In this document: positions 1 to 64,000 of the stretch, piece by piece | Layout of the letters: the number at the start of each line of letters is the position of its first letter | Position numbering within the stretch: the stretch's first letter is position 1 | Origin: Candidatus Cloacimonadales bacterium | Lineage (GTDB): Bacteria; Cloacimonadota; Cloacimonadia; Cloacimonadales; JAIOQZ01 | Assembly (NCBI GenBank): GCA_963665015.2 | Contig: CAXXSY010000005.1 | Coordinates: forward strand, 4,301-68,300 | Length of the DNA: 64,000 bases | Reading direction: 5' to 3' | The notes under the pieces: generated by a model | Told to the model about the DNA's origin: nothing | Seen by the model: only the letters and a program-made list of their open reading frames with translations | Databases searched by the model: none | Translations under genes and position numbers: made by a program

Positions 1-19
1 CAGTATTAATAACGGACTA

Positions 20-3000
20 ATGGGGGTTTACTGTATTGGATATAAACTCGAGAGAATCAACAGCAATGAATTCGTACTCGCAAATGAGATAGGAAAATAT
101 CGATGGCATTGGGAATTTGATACTGTTACAGATGATAATAGCAAAGCTAAATATCTGTTTAGTGCTAAAAGCCACTTTGCAGGTAACAACGTTGATCCTC
201 ATGTTTATCAGTACATTTTAACGAATCGGAAAACAGGAGAATCTTCTATCCCGAAGCACAAGTTTGTAGATGGAACATATCGTCTTACAGTGCGTACGGA
301 AGATATCGAAGGCAATTCCGATGAAGAAGTGATAGAATTCAGCGTGACCAATGCCGGCACGATACCTGATTCAGTAATATCTACACATGAGACTTGGTCA
401 GGGGTCGTGCATATACCTTATGATGTGCATATAACACAAGAAGGATCCGTCTCGGTATTACCTGGCACCGTGATTGTTTTCTACGACCAAACACGGATGC
501 AAATAGACGGAGGATTTTCAGCGAACTTGAATGGTAGTGGAGACCTTCCTACGATCTGCCCCATGAATCCTGATAATGGATCATGTTCTATCTCGGTATC
601 ATCATCAGCATCCGCCGATTTCGAAGATTTCACTATTAAGGATATTCATATTTATAGAGATAACAATAGAGACGAAATAGTCGGCATCATCAATATCACA
701 GATAACGACAACGTCTCATTCGAAAACTGCCGCTTCATCAACTGCTCGAGTGATTTAGGTGGCGTTATCTATTGCGATAATTCGGATATCAGCATCACCA
801 ACTGTGAGTTCAAATGCAACACAGCGCAATCAGGCGGGGCTATTTATATCGAGAATAGCGATCCGACATTGATCGGCAACCTGTTCTGGAACAATAGCGC
901 CGATAACGGTTCGGCAATATACGCAACGGGCAGCAATCCCGTTATTGTCAATAACACCTTCAGGCATACACTTTACGAGATCGGCCAGAGCGTGATTTAT
1001 CTGGCGAACTCGAGTCCGGATATCTACAACACGATAATCTACAATGAGGTAGATAGCCCAGCCAACTGCTCCATACACTTGAGCGGATCTTCTCAGCCAG
1101 ATTTTTGGAACTGTGCAATCTTCAACGGGCAAGCGACCTTCATTGGACAACCTTTCTTGGGGACATATCAGAACATCATTGAAAGCGATCCTCAGTTTGT
1201 GGATAACTATCAGGTCGGTTACATCATCGAAAACAACTCGCCGTGTGTAAATACCGGCCAATATCCAGTACCCGGTATCACGCTTCCATTAAATGATCTC
1301 GCTGGAGGAACTCGCATCGATGAATCAGTTGTCGACATCGGGGCATATGAGACTCAGCAGAGTAGTGGCGATATCCATGTATCAGGTGATATTACTGAGG
1401 ATACATGCTGGAGTAGCGATGTCGTATATATCGATGATGATGTGAGCGTTCTCGAAAATGTCAGCTTAACGGTGCTACCCGATGTTGATATCGTACTTGC
1501 CGCTAGTTGTGACTTTGAGATAATCGGATCAATACACATCTATGGCTCGGAAAACGAGCCTGTCAATATCTACTGCCCCGTTAACTCGATAACAGGAGCA
1601 ACCTTAACCATCAGCGATCCCTATAGTTCACTGAATACATTGAGAAACGTAAACCAAAGTCGCAGACAAGACGGCATCACAAGAGATGAAGAATCCGCTA
1701 CATGCTTTTCGCACTGCCTCTTTAACTCGGTTGGTGGAGGCTTGAACGGTGAAGGCGTGAAGGTCGTAGTCGCCTCGCAGGAAGAGGTTATCTTTGAGCA
1801 TTGCAGCTTCAGAAACGCTGGCCCAGAAAGCAATGGCGGGTGCCTTGAAATCATCAATTCGTCTCCCATAATCAGAGATTGCGAGTTTACTTCCGGCAAT
1901 GCGGTGTCCGGCGGAGCTATCTATGCGATCAATTCAAACTTCATGTTGCTTGCCAGCATACTGCATGATAACAATGCTACGAATGGAGGAGCGATCTACC
2001 TTGATGAGTATTGCTCACCATTTATTGCAAACTGTACCATTGTCGATAACACCGCAGACTATGGAGGTGCGCTTTTCTGTTATGAAGATACTGCCACCCC
2101 CATCGTGGTTAACAGCATCTTATACTCCAACACAGCAACGGAAGGCGCGCAGGGCTATTTCTACAATTACGGCGGAGTAGGTCAAGGACCTGACGATGAT
2201 CCAACAGGTTTCTTCTACTGCAACATTCAGGGAGGTATTGACAGCCTCTATGTCTATCTCTCAGAAACTCGTAGAGGTGCTTCAAAATTGCGCGCTGGCT
2301 CTTCAACCCGATCAAGCAGAAATGGATTGTACAATGGTAGCTATGAATCAAATATCGATTGTGATCCCTCGTTCATAGCAAACTCTTTCGAACTGCGAAA
2401 TACTTCTCTGTGCATTAACAGGGGTACTCTAGAAGATTGGAGTATTGTATATGATATACATATCAACAACGACCTTATTGGATATCCCCCCACTGACAAC
2501 CTGTATGATATTGGAGCCATAGAAAAGGTACACTATGGCAGTATTTCGATTGGCGGGGTGATTAGTGAGGACTGCTTCCTTCTCGCTGACACGATTTATG
2601 TCTCAACCAACTTGACGATAGCACAAGATGTAACTGTTTTGGTGGATACACTTGTATCCTATATCCAATTTGGTGATGATGTGTCTGTTCTGATTCAGGG
2701 AAGTTTGGAAATTGCTGGAACTGAAAATGATTCGCTCCAATTGTGCGCAATTAATGGTTCAACCAACTGGAAAGGTATGAATGTTGGAAGTACTGGCTCT
2801 CTAAAACTTGCGTTTGCCAGGATGACCGATTCCGCCGCTTCGACGGGAGGAGTTATATCTACTTCTGAAGGCTGTATCGTTACGATATCAAACTGTGAAT
2901 TCAATGACAATCAGGCCACCTCGGGGGGGGCACTTCACGTCAATGGAGGTGAGATACGTATTAATAACACTCTGTTCTGCAACAATGTTGCTAACAATGG

Positions 3001-5989
3001 CGGAGCGATATATCATGTTGATAGCGATACGCTCGACATTGGCCAATGCGTTTTTTCAGGGAATATTGCGGAAGGCACAGGAAATGGTGGAGCAATTTTC
3101 TCAAGCAGTTCCGTCCGTATGACGAATAATCTTTTCCATGATAACATTGCAGTGAATGGAGGGGCTATTTATCAAGAGGATGGAGATATAATTTGTCTCA
3201 ATGCAACCATCATGGGAAATCAAGCATCTCTTAATGGTGGAGGTATCGCATTTAATCGCGATGCTGAGGCTCTACGTTTCGCTCTCTTGAATTCAATTAT
3301 TCGCGGAAATCACGACTCAAACGAAGGTCCATCACAATTCTCTGCCTTGGTGGGTAATCATATTCATATTGCATATTGCAATATTGAAAACATGATGGAT
3401 GAGATATATGATAATCATACCTTTGAAGGGGTAGCGACAGCAGTTTGCGATTATAATCCCGGCTTGAAAGATATTGAATCTGGAGACTATACGCTGGCTC
3501 ATTTCTCGCCATGTATAGATGCTGGCGCACCCACCCCTCACTACCTTTTCTCACACGAATACTCGTTATTCGATAATGATTTCGGCCATGAACCATCTGG
3601 CATGCATTTCGATCAAGGTTTCTGTGAATTCACCGATCCTGCTGGTTGCGAAGTGAAACCAGGCGGATTACATTTTGAAGACACATACATGGGGCGTAGC
3701 TCTTCCGTGTGCTTTACCATTAGAAACAGGGGAACAGAACCACTGATAAGAATCAATGGGATAGAAACGCCTTCAGATTATTTCACCGTTTCTGTTGATA
3801 CTACAAGTTCTACTGGTGCACCAATCAGGAATCAGCTTCGTCGAAAAGAAGAGAGAACAAAAAAAACTCGCCAATATGTTCGAAATTCAAGAAGAAGTAA
3901 CCAACTCGCTCGAAAAGAAATGAGTAGAAGAAATCCAGAAATGCCTTTTGTAAGCAAGAAGAAGGACACTGATTTCAATAACCAGAGCCGTGCAGAAAAG
4001 GCAACTCGTACAAGGTCTTTTTCTCCTATCGAACTAAGTCCTTTTAAGGAAGTGACAATCAGAGTCGACTTTGCTCCAATGCTTGAAGGCACATTTAACG
4101 ATCCGATGTGTATCAGTATCGAATCATCCATTGGTCGCGATGTTATATTGCCTGTTTACGCAACGAGTCTTGATCCAACGGTTCATATCGATTCTGTTGT
4201 AACCTGGACGGATTCTCTTTATATTGATTATCCTGTAGTCGTTGACATTACTGGAACGCTGAACATCTCTAATAATACAGAGATAACCTTTGCTGGTTTT
4301 GGTAAGATTGTCTGCAATGGCGGAACGTTCAATCCCGGAACGGGTGTTTCTTTCATCGGAGAGCCAGATAATTCTGAAGATGGAGTCTATCTGAACATCT
4401 GTTCTCAAATCTCCTTTCTGTCCAGCGAGTTTGTCGACACAAGACTGATTTCACATAGTACTGCTGTGCAAATAGCGAGCTCGTATTTTACCGACTGCTA
4501 TATCGAACATTGTAACAAGGATTTAACAATAGAACAGTCGCAGTTTTCTGGAACCAATGTAAATGCTTTTCGTTCTGTTTTCGGAGGCATGGGGTCTCAA
4601 AATGATTGTATTCATATTGAGCTAAGTGATTTCAATTTCTCAGAATACACGAATCTTGTTTCGATAAGCTCTTACCCAAATTTTGAAATGAACGAAAATA
4701 ATTTTTCAAACTACCAAACAGCTCTTTGGATAAATGAGTCCGGGTTTGGCAAATTGCATGATATCGTCGATAATACGATCTTCAACAATGAATATGGTTA
4801 CGGCATTGAGATTTATCATTCAACTGCTACCATTACTGGCCATAACGTAATCAATAACAACTACATCGGTGTTGCGGCTGTCAGGAATTCCGATGTAACA
4901 ATAAATGGTTCTTGTTATTATCCGTATCAATCGATACATAATAATTTCAATGCCGAATTAGTGTTTGCAAATGATAGTTTCCCAATTCTTTTCTCAAAAA
5001 ACCTGATATACGATCAGCTTTATGGGGACAATCATTTGGTAAGGTGTGTTCATCACAATGCAGATACGCTAGTCGTCGAGGATAACTTTTGGGGGGCTTT
5101 TACACCGACCGAGCACCTTTCCCCGTATGAGTATTATGATTATAATCCTCAATGGATTCCGGGTGATAGTGTTTTCGTGGATTACGATCCAGCTCTGGAG
5201 CTGTTTTCTTCTGCTGAATACAACATGACGCTGACAAACTACTTGCTGGCAGAAACTCAATATAAACAAGTAGTATCCGATTACCCAAGAACTAGATATG
5301 CGAGGACCTCAGCTATAAAACTAATATCTCTTGAAGGTCTGACAGGTGGTGATTATACGGATTTGCAACTTTACTATTTAAATGAGCCTAATTTACATTA
5401 CGATGAACAGGACAGCTTGCTGGCGATTTACCTTTACAACTTGTGCATGATAAAAACAGGGAATTATCCTGCCGCGATTTCCTGGTTCGAAACAATCATT
5501 GATGATCCGCGCTCTGAAGCAGATTCTATTTATGCCGTAATTGATATCGGATATACGTACCTCCTGATGGAGTCAGATAGTCGTTACAGAGGTTATGTCG
5601 GAAGATACCCGCAGTACAAACCCAGATCGTTTGATGATTACCTGTCAAATCGTGAAACCTTGCTTAAGGATATGCTTGATCAAACCACAGAAGCAGTTCC
5701 AGAATTACCTGTATACGTAGTTCTTGAGCAGAATCACCCCAATCCATTCAATCCGGAAACAACGATCAGTTATTCAATTCCTGCGGAGGGACAAGTCTCG
5801 CTAACTGTTTATAATATCAAGGGGCAGAAGGTAATTACCTTGGTTAATGAGATTCAGGAAAAAGGAAAACAATCTGTCATCTGGAAGGGTGTTAATTCAT
5901 ACGGGAAATCAGTATCATCAGGTGTCTATCTGTATAAATTGGATGCCTGCGGAAAGTCAATAACTAGAAAAATGCTTATGTTGAAATAA
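20..5989 (+). CDS. Giant secreted parallel beta-helix (Pmp-like repeat) protein with a T9SS C-terminal sorting domain; probably 5'-partial
   Basis: The frame is open back to base 2 and no signal peptide follows the first Met, so the true start is probably upstream of the window. It has four repeated modules rich in GGAIY / N-x-A-x-x-GGA and FxxN motifs. The last ~85 aa (NHPNPFNPETTISY..YNIKGQKV..SGVYLYKL..KMLMLK) form a T9SS type-A CTD. Confidence 0.8.
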   Translation: MGVYCIGYKLERINSNEFVLANEIGKYRWHWEFDTVTDDNSKAKYLFSAKSHFAGNNVDPHVYQYILTNRKTGESSIPKHKFVDGTYRLTVRTEDIEGNSDEEVIEFSVTNAGTIPDSVISTHETWSGVVHIPYDVHITQEGSVSVLPGTVIVFYDQTRMQIDGGFSANLNGSGDLPTICPMNPDNGSCSISVSSSASADFEDFTIKDIHIYRDNNRDEIVGIINITDNDNVSFENCRFINCSSDLGGVIYCDNSDISITNCEFKCNTAQSGGAIYIENSDPTLIGNLFWNNSADNGSAIYATGSNPVIVNNTFRHTLYEIGQSVIYLANSSPDIYNTIIYNEVDSPANCSIHLSGSSQPDFWNCAIFNGQATFIGQPFLGTYQNIIESDPQFVDNYQVGYIIENNSPCVNTGQYPVPGITLPLNDLAGGTRIDESVVDIGAYETQQSSGDIHVSGDITEDTCWSSDVVYIDDDVSVLENVSLTVLPDVDIVLAASCDFEIIGSIHIYGSENEPVNIYCPVNSITGATLTISDPYSSLNTLRNVNQSRRQDGITRDEESATCFSHCLFNSVGGGLNGEGVKVVVASQEEVIFEHCSFRNAGPESNGGCLEIINSSPIIRDCEFTSGNAVSGGAIYAINSNFMLLASILHDNNATNGGAIYLDEYCSPFIANCTIVDNTADYGGALFCYEDTATPIVVNSILYSNTATEGAQGYFYNYGGVGQGPDDDPTGFFYCNIQGGIDSLYVYLSETRRGASKLRAGSSTRSSRNGLYNGSYESNIDCDPSFIANSFELRNTSLCINRGTLEDWSIVYDIHINNDLIGYPPTDNLYDIGAIEKVHYGSISIGGVISEDCFLLADTIYVSTNLTIAQDVTVLVDTLVSYIQFGDDVSVLIQGSLEIAGTENDSLQLCAINGSTNWKGMNVGSTGSLKLAFARMTDSAASTGGVISTSEGCIVTISNCEFNDNQATSGGALHVNGGEIRINNTLFCNNVANNGGAIYHVDSDTLDIGQCVFSGNIAEGTGNGGAIFSSSSVRMTNNLFHDNIAVNGGAIYQEDGDIICLNATIMGNQASLNGGGIAFNRDAEALRFALLNSIIRGNHDSNEGPSQFSALVGNHIHIAYCNIENMMDEIYDNHTFEGVATAVCDYNPGLKDIESGDYTLAHFSPCIDAGAPTPHYLFSHEYSLFDNDFGHEPSGMHFDQGFCEFTDPAGCEVKPGGLHFEDTYMGRSSSVCFTIRNRGTEPLIRINGIETPSDYFTVSVDTTSSTGAPIRNQLRRKEERTKKTRQYVRNSRRSNQLARKEMSRRNPEMPFVSKKKDTDFNNQSRAEKATRTRSFSPIELSPFKEVTIRVDFAPMLEGTFNDPMCISIESSIGRDVILPVYATSLDPTVHIDSVVTWTDSLYIDYPVVVDITGTLNISNNTEITFAGFGKIVCNGGTFNPGTGVSFIGEPDNSEDGVYLNICSQISFLSSEFVDTRLISHSTAVQIASSYFTDCYIEHCNKDLTIEQSQFSGTNVNAFRSVFGGMGSQNDCIHIELSDFNFSEYTNLVSISSYPNFEMNENNFSNYQTALWINESGFGKLHDIVDNTIFNNEYGYGIEIYHSTATITGHNVINNNYIGVAAVRNSDVTINGSCYYPYQSIHNNFNAELVFANDSFPILFSKNLIYDQLYGDNHLVRCVHHNADTLVVEDNFWGAFTPTEHLSPYEYYDYNPQWIPGDSVFVDYDPALELFSSAEYNMTLTNYLLAETQYKQVVSDYPRTRYARTSAIKLISLEGLTGGDYTDLQLYYLNEPNLHYDEQDSLLAIYLYNLCMIKTGNYPAAISWFETIIDDPRSEADSIYAVIDIGYTYLLMESDSRYRGYVGRYPQYKPRSFDDYLSNRETLLKDMLDQTTEAVPELPVYVVLEQNHPNPFNPETTISYSIPAEGQVSLTVYNIKGQKVITLVNEIQEKGKQSVIWKGVNSYGKSVSSGVYLYKLDACGKSITRKMLMLK

Positions 5990-6007
5990 TGCCTACAGAA
6001 GGATACG

Positions 6008-6040
6008 GGAGAGTCTTCAACGACTCTCCTATTTTCGTTT
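6008..6040 (+). terminator. Rho-independent terminator after the beta-helix gene
   Basis: Hairpin GGAGAGTC-TTCAAC-GACTCTCC (6008-6029) followed by TATTTTCGTTT. Confidence 0.6.
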
Positions 6041-6118
6041 AATACTCTCTGTGAAGCCTTGTACGATGATACAAGATTCCGGTAATTCATCAATGGCAAA
6101 GACACTCCGTCTAATCCC

Positions 6119-6997
6119 CTAAACCACCACCTCCGTCCCTGTCCTGCACTTCCAGTGGAACGGCGGAAAGGGCGTGTGGCTACCTGAGACGCCGGTAGGA
6201 CTGCCACTTGCGTTTCTCTCGATCTGGTCGTCGCTAACCCACGGAGCGAGTTCCTTCGTGTGTTCTCGCGCGGATTCGAGGCTGTGCCGCTTCGGATCGA
6301 TGGCCAGCAGGTCTTCCATCACCTCGAGCGCGTCGGAGAGCGGATAGGCCTTGTTTTGCGCGGCAAGGGCGCGGCAGATATCCGACGTGCGATCATCGAG
6401 CACAACCACCAGCCGGTAGTACTTCGCACCAGCCTTGCGATACCCTTCCAACCTTCCAAACTCGCGGATTCGAAGAGCAGTGTGTTCTGCCAAACCCTGC
6501 CAGTAGTGCTGCGACTTCGCGCCCAAGTCCTTGAACTGCTCCGCGAGCTTCTCCTGCAGCATCTTTTTCGTGTAGCCGGACGCGACGGCTTCGGTGAGGG
6601 TGCTTCGAAACTTCTGCGAGATGTCGGCGCCGTATCGTTCACCGATCCAGAAGAGGTTCTGGCGGGTGATGACCGTCTCGAGCCGCTTCTCACGCGCTCC
6701 ATACAAGCCAATGCTCGTGTTGTGCGGAACCTGCTTCTGCGCGTCGTTCAGGCCCAGCAGCATGCACCGCTGGATGTACGCCTTCGTCTCGGCGCGCACA
6801 GCGGACGAAAAATCCTCGCCGAGGTTGGAGTCGATGACGGCGAGAACGTCGTCGATATGTGTCTTGTTGAGCCTCTCGTGACGTGGTATGCCGGAAAGAG
6901 CCCTGATGGCTTGCGTCGCCGACTCGCGTACTTCGCGCTGCCAGGCATTGTTGAGCACCCGGTAGTACTCGAGCATGATGCGGTCGAAGTAGGTCAA
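6119..6997 (-). CDS. Phage head morphogenesis protein, Mu F / SPP1 gp7 family
   Basis: C-terminal PPFHWKCRT motif (the family's PP-x-H-x-x-CRC signature) and position next to the terminase. The start is a TTG, and the gene directly abuts the terminase stop with no portal gene between them. Confidence 0.75.
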   Translation of the reverse strand: MTYFDRIMLEYYRVLNNAWQREVRESATQAIRALSGIPRHERLNKTHIDDVLAVIDSNLGEDFSSAVRAETKAYIQRCMLLGLNDAQKQVPHNTSIGLYGAREKRLETVITRQNLFWIGERYGADISQKFRSTLTEAVASGYTKKMLQEKLAEQFKDLGAKSQHYWQGLAEHTALRIREFGRLEGYRKAGAKYYRLVVVLDDRTSDICRALAAQNKAYPLSDALEVMEDLLAIDPKRHSLESAREHTKELAPWVSDDQIERNASGSPTGVSGSHTPFPPFHWKCRTGTEVVV

Positions 6998-8633
6998 AAC
7001 CGGAAGCTCCTGACGCGCGTTCGGTTGCGACCGGTGTCGTATTCGGGGAAGCGTTCGAGGCAGCCAGCGAGGGCGTCCGGGCCGTCCACATAGCCCTGCG
7101 GGTAGGTGAGAAACTGGCTGATAAGGGTCGGCGTGTCCTGCCCGTCAAGGAAGACGACCTTGCCGGTCTCGATGACGGTGTCGACGCGCTCGATGCGCAG
7201 GGCCTTGTTGCGGTCGTTGTTGACTCGGCGGATACGGTGCGAGATGGGGTTGCGTCCGTTCTCGCGGCACCAGCGGTCGAAATCGGCGAGGATGCGGTGC
7301 TGTCCGTAGTTGGTCTCCATCGCGGCGCGAAAGCGGACTCCGTAGCGACGCGACAGCTCGTCGCAGGCATCGTAGTAGAAGGCGAAGAAGCGGCTGTTCT
7401 CGGTCTGGCGCACCCAGCAGTGGATCACGTAGAATTTCAGGCCGTCGTAGCCGATGGAGATGATCGCCTTGTAGCAGCCTGTTTGAACGAAGTGAAAACC
7501 GCCAGCGCCAGGTTTTTGCGAAGCAAAATACCGAGAGCGACTACCTTTAATGTGGGGTCGGCATACATCCAGACCCGCTTCATGCGTTTGGGAAGGCGAG
7601 AATATCGCTTGAACCAGTGGTGCTTGAACATGTTGCCTTCGATCACCGGCACGCCGAGAAACTCGCGCTGGTAGCCCGTGTGACCGAACTTGCGGCGGAG
7701 CAGCGGCAACTCGCTGGTGGGGTACTGCCGCTCCCAGACCGATTTGCCGTCATCGGTTTCCAGAGAGAAGCGCAGGAGCCGTCTTCCCTCTGCGAACAGA
7801 GAGTGGCGGCTTTCGGAGAAAACGCCAGCCTTCGCGGAGCGCACGTCGTCTGGGTTGAACGTGTCGTTGTCGGACTTGATCTCCTCGACGATGGCCTCCA
7901 TGAACTGGCAGATCGCGTAGTTGGGGTGGACGAGGTTGCCAAGCCAGATAACCTTGCCGCTTCCCGATGGGTCGAGGGCGCCGCCGATTTCTTGCACGAT
8001 CTTGTCCATGCGCCGCCTGCCGATGGTCTGGTTCCCGACGTTCTCTTCCTTGTCGATGTCGTCGCAGACGATGAGACCGGGGCGCGTGGAGGTGCGGGGG
8101 TTGATGGAGCCGCGAAAGGACTGCTTCACACCACGCGCGCGGATGCGACAGCGATTGCGGAGGTAGAAGTCGTCCTCGGTCGTGTCGATAGGACGCAGGT
8201 CGTCGAAGTCGCCGAGTAGCCGCTTGTTGTTGGTCAGCTCGTTGAAGGTGAACGCTGTCCTCTCCTCGGCCAAATCGACGTCGGCGGCAGTATGAATGAC
8301 GTAGCGTTCACCCTTGATCACGCGCCAGATCGGATACACCACGCCCATGAGCACCGTCTTGCCCAGTCCACGAAACCCCGTGATGGCGGTGACGCCAGAC
8401 TCGGCTTCGAACACCTCGAACTTCTCGCGGTGGCAGTCGCAGAACGGGTGCTCGAAGATGTGCGGGAAATAGCTGCGGCAGAAGAAGGAGAAGGACGTCC
8501 AGCCCTCAGCGGTAGCACGGTCAATGCGCTCCTTGCGAGCTTGCGGGGAGTCGTCGGGGAAGGGTTTGACCGACGGTGTCTTCGCCGCGACGGACGTGAA
8601 GAACCGCAGGTCTTTCTGGGTCGGCTTAGGCAT
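6994..8633 (-). pseudogene. Terminase large subunit, disrupted by a frameshift
   Basis: ORF 7437-8633 has a Walker A-like GFRGLGKT, a Walker B LIVCDDID and the nuclease entry WMYADP, then runs into nonsense. The nuclease continues in another frame (..CYKAIISIGYDGLKFYVIHCWVRQ..) as ORF 6994-7428. Both frames are open across 7437-7570. The switch probably lies near the CCTTTAA run at 7544-7550. Confidence 0.8.
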
Positions 8634-9105
8634 GACCGGCGCGACTCATGAAGTAGGCCACGAGTCCGTCTTCGCCGAGTATCTCGCGCTGGATTGTTTT
8701 GGCAGTCGCTTCGTCGCCTCTTGCGTGGTAGAAATCGATCTGCCAGTCCAGGAACCGCTTCATGTGGTCGATCAAGTCCTTACTGGGCTCCAGCTCCTTC
8801 TGGTACTGCTTGAGGAGCGAAACCAGCGACTGTAGCGCGGTGTCCTGCGGAACCTCTGCGTATTCCCTGAGGGCACGGATCAACGCACGTTTGACCGCGA
8901 TGTCGATCTCCTCTTCGAGATGGCGCACCTCGTCGTATTCGTCGTCCCACTTGCCCTTGCGGATCCAGTTGCGGACGGTCTTGTCCGCCACCTCGAACAT
9001 CCGCGCCAGAGCGGCGATGTCGGTCTCACCCTTGAGATAGAGCCGCTTGGCCGACTCGCGCTTACGCCGATACTCTTTGCTGTTTATAACGCTTGAGCAC
9101 GCCAA
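8626..9105 (-). CDS. Terminase small subunit-like HTH protein (Mu gp27-like)
   Basis: N-terminal HTH (LYLKGETDIAALARMFEVADKTVRNWIRKGKWDDEY), immediately upstream of and overlapping the large terminase. Confidence 0.5.
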   Translation of the reverse strand: MACSSVINSKEYRRKRESAKRLYLKGETDIAALARMFEVADKTVRNWIRKGKWDDEYDEVRHLEEEIDIAVKRALIRALREYAEVPQDTALQSLVSLLKQYQKELEPSKDLIDHMKRFLDWQIDFYHARGDEATAKTIQREILGEDGLVAYFMSRAGHA

Positions 9106-9376
9106 TCAGCGCGCCCTTCTCGGTTTCGGTCAGGTAGGTGATGGAGGACTTGGCGAACCTGCTGGCGATGAAGCCGTACAGCTTCTCGTAACTCCAGCTC
9201 GAACGCTTGTACATCGCCCACACCAACTTGCCTTGTGAGTCGAGACGCTCGTACACCTTGGGCTGATTGCCCCGGAGCACAAGGTTCAGTCTGACCAGCG
9301 CAGGCAGGCTGAGCTTGCGCAGCGAGGAGCCGTAGCTAAGCTCTTCCATGCGCTCGTGAAGCTGCTCGACTAGCAA
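9062..9376 (-). pseudogene. C-terminal fragment of a Mu early protein (possibly GemA/gp16-like)
   Basis: The frame stays open upstream into the AT-rich cassette with no proper start. The tail ..SSITYLTETEKGALIGVLKRYKQQ resembles GemA-type proteins; this is a from-memory assignment. Confidence 0.3.
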
Positions 9377-9393
9377 TAGCGTTCGTTGTTCAA

Positions 9394-10395
9394 CTATTTC
9401 AGTAGCAAATGGAGTATTACTGGAATAATAAAACCACTAACAAGAACTGTGAAAACGATGAATTTGAAAACCCGTAAGGCTTTCTGTGACCTTCTATTAG
9501 ACAGCCCGATGGCAATGGCGGAATTGGGCGTCAGCTTTGGTAGAAGCCCAAGACCAATGAAATGTAGAATAACGTAGCCAAGTATGCCACCTAACATACT
9601 GAAAATAAAAATCCACCAAGGACCATTTTTCTGATTCAATATATAGTCAAGATACATATTAAATTTCAATAGAATTTCTGGCTGACTTTTTATCTCCTCT
9701 AACGTATGTACTGTTCTTTCTCTTTGTCCATGCGTAAGGAGAAAAGCAGTGCTACGAATTCCAATAAACATGCCAGCAAAGCCTGACATCTGTGCTGCAA
9801 TTGCTATGAACCATTTGTTTCGAAACACCCAAAGTGGTCGATATATACCGTTTAGCCTAGTTGTTGAAATATATGGATGCAAATTGCTAAACACCATTTC
9901 AACCCAGTCTTGATTCGTACCAGATATCTCTAGATCGATAAAAGAGTGCCCATAGTCACCAGGGGCTAGCTCTTGAATGGATAGCTTTTTCTCAGTCATG
10001 AGAAATAGCGATACTTTACCAGCAATTGGTGAGCCATTTTCAGTAACTTGGAATGATCTCCATTCAAGTGAGCTGCTCTCTGGATCCTTCTTGTTGCCTG
10101 CTTTAGCCAGATATTCATCAAAGTCTGAGTATGACACAGTCGTTAAATCTTGGAATCGAGTAACAGAGTTAAATGATACATTAGGCATATCTAACTTCCC
10201 GAATTGATCAATGACTTCTATGTTGATTGATTCAACAATATCGTCCGTGATGAAGAATGGGAATACAAATTTCTGACCTTTACAATATTTGCCAAATGAA
10301 TCCTCATATATCTTTGCAATGAAGGTCTGAAGTAATTCGTTTGGAATGTATAAGGAGTTTTTCTTGGGATCATCAGGTAAGTTTGGATCTGACAT
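9394..10395 (-). CDS. Membrane protein with a ~200-aa N-terminal soluble domain and 3 predicted TM helices; cargo of AT-rich cassette 1
   Basis: The preferred start is the ATG at 10395 (MSDPNLPDD..), preceded by GGGAGG. TM segments are WFIAIAAQMSGFAGMFIGI, WWIFIFSMLGGILGYVILHFIGLGLL and FKFIVFTVLVSGFIIPVILHLLL. I recognise no domain. The DNA is visibly AT-rich inside GC-rich phage sequence. Confidence 0.7.
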   Translation of the reverse strand: MSDPNLPDDPKKNSLYIPNELLQTFIAKIYEDSFGKYCKGQKFVFPFFITDDIVESINIEVIDQFGKLDMPNVSFNSVTRFQDLTTVSYSDFDEYLAKAGNKKDPESSSLEWRSFQVTENGSPIAGKVSLFLMTEKKLSIQELAPGDYGHSFIDLEISGTNQDWVEMVFSNLHPYISTTRLNGIYRPLWVFRNKWFIAIAAQMSGFAGMFIGIRSTAFLLTHGQRERTVHTLEEIKSQPEILLKFNMYLDYILNQKNGPWWIFIFSMLGGILGYVILHFIGLGLLPKLTPNSAIAIGLSNRRSQKALRVFKFIVFTVLVSGFIIPVILHLLLK

Positions 10396-10424
10396 GGCTC
10401 TACCTCCCAACAAAGCTTATGATA

Positions 10425-10453
10425 AATAAAGCTATTCCTGTCTATTATGTCAA
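10425..10453 (-). promoter_or_regulatory. Sigma-70-like promoter of the cassette-1 gene
   Basis: On the minus strand: TTGACA (10453-10448), a 17-nt spacer, then TTTATT (10430-10425), about 30 nt upstream of the ATG. Confidence 0.4.
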
Positions 10454-10464
10454 TTTATTTTGTT

Positions 10465-10629
10465 CTATACAATTTTATCCTTATCGCGGGTCAGCTTCTC
10501 GTGCAGGCTGATCGCCCGTTTCATCACCCGATTGACCACCGCGTCCCGCTTCACAATCGCGGGGTCGATTATCTTGGCCGGATACTCGTTGCCATGCTCA
10601 TCCGTCAGTGTTTTCTGCGCTCTTGCCAT
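10465..10629 (-). pseudogene. N-terminal stub (54 codons) of a Mu-like early protein (DUF3164-like)
   Basis: AGGAGCATAC-ATG, then MARAQKTLTDEHGNEYPAKIIDPAIVKRDAVVNRVMKRAISLHEKLTRDKDKIV. The reading frame dies exactly where GC-rich DNA gives way to the AT-rich cassette. The family call is from memory. Confidence 0.35.
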
Positions 10630-10638
10630 GTATGCTCC

Positions 10639-11148
10639 TTACGCCGTCACCGCCACACCGGGCGTTTTGACGGCTTTCTTCTTGAGTTTACGGAATATCT
10701 GCGTATCGACGTCATGCCCAACACCGCCGAGATTGCTGGAGTCGGTGACGGCGTAGACTTTGTCGCGTATGCCGATGACGCCAGCCGAGGCCATCGCCTG
10801 CATGTAGTAGACGATCTTGTGGTGGGTGCATTCCATCACCTCGATCAGGTCGCGCTGGCTGGTGTATCGTCCGTCGATGAGCGTGTGCAGCAGCTTCCGC
10901 ATGAAATCGTTCTCGTAGCCATACCGGTTGAACCGCTTCAGCTCTTCCGGGGTGTCGTCCTTCACGTAGATGTTCCATTTTCCGTCCTTGGAGATAACCT
11001 CGACCACCTGCGTCTCGCGCAGGAACACCAGCATCTTGATCGTGTACTTGATGTCGATGCCGGTCTCCGCGCTTACTTCGGCGGCGGTGAAAGGCTTTCG
11101 GGTGTACTCCACGAACCTTCGAATCGCTCTCGCTTTGCCACAATCCAC
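10639..11148 (-). CDS. Phage hypothetical protein, probable tandem winged-helix
   Basis: A GC-rich ORF directly downstream of the B ATPase. No diagnostic motif found. Confidence 0.5.
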   Translation of the reverse strand: MDCGKARAIRRFVEYTRKPFTAAEVSAETGIDIKYTIKMLVFLRETQVVEVISKDGKWNIYVKDDTPEELKRFNRYGYENDFMRKLLHTLIDGRYTSQRDLIEVMECTHHKIVYYMQAMASAGVIGIRDKVYAVTDSSNLGGVGHDVDTQIFRKLKKKAVKTPGVAVTA

Positions 11149-11157
11149 TGCCGCCTC

Positions 11158-11880
11158 CTACGCGATCTTGGCCTGTTGCAGGTGCTCGAGACCGAACTCG
11201 GCGATGTCCAACTCGCGCGCGATGCCCTCGATGGAATAGAGCGATTTCACCAGCTTGCGGATGTTGCCCTTGGTCTTGCCGTGCAGGTACTTGACGATGT
11301 CGCCGCTGAGCTTGACCGACGCTACCTCGTCGCAGATATGCTGGATGTCGTCCCTGCCCAACTCCTTGAACTCGCAGAAGAAGTTGCAGCGGTCGAAGTA
11401 GTGCGAGTCGGCCATGAGCAGCCGGTCGCGCGCGTCCGCCATACCGACAAGGATCACCACCGAGAGCGTCTCGTCCACGATGTCGCGTATGGCTCCGAGT
11501 AGCTTGCGCATCTTGAAGGCGTAGTCGATCTCGTCAATGACGATGACCGTGTTGTCGTGCATGCGCAGGATGTTGATCACGGTGTTGAAGATGTCGTTGG
11601 TTGTGCCGCGCGGTCTGGTCTTGGTCATGCCGAAGTGGTACTGCACCAGCTCGAGCAGCCGGATGGAAAACGACTTTGCCGTCATGGTCGACTCGAGCCG
11701 CAGGTAGATGTAGTCGTCGCGGATGGCGGTCTGCCGCGCGAAACGACTTTTGCCCAACCCGGGCTGACCGTAGATCAATCCAAGTCCGACCATTTCGGTC
11801 TTGGGGCGGTTCAGCAGGTAGCTGATCATCTTTTCGGCTTCTCGCACGTTCTGGGTGCGAACCAGCGATAATTCTTTCAT
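11158..11880 (-). CDS. MuB-like AAA+ transposition ATPase
   Basis: Walker A GQPGLGKS and Walker B VIVIDEID, positioned immediately after the transposase remnant. Confidence 0.8.
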   Translation of the reverse strand: MKELSLVRTQNVREAEKMISYLLNRPKTEMVGLGLIYGQPGLGKSRFARQTAIRDDYIYLRLESTMTAKSFSIRLLELVQYHFGMTKTRPRGTTNDIFNTVINILRMHDNTVIVIDEIDYAFKMRKLLGAIRDIVDETLSVVILVGMADARDRLLMADSHYFDRCNFFCEFKELGRDDIQHICDEVASVKLSGDIVKYLHGKTKGNIRKLVKSLYSIEGIARELDIAEFGLEHLQQAKIA

Positions 11881-11889
11881 TGTATCCTC

Positions 11890-12612
11890 CTAAAGTCCTA
11901 AGTTTTCAAACAGCGAGTCGAGCTTCTTGAGCGGGTCGTCCTGCTCCGCTGGCTCGATAGTGGATGCGTCGGTTTGATATGTTACCTCGATGGCTTCCTC
12001 GTGCGGACTCGGCGTCTCACCCTGCTCGAGCAGTGGCTGGTTGTTGAAGCTCCCCGAAGCCGCAGGCAACTGCGGCAACGGCATGGATGACACAGCCTCG
12101 TCGACCTGCTTGCGTAGAATGGCCGACTTGGTCTTGACGTCGCTTTCGAGCTTGCGCTGATGGGCGAGTTGTCGCTTCAAGTCCTTCTCGGCGAGGGCAT
12201 CGTCGCCTGCGATCTGCACGAAGGGGTGCGTCAGCTTTCGCAACGCCGCCTGACAGATGAAGCGGTCGGTCTCGTCGAAGAGCAGGATCGAGCGCATGTC
12301 CATGATGTCGTAGCGGATGCGTAGTCGCTTGCCGACGTGCCTGACCATCTCGTCATGCCAGTAAAGCGCGTTGTTGAGCCGGATGCCGTTGTTGCCGACC
12401 TTGCGGCTGTCCGCCTTGAGCATCAGGAAATTCAGTTCGCTGGCGTCTATCCGGCGATCTTCCGGCGCGGGACTGCTCTTGAACAGCTCGAAAGGTTTCT
12501 GGTTGTGCAGTCCGCCATGCGGCGTGCGACCGTACAGCTCCTGAAAGTAGAAGCCGATGAGGGCTTTCGCCTGATCAATATCGAGGGCCTCGCGCTTCTT
12601 GAGCTTGCGCAC
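11890..12612 (-). pseudogene. MuA-like transposase, C-terminal remnant only
   Basis: It begins at the end of the integrase core (..FYFQELYGRTPHGGLHNQKPFELF) and continues into a Mu-transposase C-terminal-type segment (GIRLNNALYWHDEMVRHVGKRLRIRYDIMDMRSILLFD). The DNA-binding and DDE regions are absent. The frame runs upstream to ~12680, where AT-rich DNA starts. Confidence 0.7.
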
Positions 12613-12745
12613 CCACTCCTCGTTGCGATTGAGGTAAGCCGGTCGGTCGGCGATGGACCCGCTTGATGCGAGTGGGTATTGAAATACTTGACAGTACGAT
12701 CTCTGTTAGCAGAGTATACTAAAATGGAATACATTGGAGGGAGGC

Positions 12746-13735
12746 ATGCTTCAGGTTGTTATTGGAAGTATCTTCGACACTACATGTGATTTGCTCATTA
12801 TTCCTTGTGATAGTTTTGGTGGGGTCACACAGTCGGTTTTTACAAATCTAAAGAACAAAAAACTTCCTATATCGGCCGTGAATACTGAGTACGGCACTGT
12901 TAATATATTTCCCGCAAAATCTCAAATAGCAAGATACATAGGCTTTGCAGCATCTGTTCTTGCAGACACTTCATCTTCAGATGTCGGTGCAGTTGAGAAA
13001 ATTGCACGGCATATTGCCCGTTTTGCTGAGAATAATAAACTGCAGTTTGTTAATATTCCACTGCTTGGTGCTGGTGCTGGAGGGCTTAGGGCTTCAGAAT
13101 CGTTTGAGGTTTTTCGAAAGGTGTTTTCTGAATCGAATAACAATATAACGTATACAGTACATTGCTTCTCACGAGATGTCTTTGAATCCTTGAACTATGA
13201 GAATAAATCACTGCCAGAAGCATTGAAAAATCCAAGAGTTTTCATAAGCTATTGTGGATTTGATGGAGACAACACCATATGGGTTGATGGACTGACTAAA
13301 CGTTTGCGAAAAAACGGTATTGATGCTCGTATTGATTTGTATGATATATCTGCTGGGACAGATTTACCGAGTTGGATGACCTCTGAGATACTTCAAGCAG
13401 AAAAAGTAATCCTTGTGTGCGATAAAATTTATGTTGAACGTGCCAATTTAATGAAGCCCAGCGGTGTTGGGTGGGAAACGATGATTATACAAGCAGACTT
13501 ATTGTATGCTAATATCAACAACACGAAATATATAGCAATCATGCGAGAAAACAATGTTGATGAAGGATTGCCTATCTTTCAACGTTCAAAGCTTGCTCTA
13601 AATTGGTCTAGATTCAAGAATGTAGATGATATTGATGATAAAGAATTCAAGAAACTACTTCAAGCAGTATTTGAAGTGTATCAGAAACCACAATTAGGAC
13701 CCATTCCTAATTGGGTGAGAAATCCGAAAGTTTGA
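12746..13735 (+). CDS. Macro-like domain / TIR domain fusion protein (candidate anti-phage gene); cargo of AT-rich cassette 2
   Basis: ATG at 12746 behind GGAGGGAGG. The N-terminal half has VVIGSIFDTTCDLLIIPCDSFGG and VNIPLLGAGAGGL, the macro-domain signature positions. The C-terminal half has RVFISYCGFD..GIDARIDLYDI..AEKVILVCDKIY..GVGWETMII, a TIR/SEFIR-type pattern. Confidence 0.75.
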   Translation: MLQVVIGSIFDTTCDLLIIPCDSFGGVTQSVFTNLKNKKLPISAVNTEYGTVNIFPAKSQIARYIGFAASVLADTSSSDVGAVEKIARHIARFAENNKLQFVNIPLLGAGAGGLRASESFEVFRKVFSESNNNITYTVHCFSRDVFESLNYENKSLPEALKNPRVFISYCGFDGDNTIWVDGLTKRLRKNGIDARIDLYDISAGTDLPSWMTSEILQAEKVILVCDKIYVERANLMKPSGVGWETMIIQADLLYANINNTKYIAIMRENNVDEGLPIFQRSKLALNWSRFKNVDDIDDKEFKKLLQAVFEVYQKPQLGPIPNWVRNPKV

Positions 13736-13799
13736 TACCTTCTTTCTGCCAAAAGAGTATAACGTCAACCTCAACTGGCTTATAACCGGCAAGGGAGAC

Positions 13800-14369
13800 A
13801 TGTTTCTTCACGCCGAGGACGGCAGTTTGGTGACGAATGGACGCAAGGAGAAGCTCGAGGAGATGAGCGGGAACGGCGCGAAGGCTTCGCTTACACCCTT
13901 CGAGACGCGCAACATCACTCTGCCGCTCATGGGAGAAATCGCTGCCGGCGAACCGATGGAGAACAACGCCGCGCTCGACTGGGACTACATCGAAATCCCG
14001 AAGGCCTTTCTGCACGACCGCCATGACTCCTACTGCGCATTACGAGTCAACGGCGACAGCATGAAGCCGCGCATCAACCGCGGCGACATCGTGGTCATTC
14101 ACCAGCGCTCCGACTGGGACAATCTCGACCGGCGCGTCTGCGCGGTTCGCACCTCGGACGGCATCACCCTCAAGAAGGTGCAGTACAATCCGGTGAAACG
14201 GCAAGTGCTGCTCAAGCCTTTCAACTCTGACTTCGAAACTCTCGTCCTCGAGGATGAAGAACTGGCCCGTTTCCAGATCATCGGTGAGATGGCGATGCAG
14301 TTTCGTGTTTTCAACTATGCGACGCTTGGGGCGACATCGATTGAGCCGATGCGCGCAAGCGGTTTCTAA
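13800..14369 (+). CDS. S24 (LexA/CI-type) phage repressor lacking its HTH domain (truncated)
   Basis: S24 peptidase core: GEIAAGEP..LRVNGDSMKP..GDIVVIH..ITLKKV (Ser/Lys dyad). Upstream in frame (13752-13802), only the final HTH residues KEYNVNLNWLITGKGDM survive after a stop at 13716. Confidence 0.8.
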   Translation: MFLHAEDGSLVTNGRKEKLEEMSGNGAKASLTPFETRNITLPLMGEIAAGEPMENNAALDWDYIEIPKAFLHDRHDSYCALRVNGDSMKPRINRGDIVVIHQRSDWDNLDRRVCAVRTSDGITLKKVQYNPVKRQVLLKPFNSDFETLVLEDEELARFQIIGEMAMQFRVFNYATLGATSIEPMRASGF

Positions 14370-14583
14370 GCTAAACAGATAGAGCGTGTTACAGAAGAGT
14401 CAAGAGCTGCAAACCTTCTGCAAGAGTGGAACCGAAGTGGAAGAACCATCCCACAGAAACCTGCAAATGGAAAAAGTGCAAAAACGCTTTGAAAATGCGT
14501 GCAAGCAACCACCAGACAAACACCTGTGAGACCACTCAATCGTTTTTGCAGGATGGAAAGAAGGGTGTCAAATTACAGCTGTA

Positions 14584-14733
14584 AAGTGACACCCTTCATT
14601 TTCCACTTTGTGACAGCATGTTTTCCATCGTGCAACATGTCGAAGTGACAGGAAATGCCTTTAAATCTCGCCTTTTCATATATATAGGTGTAGTCACTTA
14701 CCCAGGTTGCAAGTGACGGCAGTTTTTCCATCG
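14584..14733 (+). repeat. Phage-end repeat array of remnant A (candidate transposase-binding sites)
   Basis: Same-strand copies of a ~21-bp motif: AAGTGACACCCTTCATTTTCCAC (14584), GTGACAGCATGTTTTCCATCG (14610), AAGTGACAGGAAATGCC (14643) and AGTGACGGCAGTTTTTCCATCG (14712). Confidence 0.6.
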
Positions 14734-15043
14734 TTTCGAGCCGTTTTCCAGTTGTTGCAAGGGTTTAGGAGCCTGAATATTATTCATGCGGAAACCAGCT
14801 ATCTTCTCTTCAATCTGAACTGTATTGTCACTTCCTGACAATTGAGAAGGAACTAATATACATTTCGCTTGTGGGCGCATGTCCTCCAAATCGAATCCCG
14901 ACCATTCCTCAAAGAGCCTACTTGACATTTGGGTAATTCTGATCGATGTTGACAGTATGTTCTCTGCGTCTCCATGAGGATCTACAGAGAAAGGTCACGA
15001 ACACAGACGCATTCAAGTTTTCTAAATACTAAAGGATCAACAC

Positions 15044-16870
15044 GTGAATTACACCGAAGACGATGTCAAAAGGCTGATTACTGAAGCAGGGACAGTTGTG
15101 CATCGACAACCCGACAAGTGCATCGAGATTGCTCAGGAAACGCTATCAATCTCAAATGAGTTGCACTTTGAACCAGGCGTTGGCATGGCGTTGATGAATA
15201 TTGGGCTGGGGCATTACTATAAGGGAATTTTCATAACGGCTATCGAATATTATTCACAAGCCCTGGAAATATTCGAGAAAATTCAGTTTCTTCCTGCTCA
15301 GGGGATGATTCACAACAATTTTGGTGCGTTATATTGCAGAATAAATGATTACAAAAAGGCATTAGACAACTATTTGAAAGCATACGAAATCGACTGCAAA
15401 ATCAATAATAAAAAAAATATAGCTCTCACGCTGAACAATATCGGAAACATCTATAGCACTCAACACAGCCTCAATGAAGCTCTTGAGTATTTCCAGAAAT
15501 CTCTTGCAATCGCGGAGGAAATCAACTTTGAAATTGCGTTATGTAATACTCTGACCAACATCGGTCAATTATATCTGAAAAAAGGAGATACTGCAAGGGC
15601 CCTGGAGTTTCTGAACAAGAGCAGGCATCTTTGCTACGAAACCAATAATAATGGTGTATTGGTGAAAGCCCTGACCTCGCTTGCAGAGATTTATTATCAA
15701 AAAACGATGTATGCTGAAGCTCTCGACATGATCGAAGAAGGGATAAAGAAAGCTGAGGAATTGAACAACCGGAAACAAGTCCTGGATTATAAAACCAGCA
15801 AAGCCTTAATCCTTATGGATCAAGGTCTAATCAAAGAGGCGGGTGAGATATTGGAAAGCCTGAAAGGAATCGATCCGGTTGTGTTCATTAATGAGTGTGA
15901 GACCTTATATAAAAATTTGATGACGCTGTACGAGTTGCGGAAAGATTACAAGTCAGCTTTGGAATATTCCCAAAAATATGCTACCCAAAGAATTAAAAGA
16001 ATCGAGAATCAAAATTCAGAGAATATTGCCGAGTTGCGAACCCGGTTCGAGGTAACGGTTAAAGAAAATGAATTGCAAGCAGCGCAGAAAAGGAACCGGG
16101 AACTGGAGGAAAAGGTACATGAGGGCATCGAAAAATGGAAGAAACAACATCAGCTCCTCATTCAGAAATCGAAACTCGAATCAATCGGGAAACTGGCTGC
16201 GGGAATGGCGCACGAGATCAATCAGCCTCTGCTGGGGATATCTCTGGGACTGGAGAATATCCGGAACAAGATCAAACTCGGGAAGGTCTCGGATGAATAT
16301 CTCAACGAGAAAGTGGCGACTTTTTCCGACAATGTGAATCGGATCAAACAAATCATTGAGCACGTGCGAATCTTTTCTCGAGAACAAAATTCAATTGAAG
16401 TAGAAGTGTATAATATCAACGAAACCATCAAGAACGCCGTAAGCATCATGACGTCGCAGTTTCGTAAACACAGTATCGAGTTACTGCTTCATCTGCATAG
16501 CAGTCCATTGTGCAGCTTGGGGAACAGATACAGGTTTGAACAGGTCATAATCAACCTATTGTCAAACGCCAGAGATGCTGTTGAGGAACTTCCGTTGCCT
16601 CGAAGGACAATCTCGGTTACAACTTCTCAGCAGTCAGAGATGATCGTCGTGGCAGTGAAAGACACCGGCATCGGGGTGTCCAGCCTCGAATTGGGTCAGA
16701 TTTTCTATCCATTCTATACGACAAAAGAACCGGAAAAAGGCACAGGACTTGGCCTTTCCATAGCCTACGGGATTATAAAAGACATGAATGGGAGCATAGA
16801 TATCTCGAGCGAGCAGGGGAAATACACCGAAGCTGTTATCACGCTGCCCATGATAGAGAGCGAAGTATGA
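15044..16870 (+). CDS. Soluble sensor histidine kinase with an N-terminal TPR array
   Basis: GTG start. It has multiple TPR-like repeats (..NIGNIYSTQHSLNEALEYFQKSLAI..), a coiled coil, an H-box AAGMAHEINQPL, an N-box LLSNARDA, G1 DTGIGV and G2 GTGLGLSI. No TM segment. Confidence 0.9.
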   Translation: MNYTEDDVKRLITEAGTVVHRQPDKCIEIAQETLSISNELHFEPGVGMALMNIGLGHYYKGIFITAIEYYSQALEIFEKIQFLPAQGMIHNNFGALYCRINDYKKALDNYLKAYEIDCKINNKKNIALTLNNIGNIYSTQHSLNEALEYFQKSLAIAEEINFEIALCNTLTNIGQLYLKKGDTARALEFLNKSRHLCYETNNNGVLVKALTSLAEIYYQKTMYAEALDMIEEGIKKAEELNNRKQVLDYKTSKALILMDQGLIKEAGEILESLKGIDPVVFINECETLYKNLMTLYELRKDYKSALEYSQKYATQRIKRIENQNSENIAELRTRFEVTVKENELQAAQKRNRELEEKVHEGIEKWKKQHQLLIQKSKLESIGKLAAGMAHEINQPLLGISLGLENIRNKIKLGKVSDEYLNEKVATFSDNVNRIKQIIEHVRIFSREQNSIEVEVYNINETIKNAVSIMTSQFRKHSIELLLHLHSSPLCSLGNRYRFEQVIINLLSNARDAVEELPLPRRTISVTTSQQSEMIVVAVKDTGIGVSSLELGQIFYPFYTTKEPEKGTGLGLSIAYGIIKDMNGSIDISSEQGKYTEAVITLPMIESEV

Positions 16871-18249
16871 ACGATCTGAATATCCTCATACTGGATGATG
16901 ACAGACTTATCCGAAAAGAACTGGAGGAGTCGTTAACCGACTACAGCTTCCAGATAACGACATCTGAAAAGCCCTCCGACGCGCTTCGGATTATCTCCGA
17001 GTCTGTTATCGATATCCTGATCCTCGATATCGATCTTCCAGAGATGAGCGGACTGGAAGTACTGAAAAGAGTCAAGCAAGAACATCCCTATGTTGAAGTC
17101 ATCATGATCACCGGCCACAGTGATATGGATTTCGCCATTCAAGCGTTACGACTCGGGGCGGCGGATTTCTTTTTAAAGCCGTTTTCCATTGCGGAAGTCG
17201 TCATTGCAATCAAGAAAACAGAAAGGTTCAAACGCTTGAACTCCGAACTGAATTTCGCCGTGCAGCAAAACCGCACACTCCTGGCCAGTCGACAGAAAGA
17301 GGTCAGAATCTCCGGCAGAAGCAAGCAGACCCTGCATGTTTTGGCCCAGATGAATCAACTCTCGCAATTCCCAGAAACCACCGTGCTTATAACAGGCGAA
17401 AGCGGTACAGGCAAGGAGCTGATCGCGAAAGGAATACACAATCTCGGCGAGAGAAAAAACGAGATTTGTCATGCCGTGAACTGCGCGGCTATTCCCGAAA
17501 ACCTTTTGGAAAGCGAGTTGTTCGGACACATGAAGGGAACGTTTACAGGCGCGATAGAAACCCAGATCGGGTGTTTCGAGTTAGCAAAGAATGGTACTCT
17601 TATCCTCGATGAAGTAACCGAAATGCCTCTTCACATACAGGCGAAGTTCCTCCGGGTGCTCGAAGAGCGGGAAGTCTCGAAGCTGGGGTCACACAGGATG
17701 ATTCAGCTGAATTCGAGGATCATCGCTACTTCGAATCGCAATTTGCAGGAGCTGGTCGAGAAGGGCGAATTCCGGGAAGACCTATATCACAGGCTCAATG
17801 TGTTTCACATCCATGTAACTCCGCTCAGGGAGAGAAAGGACGATATTCCCGATATCGCAAAAACACTAACTCTGGAGCTGTGTAAGAAACTCCGAAAAAC
17901 GACCGTGAAGCTGGACAATTCAGCTATGCATTATCTGCAACAATATGATTTTCCCGGCAACGTACGTGAATTGAGGAACATTCTCGAGCGTGTTTTGATT
18001 CTGAGCAGAACGGGATTCCTGAGTTCTGGGGACTTCGACTTCCTGAAGTCTTCCCTGCAGTCCCAGAATCAGGCGACGCCGGATTACAATCTCATGAACA
18101 ACGAAAAAAGACTGATCATGGAAGCTTTGAAGGCTTGTAACGGCAACAAAAAACATGCCTCGAAACTCATGGGTATTACCTGGCAATCACTGGATCGAAG
18201 GATCAAAAAGCACAACATATCAATCCACACCACCTCGACTATCCAATAA
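16867..18249 (+). CDS. Sigma-54-dependent response regulator (NtrC family)
   Basis: Receiver domain (ILILDIDLPEMSG), AAA+ core (GESGTGKE, GTFTGA loop, ESELFGH) and a C-terminal Fis-type HTH (HASKLMGITWQSLDRRIKKH). ATGA overlap with the kinase gene. Confidence 0.9.
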   Translation: MNDLNILILDDDRLIRKELEESLTDYSFQITTSEKPSDALRIISESVIDILILDIDLPEMSGLEVLKRVKQEHPYVEVIMITGHSDMDFAIQALRLGAADFFLKPFSIAEVVIAIKKTERFKRLNSELNFAVQQNRTLLASRQKEVRISGRSKQTLHVLAQMNQLSQFPETTVLITGESGTGKELIAKGIHNLGERKNEICHAVNCAAIPENLLESELFGHMKGTFTGAIETQIGCFELAKNGTLILDEVTEMPLHIQAKFLRVLEEREVSKLGSHRMIQLNSRIIATSNRNLQELVEKGEFREDLYHRLNVFHIHVTPLRERKDDIPDIAKTLTLELCKKLRKTTVKLDNSAMHYLQQYDFPGNVRELRNILERVLILSRTGFLSSGDFDFLKSSLQSQNQATPDYNLMNNEKRLIMEALKACNGNKKHASKLMGITWQSLDRRIKKHNISIHTTSTIQ

Positions 18250-18438
18250 TGGATACCATGTCCAAAATAGGATACAGCCTGCCTTGACGCCACCAAGGCC
18301 GTAATTGCCAATATTCTCGTAACTTACAGCGTAATGCACGCTTGATGCCTGTTCGTGAATATCCATTTTCGTATATTTCGATCTTCTCTGGAATTCAATT
18401 AAGCCTCTATTTTATTATATTGCAATGATTTAGATTTA

Positions 18439-18454
18439 TGGCACGCATGGTGCT
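18439..18454 (+). promoter_or_regulatory. Sigma-54 (-24/-12) promoter
   Basis: TGGCACG-CATG-GTGCT. The GG and GC elements are at canonical spacing relative to the TGGCACG-N4-TTGCW consensus. The GC lies 24 nt upstream of the ATG at 18477, with GAGG as RBS. Confidence 0.6.
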
Positions 18455-18476
18455 GTTGTTAGCCCCGAGGTGAAAA

Positions 18477-18791
18477 ATGAAAACGGTTATCTTCAGTTGT
18501 GACAAATGCATCGCAAGGGAACTCATGGAACTCAGTGGAATTGATCGGGATGAGACAATTCTTACAACGTCCCATCTCCAAATGATCAACGCTCTCCGAA
18601 AGCACGAGTTCGACCAGGCGATTCTGAATATTGCATCCAATCTGGATCTGATCCTGATCAAATACATCAGTGAGCATAACCAGGCAATAAAAATCAAGCT
18701 GTTTGGCGACGGTCTGCTGAACGAGATGATACCGATCATGCAAAGAAGTAACTGCGAAGTCATTCGAGGAGGAATGGACCATGAAGAATAG
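18477..18791 (+). CDS. Small hypothetical protein (possibly a degenerate receiver-like fold)
   Basis: A 104-aa ORF right after the sigma-54 promoter, overlapping the start of the giant gene by 11 nt. No diagnostic motif found. Confidence 0.5.
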   Translation: MKTVIFSCDKCIARELMELSGIDRDETILTTSHLQMINALRKHEFDQAILNIASNLDLILIKYISEHNQAIKIKLFGDGLLNEMIPIMQRSNCEVIRGGMDHEE

Positions 18792-21700
18792 CATGTTTGT
18801 TTTACTGCTTGTCGTATCGATTGTTACGTCGGTCGCGGCAAATGATTTTACGCTAAGAGACGACCAGTTTGCTTCTATATCGCATCTGGATGCAGACCTT
18901 GATATAAGTGTAACCGACCTGAATCACGACGGTTTACTGGATCTTTTTGTGGTTGTTGAAGGAAATGATGAATGTCATGTCGAGCGATGGGAACAGAATT
19001 CCGATGGCTCCGCTGAATTCCATCGCACGGCAAACTCGTTCCTGTCGATGTCATCTCACACAATGCGTATCGAATTCACTGATGTGGACGGAGATGGGTT
19101 AATTGATTTTTTTGTCGGAGATTACGATTTGGAATCGGGTATGTTTGCCACGATTAAACGTTACGAGCAAGTTTCTGCAAATGATGATGAACTCGAACTG
19201 AGGAATAGCTTCTTCAACGGAATTACTTTTTACCGAAACACCTATCTGGCTCCTGTCTTTTATGATTTGGATAACGACGGAAAACTGGATCTCCTTATCG
19301 GTCTTCAAAACGGTACAATTCTCCACTATGAGGCAGATTCCGTGAATTCTGCTAATTTTTCGCTCATTACGGACTCGTTCAACAATATCGATATCGGAGA
19401 GGATGTGGACCTTTGTATTGGAGATTATAACGGAGATGGATTACTCGACCTCGTTCTCGGGAGCTTCAACCACGAGTTGATTTACTATGAGCAGGCTCAA
19501 ACAGGGTCTTATACGTTTAACCATGTCAATAACAGTTTCTTATCGACAAGTATGACTCCGATGAAATTTTCCTGTTTTACCGATATTGACGACGACGGAT
19601 ATGTTGATTTTCTGGCTGGCGACCAAGCTAATGAAACAATTCCTTCTCGTGTTCATCGCTATGAAATCGCGGCACACGTCTCGACACATGATGTTACGGA
19701 TATCACAACTTCTTCGGCGGTTGTGGGTGTTACCACAGCGGGCAATTCGGCTTTGACATACAGCGATTGCGGGATCTGTTGGAGCACTTCCTCCTCACCC
19801 ACCATATCGGACAGTGTGGTCAGCTTCGGGTCCGAAATCGGCTCGTTCACGACAACATTGACCGATCTGGATGTCCACGTCACCTACCATGTAAGAGGAT
19901 ATGTCCAGGACCAATTCGGCGTCAGTTACGGAGAAGAGATGACCTTTTCTGTCATCCACGACCCGATGAGTTATGACGGAATATCCTGTTACCAAATAGA
20001 GGATCCCATATACCGCAACAGCCAGAACCAGCCGATTCTTCGTATCGAGCTCGAGACTTCGGGTCCGCACGATCCACTCACGTTCTATGAGTTTAACGGA
20101 TACACAGCGGGATCGACAAATTCTTCACACGATATCGATTTGGTAAAAATCTTCTATACTGGCACAAGCCCTGATTTTTCAGACGATTATCAATTCGGTA
20201 ACGCCAGAATACCCAACCCATATTGGGAAATCTCGGAGCAGATGGAGTTGATGGAAGGCACAAACTACTTCTGGGTTTGCTGCGATGTTAGCAGCGACGC
20301 AATCGAGGAAAATGTTATCGATTGCCAAATAAGTTATTACTGGATCTTACACGAGTTGTATGAGGCATTTCCCAACGGTGATCCGGTCGGTTCCCGCGAA
20401 ATTATCTCACTGGACAACATCAGTGGTTTCGCGCTCAATTTCGATGGCTTTAACGATAGGGTCGAGATTGCGGATTCGCCCGAATTGGAGATGGACGACG
20501 TTTTCACCATCTCGGCGTGGATATACCCGGATGACCTGGATAGCCGGTATGGAATATTCTCTACGAGAGCGACCAACCAGGCAGGGAGCTTCCAGCTTGA
20601 AGTTGGAACAGCCAACGGCGGGACGAATCAGATTGCTTTGTGTGGCGTGGGAACATGGATTGAAGCATCTGCTGACAATGCGATCCAGCCAGGTGAATGG
20701 AACCATATTGCCTGTACCCGATCTGGCTCTGCGCAGGGTGACACCAAATTCTATGTTAACGGAGTTGAGGTTTCCTCTACTTCCGGTCCTGCCTATGAGG
20801 TGATTGATAACAATGATCCGATCCAAATTGCGTCAGGCTTGAACGGCGGACAGCTTTTCAATGGAAAAATTGACGAGGTCAGGCTCTGGAATGTCGCACG
20901 AACGCAGCAGGAGATCAGGGAATCGATGCATCTCGCAAGCGTTGGTGGATACAACGAGTTGGTTGCAAACTGGCAGCTCAACGACGGCGCCGGCGTCACG
21001 GTCGAAGAACAAATCAACAGCCTGAACGGAACGATGATAAATATGACCGATGAGGACTGGGTCGTATCGGATATCCCCTTTGGCAGTGGGCTTACAGATA
21101 CCGAAACCGAAGAGAATGGATGGGTCTATTTTGGAGCTACTGATCTGCGTATGATTTACAGCTCGCAAAGCAGCGCCGAGGTAACCGTCACCCGACTCGA
21201 TAACGCGCCCAACACGCTGCCTTCGTTGGCGGACGAGGCTTTCGACAGCCAGTACTGGATTGTCAACCACTCCGATGAAAGCACCTTCAATGCCGAGCTC
21301 TCAGTCTATGTTGACGAGGATATTTCCTCGAACATGGCAGAAAATCCACAGATGATCAAGTTGTTTACAAGGCCGATCTATTCAAATGGTGAATGGAGCT
21401 ATCTGCAAACGGCGAGTTACGCTGGTGCTTCTTACGACGAAGTACGGTTTCCGAACATCACCCAGGCGGGTCAGTTCATGGTGGGAGTCTTCGATCTTCC
21501 CAATCTCGTCTCGATGGATCCACAAAACAATCAGATCAATTCCCATCTTGGTGGTATCGTCAAGATGGAATTCAATCGTGAAATGGCCGCAGGCACAGGT
21601 AACATCACCTTGAAGAAAAGCTCTGACGACTCGATCATAGGTCAGATCGCTGCATCCGAAGCCAAGATCGATGGCTGCATGGTCGTGGTTGATTTCAACG

Positions 21701-24369
21701 TACAACTCGACCAAAACGAATCCTACTACGTACAGATTGAGCCGACTGCATTCATAGATGTCTCGTATACCTTCTATTTTGATGGAATTGAAGACAATGC
21801 GACATGGAATTTCACTACTGGCACATTCGAGCCGGACAAAGGTACTTGCATCGAATTCGACGGCGTGGACGACCATATCAATCTCGGGCATAGTCCGATT
21901 CTCGATCTGACAGAAGGTATTACACTGGAGTGCTGGGTCAAACCTGCCGATCTGAGCGATTGGGCGCGAATTTTTTCTGCGCCGGGGACGTTTACGGGGA
22001 AATACGGGCTCTCGATAAGCAATGTGGAAGGAAAAGTCGAAGCTTGCTACAGGATTGATGGAGGGTCATCCGTATATCGCAAGACATTTTACCCGGACAT
22101 CTGTCTTGACCAATGGAATCATATCGCATTCTCAGCGGACGATGAGGGACATGGATTTCTTTACATCAATGGTGTAAAAGCAGCAGCAGGAGCGAATTCC
22201 AGCTTCAGCTTCACCGGCGATGATCTCTGGATTGGTGGAAAGCAGAATGGTACTTACCGTTTCGAGGGATGTCTGGATGAGGTGCGAATCTGGGATTATC
22301 CCCGCACACAGCAGCAGATCGCGGATAATATGTGTACCCCGATCGACCCGCAATCCCCGGGACTCAAATGCTATCTGCTAATGAACGAAGGAGTCGGCGA
22401 TCTTGCAACGGATATCATTGGCGGCAACGACGGTACGCTGAGCAATATGTCCCGCTCCGGATGGCTGGATTCCACCATTCCATATGGTGAAGGATCGTTC
22501 CAGCGTATCGATATTGGCGAAGTCGGATCGTATGCGTTCGATCAAACAGGTATCGACGTGGATATAACTTCGTTTATGATGATGGCTGAGGATACGCTCG
22601 AGGTTCATTGCACACACCTCGAAGAAGAGCCGAATGTCCTGCCGGCAGGTGTCGATGCCGTTTTCGATAGCCAGTACTGGGTGATCGAGACATGGGGGGA
22701 TCAGCAATATCAGGCAGACATCACATTCCATGTGGGTGACGAAGTGACGACCGCCGATGAAGCTGCTCCTGAAATCATTGCACTATACAAACGTAATTTC
22801 GGCTCTGATGGTGACTGGATTTTCCACAGTAGAGCAATTGCCGCGAGCAACGCCGCCAGCACGGTAACATTCACTGGGATTTCGGAACTATCGCAGTTCA
22901 TTATCGCAAGAAACACCAACTTCCCAGCACCTGAAGGTATTCCAGGGAACTGCCTAACCTTTGACGGTGAAGACGATTACGTCGAGCTTGCGAATGAAGA
23001 CGCTTTTGATTTTACAAGCCAGTTTACAGTAGAATGCTGGTTTAAGCCGACCTCTTCCGAAGAATTTAGTTACGGTGGCATATTCGGCAAGGAATGGGTT
23101 CTTTCCTTCGAGGCCGATCCTACGATGACATCCTTCTTTTTCGACGGTTCGTTCTGCGACTTCGCAGGTTATACCGATTACGAGAACAGCTACCTCGATC
23201 GCTGGAGCCACATCGCCATTACCTACGAATTCTCTGCCGTTACGTGGATTAGCACCCTGTCAATGTACCTGAACGGTGAGTTGGTGGCAACGGCTGACGG
23301 TTGGGATTTGGTCCCGGACAGCTCGAAACCGTTTCGCATCGGTACGGATGGCTACGAAATTCCAACGTATTTCGAGGGTGAGATCGATCAGGTGCGACTG
23401 TGGTCCGTCTGCCGCACGCAGGAGGAAATCCGCGAGCACATATACAACCCGGTATCGGGTCTCGAATCGGGTCTGACCGCGATCTTCCAGATGAATGAAG
23501 GAACCGGCACGACTGTCGCCGACGCCATCAACAGCATGGCCGGCACGCTGACCAACATGGACACCTCCGACTGGATGACTTCTACGATTCCATACGGTGA
23601 AGGTTTCTCCGTATCCGCCGTGGAAGCAAGCGGCATCGTTGATTTCAACGGCACCGGTATCACGTTCAACTACGCTTCCCAGAGCGCCGCGGACGTCACT
23701 GTCTCCCGCATCGAGCTGGCGCCCGATACCTTCCCGAATGAACCAAACACAACCTTCGACGACCTCTACTGGGTCGTGAATCGATACGGCACGGGCGATT
23801 TCAACGCGGACTTCACTTTTACGCTTGGTAACCTGACACAGGATGATCAGAATAATCCAAACCAGATCGCGCTCTTCACGCGTGCGAGCACTTCCGACGA
23901 TGTATGGCTCTACCTCGCTGACGCGAGTGCGGTTAATGCAGCCACAGGTGAAGCGACATTCGATGGCCTGGATGATACCGGTCAGTTCATCATCACACGC
24001 TGGATTCGGTCGATCGATTCACCGCAAAATCTTGCGATAGAGGTCGTCGGTACGGATGTGCAAATTAGTTGGGATGATGTCGATGGCGCGAATTCATACA
24101 AGATATTCGCTTGTGACACAATCGATGGGACGTATGTCGATGTGACAGAAAGCGGCTCGTTCGGCTCGATAACAAGAGCCACAGCTGCAAAGAAAGAGAC
24201 TGGTGTAACTTTCAAAACCGGTACCATGGTAACGAGCAATGAGATTGCAAGCGCCTCATCGATGATAGATTCGAAAACGGTACGGCGGTCACGACAGACA
24301 TGGTCCATCCCGTGCGGTGAAGAAAAGAGATTCTTTTATATAACGAGCTCGACGGAAATCGTGGAATAA
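18781..24369 (+). CDS. Giant secreted FG-GAP-repeat / triple LamG (Laminin_G_3-type) / FN3-like surface protein without a T9SS CTD
   Basis: Signal peptide MKNSMFVLLLVVSIVTSVAA. FG-GAP Ca-loops DLNHDGLLDLFVV, DVDGDGLIDFFVGD, DLDNDGKLDLLIG, GDYNGDGLLDLVLG and DIDDDGYVDFLAGD. Three LamG units each ending G-x-(I/L)DEVR(L/I)W...RTQ(Q/E)EI. The terminal FN3-like module ends ..KRFFYITSSTEIVE. Confidence 0.85.
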   Translation: MKNSMFVLLLVVSIVTSVAANDFTLRDDQFASISHLDADLDISVTDLNHDGLLDLFVVVEGNDECHVERWEQNSDGSAEFHRTANSFLSMSSHTMRIEFTDVDGDGLIDFFVGDYDLESGMFATIKRYEQVSANDDELELRNSFFNGITFYRNTYLAPVFYDLDNDGKLDLLIGLQNGTILHYEADSVNSANFSLITDSFNNIDIGEDVDLCIGDYNGDGLLDLVLGSFNHELIYYEQAQTGSYTFNHVNNSFLSTSMTPMKFSCFTDIDDDGYVDFLAGDQANETIPSRVHRYEIAAHVSTHDVTDITTSSAVVGVTTAGNSALTYSDCGICWSTSSSPTISDSVVSFGSEIGSFTTTLTDLDVHVTYHVRGYVQDQFGVSYGEEMTFSVIHDPMSYDGISCYQIEDPIYRNSQNQPILRIELETSGPHDPLTFYEFNGYTAGSTNSSHDIDLVKIFYTGTSPDFSDDYQFGNARIPNPYWEISEQMELMEGTNYFWVCCDVSSDAIEENVIDCQISYYWILHELYEAFPNGDPVGSREIISLDNISGFALNFDGFNDRVEIADSPELEMDDVFTISAWIYPDDLDSRYGIFSTRATNQAGSFQLEVGTANGGTNQIALCGVGTWIEASADNAIQPGEWNHIACTRSGSAQGDTKFYVNGVEVSSTSGPAYEVIDNNDPIQIASGLNGGQLFNGKIDEVRLWNVARTQQEIRESMHLASVGGYNELVANWQLNDGAGVTVEEQINSLNGTMINMTDEDWVVSDIPFGSGLTDTETEENGWVYFGATDLRMIYSSQSSAEVTVTRLDNAPNTLPSLADEAFDSQYWIVNHSDESTFNAELSVYVDEDISSNMAENPQMIKLFTRPIYSNGEWSYLQTASYAGASYDEVRFPNITQAGQFMVGVFDLPNLVSMDPQNNQINSHLGGIVKMEFNREMAAGTGNITLKKSSDDSIIGQIAASEAKIDGCMVVVDFNVQLDQNESYYVQIEPTAFIDVSYTFYFDGIEDNATWNFTTGTFEPDKGTCIEFDGVDDHINLGHSPILDLTEGITLECWVKPADLSDWARIFSAPGTFTGKYGLSISNVEGKVEACYRIDGGSSVYRKTFYPDICLDQWNHIAFSADDEGHGFLYINGVKAAAGANSSFSFTGDDLWIGGKQNGTYRFEGCLDEVRIWDYPRTQQQIADNMCTPIDPQSPGLKCYLLMNEGVGDLATDIIGGNDGTLSNMSRSGWLDSTIPYGEGSFQRIDIGEVGSYAFDQTGIDVDITSFMMMAEDTLEVHCTHLEEEPNVLPAGVDAVFDSQYWVIETWGDQQYQADITFHVGDEVTTADEAAPEIIALYKRNFGSDGDWIFHSRAIAASNAASTVTFTGISELSQFIIARNTNFPAPEGIPGNCLTFDGEDDYVELANEDAFDFTSQFTVECWFKPTSSEEFSYGGIFGKEWVLSFEADPTMTSFFFDGSFCDFAGYTDYENSYLDRWSHIAITYEFSAVTWISTLSMYLNGELVATADGWDLVPDSSKPFRIGTDGYEIPTYFEGEIDQVRLWSVCRTQEEIREHIYNPVSGLESGLTAIFQMNEGTGTTVADAINSMAGTLTNMDTSDWMTSTIPYGEGFSVSAVEASGIVDFNGTGITFNYASQSAADVTVSRIELAPDTFPNEPNTTFDDLYWVVNRYGTGDFNADFTFTLGNLTQDDQNNPNQIALFTRASTSDDVWLYLADASAVNAATGEATFDGLDDTGQFIITRWIRSIDSPQNLAIEVVGTDVQISWDDVDGANSYKIFACDTIDGTYVDVTESGSFGSITRATAAKKETGVTFKTGTMVTSNEIASASSMIDSKTVRRSRQTWSIPCGEEKRFFYITSSTEIVE

Positions 24370-24394
24370 TCTTCAACATGAGAAGAAATTTTGG

Positions 24395-25536
24395 TCTATG
24401 TTCTGCGCGGCCAGTGCGTGGCATTGTTGAGCACACGATAGTACTCGAGCATCACGCGGTCGAAGTCAGCGAGGATGCGGTGCTGACCGTAGTTGGTCTC
24501 CATCGCGGCGCGGAAGCGGACTCCATAGCGTCTGGAAAGCTCCTCGCAGGCGTCGTAGTAGAACGCGAAGAAGCGTGAGTTCTCGGACGGCATCACACTC
24601 AAGAAGGTGCAGTACGACACGGTCAAGTTGTTCAAGTCATTCAATCCGGATTTCGAGACACTGGTTCTGGAAGAGGAAGAGCTGGCGCGTTTTTTCACTT
24701 CGGTTTCTCAAGCGTCGCGTTTTTGCAGATCGTTTTTTCACTCGTATTTTTCACGTTTTGGCGCACGTTTTTGCACACGGGCCGCAAAAACGCCTGAAGT
24801 GCAAAAGCGAAAAAGCGTAAAAACGCAAAACCGCGACGCTTGGGGCAAACACGATTGAGTCGATACGCGCAACAAGTTTCTAAGCTAATCAGATAGAGGG
24901 TTTTACGCGAGTGACGAGAGCCGCAAACCTCCTGCAAAGACGAACCCAGAGTGGAAGAACCCTCCCGCAGAAAGCCGCAAATGGAAAAAGTGCAAAAACG
25001 CTCTGAAAATACGCGCAAGCTCCGACAAAACAAACACCTGTGAGACCACTCAATCGTTTTTCAGAATGGAAAGAAGGGTGTCAACTTACAACCTTCATTT
25101 TCCACTTTGTGACAGCATGTTTTCCATCGTGCAACAAGTCGAAGTGACACGAAATGCCCTTATCTCCCACACCAACAAACACATCAATGCAGTCGCTCTC
25201 CCAAGTTGCAAGTGACGGCAGTCTTTCCTTCAAGTGACGGCAGTTTTTCCATCAAGGAAATCATGCTGGCACTTTTCGTGTTCAAGGGCTTCAGATACTT
25301 CTGCTCATTTTTCAATGACTTACGAAAACTTCCAGTGATTGCAGTCTTTCCATTCCGCCCGATGGAAATTGTGACGTCACTTTTTCCACATCGCAAAAAC
25401 GCCCAGTTATCTCACGTAATATCAATGACATGCTGAAACTTCCAGTGACGGCAATTTTTCCATCGTTTCAAGCCGTTTTCCAGTTGTTGCAAGGGCTTAG
25501 AAACCCGAATGTCTTTCATGCGGAGATCAGCTATCT
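24395..25536 (-). mobile_element. Mu-like prophage remnant B: a collinear deletion derivative
   Basis: Diverged copies of remnant A segments in the same order and orientation: the Mu F 5' end (24400-24463), a terminase piece (24455-24587), the repressor 3' end (24588-24700), the post-repressor region (24880-25170 versus 14370-14680) and the end region (25440-25536 versus 14700-14804). Confidence 0.7.
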
Positions 25537-25608
25537 CGTATTATACCCGTTAATTATGCTCAAACTGCAAGTGACGGCAGTTTTTCCTTAAGGAAAACAT
25601 GCTGGCAC
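25109..25608 (+). repeat. Phage-end repeat array of remnant B/C
   Basis: Same-strand copies of the AGTGACGGCAGTTTTTCCATC-type motif at 25109, 25142, 25211, 25233, 25334, 25371, 25444 and 25570. Two of them are fused head-to-head with an inverted variant (..TTTCCATCAAGGAAATCATGCTGGCAC at 25233-25272 and ..TTTCCTTAAGGAAAACATGCTGGCAC at 25570-25608). Confidence 0.6.
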
Positions 25609-25634
25609 AAATGAAGCTAATATCCTGAATACAA

Positions 25635-25671
25635 GGCAAATAGAAAGGCCTGAATCTCTCGACTCAGGCCT
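25635..25671 (-). terminator. Rho-independent terminator after the tail-fibre module
   Basis: Hairpin AGGCCTGA-(10 nt)-TCAGGCCT at 25646-25671. On the minus strand it is followed by TTCTATTTG. Confidence 0.5.
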
Positions 25672-25687
25672 GCGATGTTCGATTATC

Positions 25688-26164
25688 CTACTTCTCACCA
25701 CTCCAGACATACAGCTTCCCACCGTATGCCACGACTTCCCCGATGACACCCTCTTCAGGTAGCTCTGTGACCTCCGCGATGATGTCGGTGGTCTCGAGCT
25801 TGATGTAGCCTTCCAGCGCGTGACCGTTGATCTTGGTGCGGGTCTCGACCTTGGCAGCGAGGGCCGTGGTGAGGCCTGTGATCTTGCTCTGCGCCAGCGT
25901 CGGGATGCGGTCGGTGGCGAGAGCGCCGGTAGCGATTTTGGCTGCATCGAGGTCTGGTACGCGATCCACGACGAAGATGCCGGTGGTGATCTTGGAAGCG
26001 TCGAGGTCGGGAATCTGACTCGTTTCGAGTACGCCTGTGATGTTGTCCGGCTCGATCTGCGGGATTTGCTCGGTGATCAGCTTGCCGGACTTGTCGAGCT
26101 GGGCGATGCCGTTGGCGACGCCGAGTTGTCCGGAGTCGAGAATTTCCTGCCATGTGCCTGCCAT
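25688..26164 (-). CDS. Phage tail-fibre-like protein
   Basis: Three IP-x-LDA-x-KI-type repeats (QIPDLDASKITTG, VPDLDAAKIATG, IPTLAQSKITG) and an N-terminal ..GVANGIAQLDKSGKL... It is GC-rich and is the last gene before the end repeats. Confidence 0.6.
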   Translation of the reverse strand: MAGTWQEILDSGQLGVANGIAQLDKSGKLITEQIPQIEPDNITGVLETSQIPDLDASKITTGIFVVDRVPDLDAAKIATGALATDRIPTLAQSKITGLTTALAAKVETRTKINGHALEGYIKLETTDIIAEVTELPEEGVIGEVVAYGGKLYVWSGEK

Positions 26165-26322
26165 TACGCCTCCTTCACTTCACGCTCGAGCCGCCCGAGC
26201 AGCAGCAATGCGCCTTCGGTCTTGAGCAGCTTCTCGCGCGATTCCTGGATGAGTCTCTGGAGCCGCTCATACTCGTGCGTCAGCTCCAGCTTGGTGGTCT
26301 GGTAGAGTTCGATTTGTGTCAT
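26164..26322 (-). CDS. Small coiled-coil phage protein (52 aa, not in the ORF track)
   Basis: ATG at 26322, encoding MTQIELYQTTKLELTHEYERLQRLIQESREKLLKTEGALLLLGRLEREVKEA, with stop TAA at 26166-26164. The start overlaps the upstream stop (ATGA) and the stop overlaps the downstream start (TAATG). Confidence 0.4.
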   Translation of the reverse strand: MTQIELYQTTKLELTHEYERLQRLIQESREKLLKTEGALLLLGRLEREVKEA

Positions 26323-26561
26323 GCGTTCTCCTTGTATATGTAGGGTTTTCCGTTCTTGATGAATACCTGCCCCGGCTTCGCCTCCGGCGGAAAATCCGCG
26401 CCACTGAGCACGAGATTCTCGTCATGGATACCGAGGTCTTCCTTCTCGTCTACAGTGGAGTAGATCGGCTTCACGAAGGCGATATCGCGGTCTGTGGAGA
26501 CCGTTGGCTTCGTCTTGCGGTTCAGTAAATCCCACACGCTGTTCTGACGAATCGTGCTCAC
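26319..26561 (-). CDS. Phage hypothetical protein (tail-fibre module)
   Basis: An 80-aa GC-rich ORF, translationally coupled to both neighbours by 4-nt overlaps. Confidence 0.45.
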   Translation of the reverse strand: MSTIRQNSVWDLLNRKTKPTVSTDRDIAFVKPIYSTVDEKEDLGIHDENLVLSGADFPPEAKPGQVFIKNGKPYIYKENA

Positions 26562-26992
26562 GTCTGCATCAACTCCGAGACCTTCTGGGCCAGCGTGTTG
26601 GACGAGTGAAGAACGTTTGCCAACGCCTGCAGGGCGTCCTCGTCCTGCGCGAAGGCGTCGATGATGTTGCCGAGGGTAAGCTGCGTTTCGATGGTCTCGA
26701 TGCGCTCCTCGAACGGCGAAGTCGTCGTCGCGTAGGTGTGGTCGACCTTCTTGATCTTTGAGCTGAGACCGCTGAAAAGCGTAACCGAGAGGTTGATCAC
26801 ATCGCCGTTCTCGACACCGCTCAGCTCGCTTCCATCGATGAACACGTATGTGCTCAGAACCGTTTCGTGATGCACCTCTGAGCCGTCCTTCTCGATGAGG
26901 ATTTCAGCCTGCGAGAAGTGCACTGTAGGCGAGGTGTTGAACAGGATGCGAATGCCGCCACTGCGGTTGACGACGTCCACGCCCAGCGTCAC
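26558..26992 (-). CDS. Phage structural protein, probably 5'-truncated
   Basis: GTG start only. The frame is open upstream to a TGA at about 27045, where GC-rich phage DNA ends, so the N-terminus is probably lost. Confidence 0.45.
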   Translation of the reverse strand: MTLGVDVVNRSGGIRILFNTSPTVHFSQAEILIEKDGSEVHHETVLSTYVFIDGSELSGVENGDVINLSVTLFSGLSSKIKKVDHTYATTTSPFEERIETIETQLTLGNIIDAFAQDEDALQALANVLHSSNTLAQKVSELMQT

Positions 26993-27125
26993 GGAACCAA
27001 GGTCGGGCAGCAGCAGGTCGAGCGTGTTCTCGACCGTGTCCAGATTTTTTCATTGACACTCATCCTTTATTTTGTCACGAAATTAACATGGCTAAAAACA
27101 GTTTTATAACCATGGAGGAACGACC

Positions 27126-27530
27126 ATGTATCGTACTATGATTATTGTCGCTTTGATATGTATTCTGCTCGTTGCCTGTGAAACGAAAAGCACACTGCTT
27201 CACAAAGCGTATAATGAAGAAACCCTTAGTACCGACCTCGAACAACTTAGTAAAAAGCTTACCTCTGAAGAATACTATATACTGAAGGAATCCATCGAAT
27301 TCAACAAGGAAAAGATAGATGCTGAAGAGTGTTTATCGTATGGCTGGCTTTTATCCGATGGAAAACTGCGAAAGTTTGAAAGAGAAATAGAGGAAATGAG
27401 GAGAATGGATCCCAAATACATACAGGAAAAGCTAAGTCAGTACATAACTGTAACCTGTAGCAAGAAAGAGTTCAATGAGGGACAGGCAGGCACAGACAGG
27501 CTTTGTGAAAATAATCGAAGGTCATCTTGA
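27126..27530 (+). CDS. Small lipoprotein, hypothetical
   Basis: Signal peptide with lipobox (IILLVAC). The last ~17 codons (EGQAGTDRLCENNRRSS) are read from the hairpin repeat and the IS end. Confidence 0.55.
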   Translation: MYRTMIIVALICILLVACETKSTLLHKAYNEETLSTDLEQLSKKLTSEEYYILKESIEFNKEKIDAEECLSYGWLLSDGKLRKFEREIEEMRRMDPKYIQEKLSQYITVTCSKKEFNEGQAGTDRLCENNRRSS

Positions 27531-29189
27531 CGCAAATACCGAGTCGGATATTATAACCTCATCAATAGTGAGGTTTTATGCGATATATACCAAAGGACGA
27601 CCGGTATCAGATTTCGGCGGAATTTTGCTGTCTCGATGACATGATTGAGTCGGACAACATGGTCCGAATCATCGATTATTTCGTAGATGAGCTTGACCTT
27701 GAGGAGCATGGATTCACGAACACGAGGCCAAAAGATAAGGGACGTAAGCCCTATAATCCAGGTGACTTACTGAAGCTTTACATTTATGGATATTTGAATC
27801 GGATCAATACGAGCAGAAAGCTCGAACGCGAATGCAAGCGCAACATCGAAGTACGGTGGTTGATGGGAAATTTATGCCCCGATTTCAAGACCATTGCGGA
27901 CTTCAGGAAAGATAATCGCAGCATTCTCAAGAAGGTATTCCGGGAGTTCACGTATATATGTCGCGGGGCTGATCTGATCGATTTCAAACTTACAGCCATA
28001 GACGGGAGCTTTTTCTCTGCCGTTAACCACAACGGTAAAAACTACAGTTGTAATAAGTTACGCAAGCTACTGGAGAAGCTTGACCGAAAGATCGATGCGT
28101 ATCTGGACGAGATATCGAGATTGGACAAGCAGGAGTTTTCGAAGATATCGGATTTGCAGCAGGCGATCGCGGATATTCAAAGTAAACAGAAGGAATATCG
28201 AGAAATACAGGATGTCCTCGATGCAACGGGCGAGACGCAGGTATCCCTCACGGACCCCGATAGCAAGATGATGACCAAGCCCAAAGCCAAAACCGATATG
28301 AGTTACAACGTCCAACTCGCTGTAGATTCGAAAAATAGCTTGATCTCCGAATGTGATGTAACGAACGACGGAAACGACAGTAAGCAATTGTCGAAAATGG
28401 TTGAGAAAGTGCTCGATACTCACGCTCCCTCTGAATTATCGGTTGTTGCGGACGCGGGATACGCATCCGGCGAAGAGATCGATAAGTGCCTTAAAATGAA
28501 TGTAGATACATACGTTCCGATACCGAAGAAGAAGCAATCGCAAGACGACGATCCATACTCTCCCGCGAATTTCAAATATATTCCAGAAGAAGACTGCTAC
28601 CGTTGTCCGGCAGGCAACAAGTTACCGAAATCGTCATTCAAGAAAGATCGAAATCAGATAACCTACGGCAGACGAAAGACTTGCAAAGGCTGTCCGCATT
28701 TCTCTCAATGTGTTCCTTCCGGATCGAAGTATAAGATCATTCATCGAAGCGCCTTTGAAACGGCAATCCAGCGTCAATGCACAGTCAATCAGATGAACCA
28801 GGAAAAGCTGAAACAGCGCCAAATGATTGTCGAGCATCCATTTGGCACAATCAAACATGCGATGCGGCTGGGTGATTTTGTTACCCGAGGGCTTCCGTCG
28901 GTCAATGGAGAGTTTGCATTGATTGCACTCGCCTACAACATGAAGAGAGCCTACAACATCCTCGGATTCGACAGGCTCAAAGCGGCTATTCAAGTCCATT
29001 TTGAGCACTTAAGAACAATATGTGCCTTTATATGCTCATTTCTGATCAATTTCTGCTGTCCGAGAGCCATGTATGCCAAATCAGAGGCATTTTCGCGGTA
29101 AAAAAATTGTGGTTCTCGACAGAAAATTCCCTGAAATACTCAATCTCCTTTATTGCCAAAAACCGGAAATCGAATTATCACACAGCCTG
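27497..29189 (+). mobile_element. IS1182-family insertion sequence (copy 1)
   Basis: Imperfect terminal inverted repeats CAGGCTTTGTGAAAATAATCGA (27497-27518) and TCGAATTATCACACAGCCTG (29170-29189) flank the transposase. The flanks are the two halves of a GGCAGGCAC / CCTGCCC hairpin. Confidence 0.55.
27578..29101 (+). CDS. IS1182-family (IS5-like) DDE transposase
   Basis: N-terminal InsH-type region (..NMVRIIDYFVDELDL..GRKPYNPGDLLKLYIYGYLNRINTSRKLERECKRNIEVRWLMG..PDFKTIADFRKDN) and a C-terminal DDE region (..IVEHPFGTIKH..). Confidence 0.85.
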   Translation: MRYIPKDDRYQISAEFCCLDDMIESDNMVRIIDYFVDELDLEEHGFTNTRPKDKGRKPYNPGDLLKLYIYGYLNRINTSRKLERECKRNIEVRWLMGNLCPDFKTIADFRKDNRSILKKVFREFTYICRGADLIDFKLTAIDGSFFSAVNHNGKNYSCNKLRKLLEKLDRKIDAYLDEISRLDKQEFSKISDLQQAIADIQSKQKEYREIQDVLDATGETQVSLTDPDSKMMTKPKAKTDMSYNVQLAVDSKNSLISECDVTNDGNDSKQLSKMVEKVLDTHAPSELSVVADAGYASGEEIDKCLKMNVDTYVPIPKKKQSQDDDPYSPANFKYIPEEDCYRCPAGNKLPKSSFKKDRNQITYGRRKTCKGCPHFSQCVPSGSKYKIIHRSAFETAIQRQCTVNQMNQEKLKQRQMIVEHPFGTIKHAMRLGDFVTRGLPSVNGEFALIALAYNMKRAYNILGFDRLKAAIQVHFEHLRTICAFICSFLINFCCPRAMYAKSEAFSR

Positions 29190-29501
29190 GGGGACCTGCC
29201 CTTTCTTTCCTCTCCGCAATCGCATGAACACCAACGCGCGGTGAGAGATTGGAAAAGACTGACGCGGACATAGTGTGTGAAAAATAAAAAAACTGACTGG
29301 TTATCTTATTCACGGTTTCCAAGAGAAATACTCAGCATCTAACAACCACAAGACAATACCAACAAAATGAATACCGGGCATATTTTTATCTGAAAACGGT
29401 ATAAAACATGCAATGATAGCGGCAACGAACCATTGCTCTCGAAGTGACACGAGAAGGGGGATTTGATCTTTGACTTTCACAGTAATGACAGGAGGTACGT
29501 A

Positions 29502-32306
29502 ATGCGCCTGAAATCGCGTATTGGTATCCTGATTGTTCCGGTGCTTCTCCTGGGATTGATCCCGGCGCTATGCAACGCCGAGAATATCCTGATCTGGGAT
29601 AACGATGACGACAACATCATCCCGGTCCCGGGGGAATACTATCAATTGGGCTACGAAGAAGGATTTGAGAAAGCGCTGACGGAACTTGGATTTGAATTTG
29701 AAACGGTCAGCGTATTACCTACCGATTTGTCTGATTACGATGTGATGTTCATCACATTAGGAGTATGGTGTACAGGATGCGGAAGCACACCACCCAGTGC
29801 GGTCGGCACTGCAGATCAGGCCAGATTGGTCGAATTTTTGGATGATGGCAAGGCCATCTACATCGAAGGAGTCGATGTTGGCTCCGATCATGTCGGAACG
29901 GAATTTTTCAATCGCTTTGGAACTGAATATGTCGCGGACTACGACGGTTTTATCGATGGCGTCGAAGGTGTCACACCGGGACTGATGAACAACCTCTCTT
30001 ACGGAGTCAATACCAACGACAGCGCTCACCAGTTCGTGGACGTGTTTGCCGCGGGCGACGGAATCGCCTATCAGTATATGTCGAACGAAGGCGTGAGTGG
30101 CGTCTATTACGATAGTCCCAGTGGCTACCGGACAATCTGCACTTCCGTGGTGTTCACCGCACTGCTTGAAGAAGGCGAGAACACATGGGAAGAGATGATG
30201 TCCCGCTACATGTCGTTCCTTGTGAATGGCGACGTGGCTCTTCTGGGTCTCGACCGGGAATCCTACGATTTCGAGTATGTGAGCATCGGATATCCCGAGA
30301 CGTTCACCGTCACCATGGTCAACAACGGAACCGCGATGCTCGAGATCAGCGAGGTCGAGACCTCGCAAGGCTACTTCTACGTCAACGAAGAAGGCCCCTT
30401 CATCCTGGACATGCACGAAACCATGTCGATCGAGGTCACCTGCATGCCCACCGAGCCGGGCGAATTCAACGAAACCGTCCGATTCGTCAGCAACGACCCG
30501 AACGGTGACACCATCCTGAATCTGCATGCCTTGTGCATCCAGCCGCCAACCCTGGAAATCACCCCCGCGCAGGTCAATTCCATCATCCGATCCTACGGTC
30601 AGACCGACACCGTGAACGTGGTATTCACCAACACCGGTAGCGGCGATCTGGATTACTCGGTCGAGGTGATCGATACCGATAACTTCGGCTGGAATCGCGA
30701 TCAGGGAGGCCCGGACGCGTTCGGATATCGCTGGTACGACAGCAACAGCCCGGACGGGCCGGAGTTTGTCTGGAACGATATCGCCAGTACCGGCACTCCC
30801 ATCCTGAACTGGAGTGCGATGGACCCGCATGTCGGAGAACGTGATTGCGGATACGCGATGCGCAGTGTGGGATTCGATTTCCCCTACTACGGGCAGACCT
30901 ACAACGAAATGTACCTGTCCCCGAATGGGTTTATCTGCTTTGATTTCAACCTGATCAATCAAGAAGCGGACGACAACTACTCTCTGCCCTGCATTATGTA
31001 TCCGCGGAACATGGTTGCTCCCTTCTGGGACGATCTGAACCTCTACCATGGCGATGTCTATATCCAGTATAATGACAACGAAACCATCATTCAATATGAG
31101 AACGCGAACATCAACGAGGGTGAATACTATGTCACCATGCAGATCGTGCTTCGGCGTGGCGGCGGAATCTCGTTCTACTACAACGAAATCGACGGCTCCT
31201 CCGACAGTGCGACCGTCGGTATCGACAATTCCACCGGCACGATAGGGCTGGAGGTCTCATACAATCAGGACTACATCCAGCCGGGTATGGCGATCGCCAT
31301 ATCGACTGGTCCGTGCTGGCTCGACTTCGATTTCGAGGGTGGAGCGCTCGAACCCGGTGAATCGGTTGATGTCGATGCGATCTTCAGTGGCTGCTACCTG
31401 CCGCAGGGCACATACCATGCCATCATAAGGGTACGAAGCAACGACCCTGTGAACCCTTTGATCGATGTCCCGGTCACCCTCATTGTCTGCAATAACGAGC
31501 AATACATGGTCAGCCTGGAGGTCTCGCTCAACAGCGAGGAATCGCCGACGGGAGCCGAAGCGTCGCTCAGCAACCAAAACGGCGATCCGGGATTTGTCTA
31601 TTCCGCGACAGTTCCCGAATCGGGCATTATCTACCTCGCAAACGTGGTGGAGGGAAGCTACGACCTGCATGTCGTCCTCGATGGATACGATGAATACGAG
31701 CAAACGGGGATTGCAGTAGATCAGGATACCGAGCTTGCGATCGAAATGATCGAGACCCTGAATCTGCCGGTCAATCTCGATATCGAAGAGACGGCCTCCG
31801 GGGTCGTGTTGACCTGGGACGCTCCCGGCAGCCGCAGTCTCCAGAGCTTCAACGTCTATCTGGACGGCGAGCTTCGGGGCAACACGACCGACGAGCAATT
31901 CCTGTGGATCGACGTACCAGTCGGCTTGCACACCCTCGGCGTGACTTGCGTCTATACGACCGGCGAGTCCGATCCGGCGGAGATCGACCACGAGTGGTTG
32001 TCCTTGTCCGGTGAGGATATGATTCCGGTGAGCGACACGTTCGCGGGTATCTATCCGAATCCGTTCAATCCTTCGACGACTTTCAAATATGGGCTGGCGC
32101 AGGAAGAACGGGTCGTGCTGGAGATTTACAATGTCCGCGGACAGCTCGTGCAGCGTCTGGATCAGGGTCGCGTGAAGGCCGGATGGCACGAGGCGACCTG
32201 GAGCGGCAACGACATGAACAATGGCTCGGTCGGTTCCGGAATCTTCCTGGTGAGGCTCAAGGCCGGAAGCTATTCTGAAGTGAGAAAGGCGATTATGCTG
32301 AAATAG
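29502..32306 (+). CDS. T9SS cargo protein with ASH/choice-of-anchor-D-like Ig domains
   Basis: The start is moved to the ATG at 29502 (GGAGG RBS; MRLKSRIGILIVPVLLLGLIPALCNA signal peptide). Internal DFEYVSIGYPETFTVTMVNNGTAMLEISEV-type domains. CTD YPNPFNPSTTFKY..YNVRGQLV..SGIFLVRL..KAIMLK. Confidence 0.85.
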   Translation: MRLKSRIGILIVPVLLLGLIPALCNAENILIWDNDDDNIIPVPGEYYQLGYEEGFEKALTELGFEFETVSVLPTDLSDYDVMFITLGVWCTGCGSTPPSAVGTADQARLVEFLDDGKAIYIEGVDVGSDHVGTEFFNRFGTEYVADYDGFIDGVEGVTPGLMNNLSYGVNTNDSAHQFVDVFAAGDGIAYQYMSNEGVSGVYYDSPSGYRTICTSVVFTALLEEGENTWEEMMSRYMSFLVNGDVALLGLDRESYDFEYVSIGYPETFTVTMVNNGTAMLEISEVETSQGYFYVNEEGPFILDMHETMSIEVTCMPTEPGEFNETVRFVSNDPNGDTILNLHALCIQPPTLEITPAQVNSIIRSYGQTDTVNVVFTNTGSGDLDYSVEVIDTDNFGWNRDQGGPDAFGYRWYDSNSPDGPEFVWNDIASTGTPILNWSAMDPHVGERDCGYAMRSVGFDFPYYGQTYNEMYLSPNGFICFDFNLINQEADDNYSLPCIMYPRNMVAPFWDDLNLYHGDVYIQYNDNETIIQYENANINEGEYYVTMQIVLRRGGGISFYYNEIDGSSDSATVGIDNSTGTIGLEVSYNQDYIQPGMAIAISTGPCWLDFDFEGGALEPGESVDVDAIFSGCYLPQGTYHAIIRVRSNDPVNPLIDVPVTLIVCNNEQYMVSLEVSLNSEESPTGAEASLSNQNGDPGFVYSATVPESGIIYLANVVEGSYDLHVVLDGYDEYEQTGIAVDQDTELAIEMIETLNLPVNLDIEETASGVVLTWDAPGSRSLQSFNVYLDGELRGNTTDEQFLWIDVPVGLHTLGVTCVYTTGESDPAEIDHEWLSLSGEDMIPVSDTFAGIYPNPFNPSTTFKYGLAQEERVVLEIYNVRGQLVQRLDQGRVKAGWHEATWSGNDMNNGSVGSGIFLVRLKAGSYSEVRKAIMLK

Positions 32307-32325
32307 CTTCGTTTCAAACAAAATG

Positions 32326-32447
32326 TAGGGGCAGGTCCCCGTGCCTGCCCTTCGATGCCTGGTAACCAACTGTTTATCAAGCGCTTGCAACGTCTATATC
32401 ATGTTGGCAAAGAATTGAGAGGGCAGGCACGGGGACCTGCCCCTACG
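32326..32447. repeat. Perfect 27-bp inverted repeat separated by 68 bp (GC-rich hairpin repeat family)
   Basis: GTAGGGGCAGGTCCCCGTGCCTGCCCT (32326-32352) is the exact reverse complement of 32421-32447. Each arm is itself a GGGCAGG..CCTGCCC hairpin. A diverged copy lies at 46219-46331. Confidence 0.8.
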
Positions 32448-32534
32448 ACAGATAAGAGAATCGGTCGCGCATTTTCACACAGCTTGAGAGGTCTGCCCTT
32501 CTATCTGTGGCTTTAATTTTCTCGAACTTTTCTT

Positions 32535-32563
32535 TTGACAAGTGTTTGGGTGAATCGCATAAT
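32535..32563 (+). promoter_or_regulatory. Sigma-70-like promoter
   Basis: TTGACA, 17 nt, CATAAT, located 30 nt upstream of the ATG at 32594. Confidence 0.45.
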
Positions 32564-32593
32564 CTTTCAAGGTTCCAGTACACGGAGGTTAAC

Positions 32594-35500
32594 ATGAAGA
32601 AGCTATTTTTTTTCGCAATCGCACTTCTTATGTTCGGAATGTTGTTTGCCGAATGGACAATCGTCGCTACCTATCCCATCCCGGAAAGCGCCTCAGGATT
32701 GGCATGGGATGGTGAATATCTCTACTGTGGAATATACGGCGCGAACGGAGACGAAGTCTATCGGTTCGATCCCTCCGACGGTACTGGCGAGCTTTTCTTC
32801 ACCGGAACGATGGACGATACCTTCGGCATGACCTGGGACGGCGATTATCTATGGATCACCGATCACCCGGGAGGCGCGTCCGATCCCGCCATCGCCTATC
32901 AACTCGATATGGACGGGAGCATCTTGCAGCAATTCAACCTGCCGGATCACTATATGTCGGGAATCGCGTACGACGACGACGACTTCTGGGTATCGACCTA
33001 CTACGACCCGGACGGATACATCTACAAGCTCGACAATCAGGGTAATATCCTCGATGAATTCGCCGCGCCCGACAACCAGCCCTGGGACCTCTGCATGGAG
33101 GGAGAATTCCTCTGGATGGCGGACTACTGGGGCGATGCGCTCTACAAGATCGATCCCAGCGACGGAAGCCTGATCGAGAGCCACGCCTCCGAAGACGTCG
33201 ATCCGGCCGGCATCGTTTTCGACGGCACCTACCTCTGGTACTGCGACAACGGGATGAACAACGGCGATTTCCTCTACAAGGTCGATCTCGGCGGTTCGGG
33301 TAACCCCGCCATCGAACTCGGCTGGGACGAATACAACTTCGGAAACGTCGTCATCGACGAGGCGGTGAATATCTCGCTGCCGATTACCAATAACGGAATC
33401 GCCGATCTGATCATCTCCGATTTCAACTCCGACCAGTCCTCGTTCGATCTGACGGAAACCCTGCCTGTTACCGTCGTCTCGGGCGAGACATACGACTTCG
33501 GGATCGTCTGCTATCCGCAGTCCTGGGGGCAAATCGACGGCACCGGCGAGATCGTCTCCAACGATCCGATCAATCCGTCCGTGACAATCTCGCTCAGCGT
33601 TTATGGCCTCTTCGCGGAGCAGGAAATCGAATGCGATCCGGCCACGCTCGACTTCGGCACCGTGCGATCGGGCGCCCTGACCGCGCGCTATATCGAGGTT
33701 TCCAATCAGGGAGCCGGAGACCTCTCCGTCACCGGTGTCTCGATCGACAACGACATGTTCCGGATAGACGAGCCCGACCTGCCCGTCTCCATCCCGACCC
33801 GCGACACCGTGGCAATCCGCGTCTGGCTCGATGCCTCGCAGGAAGGCGATTTCTCCGTCGATATCACCATCGAGAACAACGACAGCGACGAGGGGAGCCT
33901 GATCGTACCCGTCGCTGCCACGATTTCACCGGAATCGCAGGAGATCGGCGCCGAATACTGGCACTTCCAGACCAATCCGCAGGGCGAGAAGGTGAGCGCC
34001 ATGCGCAAGTTTACCGACATCAACGACGACGGAAACGCGGAGGTGATCGTCTGCGACAACCGCTACCACGTCTATTGCCTCAACGGGGACAGCAGCGGCG
34101 AAGCGGACGTTCTCTGGCGCTTCGATACGAATATCGACGAGATCGGATACGGCTCGATCTACGACGACCGCGGACTCGACATCACTGACGACCTCAACGA
34201 CGACGGTGTTCTCGACGTGGTGATCGGAACCGCGTGGGGGAGTCGTTGCGTCTTCGCGCTGGACGGCACCAGTGGCGAAGTCCTGTGGCTCTACGATACG
34301 CATCAGACCGGCGGCGGCGGATGGGTCTATCAGGTGGATGGAAGACGCGACTTTACCGGTGACGGCGTCAGCGACATCCTCGCGGCTGCCGGTGACGACG
34401 ACGCGGGAACCGGACCGCGCGCAATTTATCTCCTGAACGGAACCGACGGCAGCGTCGTATGGATGCATCAGTTCGACAGCGCTCGGGCTACGGTTAGCTC
34501 CATCAACGACCAGGACAACGACAATGTGCCGGACGTCATCTGCGGAGGTTCTTCGAGCGGTATCGACGCCGATTTCTCTCTACTCTCCGGCGCGAACGGC
34601 TCCGTTATTTTCTCGCACAACGCGGGCGGAACCGCATGCTGGGCTGTTCTGGATATCAACGACGTCTCGGGCGACGGCGTGCAAGACATGGTGTTCGGAA
34701 CCTTCGGCGGTCAGTTGATCTGCGTCGATCACGAAGACAATGTGCAGTGGACCCACAACGAAAGCGGTCTCATCACCAAGCTCGAACGTGCGTTCCACGG
34801 CAATAACGAGTACATCATCCCCACGATTATCGGTGATAACGTCTGCCTCGCAGTGAGCGCCGAAACCGGCTCCGCAGCGACATGGTATATAGATGACGGC
34901 AACTACCTCGACTGCTCTCCCATCGGCGATATCGACGGCGACATGTATTTCGATATCCTCGGCGGCAAGCTTACCAACGAGGCGATGGCGGTTTCCGGCG
35001 ATGGCTCGTCGGAGATATGGAACACCATCATGCCCCAGCCGGTGGATCGGGTCCGCGCGATCGCCGATCTGGACGCGAACGGCAGTCCGGAGATGCTGTT
35101 CGGTCTGCGCGACGGCTACGTCGTGTGCCTCTCGGGCGGAACCAACGCCGGAGAACCCTTCGCGAACGTCACCATCAACGTCTCGACCAATTCGGGCTTC
35201 GGTACCGGGCTGGCGGATTATGAATTCAGCGGACCGGAGACCTACGCCGGCGACGTTCCGCAAGATGGCGTCGTGGTGCTGGAAAACGTCCCCTTCGGAG
35301 TCTACGATCTGACGGTTACTCTGGTTGCGCATGACGACTGGATCGCGGAAAACTTCGATATCACTTCCGATCTGGAGATCGATGTCATCCTGCATGAAAC
35401 CCTGATTCCGGTCGAATATTTCAGGGCGGAGGTCGAGGGCAACACCGTGACCCTGGAATGGGGTCCCATCCACACGCGGAATCGAAAGGGCCGGAAAGAA

Positions 35501-35989
35501 CGGCAGGACAATCGGTTCCTGGAGAGCGTTCGCCTGTACTGGGAAGAGGATATGATCGCAGGCGTGGCTGATGAGAACTATTTCATTGTGGAAAACGTAC
35601 CAAGCGGTACGCACCACTTTTCGGCGGTCAACGTTTATACCTCGGGGGTGTCCGAGCCGGAGGAGATCGAAGTGGAAGTGTTGAGCACCGACGACCCCGG
35701 TATCGAGCCATACGAGACAGCGCTTCTCGGCAACACGCCCAACCCGTTCAATCCCTCCACCGCGATCCGCTTCTCCCTCAGGGAAGATATGCCGGTCACG
35801 CTGGCGATATACAATATCCGCGGTCAAAAGGTCAGGACGCTCATCGATAAGCGGATGGAAAGAGGCGAGCACACGGCGCAGTGGCTCGGCGACGACGACA
35901 GCGGCAAACCCTGCTCCAGCGGCGTCTATCTGTACCGTATGCAGACTTCCGGCAAGACGGAAACGAAGAAGATGATCATGATGAAATAG
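32594..35989 (+). CDS. T9SS cargo: beta-propeller + ASH/Ig + FG-GAP propeller + CTD (paralog 1)
   Basis: The start is moved to the ATG at 32594 (GGAGG RBS; MKKLFFFAIALLMFGMLFA). Propeller blades are marked by WDGEYLY/WDGDYLW/DDDDFWV/GEFLWMAD/DGTYLWY. ASH-type NFGNVVIDEAVNISLPITNNG. FG-GAP loops DINDDGNAEVIV and DLNDDGVLDVVIG, among others. Shared CTD. Confidence 0.85.
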   Translation: MKKLFFFAIALLMFGMLFAEWTIVATYPIPESASGLAWDGEYLYCGIYGANGDEVYRFDPSDGTGELFFTGTMDDTFGMTWDGDYLWITDHPGGASDPAIAYQLDMDGSILQQFNLPDHYMSGIAYDDDDFWVSTYYDPDGYIYKLDNQGNILDEFAAPDNQPWDLCMEGEFLWMADYWGDALYKIDPSDGSLIESHASEDVDPAGIVFDGTYLWYCDNGMNNGDFLYKVDLGGSGNPAIELGWDEYNFGNVVIDEAVNISLPITNNGIADLIISDFNSDQSSFDLTETLPVTVVSGETYDFGIVCYPQSWGQIDGTGEIVSNDPINPSVTISLSVYGLFAEQEIECDPATLDFGTVRSGALTARYIEVSNQGAGDLSVTGVSIDNDMFRIDEPDLPVSIPTRDTVAIRVWLDASQEGDFSVDITIENNDSDEGSLIVPVAATISPESQEIGAEYWHFQTNPQGEKVSAMRKFTDINDDGNAEVIVCDNRYHVYCLNGDSSGEADVLWRFDTNIDEIGYGSIYDDRGLDITDDLNDDGVLDVVIGTAWGSRCVFALDGTSGEVLWLYDTHQTGGGGWVYQVDGRRDFTGDGVSDILAAAGDDDAGTGPRAIYLLNGTDGSVVWMHQFDSARATVSSINDQDNDNVPDVICGGSSSGIDADFSLLSGANGSVIFSHNAGGTACWAVLDINDVSGDGVQDMVFGTFGGQLICVDHEDNVQWTHNESGLITKLERAFHGNNEYIIPTIIGDNVCLAVSAETGSAATWYIDDGNYLDCSPIGDIDGDMYFDILGGKLTNEAMAVSGDGSSEIWNTIMPQPVDRVRAIADLDANGSPEMLFGLRDGYVVCLSGGTNAGEPFANVTINVSTNSGFGTGLADYEFSGPETYAGDVPQDGVVVLENVPFGVYDLTVTLVAHDDWIAENFDITSDLEIDVILHETLIPVEYFRAEVEGNTVTLEWGPIHTRNRKGRKERQDNRFLESVRLYWEEDMIAGVADENYFIVENVPSGTHHFSAVNVYTSGVSEPEEIEVEVLSTDDPGIEPYETALLGNTPNPFNPSTAIRFSLREDMPVTLAIYNIRGQKVRTLIDKRMERGEHTAQWLGDDDSGKPCSSGVYLYRMQTSGKTETKKMIMMK
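35738..35989 (+). repeat. Shared CTD-coding cassette, copy 1
   Basis: The 252-bp 3' end is near-identical to 37994-38245 and 41585-41836. Homology with copy 3 extends back to 35690 / 41537. Confidence 0.85.
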
Positions 35990-36115
35990 GGACCGTCTGT
36001 CAGGGAGTGAATGGAAGAAAAATCTTGCCGGGAAGCGAACCGGGCATGAGTATTGGCTTGATTTTAGTATGAATCAATCTGTTTCTGTTGAACCGCAGTT
36101 GAATAGGAGAAGCTC

Positions 36116-38245
36116 ATGAAAAAGTGTTTGATGTTGCTGATCGTAATTCTGATTGCCGTCCCCGGATGGGCGGTATATCACAAGCTGGGTGAATTCACCG
36201 ATTCGAGTCGCATGTCGAACGTAGAGGTTGTCGATCAAATCGCGTATATTTCGGATCCCGATTACGGCTTACGGATCGTCGATGTATCCGACCCGACCAA
36301 TCCTCAATTGATCGGTACCTATCAGGTCTTCAACTATTGCGGTTATGTTACGGTCTTGGATAATGTGGCGTATCTTCTGGTGCTGGAAGAAGGTCTCCTG
36401 GCGCTGGATGTCTCTTCACCCGATTCTCCCCGGTTGCTGGGTACCTATCCGCTTTCCGTGCTATCGCCGAGTTTCGTTACGATACGGGATGATATCGCGT
36501 ATGTAGCGAATTATAATTACGGGTTTCGTTTGATCGATGTATCGAATCCTGCCGAGATGGTTCAATTATTTGAATACGAGATGGAGGGATATATCCATAA
36601 CCTTGCGCTTGAAGGCAACCTTCTTTATCTTGCGGACGGCGAGGCGTATATCAAGGTGTTCAACGTTTCCGATCCTGCGAATCCTGTATTGCTGAACGAG
36701 AGCGAACTCCCCGGAGAGGCGAGCTGGATCACGGTTCAGGATGGTATCGCTTATATTGCGAGCAGATTCGATGGGCTCCAGATCGTGGATGTGTCGGATT
36801 TCATGAACATTCAGCCGATCGCCACGATTGAGCACATTGGAAATGCACAGTATGTCCTGGTACAGGATCAGACGCTCTATCTGCTAAGTGAGGGTTCCGG
36901 TCTGCGTGTTTACGATATCGCCGACCCGGTCGAACCTTCTTTGCTGGGTGTTTTCAACACATTTGCGCATGTGCGGGCACCTTTCATCTCGAATCAGATC
37001 GCATATATCCCGGATTGTAATGATGGATTGCAGATTATCGATATCATCGATCCGGAGAATGAATTGTTGCTGGGCAGTTACGACACCGGAAACCGGGCGT
37101 GGGGGATCGAAGTCGATTACGATCTCGCCTTTATCGCCAACTCCTTTTCGGGCATGAAGGTCGTGGATTTCTCGAATCCGGTCTTTCCGCTGCAATTGTC
37201 TGAATATGCTACGGATTCTCCAAGCAAGTATATAGCATATCGCGATAATCATGTTTATCTATCGGAAATGAGTTGCCGATTCCACATCATCGATGTTTCC
37301 AATCCATTTCTACCGACAATGCAGGATTTCTACGAAATTTACGGTTGCTCGACCGGCTCGGACCTATTCGCGAATGTTGCGTTCATTGGGCATATCGGCA
37401 GTATTGATGTCGTGGACTTTCAGGAACAGCACCAACCGCGTCTGCTATCGAACATCAATACGCCGGGTGTAGCCGCATCCTGTAAGCTGGTAAATAACCT
37501 CCTGTACGTGGCTGACGGTGAAGCCGGATTGCAAATTGTCGATGTCAAAGACCTGGAGAATCCGGAGATCGTGGGGAATTATTCCACTGTCCTTGACGCA
37601 ATCGAAATTGCAATCAAGGATGAGGTGGCATATGTGGCGGGTGTGACAGGTCTGTATGCGATCGACATTTCGAATCCCGGTCAGCCCGAATACATTCTGG
37701 ATATCCGTCCTCGCCAGACATCCGAAATCAGGGACTGTCTGGTACACGGAAATCTGCTGTTCTTCTCCTGCATGAACTGGAACGAAATCTATCTGTACGA
37801 TATCAGCGTACCCGAAGCGCCGGTCCATCTTCGTACCTTCTCATGGAATATGACGACATACGATATGTGCTATTACAACAGAAAGCTCTATACCGCGAAC
37901 GACTATCATGGTGTCAGCGTACTCGATCTCGATTATCTTGCGACGGACGATGCTGAAAACGTCTCGCTGCCGGTGCAATCCCTCTCCAACTACCCCAACC
38001 CGTTCAATCCATCGACCGCGATCCGCTTCTCCCTCAGGGAAGATATGCCGGTCACGCTGGCGATATACAATATACGCGGTCAGAAGGTCAGGACGCTTAT
38101 CGACGAGCGGATGGAAAGGGGTGAGCACACGGCGCAGTGGCTCGGCGACGACGACAGCGGCAAACCCTGCTCCAGCGGCGTCTATTTATACCGTATGAGG
38201 ACTGCCGGCAAGACCGAAACGAAGAAGATGATCATGATGAAATAG
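36116..38245 (+). CDS. LVIVD-repeat beta-propeller protein with T9SS CTD
   Basis: Signal peptide MKKCLMLLIVILIAVPGWA. Repeated ..AY(I/V)(A/S)D...GL(R/Q)I(V/I)DVS(D/N)P..P..(I/L)G.. units. Shared CTD. Confidence 0.85.
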   Translation: MKKCLMLLIVILIAVPGWAVYHKLGEFTDSSRMSNVEVVDQIAYISDPDYGLRIVDVSDPTNPQLIGTYQVFNYCGYVTVLDNVAYLLVLEEGLLALDVSSPDSPRLLGTYPLSVLSPSFVTIRDDIAYVANYNYGFRLIDVSNPAEMVQLFEYEMEGYIHNLALEGNLLYLADGEAYIKVFNVSDPANPVLLNESELPGEASWITVQDGIAYIASRFDGLQIVDVSDFMNIQPIATIEHIGNAQYVLVQDQTLYLLSEGSGLRVYDIADPVEPSLLGVFNTFAHVRAPFISNQIAYIPDCNDGLQIIDIIDPENELLLGSYDTGNRAWGIEVDYDLAFIANSFSGMKVVDFSNPVFPLQLSEYATDSPSKYIAYRDNHVYLSEMSCRFHIIDVSNPFLPTMQDFYEIYGCSTGSDLFANVAFIGHIGSIDVVDFQEQHQPRLLSNINTPGVAASCKLVNNLLYVADGEAGLQIVDVKDLENPEIVGNYSTVLDAIEIAIKDEVAYVAGVTGLYAIDISNPGQPEYILDIRPRQTSEIRDCLVHGNLLFFSCMNWNEIYLYDISVPEAPVHLRTFSWNMTTYDMCYYNRKLYTANDYHGVSVLDLDYLATDDAENVSLPVQSLSNYPNPFNPSTAIRFSLREDMPVTLAIYNIRGQKVRTLIDERMERGEHTAQWLGDDDSGKPCSSGVYLYRMRTAGKTETKKMIMMK
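37994..38245 (+). repeat. Shared CTD-coding cassette, copy 2
   Basis: See 35738-35989. Upstream of 37994 the gene is unrelated to the other two. Confidence 0.85.
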
Positions 38246-38421
38246 GGGCATTTGGTACTGGGTTTTCAAATCGGTGTCAGAAATATACGATTGCCAAATG
38301 TCACAATGATGATCTGTAAACATGAGCCAAGAAATAAGTAGATGTCGGTAGTTTTCTTGTGGCCTCCAATAAGGATTCTGGTGGCGATCAGGTGATTTTT
38401 TGCGAAAAATTCCACAATTGC

Positions 38422-38451
38422 TTGACAGGTTTCCATCACTTTATGTATGAT
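38422..38451 (+). promoter_or_regulatory. Sigma-70-like promoter
   Basis: TTGACA (38422-38427), 18 nt, TATGAT (38446-38451), located 25 nt upstream of the ATG at 38477. Confidence 0.4.
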
Positions 38452-38476
38452 TTGTTCATCTTAATAGGGGGCTATT

Positions 38477-41400
38477 ATGAAGAGACAATTACTGGTGTTG
38501 ACACTCATGATGTTCGGTATTCTGTTTGCCGAATGGACAATCGTCGAAACGTATCCTATTCCTGAAAACACATCCGGTCTCGCATGGGATGGCGAATACC
38601 TTTATTGCGGAACGTACCTTGCCGATATTGACGGTGTTTATCGGATCGATCCTGCCGATGGAAGCTGTACACTTATTTTCAATGGAACGATGGGCGACAC
38701 ATACGATCTTACCTGGGATGGAGCTAACCTCTGGGCAATCGGTCATGCCGGTGGAGTCAACACTCCTGCCCGGGCATGCAAGCTCGATATGCAGGGCAAC
38801 ATTCTGGCACAACTTACGATGCCTGTTCACGATATGTCGGGAATTGTCTGGGATGATGGCCATTTCTGGGTAGCGGCGTACGACGATCCCGATGGATACA
38901 TATACAAGATCGATGACCAGGGCAATATTCTCGATGGGTATGATGCACCCTATTACCAACCCTGGTCGCTATGCATGGAAGGCGAATATCTATGGATGGT
39001 TGATAACTGGTCAAACGAGATATTCAAGATTGATCCGGCAGATGGTAGCGTGCTTGAAACTTATATCTTCGAAATGGAGGACCCAGCAGGCATCGTATTC
39101 GATGGAACCTATTTCTGGTATTGTGATGATGGCGTTGGCAACGATAACTGTCTTCACAAAGTGGACCCGAATGGCGAAGGTTTTGCGAATATCGAACTCG
39201 GTTGGGAAGAGCATGATTTCGGCGAGGTTGTTATCGGTACTCCTGAGACGGTAACACTTCCAATATCAAGCAACGGCACCTGTGACTTGGTGATCAGCGA
39301 TTGGACGGTCAGCAACGATGCCTTCTCAATATCGGTAGATATCCCTATCGTGATTACACATGGCACAACCTTCGATCTCGAGATAACATGCGATCCTGAG
39401 CATATAGGGTCAACCACGGCAACGATGGATATTGTATCCAACGCCCCAAATCACCCTGCGGAGACTGTTTCACTGAGGACATTCGCCATGGACGCACAGC
39501 CGCGGATCGTTGTGCAGCCGGATGTGATCCATTTCGGTACTGTGCGCTTGGGCAGCTTGACCGGTCGATCCATGTGGATAAAGAATATGGGCGTTCAAGA
39601 CCTCTCCCTTTCAGGCATTTCATTCGACTTAAGTATGTTCGACGAATTCGAGCTCGAATTCCCAGTCGTGATTTCCCCTTATGATTCAGTCGTCGCACGA
39701 GTATGGCTGGATGCAAATGAGCCGGTCGATATCGAGACCGCAATGACGATCGAAAGCAACGATCCCGATGAAAGCAGCTTGACTATCCCTATTAATGCCT
39801 ATATAGATACCGGATCACATGAGATCGGGACAGAATACTGGCATTTCCAGACCGCCGATCCGGTTAGGGAAATATCCACCATAAAGAGGTTCATCGATAT
39901 CAACGATGATGGGTTTGAAGAAGTCATCGTTTGTGATCAATACGGTCAAGTCTATTGCTTGAATGGAAACAGCTCCGGTGATGCGGATATATTGTGGCGA
40001 TTCAGGGGGAGTATAAGCACGGTCTTTCCTTTTACCGATCGCAGCATCATTATCGCGGACGATCTCGATGGAGACAACGTACAAGACGTTGTGGTCGGAT
40101 CAACTGGCCCCAATGGCTCAATATATGCGCTAAAGGGTTTGAATGGACAAGTTATCTGGCAATATGATACAGATGTTGTTGGCGGAGCTCGTACAAATCA
40201 GATCGATGGCAAGAGAGATTTTACCGGGGACGGAGTCTGCGATATCCTTGCAACAACCAGTTATTTTTTCAGTGCAACGATATTGCTCAACGGTGCGACG
40301 GGAGATGTCGAGTGGATTCGCGAATTCAATCGAGGTCAGAAACGAGTTTGTTCGATTGCCGATCAAAATGGTGACGGTGTTCCGGATGTGTATAGTGCGG
40401 AAAACGGGTCTATGTACAATAGGCTGTCTCTGCTCTCCGGCGCGAGCGGTTGGGTTTTATTCGCTCTTGAAAGTACATATCCCTCGTATGAAGACTTGAT
40501 CGACATACAGGACGTAAACGGTGACAATATACAAGATTTGGCTTATGTGAAAACTACAAGAACACACACCTGCCTGAACTTCGATCAGGAGATACTGTGG
40601 GAAGTGACACCCGATGCATATGCCATCAGATATAAACGGGCATTCGATGGTGCTACGGAATACATTGTTCCAACAATGTCGGGGACGGATGCCTGGCTCA
40701 CGATAAATTCTGCTACGGGTGATGCCGGAGCTGTCTATCCTGGATCAATCAGATTTCTCGATTGTACACCGGTTCATGAGTTAAATGGAGACAGGCACTT
40801 CGATATTCTCTGTGGCACGGAGAGTCAGGCCATGGCGCTTTCGGGTAGCGATGCATCTGTAATCTGGAGCATGAACGTCGATGATCCGGTGAATCAAGCA
40901 TGTCCAATTGGCGATTTGGACGGAAATAACAGTCAGGAAATGCTGTTCGGAGATCAAGGCGGGCTCGTGGTTTGCCGTTCCGGTGGTGAAAATGCAAGCA
41001 TGCCGTGGGGTACTCTAACACTCGACGTTTCAGCAAATTCGGGGTTTAGTGTCGTAATCGCAGAGTACAGTTTAACAGGGGAAGAAAGCTTTTCGGGAAC
41101 GATCCCTGAAGATGGTGTTCTGGTGCTGCCAGATGTATCCTATGGAACCTATTCTCTTGAAGTTTCCTTAATGCTTCACCACAGTTTTGTCCTCGAAAAC
41201 TTCGAGTTCTCATCCGATATGACGATTCCGGTCTTCCTGCAAGAGGTTCTATATCCTGTTCACGATTTCTATGCGGAAACCTACTTCAATAGAGTGACGC
41301 TATACTGGGGCTCGATGCCTACCAGAAACAGCAAGAGTAAAAAGGAGACGAAAACGGGACGATATTTCCAGGGAGTCCGATTGTATATAGACGATATCAT

Positions 41401-41836
41401 GATTGCCGATATGGTTGAAGGCCATGACTACGAAGTTGGTTATGTATCACCCGGAACCCATGTCTTCTCTGCTGTCAATGTCTATACGACTGGCGTATCC
41501 GAGCCCGTCGAGATTGAAGTATCGGTGGTTCATAACGACGACCCCGGCATCAAGCCATACGAGACAGCGCTTCTCGGCAACACGCCCAACCCGTTCAATC
41601 CTTCAACCGCGATCCGCTTCTCCCTCAGGGAAGATATGCCGGTCACGCTGGCGATATACAATATCCGCGGCCAGAAGGTCAGGACGCTTATCGACGAGCG
41701 GATGGAAAGGGGCGAGCACACGGCGCAGTGGCTCGGCGACGACGACAGCGGCAAACCCTGCTCCAGCGGCGTCTATCTGTATCGGATGCAGACTGCCTGC
41801 AAGACCGAAACGAAGAAGATGATCATGATGAAATAG
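38477..41836 (+). CDS. T9SS cargo: beta-propeller + ASH/Ig + FG-GAP propeller + CTD (paralog 2)
   Basis: Collinear with 32594-35989 along its whole length (FAEWTIVETYPIPENTSGLAWDGEYLYCG.. versus FAEWTIVATYPIPESASGLAWDGEYLYCG..). Shared CTD. Confidence 0.85.
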   Translation: MKRQLLVLTLMMFGILFAEWTIVETYPIPENTSGLAWDGEYLYCGTYLADIDGVYRIDPADGSCTLIFNGTMGDTYDLTWDGANLWAIGHAGGVNTPARACKLDMQGNILAQLTMPVHDMSGIVWDDGHFWVAAYDDPDGYIYKIDDQGNILDGYDAPYYQPWSLCMEGEYLWMVDNWSNEIFKIDPADGSVLETYIFEMEDPAGIVFDGTYFWYCDDGVGNDNCLHKVDPNGEGFANIELGWEEHDFGEVVIGTPETVTLPISSNGTCDLVISDWTVSNDAFSISVDIPIVITHGTTFDLEITCDPEHIGSTTATMDIVSNAPNHPAETVSLRTFAMDAQPRIVVQPDVIHFGTVRLGSLTGRSMWIKNMGVQDLSLSGISFDLSMFDEFELEFPVVISPYDSVVARVWLDANEPVDIETAMTIESNDPDESSLTIPINAYIDTGSHEIGTEYWHFQTADPVREISTIKRFIDINDDGFEEVIVCDQYGQVYCLNGNSSGDADILWRFRGSISTVFPFTDRSIIIADDLDGDNVQDVVVGSTGPNGSIYALKGLNGQVIWQYDTDVVGGARTNQIDGKRDFTGDGVCDILATTSYFFSATILLNGATGDVEWIREFNRGQKRVCSIADQNGDGVPDVYSAENGSMYNRLSLLSGASGWVLFALESTYPSYEDLIDIQDVNGDNIQDLAYVKTTRTHTCLNFDQEILWEVTPDAYAIRYKRAFDGATEYIVPTMSGTDAWLTINSATGDAGAVYPGSIRFLDCTPVHELNGDRHFDILCGTESQAMALSGSDASVIWSMNVDDPVNQACPIGDLDGNNSQEMLFGDQGGLVVCRSGGENASMPWGTLTLDVSANSGFSVVIAEYSLTGEESFSGTIPEDGVLVLPDVSYGTYSLEVSLMLHHSFVLENFEFSSDMTIPVFLQEVLYPVHDFYAETYFNRVTLYWGSMPTRNSKSKKETKTGRYFQGVRLYIDDIMIADMVEGHDYEVGYVSPGTHVFSAVNVYTTGVSEPVEIEVSVVHNDDPGIKPYETALLGNTPNPFNPSTAIRFSLREDMPVTLAIYNIRGQKVRTLIDERMERGEHTAQWLGDDDSGKPCSSGVYLYRMQTACKTETKKMIMMK
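41585..41836 (+). repeat. Shared CTD-coding cassette, copy 3
   Basis: See 35738-35989. Confidence 0.85.
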
Positions 41837-41849
41837 TGTCTATCTTTAT

Positions 41850-41885
41850 ACCGGAGAGACGTATCAATCTCTCCGGTATTTTTAT
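41850..41885 (+). terminator. Rho-independent terminator
   Basis: A 10-bp stem ACCGGAGAGA / TCTCTCCGGT with an 8-nt loop, followed by ATTTTTAT. Confidence 0.7.
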
Positions 41886-42038
41886 CATAAAAAATTTTTT
41901 TCTTTACAATTTTGTAAATCCAAGTGTATTTAATCTTCGATTCATCAATCATGCAAAATAGGCGTGAGGGCAACACGAAATACGGCACATCGAGGGTATT
42001 GTTGTGCCATGAATGTTCAGAAAACTTGGGGAGGAGTT

Positions 42039-44192
42039 ATGAAGAGGGTTATCCTATTCACGATCATTCTTTCGATTCTTCTTGTGCTGTCGAATTGCAG
42101 CAGGAAGCCGACCGCGACTTCGCAAGAAAAAGATTTCCGCATCCAGCCGTTTACGGGCGAAAAGATCGAAAACGGCGGAGAATTCACGTATATCCAGACC
42201 GCGAGCTGGACCATGCCCGACGACAACGAACCATGCGCCATACGTGTCCGCACCACCGATGGCAAGCTGCCGGAAGGAACTTCCACCGATGAAGACGGCT
42301 GGATCCTGTTCGGCGAATCGATCTGGACGATGGAGCGCGAAATCAGCTTTACATTCTCATCCGAAGAAGGCTCGCTCGACCATGTCGTTCTGGAAATCGA
42401 TGTGCAGAACCGGGACGGCATCATCCTCACCCGCAGCATCTTCGAGGACCGACTGCTGGGCACCGTGATCTACTGCGAACAGGGCAATGTCCAGAGCATG
42501 ACCACCGGCACCGGACTCAATTTCGTCTTTACCGAGCAGACCGACCTCTTTGTTGACGGCATGTACGCGCACCACTTCATGTATCGCGTGATCAAGCTGG
42601 ACGACGAGGGCGGGATTATCGAGGTGTCCGACTGGCACAGCTCCATCCACAGCACCGACATCCGCAGAATCACGCTCAACGGCGAGACCGAACCGGCGCT
42701 CACTGCCGACGAAGAAGGTTGCATGACCCGCGTGGAGGCATACGTGGTGACCCGCAGCGGCATCACCGACGAGGCGAATCCCGCATCGATCGAATTCCAC
42801 GCGCAGGAAGGGATGCATCCCGCGACGATGATCTATGTCCACAGCACGTTCGGGCTCGGTCAGCATCACTTCTCGTCGCTGATCGACGACGTGCGTTTTC
42901 ATCCGGAACTCGAAATACCCCAGGAAGAAGCCGAGGACGGAATCCACTACGCGACCGCGTTTTTCAGAGACCGTGAAGGCGTGTTCAGCGCGCTTTGGAG
43001 CGAGGATTTCACGCTGTACCTGAGCGTCGGATTTATGGGCGAATACGTGGAAGACAATCCACGAGGCGAATACCAGGGCATTGCGTACGACGAAGAAACC
43101 AATGCGTTTTACTACGCTACGATCGAATACTACGACATCTCGTTCAATGGAGAAGCCCTGACCCGGTTCGGAATCGATTATCCCGTCGTGACGGATGGCG
43201 ATATCGGCTATTCCCGTGTTCCGGCGGATCGCTACGCCAACTTCGACATCGTTTTGCAGGACATTCCCGCGTCCGAACTGGGCAGTCCGCACGCATTGAT
43301 CGTGCGTGCCGTTGACAATCAGGGCGTGCCTGACACCACACCGGAAACGATGACGTTCAACCTTCTCGAGCCGGTTCCGCACGAGGAGAAAAGCGGTATC
43401 CTCGTCGTCGATGGCGAGGTTAACAGTGTTACTTCACCGGATGACTATGTCGATCCGCTTTATGCGAATACGGCACTGCAAGCCGACCTGGAACTCGATT
43501 ACCAGTACCTTTGGGACACCTTCTGGGACAGCCAGCTTCACTGGGCAAAAGATGTTCTGTCACCCACCGATCTGGATCCTTATCGTCTCATGGTATGGCA
43601 CACCGATAACCCAACAGCGGTTCAAAGATTTCCAAGAGAAATCGACGTGTTAAACATTGCTGTCCCGCAGAAACTCAACATGTTCTTCAGCGGTGGCAGG
43701 AATATCCGTGATGCTTATTCTTACTCATGCGCGGAAGAACTCGGGATTTTCACACACTGGCTGGGTATCCGGGAAACGAGCGATTACGCTGGGATTGATG
43801 ATTTACACGGCAATTTTGTCCAATATCCGTGGTTTATCGGCGCCGAGTCGCAGGTCGATGAATATCCGGACTTTACGTTCGATCCCGAGCAACTATGGTC
43901 GGCAGTCCAGCCGCTGCTTGTGCCGCGTGGGGGCATGGGAGCTGTCGCGTGGTTCCCGGAGGAATATCTCACCGATGGCGCGGAGGTGATCTACCGCTTC
44001 GTCTGCAAGGAGCCGGGTACCGATGAATTTTCGCCCAGTCAGGAGGAATACGATCGGATTAACGGTCAGCCGGTGATGATCCGGGTGATCCACGACGGCT
44101 TCACAACCTGGCTGTCCGGTTTCCCATTGAGCTATATGCCCGTCGATCAGGTCACGCAGTTGTTCGATCAGATACAGACTGAATTGCAATAA
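42039..44192 (+). CDS. Large lipoprotein, unknown function
   Basis: The start is moved to the ATG at 42039 (GGGGAGGAG RBS; MKRVILFTIILSILLVLSNC). No CTD and no recognised domain. Confidence 0.7.
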   Translation: MKRVILFTIILSILLVLSNCSRKPTATSQEKDFRIQPFTGEKIENGGEFTYIQTASWTMPDDNEPCAIRVRTTDGKLPEGTSTDEDGWILFGESIWTMEREISFTFSSEEGSLDHVVLEIDVQNRDGIILTRSIFEDRLLGTVIYCEQGNVQSMTTGTGLNFVFTEQTDLFVDGMYAHHFMYRVIKLDDEGGIIEVSDWHSSIHSTDIRRITLNGETEPALTADEEGCMTRVEAYVVTRSGITDEANPASIEFHAQEGMHPATMIYVHSTFGLGQHHFSSLIDDVRFHPELEIPQEEAEDGIHYATAFFRDREGVFSALWSEDFTLYLSVGFMGEYVEDNPRGEYQGIAYDEETNAFYYATIEYYDISFNGEALTRFGIDYPVVTDGDIGYSRVPADRYANFDIVLQDIPASELGSPHALIVRAVDNQGVPDTTPETMTFNLLEPVPHEEKSGILVVDGEVNSVTSPDDYVDPLYANTALQADLELDYQYLWDTFWDSQLHWAKDVLSPTDLDPYRLMVWHTDNPTAVQRFPREIDVLNIAVPQKLNMFFSGGRNIRDAYSYSCAEELGIFTHWLGIRETSDYAGIDDLHGNFVQYPWFIGAESQVDEYPDFTFDPEQLWSAVQPLLVPRGGMGAVAWFPEEYLTDGAEVIYRFVCKEPGTDEFSPSQEEYDRINGQPVMIRVIHDGFTTWLSGFPLSYMPVDQVTQLFDQIQTELQ

Positions 44193-44203
44193 AGGAGGAC
44201 ATT

Positions 44204-46201
44204 ATGAAAGGGATTACATTTATCACAATCGCAATCGTGCTTACCATGAGCATGGGAGCGCTGTTCGCAGGGGATCGGGCGCTCGTAAGCGACGATAGGA
44301 CAACGTTCGGAAGCGCCGCGTTGCGATTCGGCAACTGCGGTATGGTCGGAGGGGACGATGCCGACGGTCCAGCGCTGGAATGGCCGTACGGATCGAGGAT
44401 CAACTACCTCTACCAGGGCGCGCTGTGGTTTGGCGGAACCGTACACCGAAGAAACGCGGATGGAGTCCACCTCTTCTGGCGGCACTGGCCGCCTGAAGAC
44501 GAAATGGACTTGGTGACCGAAGAAGATTCGTGCTGGAATCCCGAACTGCACCCGGCCATCGATACGCTGACATCGGTCGGGTTCGACGGAGACCGCGATA
44601 TCATGGAGATGCTTCCCGCCTACAATCCGGTGGAGGAAAGCGCTCTCGGAGAACTCTTTACGCAGTATAATGCGGACGACCATACGACCATGAACTATTT
44701 CAATATTCTGGGCTACGATGACGATGGCGACGGCGCGATTGACGAAGACCCGCCCGGAAGGATCATGGGCTGGGACAACCTCAACGACAACTACTGCTTC
44801 AATCTACCCTATGACGACGACGGCGACGGCGAGATCGACGAAGACGGCGGTTATGCGGGAATGGAGACGGGACTTGGTTTCTACTACGACATCAGCCCGT
44901 TCGGAACGGACGTGGAACGCCATTGGGGAAGCACGACAGGCTCGAGTAATCACTTCCCGCTGGGGATCGCCGTCGAACAGCGCACTTACGCCTGGAACGT
45001 GCGGAGCCTTGCGGACGCTGTCATCCTTCATTTCAGAATCACCAATATCGGCGGCGAGACGATCAACGACTACGCGCTCAGCTATTACTTCGACGCGGAC
45101 GTGGGACCGATCGAATGGGGTTCCGAAGCCGTGTATGACGATGTAAGCAGCTACAACCTCGATTACGATTTCCCTTACTCGTACGACGCGGATCACGATA
45201 ACGGCATCACGCCCGGGTACGTTGCGGTCAAGGCGTTGGGCGAGTCGTCAGCCAGCACGGTCTGTTTCACGTGGAACCGCGGTGATGGCCCGGACGATCG
45301 GAATCCGAGAGACCTGACACCCACCGGAAGCCTGACAAGCAACGAAAAATACTGGCTGCAAACCGGACGGAATCCAGAAACGGATAATTATACCTCTCTC
45401 GTCGAAAATCCGAACTTCCAGCTCGATGATCCGCGCGAAACACGCTTTCTGTACGGCGTTTACGGCGATGATTTCGATCTGGAGCCATACGAAATCCGCG
45501 ATTTCTATGTGGCGATCTTCCTGGCGAATTCCGAGTTCGGTCTGATCAACGCGGTCGAGAATCTGCAAGCTTTCTACGAGAGCGGATTCGACCTTTCCAT
45601 CTTCGACGGCGATCCCTCCGTTCCCGCGATCCTGAACGCACGGGCGCAGGAGGACGGACAGTCGATTCGGGTCAACTGGTTTACCGCCACGCTGCCCGAC
45701 AGCCTCTACCTCTGCTACAAGCAGGCGGAAGAACCGGCCACCGAGTGGCAAAACCTGATCCTCGATCCGGGCACCGACAGCTACCTGATCGAAGGTCTCG
45801 CCGAAGAGACCGACTACAACGTCAAGGTCGCCGTGGTATATGACGACGTGTATCTGCATAGTCCGATCGTCACCCTCAATACCAACGACTTCTATAACGC
45901 CGACCAGAACACGGCACCGCCGGTCGAAGCGGGGGAGATATCGGTCTATCCGAATCCGTTCAACCCATCGACGACCATCGCGTTGTCTTTACCGGAGTCC
46001 GGCGAAGTGAAGCTGGACGTTTACAACATCCGTGGCGAGAAGGTACGTTCGCTGTTATCCGAATATCGAGACGCCGGAAGGCACCTTATTCGATGGAACT
46101 GCTGCAACGACAACGGGGACACCGTCGCCTCCGGAATCTACTTCGCGCGGCTCAAGTCCGACGGCAGGTCGCTGACCTGCAAAATGCTTCTGCTGAAATA
46201 G
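44204..46201 (+). CDS. T9SS cargo protein with acidic Ca-binding-type loops
   Basis: Signal peptide MKGITFITIAIVLTMSMGALFA. YDDDGDGAIDEDPPG and YDDDGDGEIDEDGG loops. CTD YPNPFNPSTTIAL..YNIRGEKV..SGIYFARL..KMLLLK. It lies 11 nt after the upstream gene. Confidence 0.8.
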   Translation: MKGITFITIAIVLTMSMGALFAGDRALVSDDRTTFGSAALRFGNCGMVGGDDADGPALEWPYGSRINYLYQGALWFGGTVHRRNADGVHLFWRHWPPEDEMDLVTEEDSCWNPELHPAIDTLTSVGFDGDRDIMEMLPAYNPVEESALGELFTQYNADDHTTMNYFNILGYDDDGDGAIDEDPPGRIMGWDNLNDNYCFNLPYDDDGDGEIDEDGGYAGMETGLGFYYDISPFGTDVERHWGSTTGSSNHFPLGIAVEQRTYAWNVRSLADAVILHFRITNIGGETINDYALSYYFDADVGPIEWGSEAVYDDVSSYNLDYDFPYSYDADHDNGITPGYVAVKALGESSASTVCFTWNRGDGPDDRNPRDLTPTGSLTSNEKYWLQTGRNPETDNYTSLVENPNFQLDDPRETRFLYGVYGDDFDLEPYEIRDFYVAIFLANSEFGLINAVENLQAFYESGFDLSIFDGDPSVPAILNARAQEDGQSIRVNWFTATLPDSLYLCYKQAEEPATEWQNLILDPGTDSYLIEGLAEETDYNVKVAVVYDDVYLHSPIVTLNTNDFYNADQNTAPPVEAGEISVYPNPFNPSTTIALSLPESGEVKLDVYNIRGEKVRSLLSEYRDAGRHLIRWNCCNDNGDTVASGIYFARLKSDGRSLTCKMLLLK

Positions 46202-46315
46202 GTTTGGCATAGACGCAAGGTAGGGGCAGACCTCCGTGTCTGCCCTTCTATACCTGATAATCATTTGTGAGTCGGGCGCTTGCAACGTCTATGTCATGTT
46301 GGAAAATAATTGAAA

Positions 46316-46497
46316 GGGCAGGCACAGACAGACTGTGTGAAAATGCGATGTATCCAGAGAAACCCCTCCCTGGCCCTCCCCTAAATAGGGGAGGGAAATC
46401 GTTGGTGGGCAGAGTAATAGCTCCTTTCCCCTACGTAGGGGAAAGGTTGGGATAGGGATTCCCTACGGCATTTTCACACAGTCTGAGAGGCTTGCCC
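46316..46497. mobile_element. MITE-like element with the IS1182-copy-1 type ends
   Basis: Perfect 18-bp terminal inverted repeats CAGACTGTGTGAAAATGC (46329-46346) and GCATTTTCACACAGTCTG (46468-46485). There is no ORF. The interior holds two strong hairpins (46374-46395, and a 24-bp perfect palindrome at 46423-46446). It is flanked by GGGCAGGCAC and CTTGCCC half-hairpins. Confidence 0.6.
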
Positions 46498-46617
46498 CTA
46501 CAGCAGAGAAGAAAATCGGCCGTGCATTTTCCCTCAGTCTGGGAGAGTTGCTCTTTCCGGGAGATCGATGACTTGCAGCAAGACCGATCAACCTTCGGAC
46601 GCTATGTGACCACAAAT

Positions 46618-46650
46618 GAAAAACCCGCTCCACAGGTGTGGAACGGGTCT
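46618..46650 (-). terminator. Rho-independent terminator
   Basis: Minus strand: ACCCGTTCCACA-CC-TGTGGAGCGGGT followed by TTTTT. Confidence 0.6.
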
Positions 46651-46770
46651 ATTATCGTCTATCGGTTATCCGCCAGCATAATCCCGGCAAGCTGACGATC
46701 CACTTTCGCTATTTCGCTGCGCGAAAGGCTTTCGTTCGATGATTTCGTTTCAGCTTCGCTGAAGCCGAAA

Positions 46771-48975
46771 TTATTTCAGCAGCAGCATCCGTTTGTTTTC
46801 GGTGAAGTTATCGGTCGTCATGCGGATGAAATAAACACCGCTCGCGTTGCCTTCGGCATCCCATGTTACCTTGTGGATTCCCTCGGTCATTTTACTGTCG
46901 TTCAGTAGCGTAGCCACCCTTTGGCCGCGGGTGTTGAACACCTCGACGGTCACGAAGGATTCTTCCGCGAGGCTGAAACTGACGGTCGTGGAAGGATTGA
47001 AGGGGTTCGGGAAGTTTCCTTTCAGGCTGGTCGCGAAGCTGGCTTCCGGCGCTTCCGGTTCATTTCCACCCTGTGTAACCGTGCAGGTGACGGGACCGAA
47101 GAAGCCGACCGTGCCGTTGAATTCAACCGATTGCAGCCAGTAGCTGTAGGTGCGGTCGGAGGTCACATCGGCATCCTCGAAGCTGTAGTCGGTCTGTATG
47201 CTGTTGTTTTCCGCCGTGATGATCTGGTTGTTGAGGAAAAACGCCTCGTCGATCTCTTCCGTTTCGGCGCGCATCACATAGTAGCCCATCATATCGGATT
47301 CGGACTGGGTCGTCCATTCGATCATGACGGTGTTGCTGGCGGTAACGCTGGCCGCGAAGCTGCTGAGTTCCACGGGTAGGGTCGAGCCTTCGCCGCCGTT
47401 CATGACAAAGGTATCGCTGCCGTCACGCGTTTCGCCGAAGATCCAGGAGAAGGTCGCTGTCTGTGCGATATCGTCCCAGACGACTCCGGGGACAAATTCC
47501 CAGGTTCCACCGTGGTTATAAACGAGTTCGGTAGGTGTGAAGGGCAGTCCAGCGAAGTGGAGTACGATTTCAACCGGCTGACTGGTTCCGGTAACGGTCA
47601 CCTGATAGGTCAGGCTGGCGTTCTCGGGAACCATCACTTCCGTGTTTCCGCTGACCACCTGGATATCCACCGTGATGCTCGCGCCGGTTTCTTCCGGATC
47701 GACATCCACGTCCGGATTGACGACCACCGCGCCGCTACCGTCGTAATTGTAGGCATCCAGTGGTTCGACATCGACAACCACAGATTCGCCTATCGCAGGT
47801 GTGCCGACTGCATCGCCTGTTCCCGGTTCCGGGCGTTCAAAGAAGTGTGCTTGACCGTCCCCCATACCCCTATCACTGTACATTCCGATAAGCGCTATGT
47901 TGCCGGACATGCTGACGCAACTGCCAAAGCCAGCGCAATAGGATGGGTAATTATCGAGTATGGTTTGCTCATGATCCCAGGATACTCCATTCCAATGGAA
48001 CAGGTAGGCAGCGCCACATTCATCACAATCATCATATGTGGCCTGCGAAGCTCCGACTAACACATAATCGCCTTCAACAATGACATCATAACCAAAGGAA
48101 TCGGGCATTCCCTCATCAGGCACTAGACTCGAAACATGGCTCCATTCGGTACCGGTTCGTTTGTAGCAAGCGACTTGCGTATAGTTGGTTGATCCGACGA
48201 CCAAATGATCCCCTGATATTGAAACTGGAAGACCGAAATTCGCATAGCTAAGCGGTGTGCTGAAAGCCACGTTGTCCTGCAATTCCCAGTTGGTTCCGTT
48301 CCAATGATAAATAAAAACGCAACCGCAATATGATCCGCTCGTTGAATTGCCTGGAGAGCCTACAGCAAGGTAGTCTCCATCGACATCAACTGCCTTTCCA
48401 AAATTATCCACCCTGGTTGTTATGCTGTCTACTTCTAACAATGTATCTTCCAGCACCCATGTGGAGCCGTTGTAATGATAAACGTAAACGCCATCCTCAT
48501 TGTTTGTTCCAATGAACAGGTAATCATCTTGAACACAGACAGAACCACCGAAACCTGTGCCGGACGGAAGACCGCTTCGGGTTATCTTCTGTACCTGATT
48601 ACCTTCCCAGTCGAAGACATAAACGGCTCCCGTGTCGGCTCCAACTGCTCCCACGAATATAAAATCATCGTTGAAGCATGCTGCCCAGCCGAAGAAATCC
48701 CAAGCCGCACCGTCACTGGCTGTCAGCGTCAATTCCAGTCCCCAGGAGGTGCCGGAATATTTATATACGTAAGCAATGCCAACGCTGTAATCCGAACCGA
48801 CCTTATAATCAGTATCTCCGATGATGACATTATTACCATCGATGAATACATTGGATGGAAATGCGGAATCCCATGAAGAACCCGGGTTGCTCAGGGATTG
48901 GGTCTGTGTCCAGTCCGCCGATAGATTAACAATAGTGATCGTGAGTGAAATTAGAATCAAAAATAGCTTTTTCAT
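46771..48975 (-). CDS. T9SS cargo protein with FG-GAP-like propeller repeats
   Basis: The start is moved to the ATG at 48975 (AAGGAG 8 nt upstream; MKKLFLILISLTITIVNLSA). Repeated FG..v...gd..(v/i)(v/i)G......G.(v/a)y(v/i)(f/y)..(n/e)G..W units. CTD FPNPFNPSTTVSF..FNTRGQRV..SGVYFIRM..KRMLLLK. Confidence 0.8.
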   Translation of the reverse strand: MKKLFLILISLTITIVNLSADWTQTQSLSNPGSSWDSAFPSNVFIDGNNVIIGDTDYKVGSDYSVGIAYVYKYSGTSWGLELTLTASDGAAWDFFGWAACFNDDFIFVGAVGADTGAVYVFDWEGNQVQKITRSGLPSGTGFGGSVCVQDDYLFIGTNNEDGVYVYHYNGSTWVLEDTLLEVDSITTRVDNFGKAVDVDGDYLAVGSPGNSTSGSYCGCVFIYHWNGTNWELQDNVAFSTPLSYANFGLPVSISGDHLVVGSTNYTQVACYKRTGTEWSHVSSLVPDEGMPDSFGYDVIVEGDYVLVGASQATYDDCDECGAAYLFHWNGVSWDHEQTILDNYPSYCAGFGSCVSMSGNIALIGMYSDRGMGDGQAHFFERPEPGTGDAVGTPAIGESVVVDVEPLDAYNYDGSGAVVVNPDVDVDPEETGASITVDIQVVSGNTEVMVPENASLTYQVTVTGTSQPVEIVLHFAGLPFTPTELVYNHGGTWEFVPGVVWDDIAQTATFSWIFGETRDGSDTFVMNGGEGSTLPVELSSFAASVTASNTVMIEWTTQSESDMMGYYVMRAETEEIDEAFFLNNQIITAENNSIQTDYSFEDADVTSDRTYSYWLQSVEFNGTVGFFGPVTCTVTQGGNEPEAPEASFATSLKGNFPNPFNPSTTVSFSLAEESFVTVEVFNTRGQRVATLLNDSKMTEGIHKVTWDAEGNASGVYFIRMTTDNFTENKRMLLLK

Positions 48976-49073
48976 GGTCATGCTCCTTGAAGAGATTTGA
49001 TTTTCACAGACGAAGCTCTTGTTGTAATTTGTTGAACCATGCCTGCTACCCGGAAATTGCACTTACTAAAAAC

Positions 49074-49101
49074 AATATAGTGATACTAAGGCAAGTGTCA
49101 A
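49074..49101 (-). promoter_or_regulatory. Sigma-70-like promoter
   Basis: Minus strand: TTGACA (49101-49096), 16 nt, TATATT (49079-49074), about 100 nt upstream of the 48975 start and downstream of the ORF-track start at 49062. Confidence 0.5.
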
Positions 49102-49261
49102 ACGCTTTTTATAATATCTTTATGTTCCTATGAAAGGTGTTCATAAAGTGGTCTATCTTGTTATTAAGGTTCTGGTTGTTGCTTGTCAAATAAACAGAAA
49201 TCATTTATGGCTCAGCCTACAGCGACTCGTTTGACGATTTAGCTTTGCCCGTATAAACAGA

Positions 49262-49291
49262 AGACCCGCCCCACCGAAGTGGAGCGGGTCT
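49262..49291 (-). terminator. Rho-independent terminator after the M6 protease gene
   Basis: AGACCCGC..CCAC-CGAA-GTGG..GCGGGTCT hairpin. On the minus strand it is followed by TCTGTTTAT. Confidence 0.55.
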
Positions 49292-49316
49292 TACTTCTAT
49301 CTTCTTTATTCCGAAA

Positions 49317-51620
49317 CTATTTCAGCATGATCATCTTTTTCACTGAGACGTAGCGGCCGGTCTTCATCCTGAGGAAATAGACGCCGCTGCCGACGGCCTT
49401 CGACTGGCTGTCGGCGCCGTTCCATTCGACGCTGTGATTACCGGCTTCCATTCGCTTGCTGACCAGCGTTCTGACAAGCTGTCCCTTTACGTTATAGACC
49501 GCGAGGTTCACGTCGGCGTCCTGCATCAGCGAGAAGCTGACTGTTGTCGATGGATTGAACGGGTTGGGGTGGTTTCCGATCAGCGCGGTCTCGGCTGGTG
49601 GCGCTGTGGGATTGTCGTTACCGACAAAGCTGATGTAAACGTTGTTGGACGGCGCGCTGAGGCCGTTCTCATAGACCGCCCGGATGTGGAAGGCATAGTC
49701 GAGAACCGGCGAGAGGGTCACGTCGTAGCTGGTGTCGGTCGTTGTGGCAAACTGCGAAAACGCGTCGGACGTCGCGCGGATGTAAATCGCGAAGTGGGAA
49801 AAGTTCTCATCGTCCGCGTTGTCGAATTCCCAGGACATGTGAACGTCGGTTCCGTCCAGCGTCCGGCTCAGGTTGATCGGTGGCCTAAGAAACTGCAAGT
49901 CGAGCTGGATATCCGTGTAACCACCCGGTTGGATTACCGCTTCTGCCGTTGCGGGAGCAAAGCCTTCCAGCGTAGCCGTCACATCGTATGTTCCTTCGTA
50001 GTACGGCACGGTAAAAGCGCCGTTTGCTCCCGGAGAGAGGACGACGTCCTCGATCGTGATCTGTACCTGGGTCAGGTCGGGCTCGCCCTGGTCGGCAGTA
50101 ACCGATCCGCTGAGGAATCCCAGTTCGGGATAGAGGATAAAGGATATCTGGTCCTCGCAGGCTCCGGCTTGGTGCAGGAAGAGTCCCCCGGGATTACCGT
50201 TGCTGAGGAAGCAGTCCGGATTGGTGTCGTCGTTGATGGTTCTTCTTCCAGATTCTATCGAGAACGGCGCCTGATTGAGGTTTCCGTTTGCGCTCGTCGA
50301 ACCGCCCGGGCGATAGACATACACCTCGTCGGGAGGACCGCTCGCGTTTCCCTGGCCCTCGTACATCGCGTTGATGCGATAGACCACAATGCCCGACGAC
50401 GGCAGGATTTCTTCGTATGTACCGGGCACTTCTCTGCGGTATTCGAGCACGAAATACTCGGTATTGCTGTTGGGCGAAGGAATCTTGTAGCAGTTGTTGA
50501 CGCCGTCGAGCAGCGAGTTCAAGGCGTAGGTACCGTGGTCGCTGATCTCCGGAATATTCGTAATCCAGTCGCTGTACATGTATTTCATGTACGCGCCCAT
50601 GTGCGCCGAGCCGCCGTCCATGATATCCCAGACGCCGACCGACTCGAACGAACCGCCGTTGTAGTGGTAGAGGTCGGGTGCGCCGACGGAGTGGAACATC
50701 TCGTGGCAGAGCGTGCTGACATCGTTCTGGCTCTCGGGCTGGAAGGTGTAGTCATAGACGCGTTTTCCGTGGATATTGACCGTGTATGAGAAGAGCGTCC
50801 AGCGGTGCGCCCAGAGAAGGTCCGCCCAACTGTCGTTTCCGCCGCGGATGATGAAGCAGACGTTATCGACCCGGTTGTCGTTGTCGTTGTCGATCACCAT
50901 ATCTTGGGGAACCTCGTCGGCGATGGATTCGATTGCGTTGACCAGCAGTTGATGCTCGCGCTCGGTGTACTCCCCCTGATTATGGTAGCCATCGGGATTG
51001 GTCACCTGGTTGTACGGGCTGAAGTAGCGCCGGTTGTGCGAGTCCTGATAGGACAGGTTGGTGGTTTCTTCACAGATGGGATAATGGGTGCTGAGCACCT
51101 CCATCTGGCCGTAGGAGACTTCATCGTAGTAGCTGCCCAGCGACGGTATTCCGCCGTTGAATTTGGCGTCGAAATATGTCCGCGGATTTACGAATTCGTC
51201 CTGATCTGCGAACCGGATATAGACGACCAGGTTCTGAACGGTTCCGATCGAGTTCATGCGGCTGCCGTCGCGCATGGTCGATTCGGCTGCCTGCCGTTTT
51301 TGCAGGTACGCTTCCTTTGAAATGACCGCGCCGGGCAATAGTCCGACCGAAGCCGGATCGACTGTGTTTGCGCGATATTCGGATGGAACCGGTTTCCCGT
51401 TTTCCATAACGGCATAGTAGTAGAAGCCGTCTTCCTGGCTCTGGATGATCGAGAAATTGTTCTCGTCATGCAGGTAGTTGAAAAACTCGTCGCCGCTCGC
51501 GAAGCAGTTGAATTCTGCGCCGTCGGGCTGGGTGACGGTCATGGGTTGATTCCGGATGAGCGCGCCGTTGAGCAGTGCGCACAGGCAAAGAATCCCTATC
51601 AGTAGTGTAATCTTGTTCAT
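49317..51620 (-). CDS. M6-family (immune inhibitor A-like) metalloprotease with T9SS CTD
   Basis: Signal peptide MNKITLLIGILCLCALLNG. Zinc site HEMFHSVGAPDLY. CTD HPNPFNPSTTVSF..YNVKGQLV..SGVYFLRM..KKMIMLK. Confidence 0.85.
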   Translation of the reverse strand: MNKITLLIGILCLCALLNGALIRNQPMTVTQPDGAEFNCFASGDEFFNYLHDENNFSIIQSQEDGFYYYAVMENGKPVPSEYRANTVDPASVGLLPGAVISKEAYLQKRQAAESTMRDGSRMNSIGTVQNLVVYIRFADQDEFVNPRTYFDAKFNGGIPSLGSYYDEVSYGQMEVLSTHYPICEETTNLSYQDSHNRRYFSPYNQVTNPDGYHNQGEYTEREHQLLVNAIESIADEVPQDMVIDNDNDNRVDNVCFIIRGGNDSWADLLWAHRWTLFSYTVNIHGKRVYDYTFQPESQNDVSTLCHEMFHSVGAPDLYHYNGGSFESVGVWDIMDGGSAHMGAYMKYMYSDWITNIPEISDHGTYALNSLLDGVNNCYKIPSPNSNTEYFVLEYRREVPGTYEEILPSSGIVVYRINAMYEGQGNASGPPDEVYVYRPGGSTSANGNLNQAPFSIESGRRTINDDTNPDCFLSNGNPGGLFLHQAGACEDQISFILYPELGFLSGSVTADQGEPDLTQVQITIEDVVLSPGANGAFTVPYYEGTYDVTATLEGFAPATAEAVIQPGGYTDIQLDLQFLRPPINLSRTLDGTDVHMSWEFDNADDENFSHFAIYIRATSDAFSQFATTTDTSYDVTLSPVLDYAFHIRAVYENGLSAPSNNVYISFVGNDNPTAPPAETALIGNHPNPFNPSTTVSFSLMQDADVNLAVYNVKGQLVRTLVSKRMEAGNHSVEWNGADSQSKAVGSGVYFLRMKTGRYVSVKKMIMLK

Positions 51621-51663
51621 CTCTCTCTCCTCGTTTAATGCAAATCCTCTTTTTCAGCTTATC

Positions 51664-53142
51664 TCAATCGCGATGGTGTTTCTCCCAGATTTCATGTGCC
51701 GGGCGCACCAGTCTCTTCGGTTTCAGGAAGCTGAACAACGGGCAAACCACCACCGAAACGATCATTCCGATCGATCCCGCCTGCGGCGAAGATGACGGGC
51801 CCATCATGACATATAATACAAGACACGTTCCAAGCCCCAGAACCGAGGCGGAAATTGCGCCGACATCGTTGACTTTTTTCGAAAAAAGTCCCCACATGAA
51901 TGGTCCCAGAAACACCGATCCGATAGCGCCCCAACTGATTCCGAGGATGCTGACGATGGTCGCCGGCTCGAAATACGCGAGGATCACGGAAAGTAATACG
52001 AAAAATGCGCTACCTATCCGCATAAGCAATGTAAGTGTACGGTCCCGCACGTTCGGATTGATAAAGCCGGCGTAAATATCTTTGGCGATTGAAGAACTGG
52101 AAATCAACACCAGTGCCGCCAGCGTTGACATGGACGCGGACAGGATCAGGAGCAGGATGACGATCGAGAGCGATTCGGGAATGACGTTGGTCAGAAGTTC
52201 GGGCATCAGGCGGTCGAACAGCGGCTTTCCGTCACGAAACGCGTTGGGAGCGACCTCGGGATTGAGCAGTACCCGGGTGGTCGCGCCGGTGAAGTATGCC
52301 ACACCGCCGATCAGCAGCGCGAACAAGGTCGATGCGACCAGACCTTTCTTGATCGCCTTCTCGTCTTTGATCGCATAGAATTTCTGGATCAACTGCGGCA
52401 TGGCGAACGGCGCCACACTGGTCAGCATCACCAGGCTTAGCAGCGGCCAGATTCCGGGAGGTCCCACCGGTTTGATCAGCCTGGCGTCGATCGCTGCAAG
52501 CGACTGGGTAAGATTCGCCAGGCCGCCGCCCTTGTTGATCGTGAATCCGAGCAGGATTACCACGCCAACGGTCATGATGATGCCGAAGATTACGTCGATC
52601 ATGGTCATCGATTTGTATCCGCCCAATACCAGATAGACCGTCGTCAAGCCACCCATGATGAGCAGCGCGTAGGTGTACTGGATATGGAAATTGGATTCGA
52701 AGAGGTAGGAAAGTCCCATGAACACCGCAGCGGAATAGGGCACGAAGAAGATGAAGATCGAGATCGATGCCAGGAATTTGATGATGCGGCTGTTGTAGCG
52801 CTTTTCGAGAAACTCCGCCATCGTGCTGACGTGCATCTCTGCGGAGACTTTCTTGATGCGCGGCCCGACAAACCACCAGACGCCCACAACGCCGATGATC
52901 GCGTTGGTCAGAGCGATCCAGAGCCCCGAGTAGCCGAAGCCCCAGCCGATTTTTCCCGCGAATCCGATAAAAAGAACCGCCGAAAAGTAGGCGGTTCCGT
53001 AGGTAAAGGCAGTCATGATCGCGCCGACCTTCCCGCCGCCGAGGAAGTAGTCGTTGAAGCTGCGCGTCTTTCGAAGACCGATGATGCCGATCACAATGAT
53101 CATGAGTCCATACGCGATAAATAATCCGTATTTTAAGACCAT
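51664..53142 (-). CDS. Sodium:solute symporter family transporter
   Basis: About 13 hydrophobic segments. The N-terminus ..IIGLRKTRSFNDYFLGGGKVGAIMTAFTYGTAYFSA.. is typical of SSF (PanF/PutP-like) carriers. Confidence 0.8.
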   Translation of the reverse strand: MVLKYGLFIAYGLMIIVIGIIGLRKTRSFNDYFLGGGKVGAIMTAFTYGTAYFSAVLFIGFAGKIGWGFGYSGLWIALTNAIIGVVGVWWFVGPRIKKVSAEMHVSTMAEFLEKRYNSRIIKFLASISIFIFFVPYSAAVFMGLSYLFESNFHIQYTYALLIMGGLTTVYLVLGGYKSMTMIDVIFGIIMTVGVVILLGFTINKGGGLANLTQSLAAIDARLIKPVGPPGIWPLLSLVMLTSVAPFAMPQLIQKFYAIKDEKAIKKGLVASTLFALLIGGVAYFTGATTRVLLNPEVAPNAFRDGKPLFDRLMPELLTNVIPESLSIVILLLILSASMSTLAALVLISSSSIAKDIYAGFINPNVRDRTLTLLMRIGSAFFVLLSVILAYFEPATIVSILGISWGAIGSVFLGPFMWGLFSKKVNDVGAISASVLGLGTCLVLYVMMGPSSSPQAGSIGMIVSVVVCPLFSFLKPKRLVRPAHEIWEKHHRD

Positions 53143-53164
53143 GGTTTCCTCCAGTGTCGTGTGT

Positions 53165-53659
53165 TTAAAATTCCCAGGAGATCATCACCTTGTCCTTTTC
53201 GAACCGGAGGTGGATATCCTCTCGAAGGGTATCGTAGTTATGCAAATGCGCATCTACGTAGGCGTCGATGGCGGAGAGCAGCATCGTTGTGCCCAGCCAC
53301 CACATGTCGTTTTGCCTGCGGTCGTAATACTTGTAATAGCGGTCGGCCCAGTAGTTGTATTCCTCGCCGTACGAGCTCATCGCCTTGTCGTATGCCTTCT
53401 CTGTCTCGTTGTGGTCGTGGATGAGCAGCCCGATGAGGATGCCTTCGATGAGGATCACGCTTCCCGCCTTGTAGTAGCTCTCGTTGTAAAGTTGCCCCGC
53501 GCCGGGTACGAACAGCGACATAAACGCAGCCTGGGTCGGTGACTTGCCCGGATCGAAATCCCCAGCATGAAGACCGCAACCCAGTATCGCCATCAGCAGC
53601 ACAAGCATCCATCTCATCGTGAATCCGTCGTGATTTTTCATTATAGCAACTATTTTCAC
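53165..53659 (-). CDS. Small membrane/secreted protein with a PG-x-GQ-x-YN motif (DUF5683-like)
   Basis: SLFVPGAGQLYNESYYKAG followed by a TM segment. The signal peptide starts at the internal MRWMLVLLMAILGC, so the start may be 53617. Confidence 0.5.
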   Translation of the reverse strand: MKIVAIMKNHDGFTMRWMLVLLMAILGCGLHAGDFDPGKSPTQAAFMSLFVPGAGQLYNESYYKAGSVILIEGILIGLLIHDHNETEKAYDKAMSSYGEEYNYWADRYYKYYDRRQNDMWWLGTTMLLSAIDAYVDAHLHNYDTLREDIHLRFEKDKVMISWEF

Positions 53660-53799
53660 CGGTTGTATTCAGGCAACAAGTTTTTGTTATGGATGCGAAA
53701 ATTGCTTGAACGATGGATTTCATTGGATATGGATAGAGACAAGGGAGCAGGCAAGGGTGCCTGCGTTCCACTGGGGATAGAGATGCAGGCAAGGGTGCC

Positions 53800-55408
53800 T
53801 CAGGCTGTTGACCAAGCATGGTCTGCGGCAACGTGTGCACTTGTAATCATAATACAGCGGTTCTATTTTACGATTTTCAGGCTGAAATTGGGCATCGGAA
53901 GCCGTATATGCCCCCAGCGAAAAAAAGACGAAAAAGCCTGTTGACCAGCTTTTTCACGTTTTGGGCAATAGCGGTCATGTAGGCTTGTTCTTTCACTCTC
54001 TCCAATCCTCTGTATCTTGCGTATCGATATCCGTGTAGTTGCTTCGCGTTGGCGAAGCTCCGCTCAATCGTCTCTTTTCGTCCCTTGAAGATTTCTCTTC
54101 CACAGAACGATTTCCGATTTCTGTCTATCTCGTCTCGATAGTCTTGCCAGACATGACGATGCACGATTCTTTGACATTTCTTACTCGCAGTGCATTTATC
54201 TCGAAGTGGACACTTACGACAGTCTTCAGGGTTGGATATATACGCCTGACTGCCATCCCGATTAGTTCCTTGATAGCTTAAAATACACCCGTTTGGGCAG
54301 ACATAGTAATCGTTTATGGGATCATAGTCGAACCGCCATTTTCTGAAAAGTCCTTTGTGACCCGAGTCTCGACGTGGGCTGATCACTCCCATTATCTTTC
54401 GTTCGTGCAGCTTCTTACAGATATAGTACGTATTGTATCCCGAATCAAGACCGACGGCTTTGACGTCGAATCCAAACCGTTCGATCTGCCGATCGAGCAG
54501 CGCTAGATAAGGGATACAATCATTGACATTGCCAGGGAATACATCCACATCCGTGATGAAGTTACATTTGGAATCAACCGTGCGCTGAGTCAGAAAGAAA
54601 AAGCCCTTGGGTTTGCCGTCTCGAACCATGTATCCGCTGTCCGGATCCGTCGTGCTGGACTTGATCTTTTTGGTGGGTGGATCATCTTCTTTTCGCGGCG
54701 GTAGAGGTTTTTTACCCCTTTTCTCACGGTCATCGTTGATGTCTTTATCCAGTTCTTTGAGATAGGTTTTCGGCTCTTCTTCCACCACAATCTTCTTAAA
54801 CTTCTGCTTGTTAGCGTTTGCCTTCGTGTGGGTCGAATCCGTATAGAGTATCTTTCCCTCGACCAGACCTTTCGCAATCCCCTGCCGGACAATCTCAACA
54901 AAGATTTCCTCAAACACCTTGCTATCGGTGAACCTTCTGCGCCTGTTCTGGCTAAATACGGAATGGTGCGGTATCTTGTCCAGCAGCCCAAACCCCAAAA
55001 ACCAGCGGTAAGCCACATTTACCTCGATCTCTTTAACAAGCTGGCGTTCGGAACGGATGCCAAATAGATACCCAATCAACAGCATTTTGAACAATCGGAT
55101 CGGATGAACGGGGGGCCTGCCATTATCTTCGCAATAAAGATGAGCTGTATTCTTCAGGATAAAGGAAAAGTCGATGTGGCGTTGGATTTTTCGCAGAAGG
55201 TGATTCTTCGGAACCAAATCCTCGATGTTAACGAACTCCATCTCAGGTTGAAAATCGATTTCTTTTTTCAGCATTATTTACCTCAAATATGAGACAACAA
55301 TAATGCGCATCCCTCTGATGGCAAGCGTTTTATGCTATATTTACAACCTTTTTCATGTGCTGTAAATCCCGCACGGAAAATGGACGGTCATCTTTGTCAA
55401 CAGTCTGA
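53800..55408 (-). mobile_element. IS1182-family insertion sequence (copy 2) with a 12-bp flanking direct repeat
   Basis: Ends TCAGGCTGTTGAC (53800-) and GTCAACAGTCTGA (-55408) are inverted repeats. The identical 12-mer GGCAAGGGTGCC directly abuts both ends (53788-53799 and 55409-55420). Confidence 0.65.
53877..55274 (-). CDS. IS1182-family (IS5-like) DDE transposase
   Basis: N-terminal ..LVPKNHLLRKIQRHIDFSFI..RPPVHPIRLFKMLLIGYLFGIRSERQLVKEIEVNVAYRWFLG.. and C-terminal ..ETIERSFANAKQLHGYRYARYRG.. Confidence 0.85.
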   Translation of the reverse strand: MLKKEIDFQPEMEFVNIEDLVPKNHLLRKIQRHIDFSFILKNTAHLYCEDNGRPPVHPIRLFKMLLIGYLFGIRSERQLVKEIEVNVAYRWFLGFGLLDKIPHHSVFSQNRRRRFTDSKVFEEIFVEIVRQGIAKGLVEGKILYTDSTHTKANANKQKFKKIVVEEEPKTYLKELDKDINDDREKRGKKPLPPRKEDDPPTKKIKSSTTDPDSGYMVRDGKPKGFFFLTQRTVDSKCNFITDVDVFPGNVNDCIPYLALLDRQIERFGFDVKAVGLDSGYNTYYICKKLHERKIMGVISPRRDSGHKGLFRKWRFDYDPINDYYVCPNGCILSYQGTNRDGSQAYISNPEDCRKCPLRDKCTASKKCQRIVHRHVWQDYRDEIDRNRKSFCGREIFKGRKETIERSFANAKQLHGYRYARYRGLERVKEQAYMTAIAQNVKKLVNRLFRLFFAGGIYGFRCPISA

Positions 55409-55467
55409 GGCAAGGGTGCCTGCGTACCACCGGGGATAGAGATGCAGCCAGGGGTGCCTGCGTACCC

Positions 55468-55531
55468 GTAGCGCTCGACCTCCGGGCGAGCCACTCCCAC
55501 TCTCTTGTAGCGCTCGACCTCCGGGCGAGCC
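55468..55531. repeat. Tandem 25-bp hairpin repeat (2 copies)
   Basis: GTAGCGCTCGACCTCCGGGCGAGCC at 55468-55492 and 55507-55531, just downstream (minus strand) of the stop at 55550. Confidence 0.7.
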
Positions 55532-55549
55532 TCTTCCGGATAGGGCTTT

Positions 55550-56713
55550 CTATCGAATATCCTCTCCGCGTTCGGCAAAGTCCATGGTCTCGATGGGCAC
55601 GATCTGGTTGTGCTTGTCGATCTTGAAGACGTGCCAGACGGTTCCGCGCTTGTCGCTGGGCACATAGAACGTGTCGAGCAGCTTGCCGTCGCCATAGACC
55701 TGCACCCGAGCGCCGCTGGCGGCGAGATGCTTGTTGTGCCGCGCGTGACGGTTGCTGTAGTCGTGAACCGAATAGTAGTATTCGCCCTGCGCTGGTTCGT
55801 AGATGGTGATCGTCTCCGGACCGTAGCTGCTGGTGTCGTCGCGGTCGAGGAAATCCCTGCCGGCGATCTTTACCCGGTGCCGGTACCAGATGTGGAAGTC
55901 TCCGCCCTCGGGGTTCGGTCCGCTGAGGTGCGCGTCGAGGTCTTTCGGGCGCGATCCCCAGGTAAGCACGATGCGTACGTCCTTCAGCTCGGGCGTCATG
56001 GCGCACAATACCTCGCGCGGATTCTCGTCGAAGCCCATGTTGACGTTGAAGCTTACCGGGATGAAGCCATCCTTGCGAAAGCTTAGTTCGTAATCGCCCG
56101 TCTCGACATCCGCGACATAGATGCCCTCGTCAATCTCCTTCATGTCGAGCAACTCGCCCGTCACCGCGCGAGCCGTAACCTGCACATCCGGCAGCGGTTC
56201 GCCCGTCACCGCGTGAACCGCCTGCGCCATGATGATCCGGTTCTTCGGGAAAAACCGGTTCTCGACATCCACCTCGCCCGAGGTTGCGTCCAGCGTGAAC
56301 ACCTTGCAGACGAGTCCGGCCGATTCGGGCACTTCGATGGTTTTTAGCGGTATGCCGTCTTTCGTGATCATCACCTTCGGTTTCGACTTGGCGATGAGCT
56401 GCATATCGGCGTTGATATCCTGGTCGGCGAATTTGTCGCGTATCCAGAACGAGTACAGTCCGCTGTCGTCCCGCACCTCGAATTTCTGCCGCGCGTCCAT
56501 GCCGTGATCCTCGCCCAGCGACACGATTTTATCCTCCAGCGCGGTCGCACTACCCACGCCTTGCACGAAGCCGGTTTCACCGTCGAGCGTGCCGGTCATA
56601 ACGCCGTTCAATTCGCCCTCGAACTCGTCCCACATCAGTTCGATCCTGTATGTCGTCGCGCCCAGCAGCCCGAGCACGCACAATATTACCACCAGAAACA
56701 TCACTCTTTTCAT
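55550..56713 (-). CDS. Secreted protein with a carboxypeptidase-regulatory-like domain and a YfaP/DUF2135-like C-terminal domain
   Basis: The start is moved to the ATG at 56713 (GGAGG RBS; MKRVMFLVVILCVLGLLGA). C-terminal VRIVLTWGSRPKDLDAHL..DRDDTSSYGPETITI pattern. Confidence 0.7.
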   Translation of the reverse strand: MKRVMFLVVILCVLGLLGATTYRIELMWDEFEGELNGVMTGTLDGETGFVQGVGSATALEDKIVSLGEDHGMDARQKFEVRDDSGLYSFWIRDKFADQDINADMQLIAKSKPKVMITKDGIPLKTIEVPESAGLVCKVFTLDATSGEVDVENRFFPKNRIIMAQAVHAVTGEPLPDVQVTARAVTGELLDMKEIDEGIYVADVETGDYELSFRKDGFIPVSFNVNMGFDENPREVLCAMTPELKDVRIVLTWGSRPKDLDAHLSGPNPEGGDFHIWYRHRVKIAGRDFLDRDDTSSYGPETITIYEPAQGEYYYSVHDYSNRHARHNKHLAASGARVQVYGDGKLLDTFYVPSDKRGTVWHVFKIDKHNQIVPIETMDFAERGEDIR

Positions 56714-56842
56714 CCGGATACCTCCATGTCGTCTTAAAATGCCGGAAGAATCGCAGATTGTCAAGGAATTCGATAGTGCCTGCAGAAATGTGTCCGCAAC
56801 AGACTTGAAGAAAAAGGTTTACAGAATATTCCGATAAATTTA

Positions 56843-56895
56843 CCTGGTTCTTTTACAAGGTACTTACACTGTAAGTACCTTGTAAAAGAACCAGG
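56843..56895. promoter_or_regulatory. 53-bp perfect palindrome (candidate AbiEi operator)
   Basis: Arms 56843-56868 and 56870-56895 are exact reverse complements (CCTGGTTCTTTTACAAGGTACTTACA c TGTAAGTACCTTGTAAAAGAACCAGG). The right arm ends 9 nt before the abiEi ATG and overlaps its RBS. Confidence 0.6.
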
Positions 56896-56904
56896 GAGAA
56901 ATAA

Positions 56905-57492
56905 ATGAACCTGAAAACATACTTCTATCAACGGCATTATGTACGAATGCAGGATATGAAGGAAGCGGGATTTCACCCGAGAACCATTGCGGAAGCAGTG
57001 GAAAATGGGTGGCTCGAGAAAGTAAGTCCGGGGCTCTATCGACGTACTGATTTGATTGAGCACAATTTTGTGAATTTCATCGATGTTTGCACGGCTCGAC
57101 AAGATGCTATCATTTGCCTTTCATCTGCGCTTGAGTACTACGATTTCTCAACGGTCAATCCTCATCGGGTTACTATTGCCGTTCCCCAGAATACAGATAT
57201 CGTAAGAATCTTCACACCGCCTATTGACGTTTTCTATTTCAAAGAAACACAAATATCGTGGGGAATAAAAACCGTGGAAACAGAGTATGGAATTTTCAGA
57301 ATATTTGACGAAGAGAAAAGTATATGCGATGCCTTTCGCCTGAGAAACAACCTTGGTGAAGACATTGCTATCGAAGCGCTTAAAAATTACCTGAAAAAAC
57401 CGGAAGCAAACCTTTGGAAATTGCGAGAATATTCGATCCGAAGTCGTGTTAAATCTATTATAGCACCTTATATTAAGGCAATTGTCGGATGA
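56905..57492 (+). CDS. abiEi: AbiEi-family type IV antitoxin / transcriptional regulator
   Basis: N-terminal wHTH-type ..MQDMKEAGFHPRTIAEAVENGWLEKVSPGLYRR.. followed by ..AIICLSSALEYYDFS.., typical of AbiEi. ATGA overlap with the downstream toxin gene. Confidence 0.75.
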   Translation: MNLKTYFYQRHYVRMQDMKEAGFHPRTIAEAVENGWLEKVSPGLYRRTDLIEHNFVNFIDVCTARQDAIICLSSALEYYDFSTVNPHRVTIAVPQNTDIVRIFTPPIDVFYFKETQISWGIKTVETEYGIFRIFDEEKSICDAFRLRNNLGEDIAIEALKNYLKKPEANLWKLREYSIRSRVKSIIAPYIKAIVG

Positions 57493-58403
57493 AAGAAATC
57501 AAAGACATGAGTGCTTCGGTACGTAATCGGCTGAACCGAAAAGCAAAATCGAGTAAAGCCGATTTCAATGCAGTGCTGCGTCAGTATTTCCAGGAGCGAG
57601 CCTTATTTCGCCTGTCAATCTCACCCTACAGGGACCATTTTGTGCTCAAAGGTGCCTTGCTGTTTCATTGTATGCAGATATTGGGATCAAGAATGACCAA
57701 GGATATCGACTTTCTGGGAGTGAAAACCTCGAATGATCAAGCTCGCATTCTAGAGGCATTTAAAAGTATATTATCGATAGACTTCGATGACGGAGTGCGT
57801 TTTGATATCGACTCGATCCATATCGAAGTAATCGCTGAACAGAAAACTTACAGTGGGTGGCGAATACATTGTGTGGCATTCCTGGGACAAGCCAGACAAA
57901 GGATCAAAATGGATGTTGGTTTCGGTGATGTTATCGTTCCTGAAGCACACTTCTTCGAATATCCTGTGATGCTGGATGATTTTCCCAGTCCGGAAATTCT
58001 TGTATATTCGCTTGAAACGGCAATCGCCGAGAAGTTTGAAGCAATTGTTTTTCTTGGTTACCAGACCAGTCGCATGAAGGATTTTTACGACATCCACTTC
58101 ATGTCGGATAAGCAATCGTTCGAGGCAGGTGTTCTCAGGAAGGCGATTCACGCGACATTCGATAACCGAAACACTCGGCTTTCGGATTATCGGGAGGTAT
58201 TCACCGAAGATTATCGTGGTGAGAGGCAGAAACAGATACAGTGGAAAGCATTCCTGCGAAAGACCGGCATCCCATCCGAACTGAGTTTCAGCGATTGCGT
58301 CGCCGGCATCGAGAAATTCCTCGATCCTGTACTATGTTCAAACGATTTGAATGCAAAATGGAATCCAGAGCTGAGATCGTGGGAGCCGAAAGAAGGCGAC
58401 TGA
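57489..58403 (+). CDS. abiEii: AbiEii/AbiGii-family nucleotidyltransferase toxin (DUF1814)
   Basis: SVRNRLNRKAK..FNAVLRQYFQERALFRLSISPYRDHFVLKGALLF..RMTKDIDFLG.. matches the N-terminal signature of AbiEii. Confidence 0.8.
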   Translation: MKEIKDMSASVRNRLNRKAKSSKADFNAVLRQYFQERALFRLSISPYRDHFVLKGALLFHCMQILGSRMTKDIDFLGVKTSNDQARILEAFKSILSIDFDDGVRFDIDSIHIEVIAEQKTYSGWRIHCVAFLGQARQRIKMDVGFGDVIVPEAHFFEYPVMLDDFPSPEILVYSLETAIAEKFEAIVFLGYQTSRMKDFYDIHFMSDKQSFEAGVLRKAIHATFDNRNTRLSDYREVFTEDYRGERQKQIQWKAFLRKTGIPSELSFSDCVAGIEKFLDPVLCSNDLNAKWNPELRSWEPKEGD

Positions 58404-58973
58404 CTATTTCTTATCCGGGCACTCGACGACGGTCACGCCGGCGGGATCAGTGATGCTGGAGACAATGCGCCAGCCGGGCTTGAGCCAGGCGTAGAGCATC
58501 AGCGACATGATCCGCGCTTTGTGCGAGACGAGCAGCACCGGTTCTTTGCAGCTTTGCGCCCTACGCATGATGCGAGAGGCAGTTCTCATGATCTTGAAAA
58601 AGCCGAAGTTGAAAATCGAATTGAAGAAGGTATAGACGAACCAGTTGTAGAGCGAGAGCTGAATCCAGCTTGGCAGCCGCATCGACTTGGTGTCGATCTC
58701 GCGCAGATCGGGCCACGTATCCATGGGTATTTTGCCTTCCGGATTCATGTAGGAGGCGGAATCGATGGCGCGCGGCAGCGGACTGTGGAAGATACGGTTG
58801 AAGGTTCCGCGCCACTTCACGCTCGCCTCTTTCACCTGCTCGATCCCGAGCTCCGTGAGCTGGGCGTTGTCCCAGGAGGGGAGCTGTCTGCGAAATTCCT
58901 TCCAGTCCGTTTTTTGCTGGAAATCACCCACCAAGTGGGTCGAATCCCCATGCCGCATGATATAAATCTTCAC
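58404..58973 (-). CDS. Histidine phosphatase family protein
   Basis: N-terminal MKIYIMRHGDS (RHG motif). Its stop codon directly abuts the abiEii stop. Confidence 0.7.
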   Translation of the reverse strand: MKIYIMRHGDSTHLVGDFQQKTDWKEFRRQLPSWDNAQLTELGIEQVKEASVKWRGTFNRIFHSPLPRAIDSASYMNPEGKIPMDTWPDLREIDTKSMRLPSWIQLSLYNWFVYTFFNSIFNFGFFKIMRTASRIMRRAQSCKEPVLLVSHKARIMSLMLYAWLKPGWRIVSSITDPAGVTVVECPDKK

Positions 58974-59806
58974 TATTCCACCATTTCCTCCGGATTTCCG
59001 AAAAGCTCCTCCAGCCTCGTCAGATAGAGGTAGCCGGTTCCGGGCTGATCCAGATCAATCTTGAATTCGCGTAGTAGTTCGTACAATTTTCGTGCCACGT
59101 TCTGCTCGTTCACCACGCACTGAACGACCATCGATCGCTCGTCTTTGCCGGGAGACATATAGCTGAGTCCTGCGAATACCGGCATTTCGTAGGCAAGTTT
59201 CCTCGCCATGGAAATACTGTCAATGATCGAAGCGTTCGTAATGCCGAGTTCGACCAGCGCCGAGAGCAGTCCGTCCAGGAAATCCGGATTGTGCAGAACC
59301 ACGGTGAGTCCGTATCTGGCGCTCACTTCGCTGGATTTGTCCTTCTCCTCGTAGCGGTTGATCAGCGTCAGGATTTCCGAGGGATGTTTTGCGTTGATAA
59401 TCGCGTGACGGAATTCGTCTTTCTTCAAAAGCCTCGACGATTTCGCCAGCATTTGCAGATATTCGCGGTTTTCTCCGGGAGGCGCGCCGAAGAAGAAAAT
59501 AATCCGCGCGGGCCCCATCTCTGGATTGCCGTAATCGATTCCGCCCTTCAGCACGATGATGCAGAGAAACGCCTTCTCGCAGCTTTCGTCACGGGCGTGC
59601 GGCAGCGCGACTTCGGGGATCAGCTCGGTGTTGGCGGTGTCCTCGCGTCTCTGAACCGCTTTGAGGAACGCCTTGTGATCCCGGATGATATCCTGGTTAT
59701 AGACGTGGTTCACCATCTTCTCGAAGAGGTCTTTTTTGTCCTTGACCTGCGGATTGATGATGATCAGGTTTTCGTTGATGCAATCATTCCACATTACCGC
59801 CTCCAT
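58973..59806 (-). CDS. PTS EIIA type-2 (PtsN-like) domain fused to a small alpha/beta C-terminal domain
   Basis: ..AVQRREDTANTELIPEVALPHAR.. (phosphorylatable His context) and ..ARIIFFFGAPPGENREYLQMLAKSSRLL... The C-terminal ~125 aa are unassigned (PII-like/ferredoxin-like is a guess). Confidence 0.7.
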   Translation of the reverse strand: MEAVMWNDCINENLIIINPQVKDKKDLFEKMVNHVYNQDIIRDHKAFLKAVQRREDTANTELIPEVALPHARDESCEKAFLCIIVLKGGIDYGNPEMGPARIIFFFGAPPGENREYLQMLAKSSRLLKKDEFRHAIINAKHPSEILTLINRYEEKDKSSEVSARYGLTVVLHNPDFLDGLLSALVELGITNASIIDSISMARKLAYEMPVFAGLSYMSPGKDERSMVVQCVVNEQNVARKLYELLREFKIDLDQPGTGYLYLTRLEELFGNPEEMVE

Positions 59807-60980
59807 TGAATGATTTACGCTGCAAGCGCGCGTAGCTGTACTTGAGTAGCATCGGCGTGATGAACGCGCTCACGATGACCAGCATGATGGTCGAGGAGAG
59901 CTCGTTGTCGGTGATGAGCTTCCGCTCGATGGCCATATTGGCTATGATCAGCGCAACCTCGCCGCGCGGGATCATGCCGAAGCCGATACGCAGCGAGCGG
60001 ATGCCGTCGAAGCCGGACAGCCTCGCGCCGATCGAACTTCCGATCAGCTTGCCGCCCATTGCCAGGAACACGAATAGCGCCAGGAAGATCAGGTTTGTCT
60101 GGATCTTGAAGAGGTGAATCCCCAGCCCGATATTGACGAAAAAGACATCCACGAAGAACGATTTCCCGACCGTCGAGATGTCCTCCTGGATGGCGTGTTT
60201 ATACTTGGTCTGGCCGATGAAGAGCCCCGCGAAATAAGCACCGGTGATGGCCGCGATCTCCGCCTGTTCGGCGAGCCAGGCATAGACGAAGATCACCGCG
60301 ATTGCCAGTGAGAGCGTTGCGGTCTCCAGATAGAATTTCTTGATGTTGAGGAAGAAGGGTTTGAGCACGAAGAAGCCAAACAGGAAGATCAGCACGAAGA
60401 AGCCTACGATCTTGCCGATGGAGTGCATGAAGGCGATGCCCGGTAGATGCAGGCTCTCGCCGTGGCCGATGTTCATGCCGAAGAGGAAGGTGACCAGCAG
60501 GATGCCGATCACGTCGTCGATGATGGCGGCGTTGACGATGCAGCGTCCCTCGATGCCCTTCAGTTTGCCCAGATCGATCAGAGTCATCACGCTGACGCTG
60601 ACGCTGGTGGCGGTGAAGATCACGCCGATGGTCAGGCTGTGCATGAGGCTGTTGTTGAAGAGCAGCGACAGCCCGATGCCCAGCAGCATGGGAACCGTGA
60701 TACCGCCCAACGCCGGTAGCAGCGCCTGACGCGAGTCCTGCTTGATCTGCTTGAGATTGGTCTCGAGTCCGGCCTCGAAGAGCAGGAACAGCACGCCCAG
60801 CTTGGCCAGCCACTGGATGATCACGTCCGATTCGACCAGGTTCAGGAAGCTCGGTCCAAGGATCACGCCCAGCAACAGCATGCCGATCACGGGCGGCTGT
60901 TTGAGTTTCCTCGAGAACGCCTCCATGATCTTGGAGCAAAAGATGATGATCGCCAGATCGAGCAGGATTCTATCGCCCAT
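59784..60980 (-). CDS. Cation:proton antiporter (CPA2/Kef-type membrane domain)
   Basis: About 11-12 TM segments. N-terminus ..KLKQPPVIGMLLLGVILGPSFLNL.. is typical of the Na_H_Exchanger family. Confidence 0.8.
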   Translation of the reverse strand: MGDRILLDLAIIIFCSKIMEAFSRKLKQPPVIGMLLLGVILGPSFLNLVESDVIIQWLAKLGVLFLLFEAGLETNLKQIKQDSRQALLPALGGITVPMLLGIGLSLLFNNSLMHSLTIGVIFTATSVSVSVMTLIDLGKLKGIEGRCIVNAAIIDDVIGILLVTFLFGMNIGHGESLHLPGIAFMHSIGKIVGFFVLIFLFGFFVLKPFFLNIKKFYLETATLSLAIAVIFVYAWLAEQAEIAAITGAYFAGLFIGQTKYKHAIQEDISTVGKSFFVDVFFVNIGLGIHLFKIQTNLIFLALFVFLAMGGKLIGSSIGARLSGFDGIRSLRIGFGMIPRGEVALIIANMAIERKLITDNELSSTIMLVIVSAFITPMLLKYSYARLQRKSFNGGGNVE

Positions 60981-61962
60981 TGTCGCTCCTGAGCTTCCGA
61001 AGCTTCGTGGAATGCTGGCGGAAGGTCTCGGAGAAGATGTGCCCGCCCTGTCCGTCGGCGAAGAAGAAGAAGTAGTTGGTGTCCTTCGGAGCGAGGATGG
61101 CTTCGATGGCGCTGATGGTGGGATTGCAGACCGGAGTCGGTGGCAGTCCGGGATTGCGATAGGTGTTGTAGGGCGAGTCGAAACGCAGGTCCTTGTAAAG
61201 GATGCGGGAGCGCCTGATTCCGGCGTTTTCGAGCGCGTAGGCGACGGTCGGGTCGGCTTGCAGGAGCATGCCGCGCTCGATCCGGTTCAGATAGACGTCC
61301 GCGATATAGGGTTTCTCGTCCTCGCGTCGTGCCTCACGCTCCACGATGGACGCCAGGATTATGGTGGGGTAGAAGTCGTCGAGAAAGCTTGTGTCGTCGA
61401 AGGTGGCCGCGGTCATGTTCCAGAACTGATCGACCATGTGCCGGAGGATGAATTCCTCGCTCACGTTTTCCGGGAAGAGGTAGGTCTCCGGATAGAGGAA
61501 TCCCTCGAGCGATGGGAGATCGAAACCGGTAACGCGCCGGACGAAGAGGGAGTCGTTGATCAGCTCGTTGAACCTCTTGTAATCGCCGAATCCGTTGTCC
61601 GCGAGGATGTGGGCGGTTCTGCGCGCGGTTAGTCCTTCGGGGATGGTGACCTTGCGCAGGATCACACGGGCGGAGTGGAGTCTTTTAAGAGCGTCGGCGA
61701 TGGTTATCTTGCCGCGGAACAGGTATTTGCCGCGACTGAGTTTGCGGTCGATACCTTTATATCGTGCGTAGGTCTCGAAAAAAAAACGACTGCGGATGAT
61801 TCCGCTGTCGTATAGTTTCCGGGAGATACTCTTCGCGGTCTCGCCGTCGTTCACTTCGACGATGGTGTCGCGGATATAAACCGGTCTGAGCAGCATTTTC
61901 ACATCGATGGCGATAAAGGTCACGATCACGAGCAGGATCGCGATGGGGAGAGCCCGTTTCAT
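60970..61962 (-). CDS. mltG: Endolytic murein transglycosylase MltG (YceG family)
   Basis: An N-terminal TM segment, then ..LYPETYLF.., ..ASIVEREA.., ..LQADPTVAY.. and ..SPYNTYRNPGLPPTPVCNP... Confidence 0.85.
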   Translation of the reverse strand: MKRALPIAILLVIVTFIAIDVKMLLRPVYIRDTIVEVNDGETAKSISRKLYDSGIIRSRFFFETYARYKGIDRKLSRGKYLFRGKITIADALKRLHSARVILRKVTIPEGLTARRTAHILADNGFGDYKRFNELINDSLFVRRVTGFDLPSLEGFLYPETYLFPENVSEEFILRHMVDQFWNMTAATFDDTSFLDDFYPTIILASIVEREARREDEKPYIADVYLNRIERGMLLQADPTVAYALENAGIRRSRILYKDLRFDSPYNTYRNPGLPPTPVCNPTISAIEAILAPKDTNYFFFFADGQGGHIFSETFRQHSTKLRKLRSDNGR

Positions 61963-62378
61963 CGATAGGATTCCAGATAGTTTCTCAGGATAATGGAAGC
62001 GGCGATCTGGTCGATAATCTTGCGCCCGTCTATTGGGTTTTTGCCCATCTTCCGGATTTCGGCGCTTGCCTCTTCGCTGGTGAAGCGTTCGTCCTGGAAA
62101 TCGACGGGTATTTCGATACTGGTACGCAGCTTCTCGGCAAACTTTCGGATCAGAGACGACTGGTAGGTCTCGTGTCCTTCCATGTCGAGGGGAAGCCCCA
62201 TCACAATGCGTCCGACATGCTCTTTCCGGATCGTGTTCTGGATCCAGTCCAGCGCGGAATCTTCCGAGTCGTAGATCAATGTGTAATAGGGTTGTGAGAT
62301 AATCCGCATGGGGTCTGTCAATGCAAACCCGATTTTCGAATTACCGTAATCGATAGCTAAAATTCGATAAAATCCCAT
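61959..62378 (-). CDS. ruvX: Putative pre-16S rRNA nuclease / Holliday-junction resolvase-like RuvX (YqgF)
   Basis: MGFYRILAIDYGNSKIGFALTD.. and ..DERFTSEEA... The start is moved to 62378 to remove a non-conserved extension that overlaps the upstream gene. Confidence 0.75.
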   Translation of the reverse strand: MGFYRILAIDYGNSKIGFALTDPMRIISQPYYTLIYDSEDSALDWIQNTIRKEHVGRIVMGLPLDMEGHETYQSSLIRKFAEKLRTSIEIPVDFQDERFTSEEASAEIRKMGKNPIDGRKIIDQIAASIILRNYLESYR

Positions 62379-62397
62379 AGATCGTTGTTCTGACTTC

Positions 62398-62988
62398 CTA
62401 TATATTCGATTCGTCCTGCCAGCGGATGATCTTCCATACATCATCCTCTTCGGTCAGGAAGAATCGTGCGTAACCATTGGCCAGTATCTCGGAGGTCTCG
62501 AAGCTGAGACGGAGATCGAAATAACAGGGGACGATGAGATTGTATTCTCCCTCGCCTGTCTGCGCGTTGTTCCAGAGAGAGTCCGGCGGAACTTGCAGGC
62601 TCAGGGAGATATTGTACGGCGGGGGGGTCCTGCCGTCGCTGGAGCCATACACGAAGAGATTCTCGTGGTAAAGCACCTCTTCGTCGTATCCCCACCAGTC
62701 GTCCTTGATGCCGTCTCCATCCATATCCAGACCCAGTTCGGTGTATTCGGATGAGACCAGCACGAATTTGAAAGATTCGGACAGGCATCGCTTGTAGAGG
62801 TCGATGTCCTGCGTGTTGTACGCGAGCTGCAAATTGGAGAGAACCTGCTGGGGAGAATCGGCGATTGACGCCCGGGGTGTCTCCGTTTGTTTACGCATGT
62901 CCGGATTGAATGGATTCTGGCATCCGACTGTAAACAAAATTGACAGAACAAGGGTTACACCCCAGAGGATTTCACGGTGAAACTTCAT
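62398..62988 (-). CDS. Lipoprotein, hypothetical
   Basis: Lipobox LFTVGC. The C-terminal ..DDVWKIIRWQDESN resembles the neighbouring gene's ..DGLWRIAQWRDYRK. Confidence 0.6.
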   Translation of the reverse strand: MKFHREILWGVTLVLSILFTVGCQNPFNPDMRKQTETPRASIADSPQQVLSNLQLAYNTQDIDLYKRCLSESFKFVLVSSEYTELGLDMDGDGIKDDWWGYDEEVLYHENLFVYGSSDGRTPPPYNISLSLQVPPDSLWNNAQTGEGEYNLIVPCYFDLRLSFETSEILANGYARFFLTEEDDVWKIIRWQDESNI

Positions 62989-63526
62989 ATTTCAACCTCC
63001 CCCAGGTAACCGCTTGCTGGTCTTTTCTGTAGTCCCGCCATTGTGCGATTCTCCATAATCCGTCTTGATTTTTGATGATCTGAAAATACGCCGTACCTTC
63101 GAACGTGTCCGGCATTCCTTCCAGATCGTGTTGAACGCTCAGCCGGTAATCCCGGTAATATTCAGCTATTTCATTCTGAATCTCGTCCGGTTCGTCCGCA
63201 ACCGCTGTGAGCTCCAGGCTCATTGACGTTCCCGACAGGAGGTGGTTGTACAGCAGAAGGAGCGTCTCTTCTTCCGTCTGCGCGTCCCACGTCTCGGGAA
63301 CACCATAATCGCTTATATCCTGCGTGTCAAAGAAAAAAGAAAACCCGTCCGGGAAAATCTCGCCGTATTTGATGCTGTTCTGGCTGTACTCGAAAGCGTA
63401 CTCGAGATTCTGCAGTGACTGCTCCGGCTGGGTGGGAAACGAATTCCACTCAGCGCCCGACTTGGGCTCCTCCGAATCCCTCGGTGAGAAGGCGTTGCAA
63501 GACAGAAGAAGCGCAATCGCTACCAA
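62972..63526 (-). CDS. Lipoprotein, hypothetical (paralog of 62398-62988)
   Basis: TTG start. ..LLLLVAIALLLSC lipobox region. The exact start is uncertain. Confidence 0.5.
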   Translation of the reverse strand: MVAIALLLSCNAFSPRDSEEPKSGAEWNSFPTQPEQSLQNLEYAFEYSQNSIKYGEIFPDGFSFFFDTQDISDYGVPETWDAQTEEETLLLLYNHLLSGTSMSLELTAVADEPDEIQNEIAEYYRDYRLSVQHDLEGMPDTFEGTAYFQIIKNQDGLWRIAQWRDYRKDQQAVTWGRLKYEVSP

Positions 63527-63536
63527 CAGCAGCAGG

Positions 63537-63887
63537 TTACGACTTCTCGTCTTCCTCGTCCTCTTCCTCAGCCTCTTTCTCCTTCTCTTTCATCTTGCGA
63601 ATCAGCTCTTCCCGCTCTTCAATCTCGGCTTCCAACGCTTTGATCTTGAGTACAATCTCCCGCAGATCGGGATGGTTCGAGAGCTCCTCGCTGTCGCAAA
63701 CAAGGGTTCCTATCTTCTCTTTGTGTTCGCGAATATCGCCCTTGAGCGAATTGATCGCCAGGCGATGGCTGGAGACTTTCGTGGCTTTCCCCACCTCGTC
63801 GAACACCTTCGTGAGCGCGATATTTACTTCTTTTCTAAGGTTTTCCAACATTTTCTTATGATCCATGGCAACCTCCTGATCACGCAC
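63537..63887 (-). CDS. Small coiled-coil protein with an acidic tail
   Basis: A 116-aa ORF ending ..KEKEKEAEEEDEEDEKS. No recognised domain. Confidence 0.5.
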   Translation of the reverse strand: MRDQEVAMDHKKMLENLRKEVNIALTKVFDEVGKATKVSSHRLAINSLKGDIREHKEKIGTLVCDSEELSNHPDLREIVLKIKALEAEIEEREELIRKMKEKEKEAEEEDEEDEKS

Positions 63888-64000
63888 TTCTTTCTCAATT
63901 TAAAATGCGTATATCAACCTTTTCTTGTCAAATATTTTTCCAGATGATCTGCTTCAATGATTTTCACGTATTCACCTGAACATTGATCAGCACGATGTCG

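Follow-up and report, generated by a model that had tools for sequence, protein, structure and literature searches.

The window, a 64,000-nucleotide stretch of DNA from a Candidatus Cloacimonadales bacterium, contained a real gene (ORF 12746-13735) in which a macrodomain is fused to a SEFIR domain, and this gene was found within the remains of a Mu-like element. The fusion is no local invention and represents a large pre-existing family that is widespread and horizontally scattered. SEFIR is known as an NAD+-depleting defence module, and a macrodomain in the SEFIR sensor slot was not encountered in the literature. Our leading interpretation, held with moderate confidence, is that the Macro-SEFIR protein functions alone as an NAD+-depleting abortive-infection enzyme, with the macrodomain as a ligand-binding regulator. 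In bacteria, plants, and animals alike, NAD+-based immunity relies centrally on SEFIR and TIR enzymes, the triggers of which are often unknown. In Macro-SEFIR, the variable sensor slot is occupied by a domain of known ligand class (ADP-ribose derivatives), and the products of the fused enzyme belong to this class as well; therefore, the trigger is directly testable.

The Macro-SEFIR ORF begins with an ATG at 12746, ends with a TGA at 13733-13735, and encodes 329 aa plus the stop. The ORF list placed the start at an upstream TTG (12734), but the Met encoded at 12746 was the first residue in 119 homologues of the family alignment and was therefore taken as the start. A strong Shine-Dalgarno sequence, GGAGGGAGG (12736-12744, forward strand), is located upstream of the ATG with a gap of 1 base. 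A preliminary description of this DNA had reported the ORF with its own ribosome-binding site and had quoted five peptide motifs, all of which were present. A chance ORF was excluded because the database contained 364 homologues, the closest non-identical of which matched with an E-value of 3e-94; coverage was 98-100%. The gene is located in an AT-rich island (approximately 12673-13745, 1.07 kb) with a GC content of 0.38 and a GC3 of 0.30, whereas the Mu genes on either side showed values of 0.59 and 0.77-0.87, respectively, in agreement with the previously described AT-rich cassette in GC-rich phage DNA. The composition of the cassette resembles that of the host flanks and is far from that of the phage genes. 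The leader contained a TTGACA (12688-12693) and a TATACT (12715-12720), although their spacing of 21 nt is too wide for a canonical sigma-70 promoter; a scan upstream of the ORF detected no site with 16-18-nt spacing and nothing convincing. No terminator was recognisable at the cassette, and a check of its edges for mobile-element signatures identified no direct or inverted repeats and no IS ends. The two-domain protein contains no transmembrane segment and was read as cytoplasmic. The inter-domain geometry of its AlphaFold2 model was unreliable (pTM 0.52). The coordinates of the features are listed in Table 1.

Table 1. Features of the Macro-SEFIR cassette and of the surrounding Mu-like remnant (positions in the window).
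Feature	Position	Strand	Basis or remarks
Decayed Mu-like prophage remnant, 8.4 kb, GC 0.59	6000..14370	.	Mu-F, frameshifted TerL, TerS, MuB, MuA remnant, S24 remnant
Second AT-rich island	9380..10440	-	ORF 9394-10413 encodes a membrane protein (339 aa) from a rare family that lacks annotation
Truncated MuA-type transposase	11890..12672	-	Core tail + Mu-transpos_C (only Pfam match, 2.7e-19)
Cassette 5' leader	12673..12745	+	73 nt, holds GGAGGGAGG; GC falls here
Macro-SEFIR gene	12746..13735	+	Full-length homologues (364); start from family alignment
Macrodomain, residues 1-156	12746..13213	+	AlphaFold2 (pLDDT ~95), Foldseek, PDB profile match
SEFIR (STIR-superfamily) domain, residues 163-329	13232..13732	+	Pfam, PADLOC, PDB, and phrog matches
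E244 codon (GAA), candidate catalytic Glu	13475..13477	+	Conservation; secondary structure from model
Truncated CI/LexA-type S24 repressor	13746..14369	+	Pfam Peptidase_S24 (3.6e-20); first ATG 13800

Sequence comparison identified the C-terminal half specifically as a SEFIR domain that is closely related to the SEFIR of bSEFIR. The window protein matched the Pfam models TIR_2 (48.2 bits, cut-off 28) and SEFIR (32 bits, cut-off 23), and both models were matched by all 32 family members that were scanned. Matches were also obtained with the bSEFIR model of PADLOC (E 7.7e-46) and with phrog_11745 (E 1.7e-31), and a profile search aligned residues 166-309 with the B. cereus SEFIR of PDB entry 5y8e (E 2.3e-34). 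The preliminary description had proposed a single chain whose N-terminal half is macro-like and whose C-terminal half belongs to the TIR superfamily. This combination was recovered by Pfam, PADLOC, Foldseek, and PDB profiles, with the latter half now assigned to SEFIR. The closest solved structure is that of the B. cereus SEFIR (5Y8E/5Y8F; Yang et al. 2018), which has the GGVG-x-E-TMII motif in common with Macro-SEFIR. However, this protein contains a Thr before the Glu, where the Macro-SEFIR family has a Trp, and it lacks a macrodomain. This SEFIR was interpreted as a protein-interaction module.

The glutamate after the tryptophan, which had been put forward as a catalytic candidate, was conserved in all 148 SEFIR representatives (44/44 macro-bearing proteins and 104/104 others). 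This residue, E244, directly follows W243 at the start of a helix spanning residues 243-254 (helix C). Together with S168 and D197, it was conserved across Macro-SEFIR and bSEFIR-type proteins alike. Canonical TIR NADases carry a WxxxE motif with the Glu at W+4, whereas E244 is located at W+1. On the basis of its conservation, E244 is a candidate for the catalytic residue; no paper that names a SEFIR catalytic residue was found in the literature.

The bSEFIR protein of Bacillus sp. NIO-1130 is a single-gene defence system that protects against phi29 (Millman et al. 2022, 10.1101/2022.05.11.491447). It was operationally defined by an N-terminal SEFIR hit in the protein, and mutation of D40 abolishes its defence (10.1101/2022.05.11.491447). 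D197 of the window protein is probably the counterpart of this D40. Both systems consist of a single gene with a homologous SEFIR domain, and the expected output would be NAD+ depletion with abortive infection. On the other hand, SEFIR is N-terminal in bSEFIR and C-terminal (residues 163-329 of 329) in Macro-SEFIR, which lacks the C-terminal domain of 200-300 aa of bSEFIR and contains an N-terminal macrodomain instead. The PADLOC bSEFIR model aligned with the window protein only over positions 26-198 of 412 (156 bits), and other Macro-SEFIR members scored 148-172 bits, whereas true bSEFIR members covered positions 35-384 with 313-376 bits. With its SEFIR at the C-terminus and no counterpart of the bSEFIR C-terminal domain, Macro-SEFIR is outside the bSEFIR definition (PADLOC PDLC03957), and defence annotation tools therefore probably miss the family. 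The literature cites SEFIR as a defence domain that cleaves NAD+ and produces abortive infection, and reports it as an NAD+ hydrolase rather than a transferase. Since the SEFIR half is closest to bSEFIR, its nearest relative is a defence module for which NAD+ depletion has been shown experimentally.

In the predicted structure, residues 1-156 adopt a macrodomain fold, and profile matches agree with this assignment. Foldseek matched this fold to 2dx6 (E 6.7e-9; TM 0.80, with normalisation to the target); the 50 best fold matches in PDB were macrodomains or designed proteins grouped with them, and every match in BFVD was a macrodomain. Profile searches against PDB detected TTHA0132 and PARP9 macrodomain 1 (E 4e-5 each), and the alignment with the latter revealed a near-identical PLLGTGxGGL loop and a loop 1 that is approximately 4 residues shorter in the window protein. 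The Pfam Macro model (PF01661) scored 20.5 bits in the window protein (E 4.9e-4), which is under the cut-off of 22 bits, and was matched at E < 0.01 by 16 of the 32 family members scanned. Both glycine-rich phosphate-binding loops were present. Phosphate loop 1 is G25-G26-V27, preceded by the key elements GSIFD..CD (G7-D15) and P20, and loop 2 corresponds to N103-x-PLLGAGAGG, with the pattern PLLG108-x-G110-x-G112. Five residues of the phosphate-binding scaffold (D15, P20, P105, G108, and G112) were 100% conserved in 35 clusters. Macrodomains of the MacroD/viral type (TTHA0132, PARP9 macrodomain 1, alphavirus nsP3, and YmdB) resemble Macro-SEFIR in fold (TM 0.64-0.80) and in the succession of secondary-structure elements, and the motifs GxxF..D..(N)..GG and PLLGTGxGG are common to both. 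In contrast, the adenine-contacting Asp of their "GDI" is replaced by Ser in the Macro-SEFIR sub-clade, with an invariant Asp at +3, and the position of the catalytic Asn is not conserved, being Ser in 23, Asn in 9, and Asp in 2 of 34 clusters. The window protein contains Asp at this position and does not have the catalytic Asn of the MacroD-type pattern N-x(6)-GG[VLI]D.

From these relationships we infer NADase activity, a role in defence, and a sensor function for the macrodomain. The SEFIR domain would be the effector and would probably be activated by oligomerisation, as in other TIR/SEFIR enzymes. Once activated, it would cleave NAD+ through the invariant E244 and thus starve the infected cell. 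The macrodomain would fill the slot that, in other SEFIR proteins, belongs to variable domains for sensing or regulation; there, binding of an ADP-ribose-type ligand may gate or amplify SEFIR activity. Candidate ligands include the product of the enzyme itself, an ADP-ribosyl mark made by the phage, and an intermediate of NAD salvage.

Type II Thoeris combines a TIR protein (ThsB) with a Macro-TM protein (ThsA), the macrodomain of which reads an ADPR-derived signal. In Macro-SEFIR, an NAD-processing enzyme of the TIR superfamily is likewise joined to a macrodomain, but in one polypeptide, with a SEFIR-type enzyme and no transmembrane effector, whereas type II Thoeris consists of two genes. PADLOC returned no ThsA or ThsB match for the window protein, and the Pfam model ThsA_Macro touched only 1 of 32 members (E 0.007). 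The analogy with type II Thoeris in the preliminary description hence fails at the level of gene content, with neither a conserved partner in 39 loci nor a transmembrane effector. A tentative scheme of a self-contained "Thoeris in cis" within one protein is possible but rather unlikely. SEFIR would produce ADPR or an ADPR-derived nucleotide. The macrodomain, in that protomer or an adjacent one, would read this product, a phage-made ADP-ribosyl mark, or an intermediate of NAD reconstitution (for example, ADPR-PP or ADPR-1''P), and binding would lead to cooperative oligomerisation and runaway NAD+ depletion. If true, this scheme would represent a new activation logic for TIR/SEFIR immunity and could counter phage pathways that rebuild NAD+.

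The macrodomain may alternatively be an active hydrolase of ADP-ribosyl groups or ADPR derivatives, which reverses a transfer catalysed by SEFIR or destroys a SEFIR-made signal and keeps the enzyme harmless until infection. Analogues of such writer-eraser or self-immunity pairs include DarT-DarG, SirTM-MacroD, and PARP14/PARP9, the last with both activities in one chain. A catalytic macrodomain is conceivable because the closest PDB sequence match, PARP9 macrodomain 1, has been reported as an active hydrolase. The best sequence and fold matches in PDB include MacroD/viral-type macrodomains and DarG, PADLOC and NCBIfam gave weak DarG matches (E 0.025-0.037), and Asn occupies the catalytic-Asn position in 9/34 clusters. 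Furthermore, this macro subtype accompanied TIR or SEFIR almost exclusively and no effector of another kind, as would suit a substrate-product relationship: a search for other effector fusions yielded only fragments and Macro+TIR proteins (17, a number that does not describe the family size). However, the catalytic-Asn position is mostly Ser, and the catalytic residues of DarG and TARG1 have no counterpart in Macro-SEFIR, which carries GYAASV and GTGAGGL where the catalytic Lys and Asp would be expected. DarTG and SirTM-MacroD also couple a macrodomain genetically to an NAD-consuming enzyme, but they consist of separate polypeptides with a demonstrated hydrolase, whereas Macro-SEFIR is fused, and a stoichiometric eraser in the same chain offers no obvious release of the toxin. 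The report of SEFIR as an NAD+ hydrolase and not a transferase also argues against the erasure of a transferred group. Catalysis by the macrodomain is doubtful on this evidence, and a ligand-binding macrodomain is preferred.

The window copy itself may be functionally shifted or decaying. That it is an inactive relic drifting toward a pseudogene, in a family that may otherwise function, is improbable but has some basis. It is a singleton cluster with a nearest relative of 48% identity, and it deviated at 13 of 90 highly conserved columns, compared with a family median of 1, with an enrichment in the SEFIR half. In this long-branch member HLK200-202 is changed to DIS, and the gene has no recognisable promoter or terminator. 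In contrast, the frame is intact and of full length, the Shine-Dalgarno sequence is strong, and the substitutions are mostly conservative. None of the 31 residues that are invariant in the family has been lost, E244 and those of both macro loops included.

Clustering at 90% identity gave at least 364 protein clusters for the family, which is labelled in the database as "TIR domain-containing protein". At least 45 of the best-scoring 148 SEFIR representatives (50% identity) carried a macrodomain. A pattern scan of 185,579 species representatives detected 39 loci with a patchy distribution over at least 10 phyla. No neighbouring gene was common to more than 5 of these 39 loci and no conserved synteny was observed; the gene is solitary, and a multi-gene system was therefore rejected. 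In line with a variable sensor slot, the fusion partner of the same SEFIR subtype in other proteins is the C-terminal domain of bSEFIR or a domain of the FGE-sulfatase-like, NB-ARC/NACHT+TPR, or DUF4268 type, and the same macro subtype is also located N-terminal to a ThsB-like TIR (P0129). SEFIR-only genes occur in temperate phages, among them Klebsiella phage ST15-OXA48phi14.1, Escherichia phage 500465-1, and Clostridium phage D-1873. Full-length relatives of the two-domain protein were absent from 50,697 phage genomes and 72,556 plasmids (tblastn), and the protein was found neither in IMG/VR, where a scan with two peptide patterns constitutes a weak negative, nor in a fold search of BFVD; the tblastn and BFVD results reinforce the negative from IMG/VR. 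No paper on a macrodomain-SEFIR architecture was found in the literature, consistent with the earlier impression that it does not belong to a characterised system.

The neighbourhoods of the homologues agreed only in part with the mobile or defence contexts that were initially expected. Some loci are located in defence islands, for example flanked by CBASS and GmrSD or adjacent to AbiH, DUF4062, Fic, or a ParB-REase, whereas the majority of neighbours up to two genes away are housekeeping genes. The enrichment for defence islands was modest (two genes on either side, family counts). These surroundings bear on the possibility that the protein is a housekeeping or stress-signalling NAD/ADP-ribose enzyme, involved in NAD turnover or dormancy, whose location in a prophage remnant would here be incidental. 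Many homologues indeed lie amid ordinary metabolic genes, with neighbours that include DsrC, SelB, PolA, GlnE, IlvD, and ABC transporters, and the family was not found in the phage and plasmid collections. Nevertheless, the sporadic distribution (39 loci in 185,579 species representatives, at least 10 phyla), the lack of conserved synteny, the loci within clear defence islands, the relationship of the SEFIR half to a validated defence module, and the second foreign cargo gene in the same prophage remnant make a non-immune function hard to credit.

The element that surrounds the gene had been called a prophage, whereas it proved to be a decayed remnant of 8.4 kb that lacks the DDE core, the repressor HTH, and the portal. 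The features of an intact Mu-like prophage, namely a complete DDE transposase, an HTH repressor, a portal, and head and tail genes, were missing. TerL is split over two frames, no portal, head, tail, or lysis genes were detected, and nothing is kept beyond Mu-F. At the left border, the remnant meets a protein of 1989 aa that carries a T9SS sorting domain, and the DNA there was taken as that of the host. The MuA remnant corresponds to approximately residues 334-525 of the 541-aa KS10 transposase; the N-terminal ~60% is gone, including the DDE triad, and no rve domain was detected by Pfam. The S24 remnant is 44% identical to an intact 246-aa Mu-type HTH+S24 repressor from residue 57 of the latter, and thus ~56 N-terminal residues with the HTH are gone; the homology begins at approximately 13746, which is 10 nt past the Macro-SEFIR stop. 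The alignment of both junctions to intact Mu-type proteins upheld three points of the preliminary description: the left ORF retains only the tail of the integrase core and the C-terminal domain of MuA, the right ORF lacks the HTH of the repressor, and the cassette takes the place of the divergent early control region. The cassette replaced approximately 2 kb that covered the N-terminal 60% of the transposase, the gene of the ner type, the operators, and the HTH of the repressor. The insertion broke both the transposase and the repressor, and the element is therefore unable to transpose, replicate, or be regulated. No intact close relatives of the Mu element were found in a scan of IMG/VR with the MuA remnant, and cultured phages showed only ~26% identity to it; KS10 and L005, a metagenomic Mu-like locus that is unrelated, therefore served as the references for comparison.

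That a functional Mu-like phage carries the gene and spreads it as a moron, under selection for lysogen protection, is very unlikely, since, despite Mu-like sequence on both sides, its own ribosome-binding site, and the SEFIR-only genes of temperate phages, the insertion itself destroyed the transposase and the repressor, TerL is frameshifted, the portal and downstream morphogenesis genes are missing, the GC3 of the cassette (0.30) is near that of the host flanks and far from that of the phage (0.77-0.87), and no phage, plasmid, IMG/VR, or BFVD record contains the two-domain protein. The moron proposed in the preliminary description thus gives way, in view of the dead remnant, the lack of phage or plasmid relatives, and the host-like composition of the cassette, to the best reading of the gene as host-retained cargo in a dead prophage. 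The second AT-rich island within the same remnant matches the Macro-SEFIR cassette in composition. With two foreign genes of identical composition in a remnant of 8 kb, the locus illustrates how a dead prophage turns into a landing pad for defence-like cargo.

The ORF was present at the place claimed, with an ATG at 12746 and a stop codon at 13733-13735, and its 329-aa product contained all of the peptide motifs quoted in the preliminary description. The start in the ORF list was TTG 12734, yet in the family alignment the homologues begin at the Met of 12746; GGAGGGAGG lies upstream of this ATG at 12736-12744, and a promoter scan upstream of the ORF recognised none. A database search with the protein returned 364 homologues, nearly all of 320-345 aa with 98-100% coverage (top non-identical homologue, E 3e-94). 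On sequence grounds, the ORF is a genuine gene and no chance ORF. The window copy forms the longest branch among full-length family members and departs at 13 of 90 highly conserved columns (family median, 1; the deviations include HLK200-202 to DIS), and it retains 31 of the 31 invariant residues.

The C-terminal half is specifically a SEFIR domain, because its Pfam scores for TIR_2 (48.2 bits) and SEFIR (32 bits) exceeded the cut-offs and it matched the PADLOC bSEFIR model (E 7.7e-46), and the family profile matched the SEFIR domain structure from Bacillus cereus (5Y8E/5Y8F; E 2.3e-34). Conservation was assessed in 148 representatives of 50%-identity clusters, gathered with a SEFIR-only profile. 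The Glu after the Trp, on whose conservation the proposal had been made to depend, was found as E244 in all 44 macro-bearing proteins and all 104 of other architectures. In canonical TIR NADases, the Glu is the fourth residue past the Trp (WxxxE), whereas E244 is the first; its conservation makes it a candidate catalytic residue. S168 was conserved in 100% and D197 in 96-99% of the representatives. Judging from spacing, D197 is probably the counterpart of bSEFIR D40, mutation of which abolishes defence (Millman et al., 2022, 10.1101/2022.05.11.491447).

Profile matches, AlphaFold2 confidence, and Foldseek matches identify the N-terminal half as a macrodomain. The window protein scored 20.5 bits against Pfam Macro (cut-off, 22), half of the family members matched this model at E < 0.01, and the family profile matched TTHA0132 and PARP9 macrodomain 1 at E 4e-5. 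AlphaFold2 pLDDT was ~95 across the domain, and Foldseek searches with the macro half returned macrodomains (top E 6.7e-9; TM 0.80 normalised to the target), which were also the only matches in a viral structure library. The macro plus SEFIR architecture is almost certainly correct. The observation is confirmed and the proposed interpretation partly supported: the union of a TIR-type and a macro-like half in one polypeptide stood, the TIR half being specifically SEFIR, but its carriage as a prophage moron did not.

The same SEFIR subtype was elsewhere fused to an FGE-sulfatase-like domain, to NB-ARC/NACHT plus TPR, or to DUF4268, the common arrangement in which the effector stays constant and the sensor varies. 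True bSEFIR proteins match positions 35-384 of the PADLOC model with 313-376 bits, whereas the window protein matched through its SEFIR part only (positions 26-198, 156 bits), and other Macro-SEFIR members matched up to position 209 (148-172 bits). Since bSEFIR was defined by its authors with a SEFIR match at the N-terminus (10.1101/2022.05.11.491447), the Macro-SEFIR family shares its effector module but falls outside that system. A literature search for bSEFIR and for names of macro fusions with SEFIR or TIR found no description of the architecture in the library covered. Recent papers present SEFIR as an NAD+-cleaving abortive-infection module. The Macro-SEFIR family is more likely than not a defence system, in which one protein would cause abortive infection through NADase activity. 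The SEFIR domain would be the effector, acting via E244, and the macrodomain, in the sensor slot, would bind an ADP-ribose-type ligand and regulate it. The protein would be a defence enzyme of the SEFIR type partnered by a macrodomain, in a large and testable family that current defence-system annotation probably misses.

Across 35 clusters, D15, P20, P105, G108, and G112 of the macrodomain were invariant, and the canonical G-D-x-F adenine motif occurred in most. The second phosphate loop (PLLGTGAGGL) is a near match to the TTHA0132 loop. At the equivalent of the MacroD catalytic Asn, 23 clusters carry Ser, 9 carry Asn, and 2 carry Asp. Thus, the binding scaffold is strongly constrained, whereas the classical hydrolase residue is not. 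A role as sensor or regulator rather than enzyme is tentatively preferred. In the main rival, the macrodomain would be catalytically active, as part of a writer-eraser or self-immunity design. This rival draws on the resemblance to hydrolase-type macrodomains and on the exclusive pairing with NAD-processing enzymes, and is considered unlikely. The subtype was seen only ahead of SEFIR or of a ThsB-like TIR, and a search with it revealed no pairing with any other effector type. Similarly doubtful is a reading of the protein as a self-contained "Thoeris in cis", or as one that senses NAD-salvage intermediates or ADP-ribosylation by phage. The TIR-bearing protein (P0129; 288 aa; loci L049 and L050) combines the same macro subtype not with SEFIR but with a canonical ThsB-like/PDC-S66-type TIR; it occurred on 14 contigs and adjoins polysaccharide-biosynthesis genes. 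It suggests that this macro subtype pairs with TIR-superfamily enzymes generally.

The fusion of TIR-type and macro domains in one polypeptide proved widely recurrent. This macrodomain lay directly N-terminal to SEFIR in 45 of the 148 best SEFIR representatives, and 39 loci emerged when one genome per species was scanned, in Desulfobulbus, Ferrigenium, Zoogloea, Aromatoleum, Planctomycetes, Bacteroidales, Lachnospiraceae, Oscillospiraceae, Hungatella, Chloroflexia, Verrucomicrobia, Zixibacteria, Magnetococcales, and Anaeroplasmataceae; a Leptospira harrisiae member was among the protein matches. Clustering of neighbouring ORFs found no partner gene common to more than 5 of the 39 loci, which argues that the gene acts alone. 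The contexts vary. Several loci are clear defence islands, of which one is between a CBASS operon and GmrSD, and others adjoin ParB-REase, AbiH, Fic, DUF4062, or IS110. Many neighbours are housekeeping genes, which would fit a non-immune role in NAD/ADPR signalling, but such a role is improbable.

Features of the window and of the Macro-SEFIR protein
Feature	Position	Strand	Remarks
Macrodomain	residues 1-156		profile, AlphaFold2 and Foldseek
SEFIR domain	residues 163-329		Pfam, PADLOC and PDB profile matches
1989-aa protein	20-5989	plus	beta-helix and PMP repeats, C-terminal T9SS sorting domain; abuts left edge of Mu remnant
Mu remnant	~6000-14370		GC-rich block
TerL, split	6994-8633 (ORFs 7437-8633, 6994-7428)	minus	consecutive parts of phrog_38 in different frames
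Second AT-rich island	9380-10440 (ORF 9394-10413)	minus	339-aa protein; within Mu remnant
Truncated repressor	13800-14369	plus	HTH-less; ATG present; could yield S24 (LexA/CI C-terminal) protein
Palindrome	14557-14600		22-nt arms, 86% complementary; just past repressor remnant, near expected Mu left end

The gene lies, as described, in an AT-rich cassette (~12673-13745; GC 0.38, GC3 0.30) between Mu-like genes of GC 0.59 and GC3 0.77-0.87. On its left, the Mu block abuts the 1989-aa protein, whose T9SS sorting domain points to a host in the Bacteroidota or a related phylum. The block comprises, in this order, a Mu-F-like gene, TerL in two frames (a frameshift pseudogene or assembly error), a TerS-like gene, a 104-aa ORF, the second AT-rich island, a 169-aa ORF, MuB, the MuA remnant, the cassette, and the S24 remnant; no portal and nothing beyond Mu-F was found in it. 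Both truncations held: the MuA-like ORF retains approximately residues 334-525 of the 541-aa KS10 transposase, and the alignment of the S24 repressor with an intact Mu-type repressor of 246 aa begins at residue 57 of the latter. In KS10 and in the prophage near a second family member (locus L005), the repressor and the ner-A-B operon diverge with the control region between them. Together with the junctions, these layouts agree that the cassette replaces the divergent early control region. This replacement itself kills the Mu element, which has decayed otherwise too. No terminator was found between the Macro-SEFIR stop codon and the repressor ATG 65 nt downstream, so read-through co-transcription is possible. 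The palindrome may be a terminator or a site connected with the Mu end.

A search of the cassette junctions for repeats and IS ends found none. The cassette and the second island are compositional twins (GC 0.380 and 0.382; trinucleotide r = 0.93), and both resemble the host flanks (r 0.65-0.88) and are negatively correlated with the Mu block (r ~ -0.5). The two-domain protein was absent from phage genomes, plasmids, IMG/VR contigs (pattern scan), and viral predicted structures, where only the SEFIR half was matched, in four distinct temperate phages and 160 plasmids. With the element decayed, the cassette host-like, and no viral or plasmid carrier of the fusion, the designation as a prophage moron is wrong; the gene is cargo kept by the host in a prophage remnant.

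The N-terminal part of the 339-aa protein is soluble, and its C-terminal part is hydrophobic and apparently spans the membrane; the protein had no match in Pfam, PHROG, or NCBIfam and only a weak one to PADLOC Mem_02. Its family is rare (16 matches, 34-43% identity), and one homologue has a group II intron RT, a HigB/HTH toxin-antitoxin pair, and RadC as its surroundings. The window gene may be a second, uncharacterised cargo gene of defence type. At L005 (JGI 3300037046, Ga0377237_000015, 1-9005), in a metagenomic genome unrelated to the window, a 43% identical homologue (P0024) lies ~6 kb outside an apparently intact Mu-like prophage, whose S24 repressor shares 44% identity with the window remnant. 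This proximity may be coincidence or a recurring tie of the family to Mu-like elements. Further GC-rich blocks (0.55-0.60) at 26000-27000, 30000-36000, and 42000-47000, within sequence of 0.42-0.50 GC, suggest additional foreign or mosaic segments.

Follow-up and report, generated by a model that had tools for sequence, protein, structure and literature searches.

An IS1182-family insertion sequence (IS) at positions 27497-29189 of the window (the whole 64-kb stretch of DNA analyzed here), together with its MITE derivatives, appears to target the tip of GC-rich hairpins of the REP type, a reading to which, on comparison of sequences, we assign a probability of about 0.8. At least 12 insertions from several metagenomes and genomes split a hairpin at its loop and carry a 3-bp duplication, which bears out one of two readings offered in a preliminary description of this DNA, namely, the one in which this IS family is directed to the loop of a hairpin repeat. 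Further backing comes from intact copies elsewhere and from a filled and an empty paralogous site within the window. Upon insertion the hairpin is split in its loop, both stems stay, and three loop bases are duplicated: TCC or TCT, or their complements GGA or AGA. Close relatives use hairpins with different stem sequences.

Judged by its sequence, the element (1,693 bp; forward strand) is a member of the IS1182 family with a DDE transposase, an assignment drawn from its terminal inverted repeats (TIRs), its protein family matches, and its relatives. It is a single-ORF element bounded by TIRs and falls within the size range of the family (about 1.3-2 kb). Its intact transposase gene (27578-29101, forward strand; 507 amino acids) matched the NCBIfam model for the IS1182 family (NF033551) with 376.7 bits, against a cutoff of 270, and covered residues 7-459; every IS5 model scored under its own cutoff. 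In Pfam terms, an N-terminal DUF772 is followed by DDE_Tnp_1 and DDE_Tnp_1_6. The 16-nt TIRs start with CAGGCT and match at 14 of 16 positions: the left is CAGGCTTTGTGAAAAT (27497-27512), and the right end reads ATTATCACACAGCCTG on the forward strand (29174-29189), i.e., CAGGCTGTGTGATAAT on the minus strand. The tip CAGRCYGTGTGAAAA is present at both ends of relatives with 37-43% amino acid identity from many phyla, as well as at the ends of those with 52-83% identity, and is kept in at least 50 relatives. Within the window, the end motif TTTTCACACAGYCTG, with no more than 2 mismatches allowed, occurred 7 times versus 0.28 expected, a count reached by 0 of 100 shuffles. No database record was found for a transposase identical to that of the window, and the inner left end of the IS gave 0 matches in the metagenome scan. 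Loci of relatives in genome contigs were found with an alignment as the query, a single-protein query having found none.

The target hairpins are imperfect palindromes of about 22 nt, headed by GTAG, with a GGG/CCC foot, and often lie in inverted doublets. The REP GTAGGGGCAGGTCCCCGTGCCTGCCC forms a 7-8-bp stem with a folding energy of -8 to -8.7 kcal/mol (z of -2.9 to -4.1). By definition, REPs are imperfect palindromes, 20-40 nt long, whose foot bears a conserved 5' GT[AG]G (PMC3333891), and the window hairpin has both features. The 64-kb window holds 3 intact and about 4 split copies, all of them intergenic. One doublet, at 32325-32446 (forward strand), is unoccupied and provides the empty-site comparator: the REP GTAGGGGCAGGTCCCCGTGCCTGCCCT (32325-32351) is separated by a 68-nt linker from the inverted REP AGGGCAGGCACGGGGACCTGCCCCTAC (32420-32446), and the 27-nt arms are 100% complementary. 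The intact hairpin GGGCAGGCACGGGGACCTGCCC reported earlier does exist here, at 32421-32442, the position given for it (32423-32444) having been off by 2. In a second copy of the doublet (46220-46328, forward strand), identified by repeats and sequence, an intact REP GTAGGGGCAGACCTCCGTGTCTGCCCT (46220-46246) and a 68-nt linker are followed by no more than the left half (AGGGCAGGCAC) of the inverted REP and by AGA, a MITE having split that REP. The window thus offers paralogous modules of both kinds, intact at 32420-32446 and filled at 46315-46501. Inverted REPs with a short linker, repeated at 32325-32446, at 46220-46501, and in four composite elements from another metagenome (L001-L004), constitute the arrangement of a BIME or REPIN.

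The MITE itself (46329-46485) is 157 bp long, has no ORF, and is bounded by perfect 18-bp TIRs, CAGACTGTGTGAAAATGC; it starts with CAGACTGTG and finishes with CACAGTCTG. On its left lie AGGGCAGGCAC (46315-46325) and AGA (46326-46328), and on its right (46486-46501, forward strand) lie a second AGA and GGCTTGCCCCTAC (46489-46501), the right half of the REP with its CTAC foot. The target duplication is therefore a perfect 3 bp, AGA/AGA, and the joined empty site, AGGGCAGGCACAGAGGCTTGCCCCTAC, folds into an 8-bp stem with a 6-nt loop. The likeness to the IS that had been claimed for this arrangement is borne out, in that the MITE shares the ends of the IS and interrupts a paralogous hairpin at the corresponding point. 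The element has the marks of a MITE: it is short and ORF-less, with IS-like TIRs, a duplication of equal length, and more than one copy. Further MITE- or IS-type ends were located at 32486, at 46541, in L002, and in another locus, L008. The first of these belongs to a solo right arm (32447-32498, forward strand), recognized from repeats and the end motif, whose end, GCATTTTCACACAGCTTG, reaches 32486 and is followed by AGA and a REP right half, GGTCTGCCC. Its counterpart at 46502-46553 (forward strand), recognized likewise, is a degenerate second right arm with GCATTTTCCCTCAGTCTG, followed by GGA and GAGTTGCTC.

All IS and MITE junctions quoted in the preliminary description are present in the sequence, and GC-rich hairpin halves do lie on both sides of the IS (left, 27482-27496; right, 29190-29201; both forward strand); the left half had been given as GGGCAGGCAC, the actual letters being ACAGGCAGGCAC. 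The latter occupies 27482-27493, comprising ACA and the REP left half GGCAGGCAC (27485-27493), and is followed by AGA (27494-27496) and the left TIR. The full right flank, GGGGACCTGCCC (29190-29201), comprises GGG and GACCTGCCC and matches the right half of the intact REP (32431-32442) exactly. Because the three bases beside the left end (AGA) differ from those beside the right end (GGG), this copy is without a target duplication. Moreover, the 15 nt at 27482-27496 equal, without a single difference, the flank of the IS left end inside L001-L004; given this atypical left half, common to the composites, and the missing duplication, the window IS copy alone is no proof of targeting. It is probably a secondary product, likely rearranged, rather than the outcome of one clean insertion. 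The left flank (ACAGGCAGGCAC AGA) may go back to a copy once lodged in the inverted REP of a doublet, and the right flank (GGG GACCTGCCC) would derive from a different REP; flanks from two REPs make recombination between two copies, or rearrangement beside the IS, the probable origin. We also considered that the IS may have moved as a unit beginning at A27482. Its duplication would then be GGG/GGG, but a GGG match has no small probability of being fortuitous, and the target would be half a REP only. A 134-amino-acid ORF running into the IS had no homologue among 5.8 billion proteins. No IS-less allele was found in the Logan contigs of four runs, in which the IS and its flanks lay in one unitig, and an orthologous empty site was found for none of the copies; every comparison of empty and filled sites made here is one between paralogous repeats.

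Aligning the flanks of other copies and looking for intact hairpins elsewhere, the check that had been proposed, gave the result expected of targeting: copies are flanked by half-hairpins, and the same hairpins are found unoccupied. The four copies of the 1,862-bp composite (L001-L004) carry the same IS in unrelated DNA, with 99.2% DNA identity between the window IS and L002-L004 across 1,708 bp. Each sits between GGGGCAGACC TCY and TCY GTGTCTGCCC, and their flanks, when joined, give the intact REP seen at window positions 46223-46245. The duplications are TCT/TCT in L001, TCC/TCC in L004, and TCC/TCT in L002 and L003, i.e., with a 1-nt mismatch in 2 of the 4 copies. The L002 composite was placed in the REP of a resident long MITE, which is itself surrounded by an only half-convincing hairpin. 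An 83%-identical IS, present in three copies in one Cloacimonadales MAG, lies inside the hairpin GTAG(C/G)CGCCGATC-TCC-GAGCGGCG, as does a 78% relative in a JGI contig, and at least 3 intact copies of this hairpin occur elsewhere in the same MAG. In L326, with 52% identity, the loop of a hairpin whose stem is 12 bp long carries a GGA duplication. In all, retention of both stems and a 3-nt duplication are seen in the window MITE, L001, L004, L006-L008, L319, and L326. The small MITE in L008 (1177-1296), which has a REP remnant in its middle, is bordered by TCC at one end and by GGA at the opposite end, inverted rather than direct; its interpretation as a 4-bp GATC duplication with TCC inside the TIR was rejected, as it fails on the MAG IS copies.

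Distant relatives have 4-bp duplications. Their reconstructed empty sites reached a stem score of at least 6 in 26% of cases versus 4.6% of controls (Mann-Whitney p=0.001). Base pairs spanning the insertion site were also more numerous (p=3e-6), and mean folding energy was not significantly below that of controls (p=0.09), in a test to which five loci mis-paired by the end-picking rule (L002, L005, L319, L320, and L323) added noise. Could insertion be random, with survival only in neutral intergenic repeat clusters? The hairpins are indeed intergenic and lie just after genes, where insertions harm least, but the same 3 nt of a 22-nt hairpin are always hit, in both orientations and in at least 4 hairpin sequences, and the excess of hairpins precisely at the insertion point, compared with flanking DNA nearby, would be left unexplained; we regard such an account as scarcely credible.

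The other reading in the preliminary description, which makes the half-hairpins the outer part of long TIRs and takes the intact hairpins for minimal copies or excision footprints, is rejected as very improbable. The flanks GGCAGACCTCY and RGAGTGTCTGCC of L001-L004 do prolong the inverted symmetry of the ends, all copies of an IS lineage within one genome bear the same kind of half-hairpin, and the TIRs of a few distant relatives (L066, L068, and L014) reach 4-12 nt further out. Yet the half-hairpins fall outside the conserved tip, which begins at CAG throughout the family; the same IS has GGGGACCTGCCC as its right neighbor in the window versus TCTGTGTCTGCCC in L001-L003; and the half-hairpins vary (GGGTGCAG or GGGGCAG; TCT or TCC), whereas the element that they enclose is nearly invariant. 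Nor are the intact hairpins footprints, because their 3-nt loop is present once, not twice. The GTAG-headed REP also crosses phyla: the pattern GGGGCAGRYCYCCGTGYCTGCCC was found in at least 120 stretches from many phyla. Among the matches listed, 5' GTA precedes nearly all of the at least 130 or so cross-phylum hairpin copies, and an IS-type end within 400 nt is absent for nearly all.

In three matches from other phyla, the hairpin lies inside Y1_Tnp ORFs, with the same sequence family in frame; a REP inside a Y1_Tnp ORF is a hallmark of the subclass 2.4 REPs of TnpA-REP (RAYT) proteins (PMC6006769). A derivation of the doublet linker from a RAYT gene was tried and discarded, the tblastn match (E=9e-4) being carried almost wholly by the hairpin-encoded VGAGPRACP. 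We think it rather unlikely, though conceivable, that the REP hairpins are not, or not only, propagated by RAYTs and instead ride as cargo of IS1182-type MITEs and composites, their landing pads being self-spread and the association partly self-made. Neither the window nor the Cloacimonadota loci examined contained a recognized RAYT gene, and an IS-type arm adjoins every GGGCAG-type REP doublet of the window and of L001-L004 (32447-32486, 46502-46541, the left arm in L001-L004, and both arms of the resident element in L002). The REP remnant in the middle of the L008 MITE and the landing of the L002 composite within the REP of a long MITE are further points in favor of such carriage. L001-L004 have a second left end, and their left arm holds apparent captured host DNA, comprising a stop codon and the tail of a T9SS cargo gene, TAGCTTCGTT, which argues for capture rather than design. 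Against carriage as the source of the association, the targets in L001, L003, and L004 are solo REPs without an arm, solo REPs also occur in the MAG, and the REP family is found, among the matches listed, in many phyla without nearby IS ends and also inside RAYT genes.

For the favored reading, insertion aimed at the hairpin apex, we propose that the transpososome would recognize the shape of the hairpin or cruciform, or else the palindrome's two-fold symmetry, along with a short TCY loop preference, and would make cuts at the loop staggered by 3 nt. Such a loop-cut route would correspond to "pathway c" of the published IS1272 model. More tentatively, and with the odds somewhat against it, a deep, multi-phylum IS1182 clade with the tip CAGACTGTGTGAAAA may be structure-specific and cut hairpins at the apex with a 3-4-nt stagger, and the MITEs and composites of Cloacimonadota may carry GTAG REP doublets of the subclass 2.4 type, seed their own landing pads, and build nested REP/MITE/IS mosaics; if so, REPs would spread by a route independent of RAYT. 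Hairpin targeting by IS1182 elements is already known, and the window case is a clean fresh example rather than a new kind of element: a natural, well-documented instance of a DDE transposase reading a DNA hairpin and inserting at its tip, in which an autonomous IS is accompanied by MITEs, by a composite with apparent captured host DNA, and by targets both filled and empty. The published behavior, known from staphylococcal terminators, is thereby widened to include REP-type repeats, an uncultured phylum, and a stem-keeping, loop-duplicating mode. The question that it raises, recognition by shape or by sequence, is shared with IS1272 and is not a new one. For annotation, it accounts for the stacked repeat clusters behind T9SS cargo genes in these MAGs and warns that half-REPs beside IS ends are the remains of targets, not IS sequence.

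Within the IS1182 family, IS1272 and TnSha1 of staphylococci target stem-loops (PMC5678879, PMC4923244), and some members target palindromic or hairpin sequences, according to Siguier 2015 as relayed in those two papers; the window lineage does likewise. The preliminary description likened the element to ISs that target REP/BIME repeats but had no need to turn to "unrelated" families, such targeting having been published for the IS1182 family itself (PMC5678879, PMC4923244). Like the window element, IS1272 and TnSha1 have a transposase of this family and targets that are inverted repeats able to form stem-loops, poorly conserved in primary sequence and often located immediately downstream of genes; their larger forms, which have an additional left end (IS1272L, and TnSha1 with its three IRs), parallel the 1,862-bp composite of L001-L004. 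In contrast, IS1272 and TnSha1 delete or replace the stem-loop without duplication, whereas here the stems are kept and three loop bases are duplicated; this is not the "stem-loop-replacing" transposition of the IS1272 type, and the mode seen matches "pathway c," which Wan et al. drew for IS1272 but did not observe. The targets differ as well, being unique terminators for IS1272 and TnSha1 versus REP-type repeats here, as does the host, here Cloacimonadota.

Other REP-targeting elements belong to other families. IS1397 and ISKpn1 (IS3 family) insert in the loop of the palindromic units (REPs) of enterobacterial BIMEs, as cited in PMC1525189. They resemble the present lineage in REP-loop insertion and in the use of inverted REP doublets and differ in having an unrelated IS3 transposase encoded by two ORFs with a frameshift, another host, and other REP sequences. 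The target duplication of IS1397 is likewise short. REPs are also preferred landing sites for ISPpu9, ISPpu10, ISPa11, and IS621 (IS110); ISRm22 (IS4); ISRm5 (IS256); and ISNm1106 (IS5) (PMC1525189). IS1182 is absent from the five REP-targeting families of that source, and elements of the IS110 type work by a different mechanism, with a guide RNA and a DEDD recombinase (PMC11208160). As for the targets, they share with the REPs, BIMEs, and REPINs of TnpA-REP (RAYT) subclass 2.4 the 5' GTAG and an imperfect palindrome of about 22 nt (PMC6006769, PMC3333891, PMC3116915), as well as a foot of three G-C pairs and the inverted doublet with a linker, and they differ in that the doublets here are joined to IS-type arms.

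The element at 27497-29189 is an insertion sequence (IS) of 1,693 bp with a single intact 507-aa ORF (27578-29101), in which the Pfam domains DUF772, DDE_Tnp_1, and DDE_Tnp_1_6 were identified. The transposase scored 376.7 bits against NCBIfam NF033551, "IS1182 family transposase" (cutoff 270), and all IS5 models stayed below their own cutoffs. Read inward, the left and right ends are CAGGCTTTGTGAAAAT and CAGGCTGTGTGATAAT; they are bordered externally by ACAGGCAGGCAC-AGA (left) and GGG-GACCTGCCC (right). The window contains 7 occurrences of the end motif (0.28 expected). An alignment-based scan for relatives of the transposase, with one genome per species, yielded 80 loci. The tip CAGRCYGTGTGAAAA was found at both ends of relatives with 37 to 43% identity (Alphaproteobacteria, Acidobacteriota, Bacillota, and others) and also in those with 52 to 83% identity; because this conserved tip starts at CAG, the half-hairpins lie outside the element. 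The junction sequences quoted in the preliminary description are correct and all present in the window, as is the intact hairpin quoted there, but the latter lies at 32421-32442, 2 nt from the position assigned to it.

Four contigs from a single ENA metagenome (L001 to L004) encode a protein 98% identical to this transposase; there, the IS DNA is 99.2% identical to that of the window and the neighboring genes only about 74 to 81%. The repeat shared by these contigs extends farther on the left, to a second left end (CAGACTGTGTGAAAATATAATC) that lies 170 nt upstream. This 1,862-bp composite (locus coordinates 2750-4611) is present at four unrelated places, one copy per contig, and comprises, in order, the second left end, an arm of ~30 nt, a T9SS-gene-like part (a stop codon and cargo-gene tail, TAGCTTCGTT..), a GC-rich palindromic repeat (REP), a 68-nt linker, the half-REP ACAGGCAGGCAC-AGA, and the IS. 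It looks like host DNA that was trapped with a solo left end on one side and the IS on the other and was subsequently mobilized. Externally, the composite is flanked by (G)TAGGG(G/TG)CAGACC-TCY (left) and TCY-GTGTCTGCCC (right); the adjoining bases are TCT on both sides in L001, TCC on both sides in L004, and TCC (left) and TCT (right) in L002 and L003. Joined with a single TCC, the L004 flanks read GGGGCAGACCTCCGTGTCTGCCC, exactly the sequence of the intact REP at 46223-46245 of the window. The half-hairpins differ slightly among the four sites around a nearly invariant composite, as expected of target DNA. The right half is GGGGACCTGCCC at the window IS versus TCTGTGTCTGCCC at the L001-L004 copies and is therefore not carried along with the right end. 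The suggestion that the half-hairpins form the outermost part of the IS inverted repeats thus disagrees both with the start of the family tip and with these differing right halves.

Within the window, intact hairpins of the REP type number only three, in two copies of one module, each preceded by a T9SS cargo gene whose stop codon lies ~20 nt upstream. The module is built as an inverted doublet: a first arm, GTAGGGGCAGGTCCCCGTGCCTGCCCT (32325-32351), the 68-nt linker, and a second arm that is the exact reverse complement of the first, with CTAC at its end (32420-32446). Folding gave each arm a stem of 7 to 8 bp, with energies between -8 and -8.7 kcal/mol (z, -2.9 to -4.1). Of the two second arms, that of the first module copy is intact and that of the second (46220-46501) is split by a MITE, an ORF-less element of 157 bp (46329-46485) with perfect 18-bp inverted ends, CAGACTGTGTGAAAATGC, bounded by AGGGCAGGCAC-AGA on the left and AGA-GGCTTGCCCCTAC on the right. 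The two copies are thus a filled and an empty site within one window, and they are paralogues, like all empty/filled comparisons made here. Each copy leads into a 40-nt "right arm" that terminates in an IS-type end, with a further half-hairpin after it (32447-32498 and 46502-46553). Other GC-rich hairpins occur in the window at 55468-55488 and 55507-55527 and at 53749-53800 and 55408-55459; of these further families, GTAGCGCTCGACCTCCGGGCG has the same sequence in three Cloacimonadales MAG loci (L006, L008, and L256), and GCAGGCAAGGGTGCCTGC is also found upstream of the L004 target. Several REP-like families are present in this genome.

A close relative occupied a different hairpin. An 83%-identical IS has three copies in a "Candidatus Cloacimonadales" MAG (L006 to L008), all in GTAG(C/G)CGCCGATC|TCC|GAGCGGCG with unrelated DNA beyond, and L319, a JGI contig, carries a 78% relative in the same target. 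A sequence scan for the joined target found at least three intact copies elsewhere in the same MAG, each preceded by GTA; most of the other matches listed were chance matches in high-GC genomes. In L326 (52% identity), GGA is duplicated midway along the 11-nt loop of a hairpin whose stem is 12 bp long. Another metagenome contains a 53%-identical IS in four copies (L320 to L323), with a TCA duplication and a weak hairpin only (4-bp stem); the copies share flanks of 17 nt (CCCTTCGACTCCGCTCA, left) and 10 nt (TCAGGGAGCT, right), which represent either one more repeated target or an element that is longer. The stem sequences of these targets differ, with the loop position preserved together with the triplet that is duplicated (TCC, TCT, once TCA). 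Two MITEs are exceptions: a long one resident in L002, with a half-convincing hairpin around it, and one of 120 bp in L008 (1177-1296). The latter combines a pair of arms with a truncated REP (GTAGGGGCAGGTCCCCTAC) within a perfect inverted repeat, GCGATGATC-TCC ... GGA-GATCATCGC, so that its end triplets are inverted rather than direct, which a 3-bp duplication does not explain. With the composite, the window MITE, L006 to L008, L319, and L326 all situated at loops, and with intact paralogous hairpins at hand, the proposal that this IS family targets the loop of a hairpin repeat is supported.

The other proposal also held that intact hairpins are minimal or footprint copies of the IS. The degenerate 23-nt pattern GGGGCAGRYCYCCGTGYCTGCCC, whose window members are at 32325-32351 and 46220-46246, was found in at least 120 stretches of genome contigs from more than a dozen phyla; among the matches listed, these included Chloroflexota, Planctomycetota, Acidobacteriota, Desulfobacterota, Latescibacterota, and Bacteroidota, GTA preceded nearly every copy, many copies adjoined sister hairpins of the form GGGCNNCCACRGGGGNNGCCCCTAC (e.g., GGGCAACCACAGGGGGTTGCCCCTAC), and almost none had an IS1182-type tip within 400 nt. 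At three loci (L132, L138, and L181), the hairpin lies in frame inside a RAYT-like ORF with an HUH motif (..VMPNHFHGIVI..VGAGPRACP..LPDVVHRFK..) that matches Pfam Y1_Tnp (E = 6.8e-8); in L138, several different REPs follow one another within the same ORF loop. A hairpin so widespread, almost never near an IS tip, and present inside Y1_Tnp ORFs is therefore not a footprint or minimal copy of the IS. Against the general view of REPs as lineage specific, the near-identity of this hairpin in different phyla stands out; the probable reason is that TnpA-REP subclass 2.4, of which an in-frame REP is a hallmark (PMC6006769), has a scattered distribution. The role of GTAG in REPs has been described (PMC3333891).

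The window IS is itself the least clean copy, with AGA on its left and GGG on its right. The flank on the left, ACAGGCAGGCACAGA, matches in full that of the IS left end inside the composite, the flank on the right is homologous to that of L001, and homology to L001-L004 begins exactly at 27482. Left of the shared flank, an orphan 134-aa lipoprotein-like ORF (27126-27530) reads into the IS; it had no homologue except itself among 5.8 billion proteins. To judge from these flanks, the window copy would descend from one located in a doublet's inverted REP and would have come to adjoin its present left neighbor afterward, through recombination between two copies or a rearrangement beside the IS. 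Alternatively, a unit starting at A27482 may have moved, which would give a GGG/GGG duplication. In three runs of the source sample, one Logan unitig (26987-29245) spans the IS and both junctions at flank depth, so the IS is probably single copy in the sampled population; no IS-less allele was seen in Logan contigs of that sample. A loose end in those runs, TTTTCACACAGCCTG-TCT-GTGT, joins at 29196; it is a right end of the MITE type, situated in the loop of a REP at a site that is paralogous or related. The segment 29202-29268, homologous to the L001 right flank, is similar to the "right arm." With it lies CATAGTGTGTGAAAAA (29269-29284, 80 nt downstream of the IS), which resembles a left end in degenerate form and is possibly a remnant of an older element.

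Distant relatives contributed 49 distinct insertions, among which duplications were most often 4 bp long (GGTC/GACC, GGCC, CTTG..). In reconstructed empty sites, hairpins around the insertion point were more frequent than at control positions of the same loci (Mann-Whitney P = 0.001), with stem scores of 6 or more at 26% versus 4.6% and of 8 or more at 12% versus 0.3%. By ViennaRNA with DNA parameters, for which a few loci were mispaired, more pairs spanned the site than in controls (P = 3e-6), and mean folding energy was not significantly lower (P = 0.09). Clear cases were L013, L014, L017, L034, L035, L059, L066, L068, and L081. In this clade, targeting of the apex thus seems to be a tendency with exceptions. 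Alphaproteobacterial relatives (~40% identity; L031, L036, L045, L048, L057, L059, L060, L065, and others) had 4-bp GGTC/GACC duplications within a recurring palindrome type, (AT)GTCCGCTTTG-GGTC-AAAAGCGGAC, and thus a different repeated hairpin as landing site.

Insertions of the window IS type, its MITEs, and its close relatives occur at the loop, in both orientations and on different stems, which are retained, with a 3-nt duplication. As a mechanism, the DDE transpososome would capture an extruded hairpin or cruciform (or a symmetric duplex), and its 3'-OH attacks on the loop would have a 3-nt stagger and a preference for TCY. Such a mechanism would be exactly "pathway c" (loop-only duplication) in the IS1272 model of Wan et al., drawn there as an unobserved alternative (PMC5678879). 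REP targeting has been published for members of IS3, IS110, IS4, IS256, and IS5 (PMC1525189); of these, IS1397 and ISKpn1 have the loop of palindromic units as their insertion site. Hairpin targeting by the IS1182 family is likewise already known, and the IS here is a further member: Siguier et al. 2015, as quoted in PMC5678879 and PMC4923244, noted that some members target palindromes, and hairpin targeting has been published for IS1272 and TnSha1 (PMC5678879, PMC4923244). What is added is an IS1182 member in Cloacimonadota with REP-type targets, MITEs, a stem-preserving, loop-duplicating mode, and a composite whose second left end parallels IS1272L and TnSha1. In IS1272 and TnSha1, the stem-loop is deleted without duplication, whereas here the stems are kept and the loop is duplicated.
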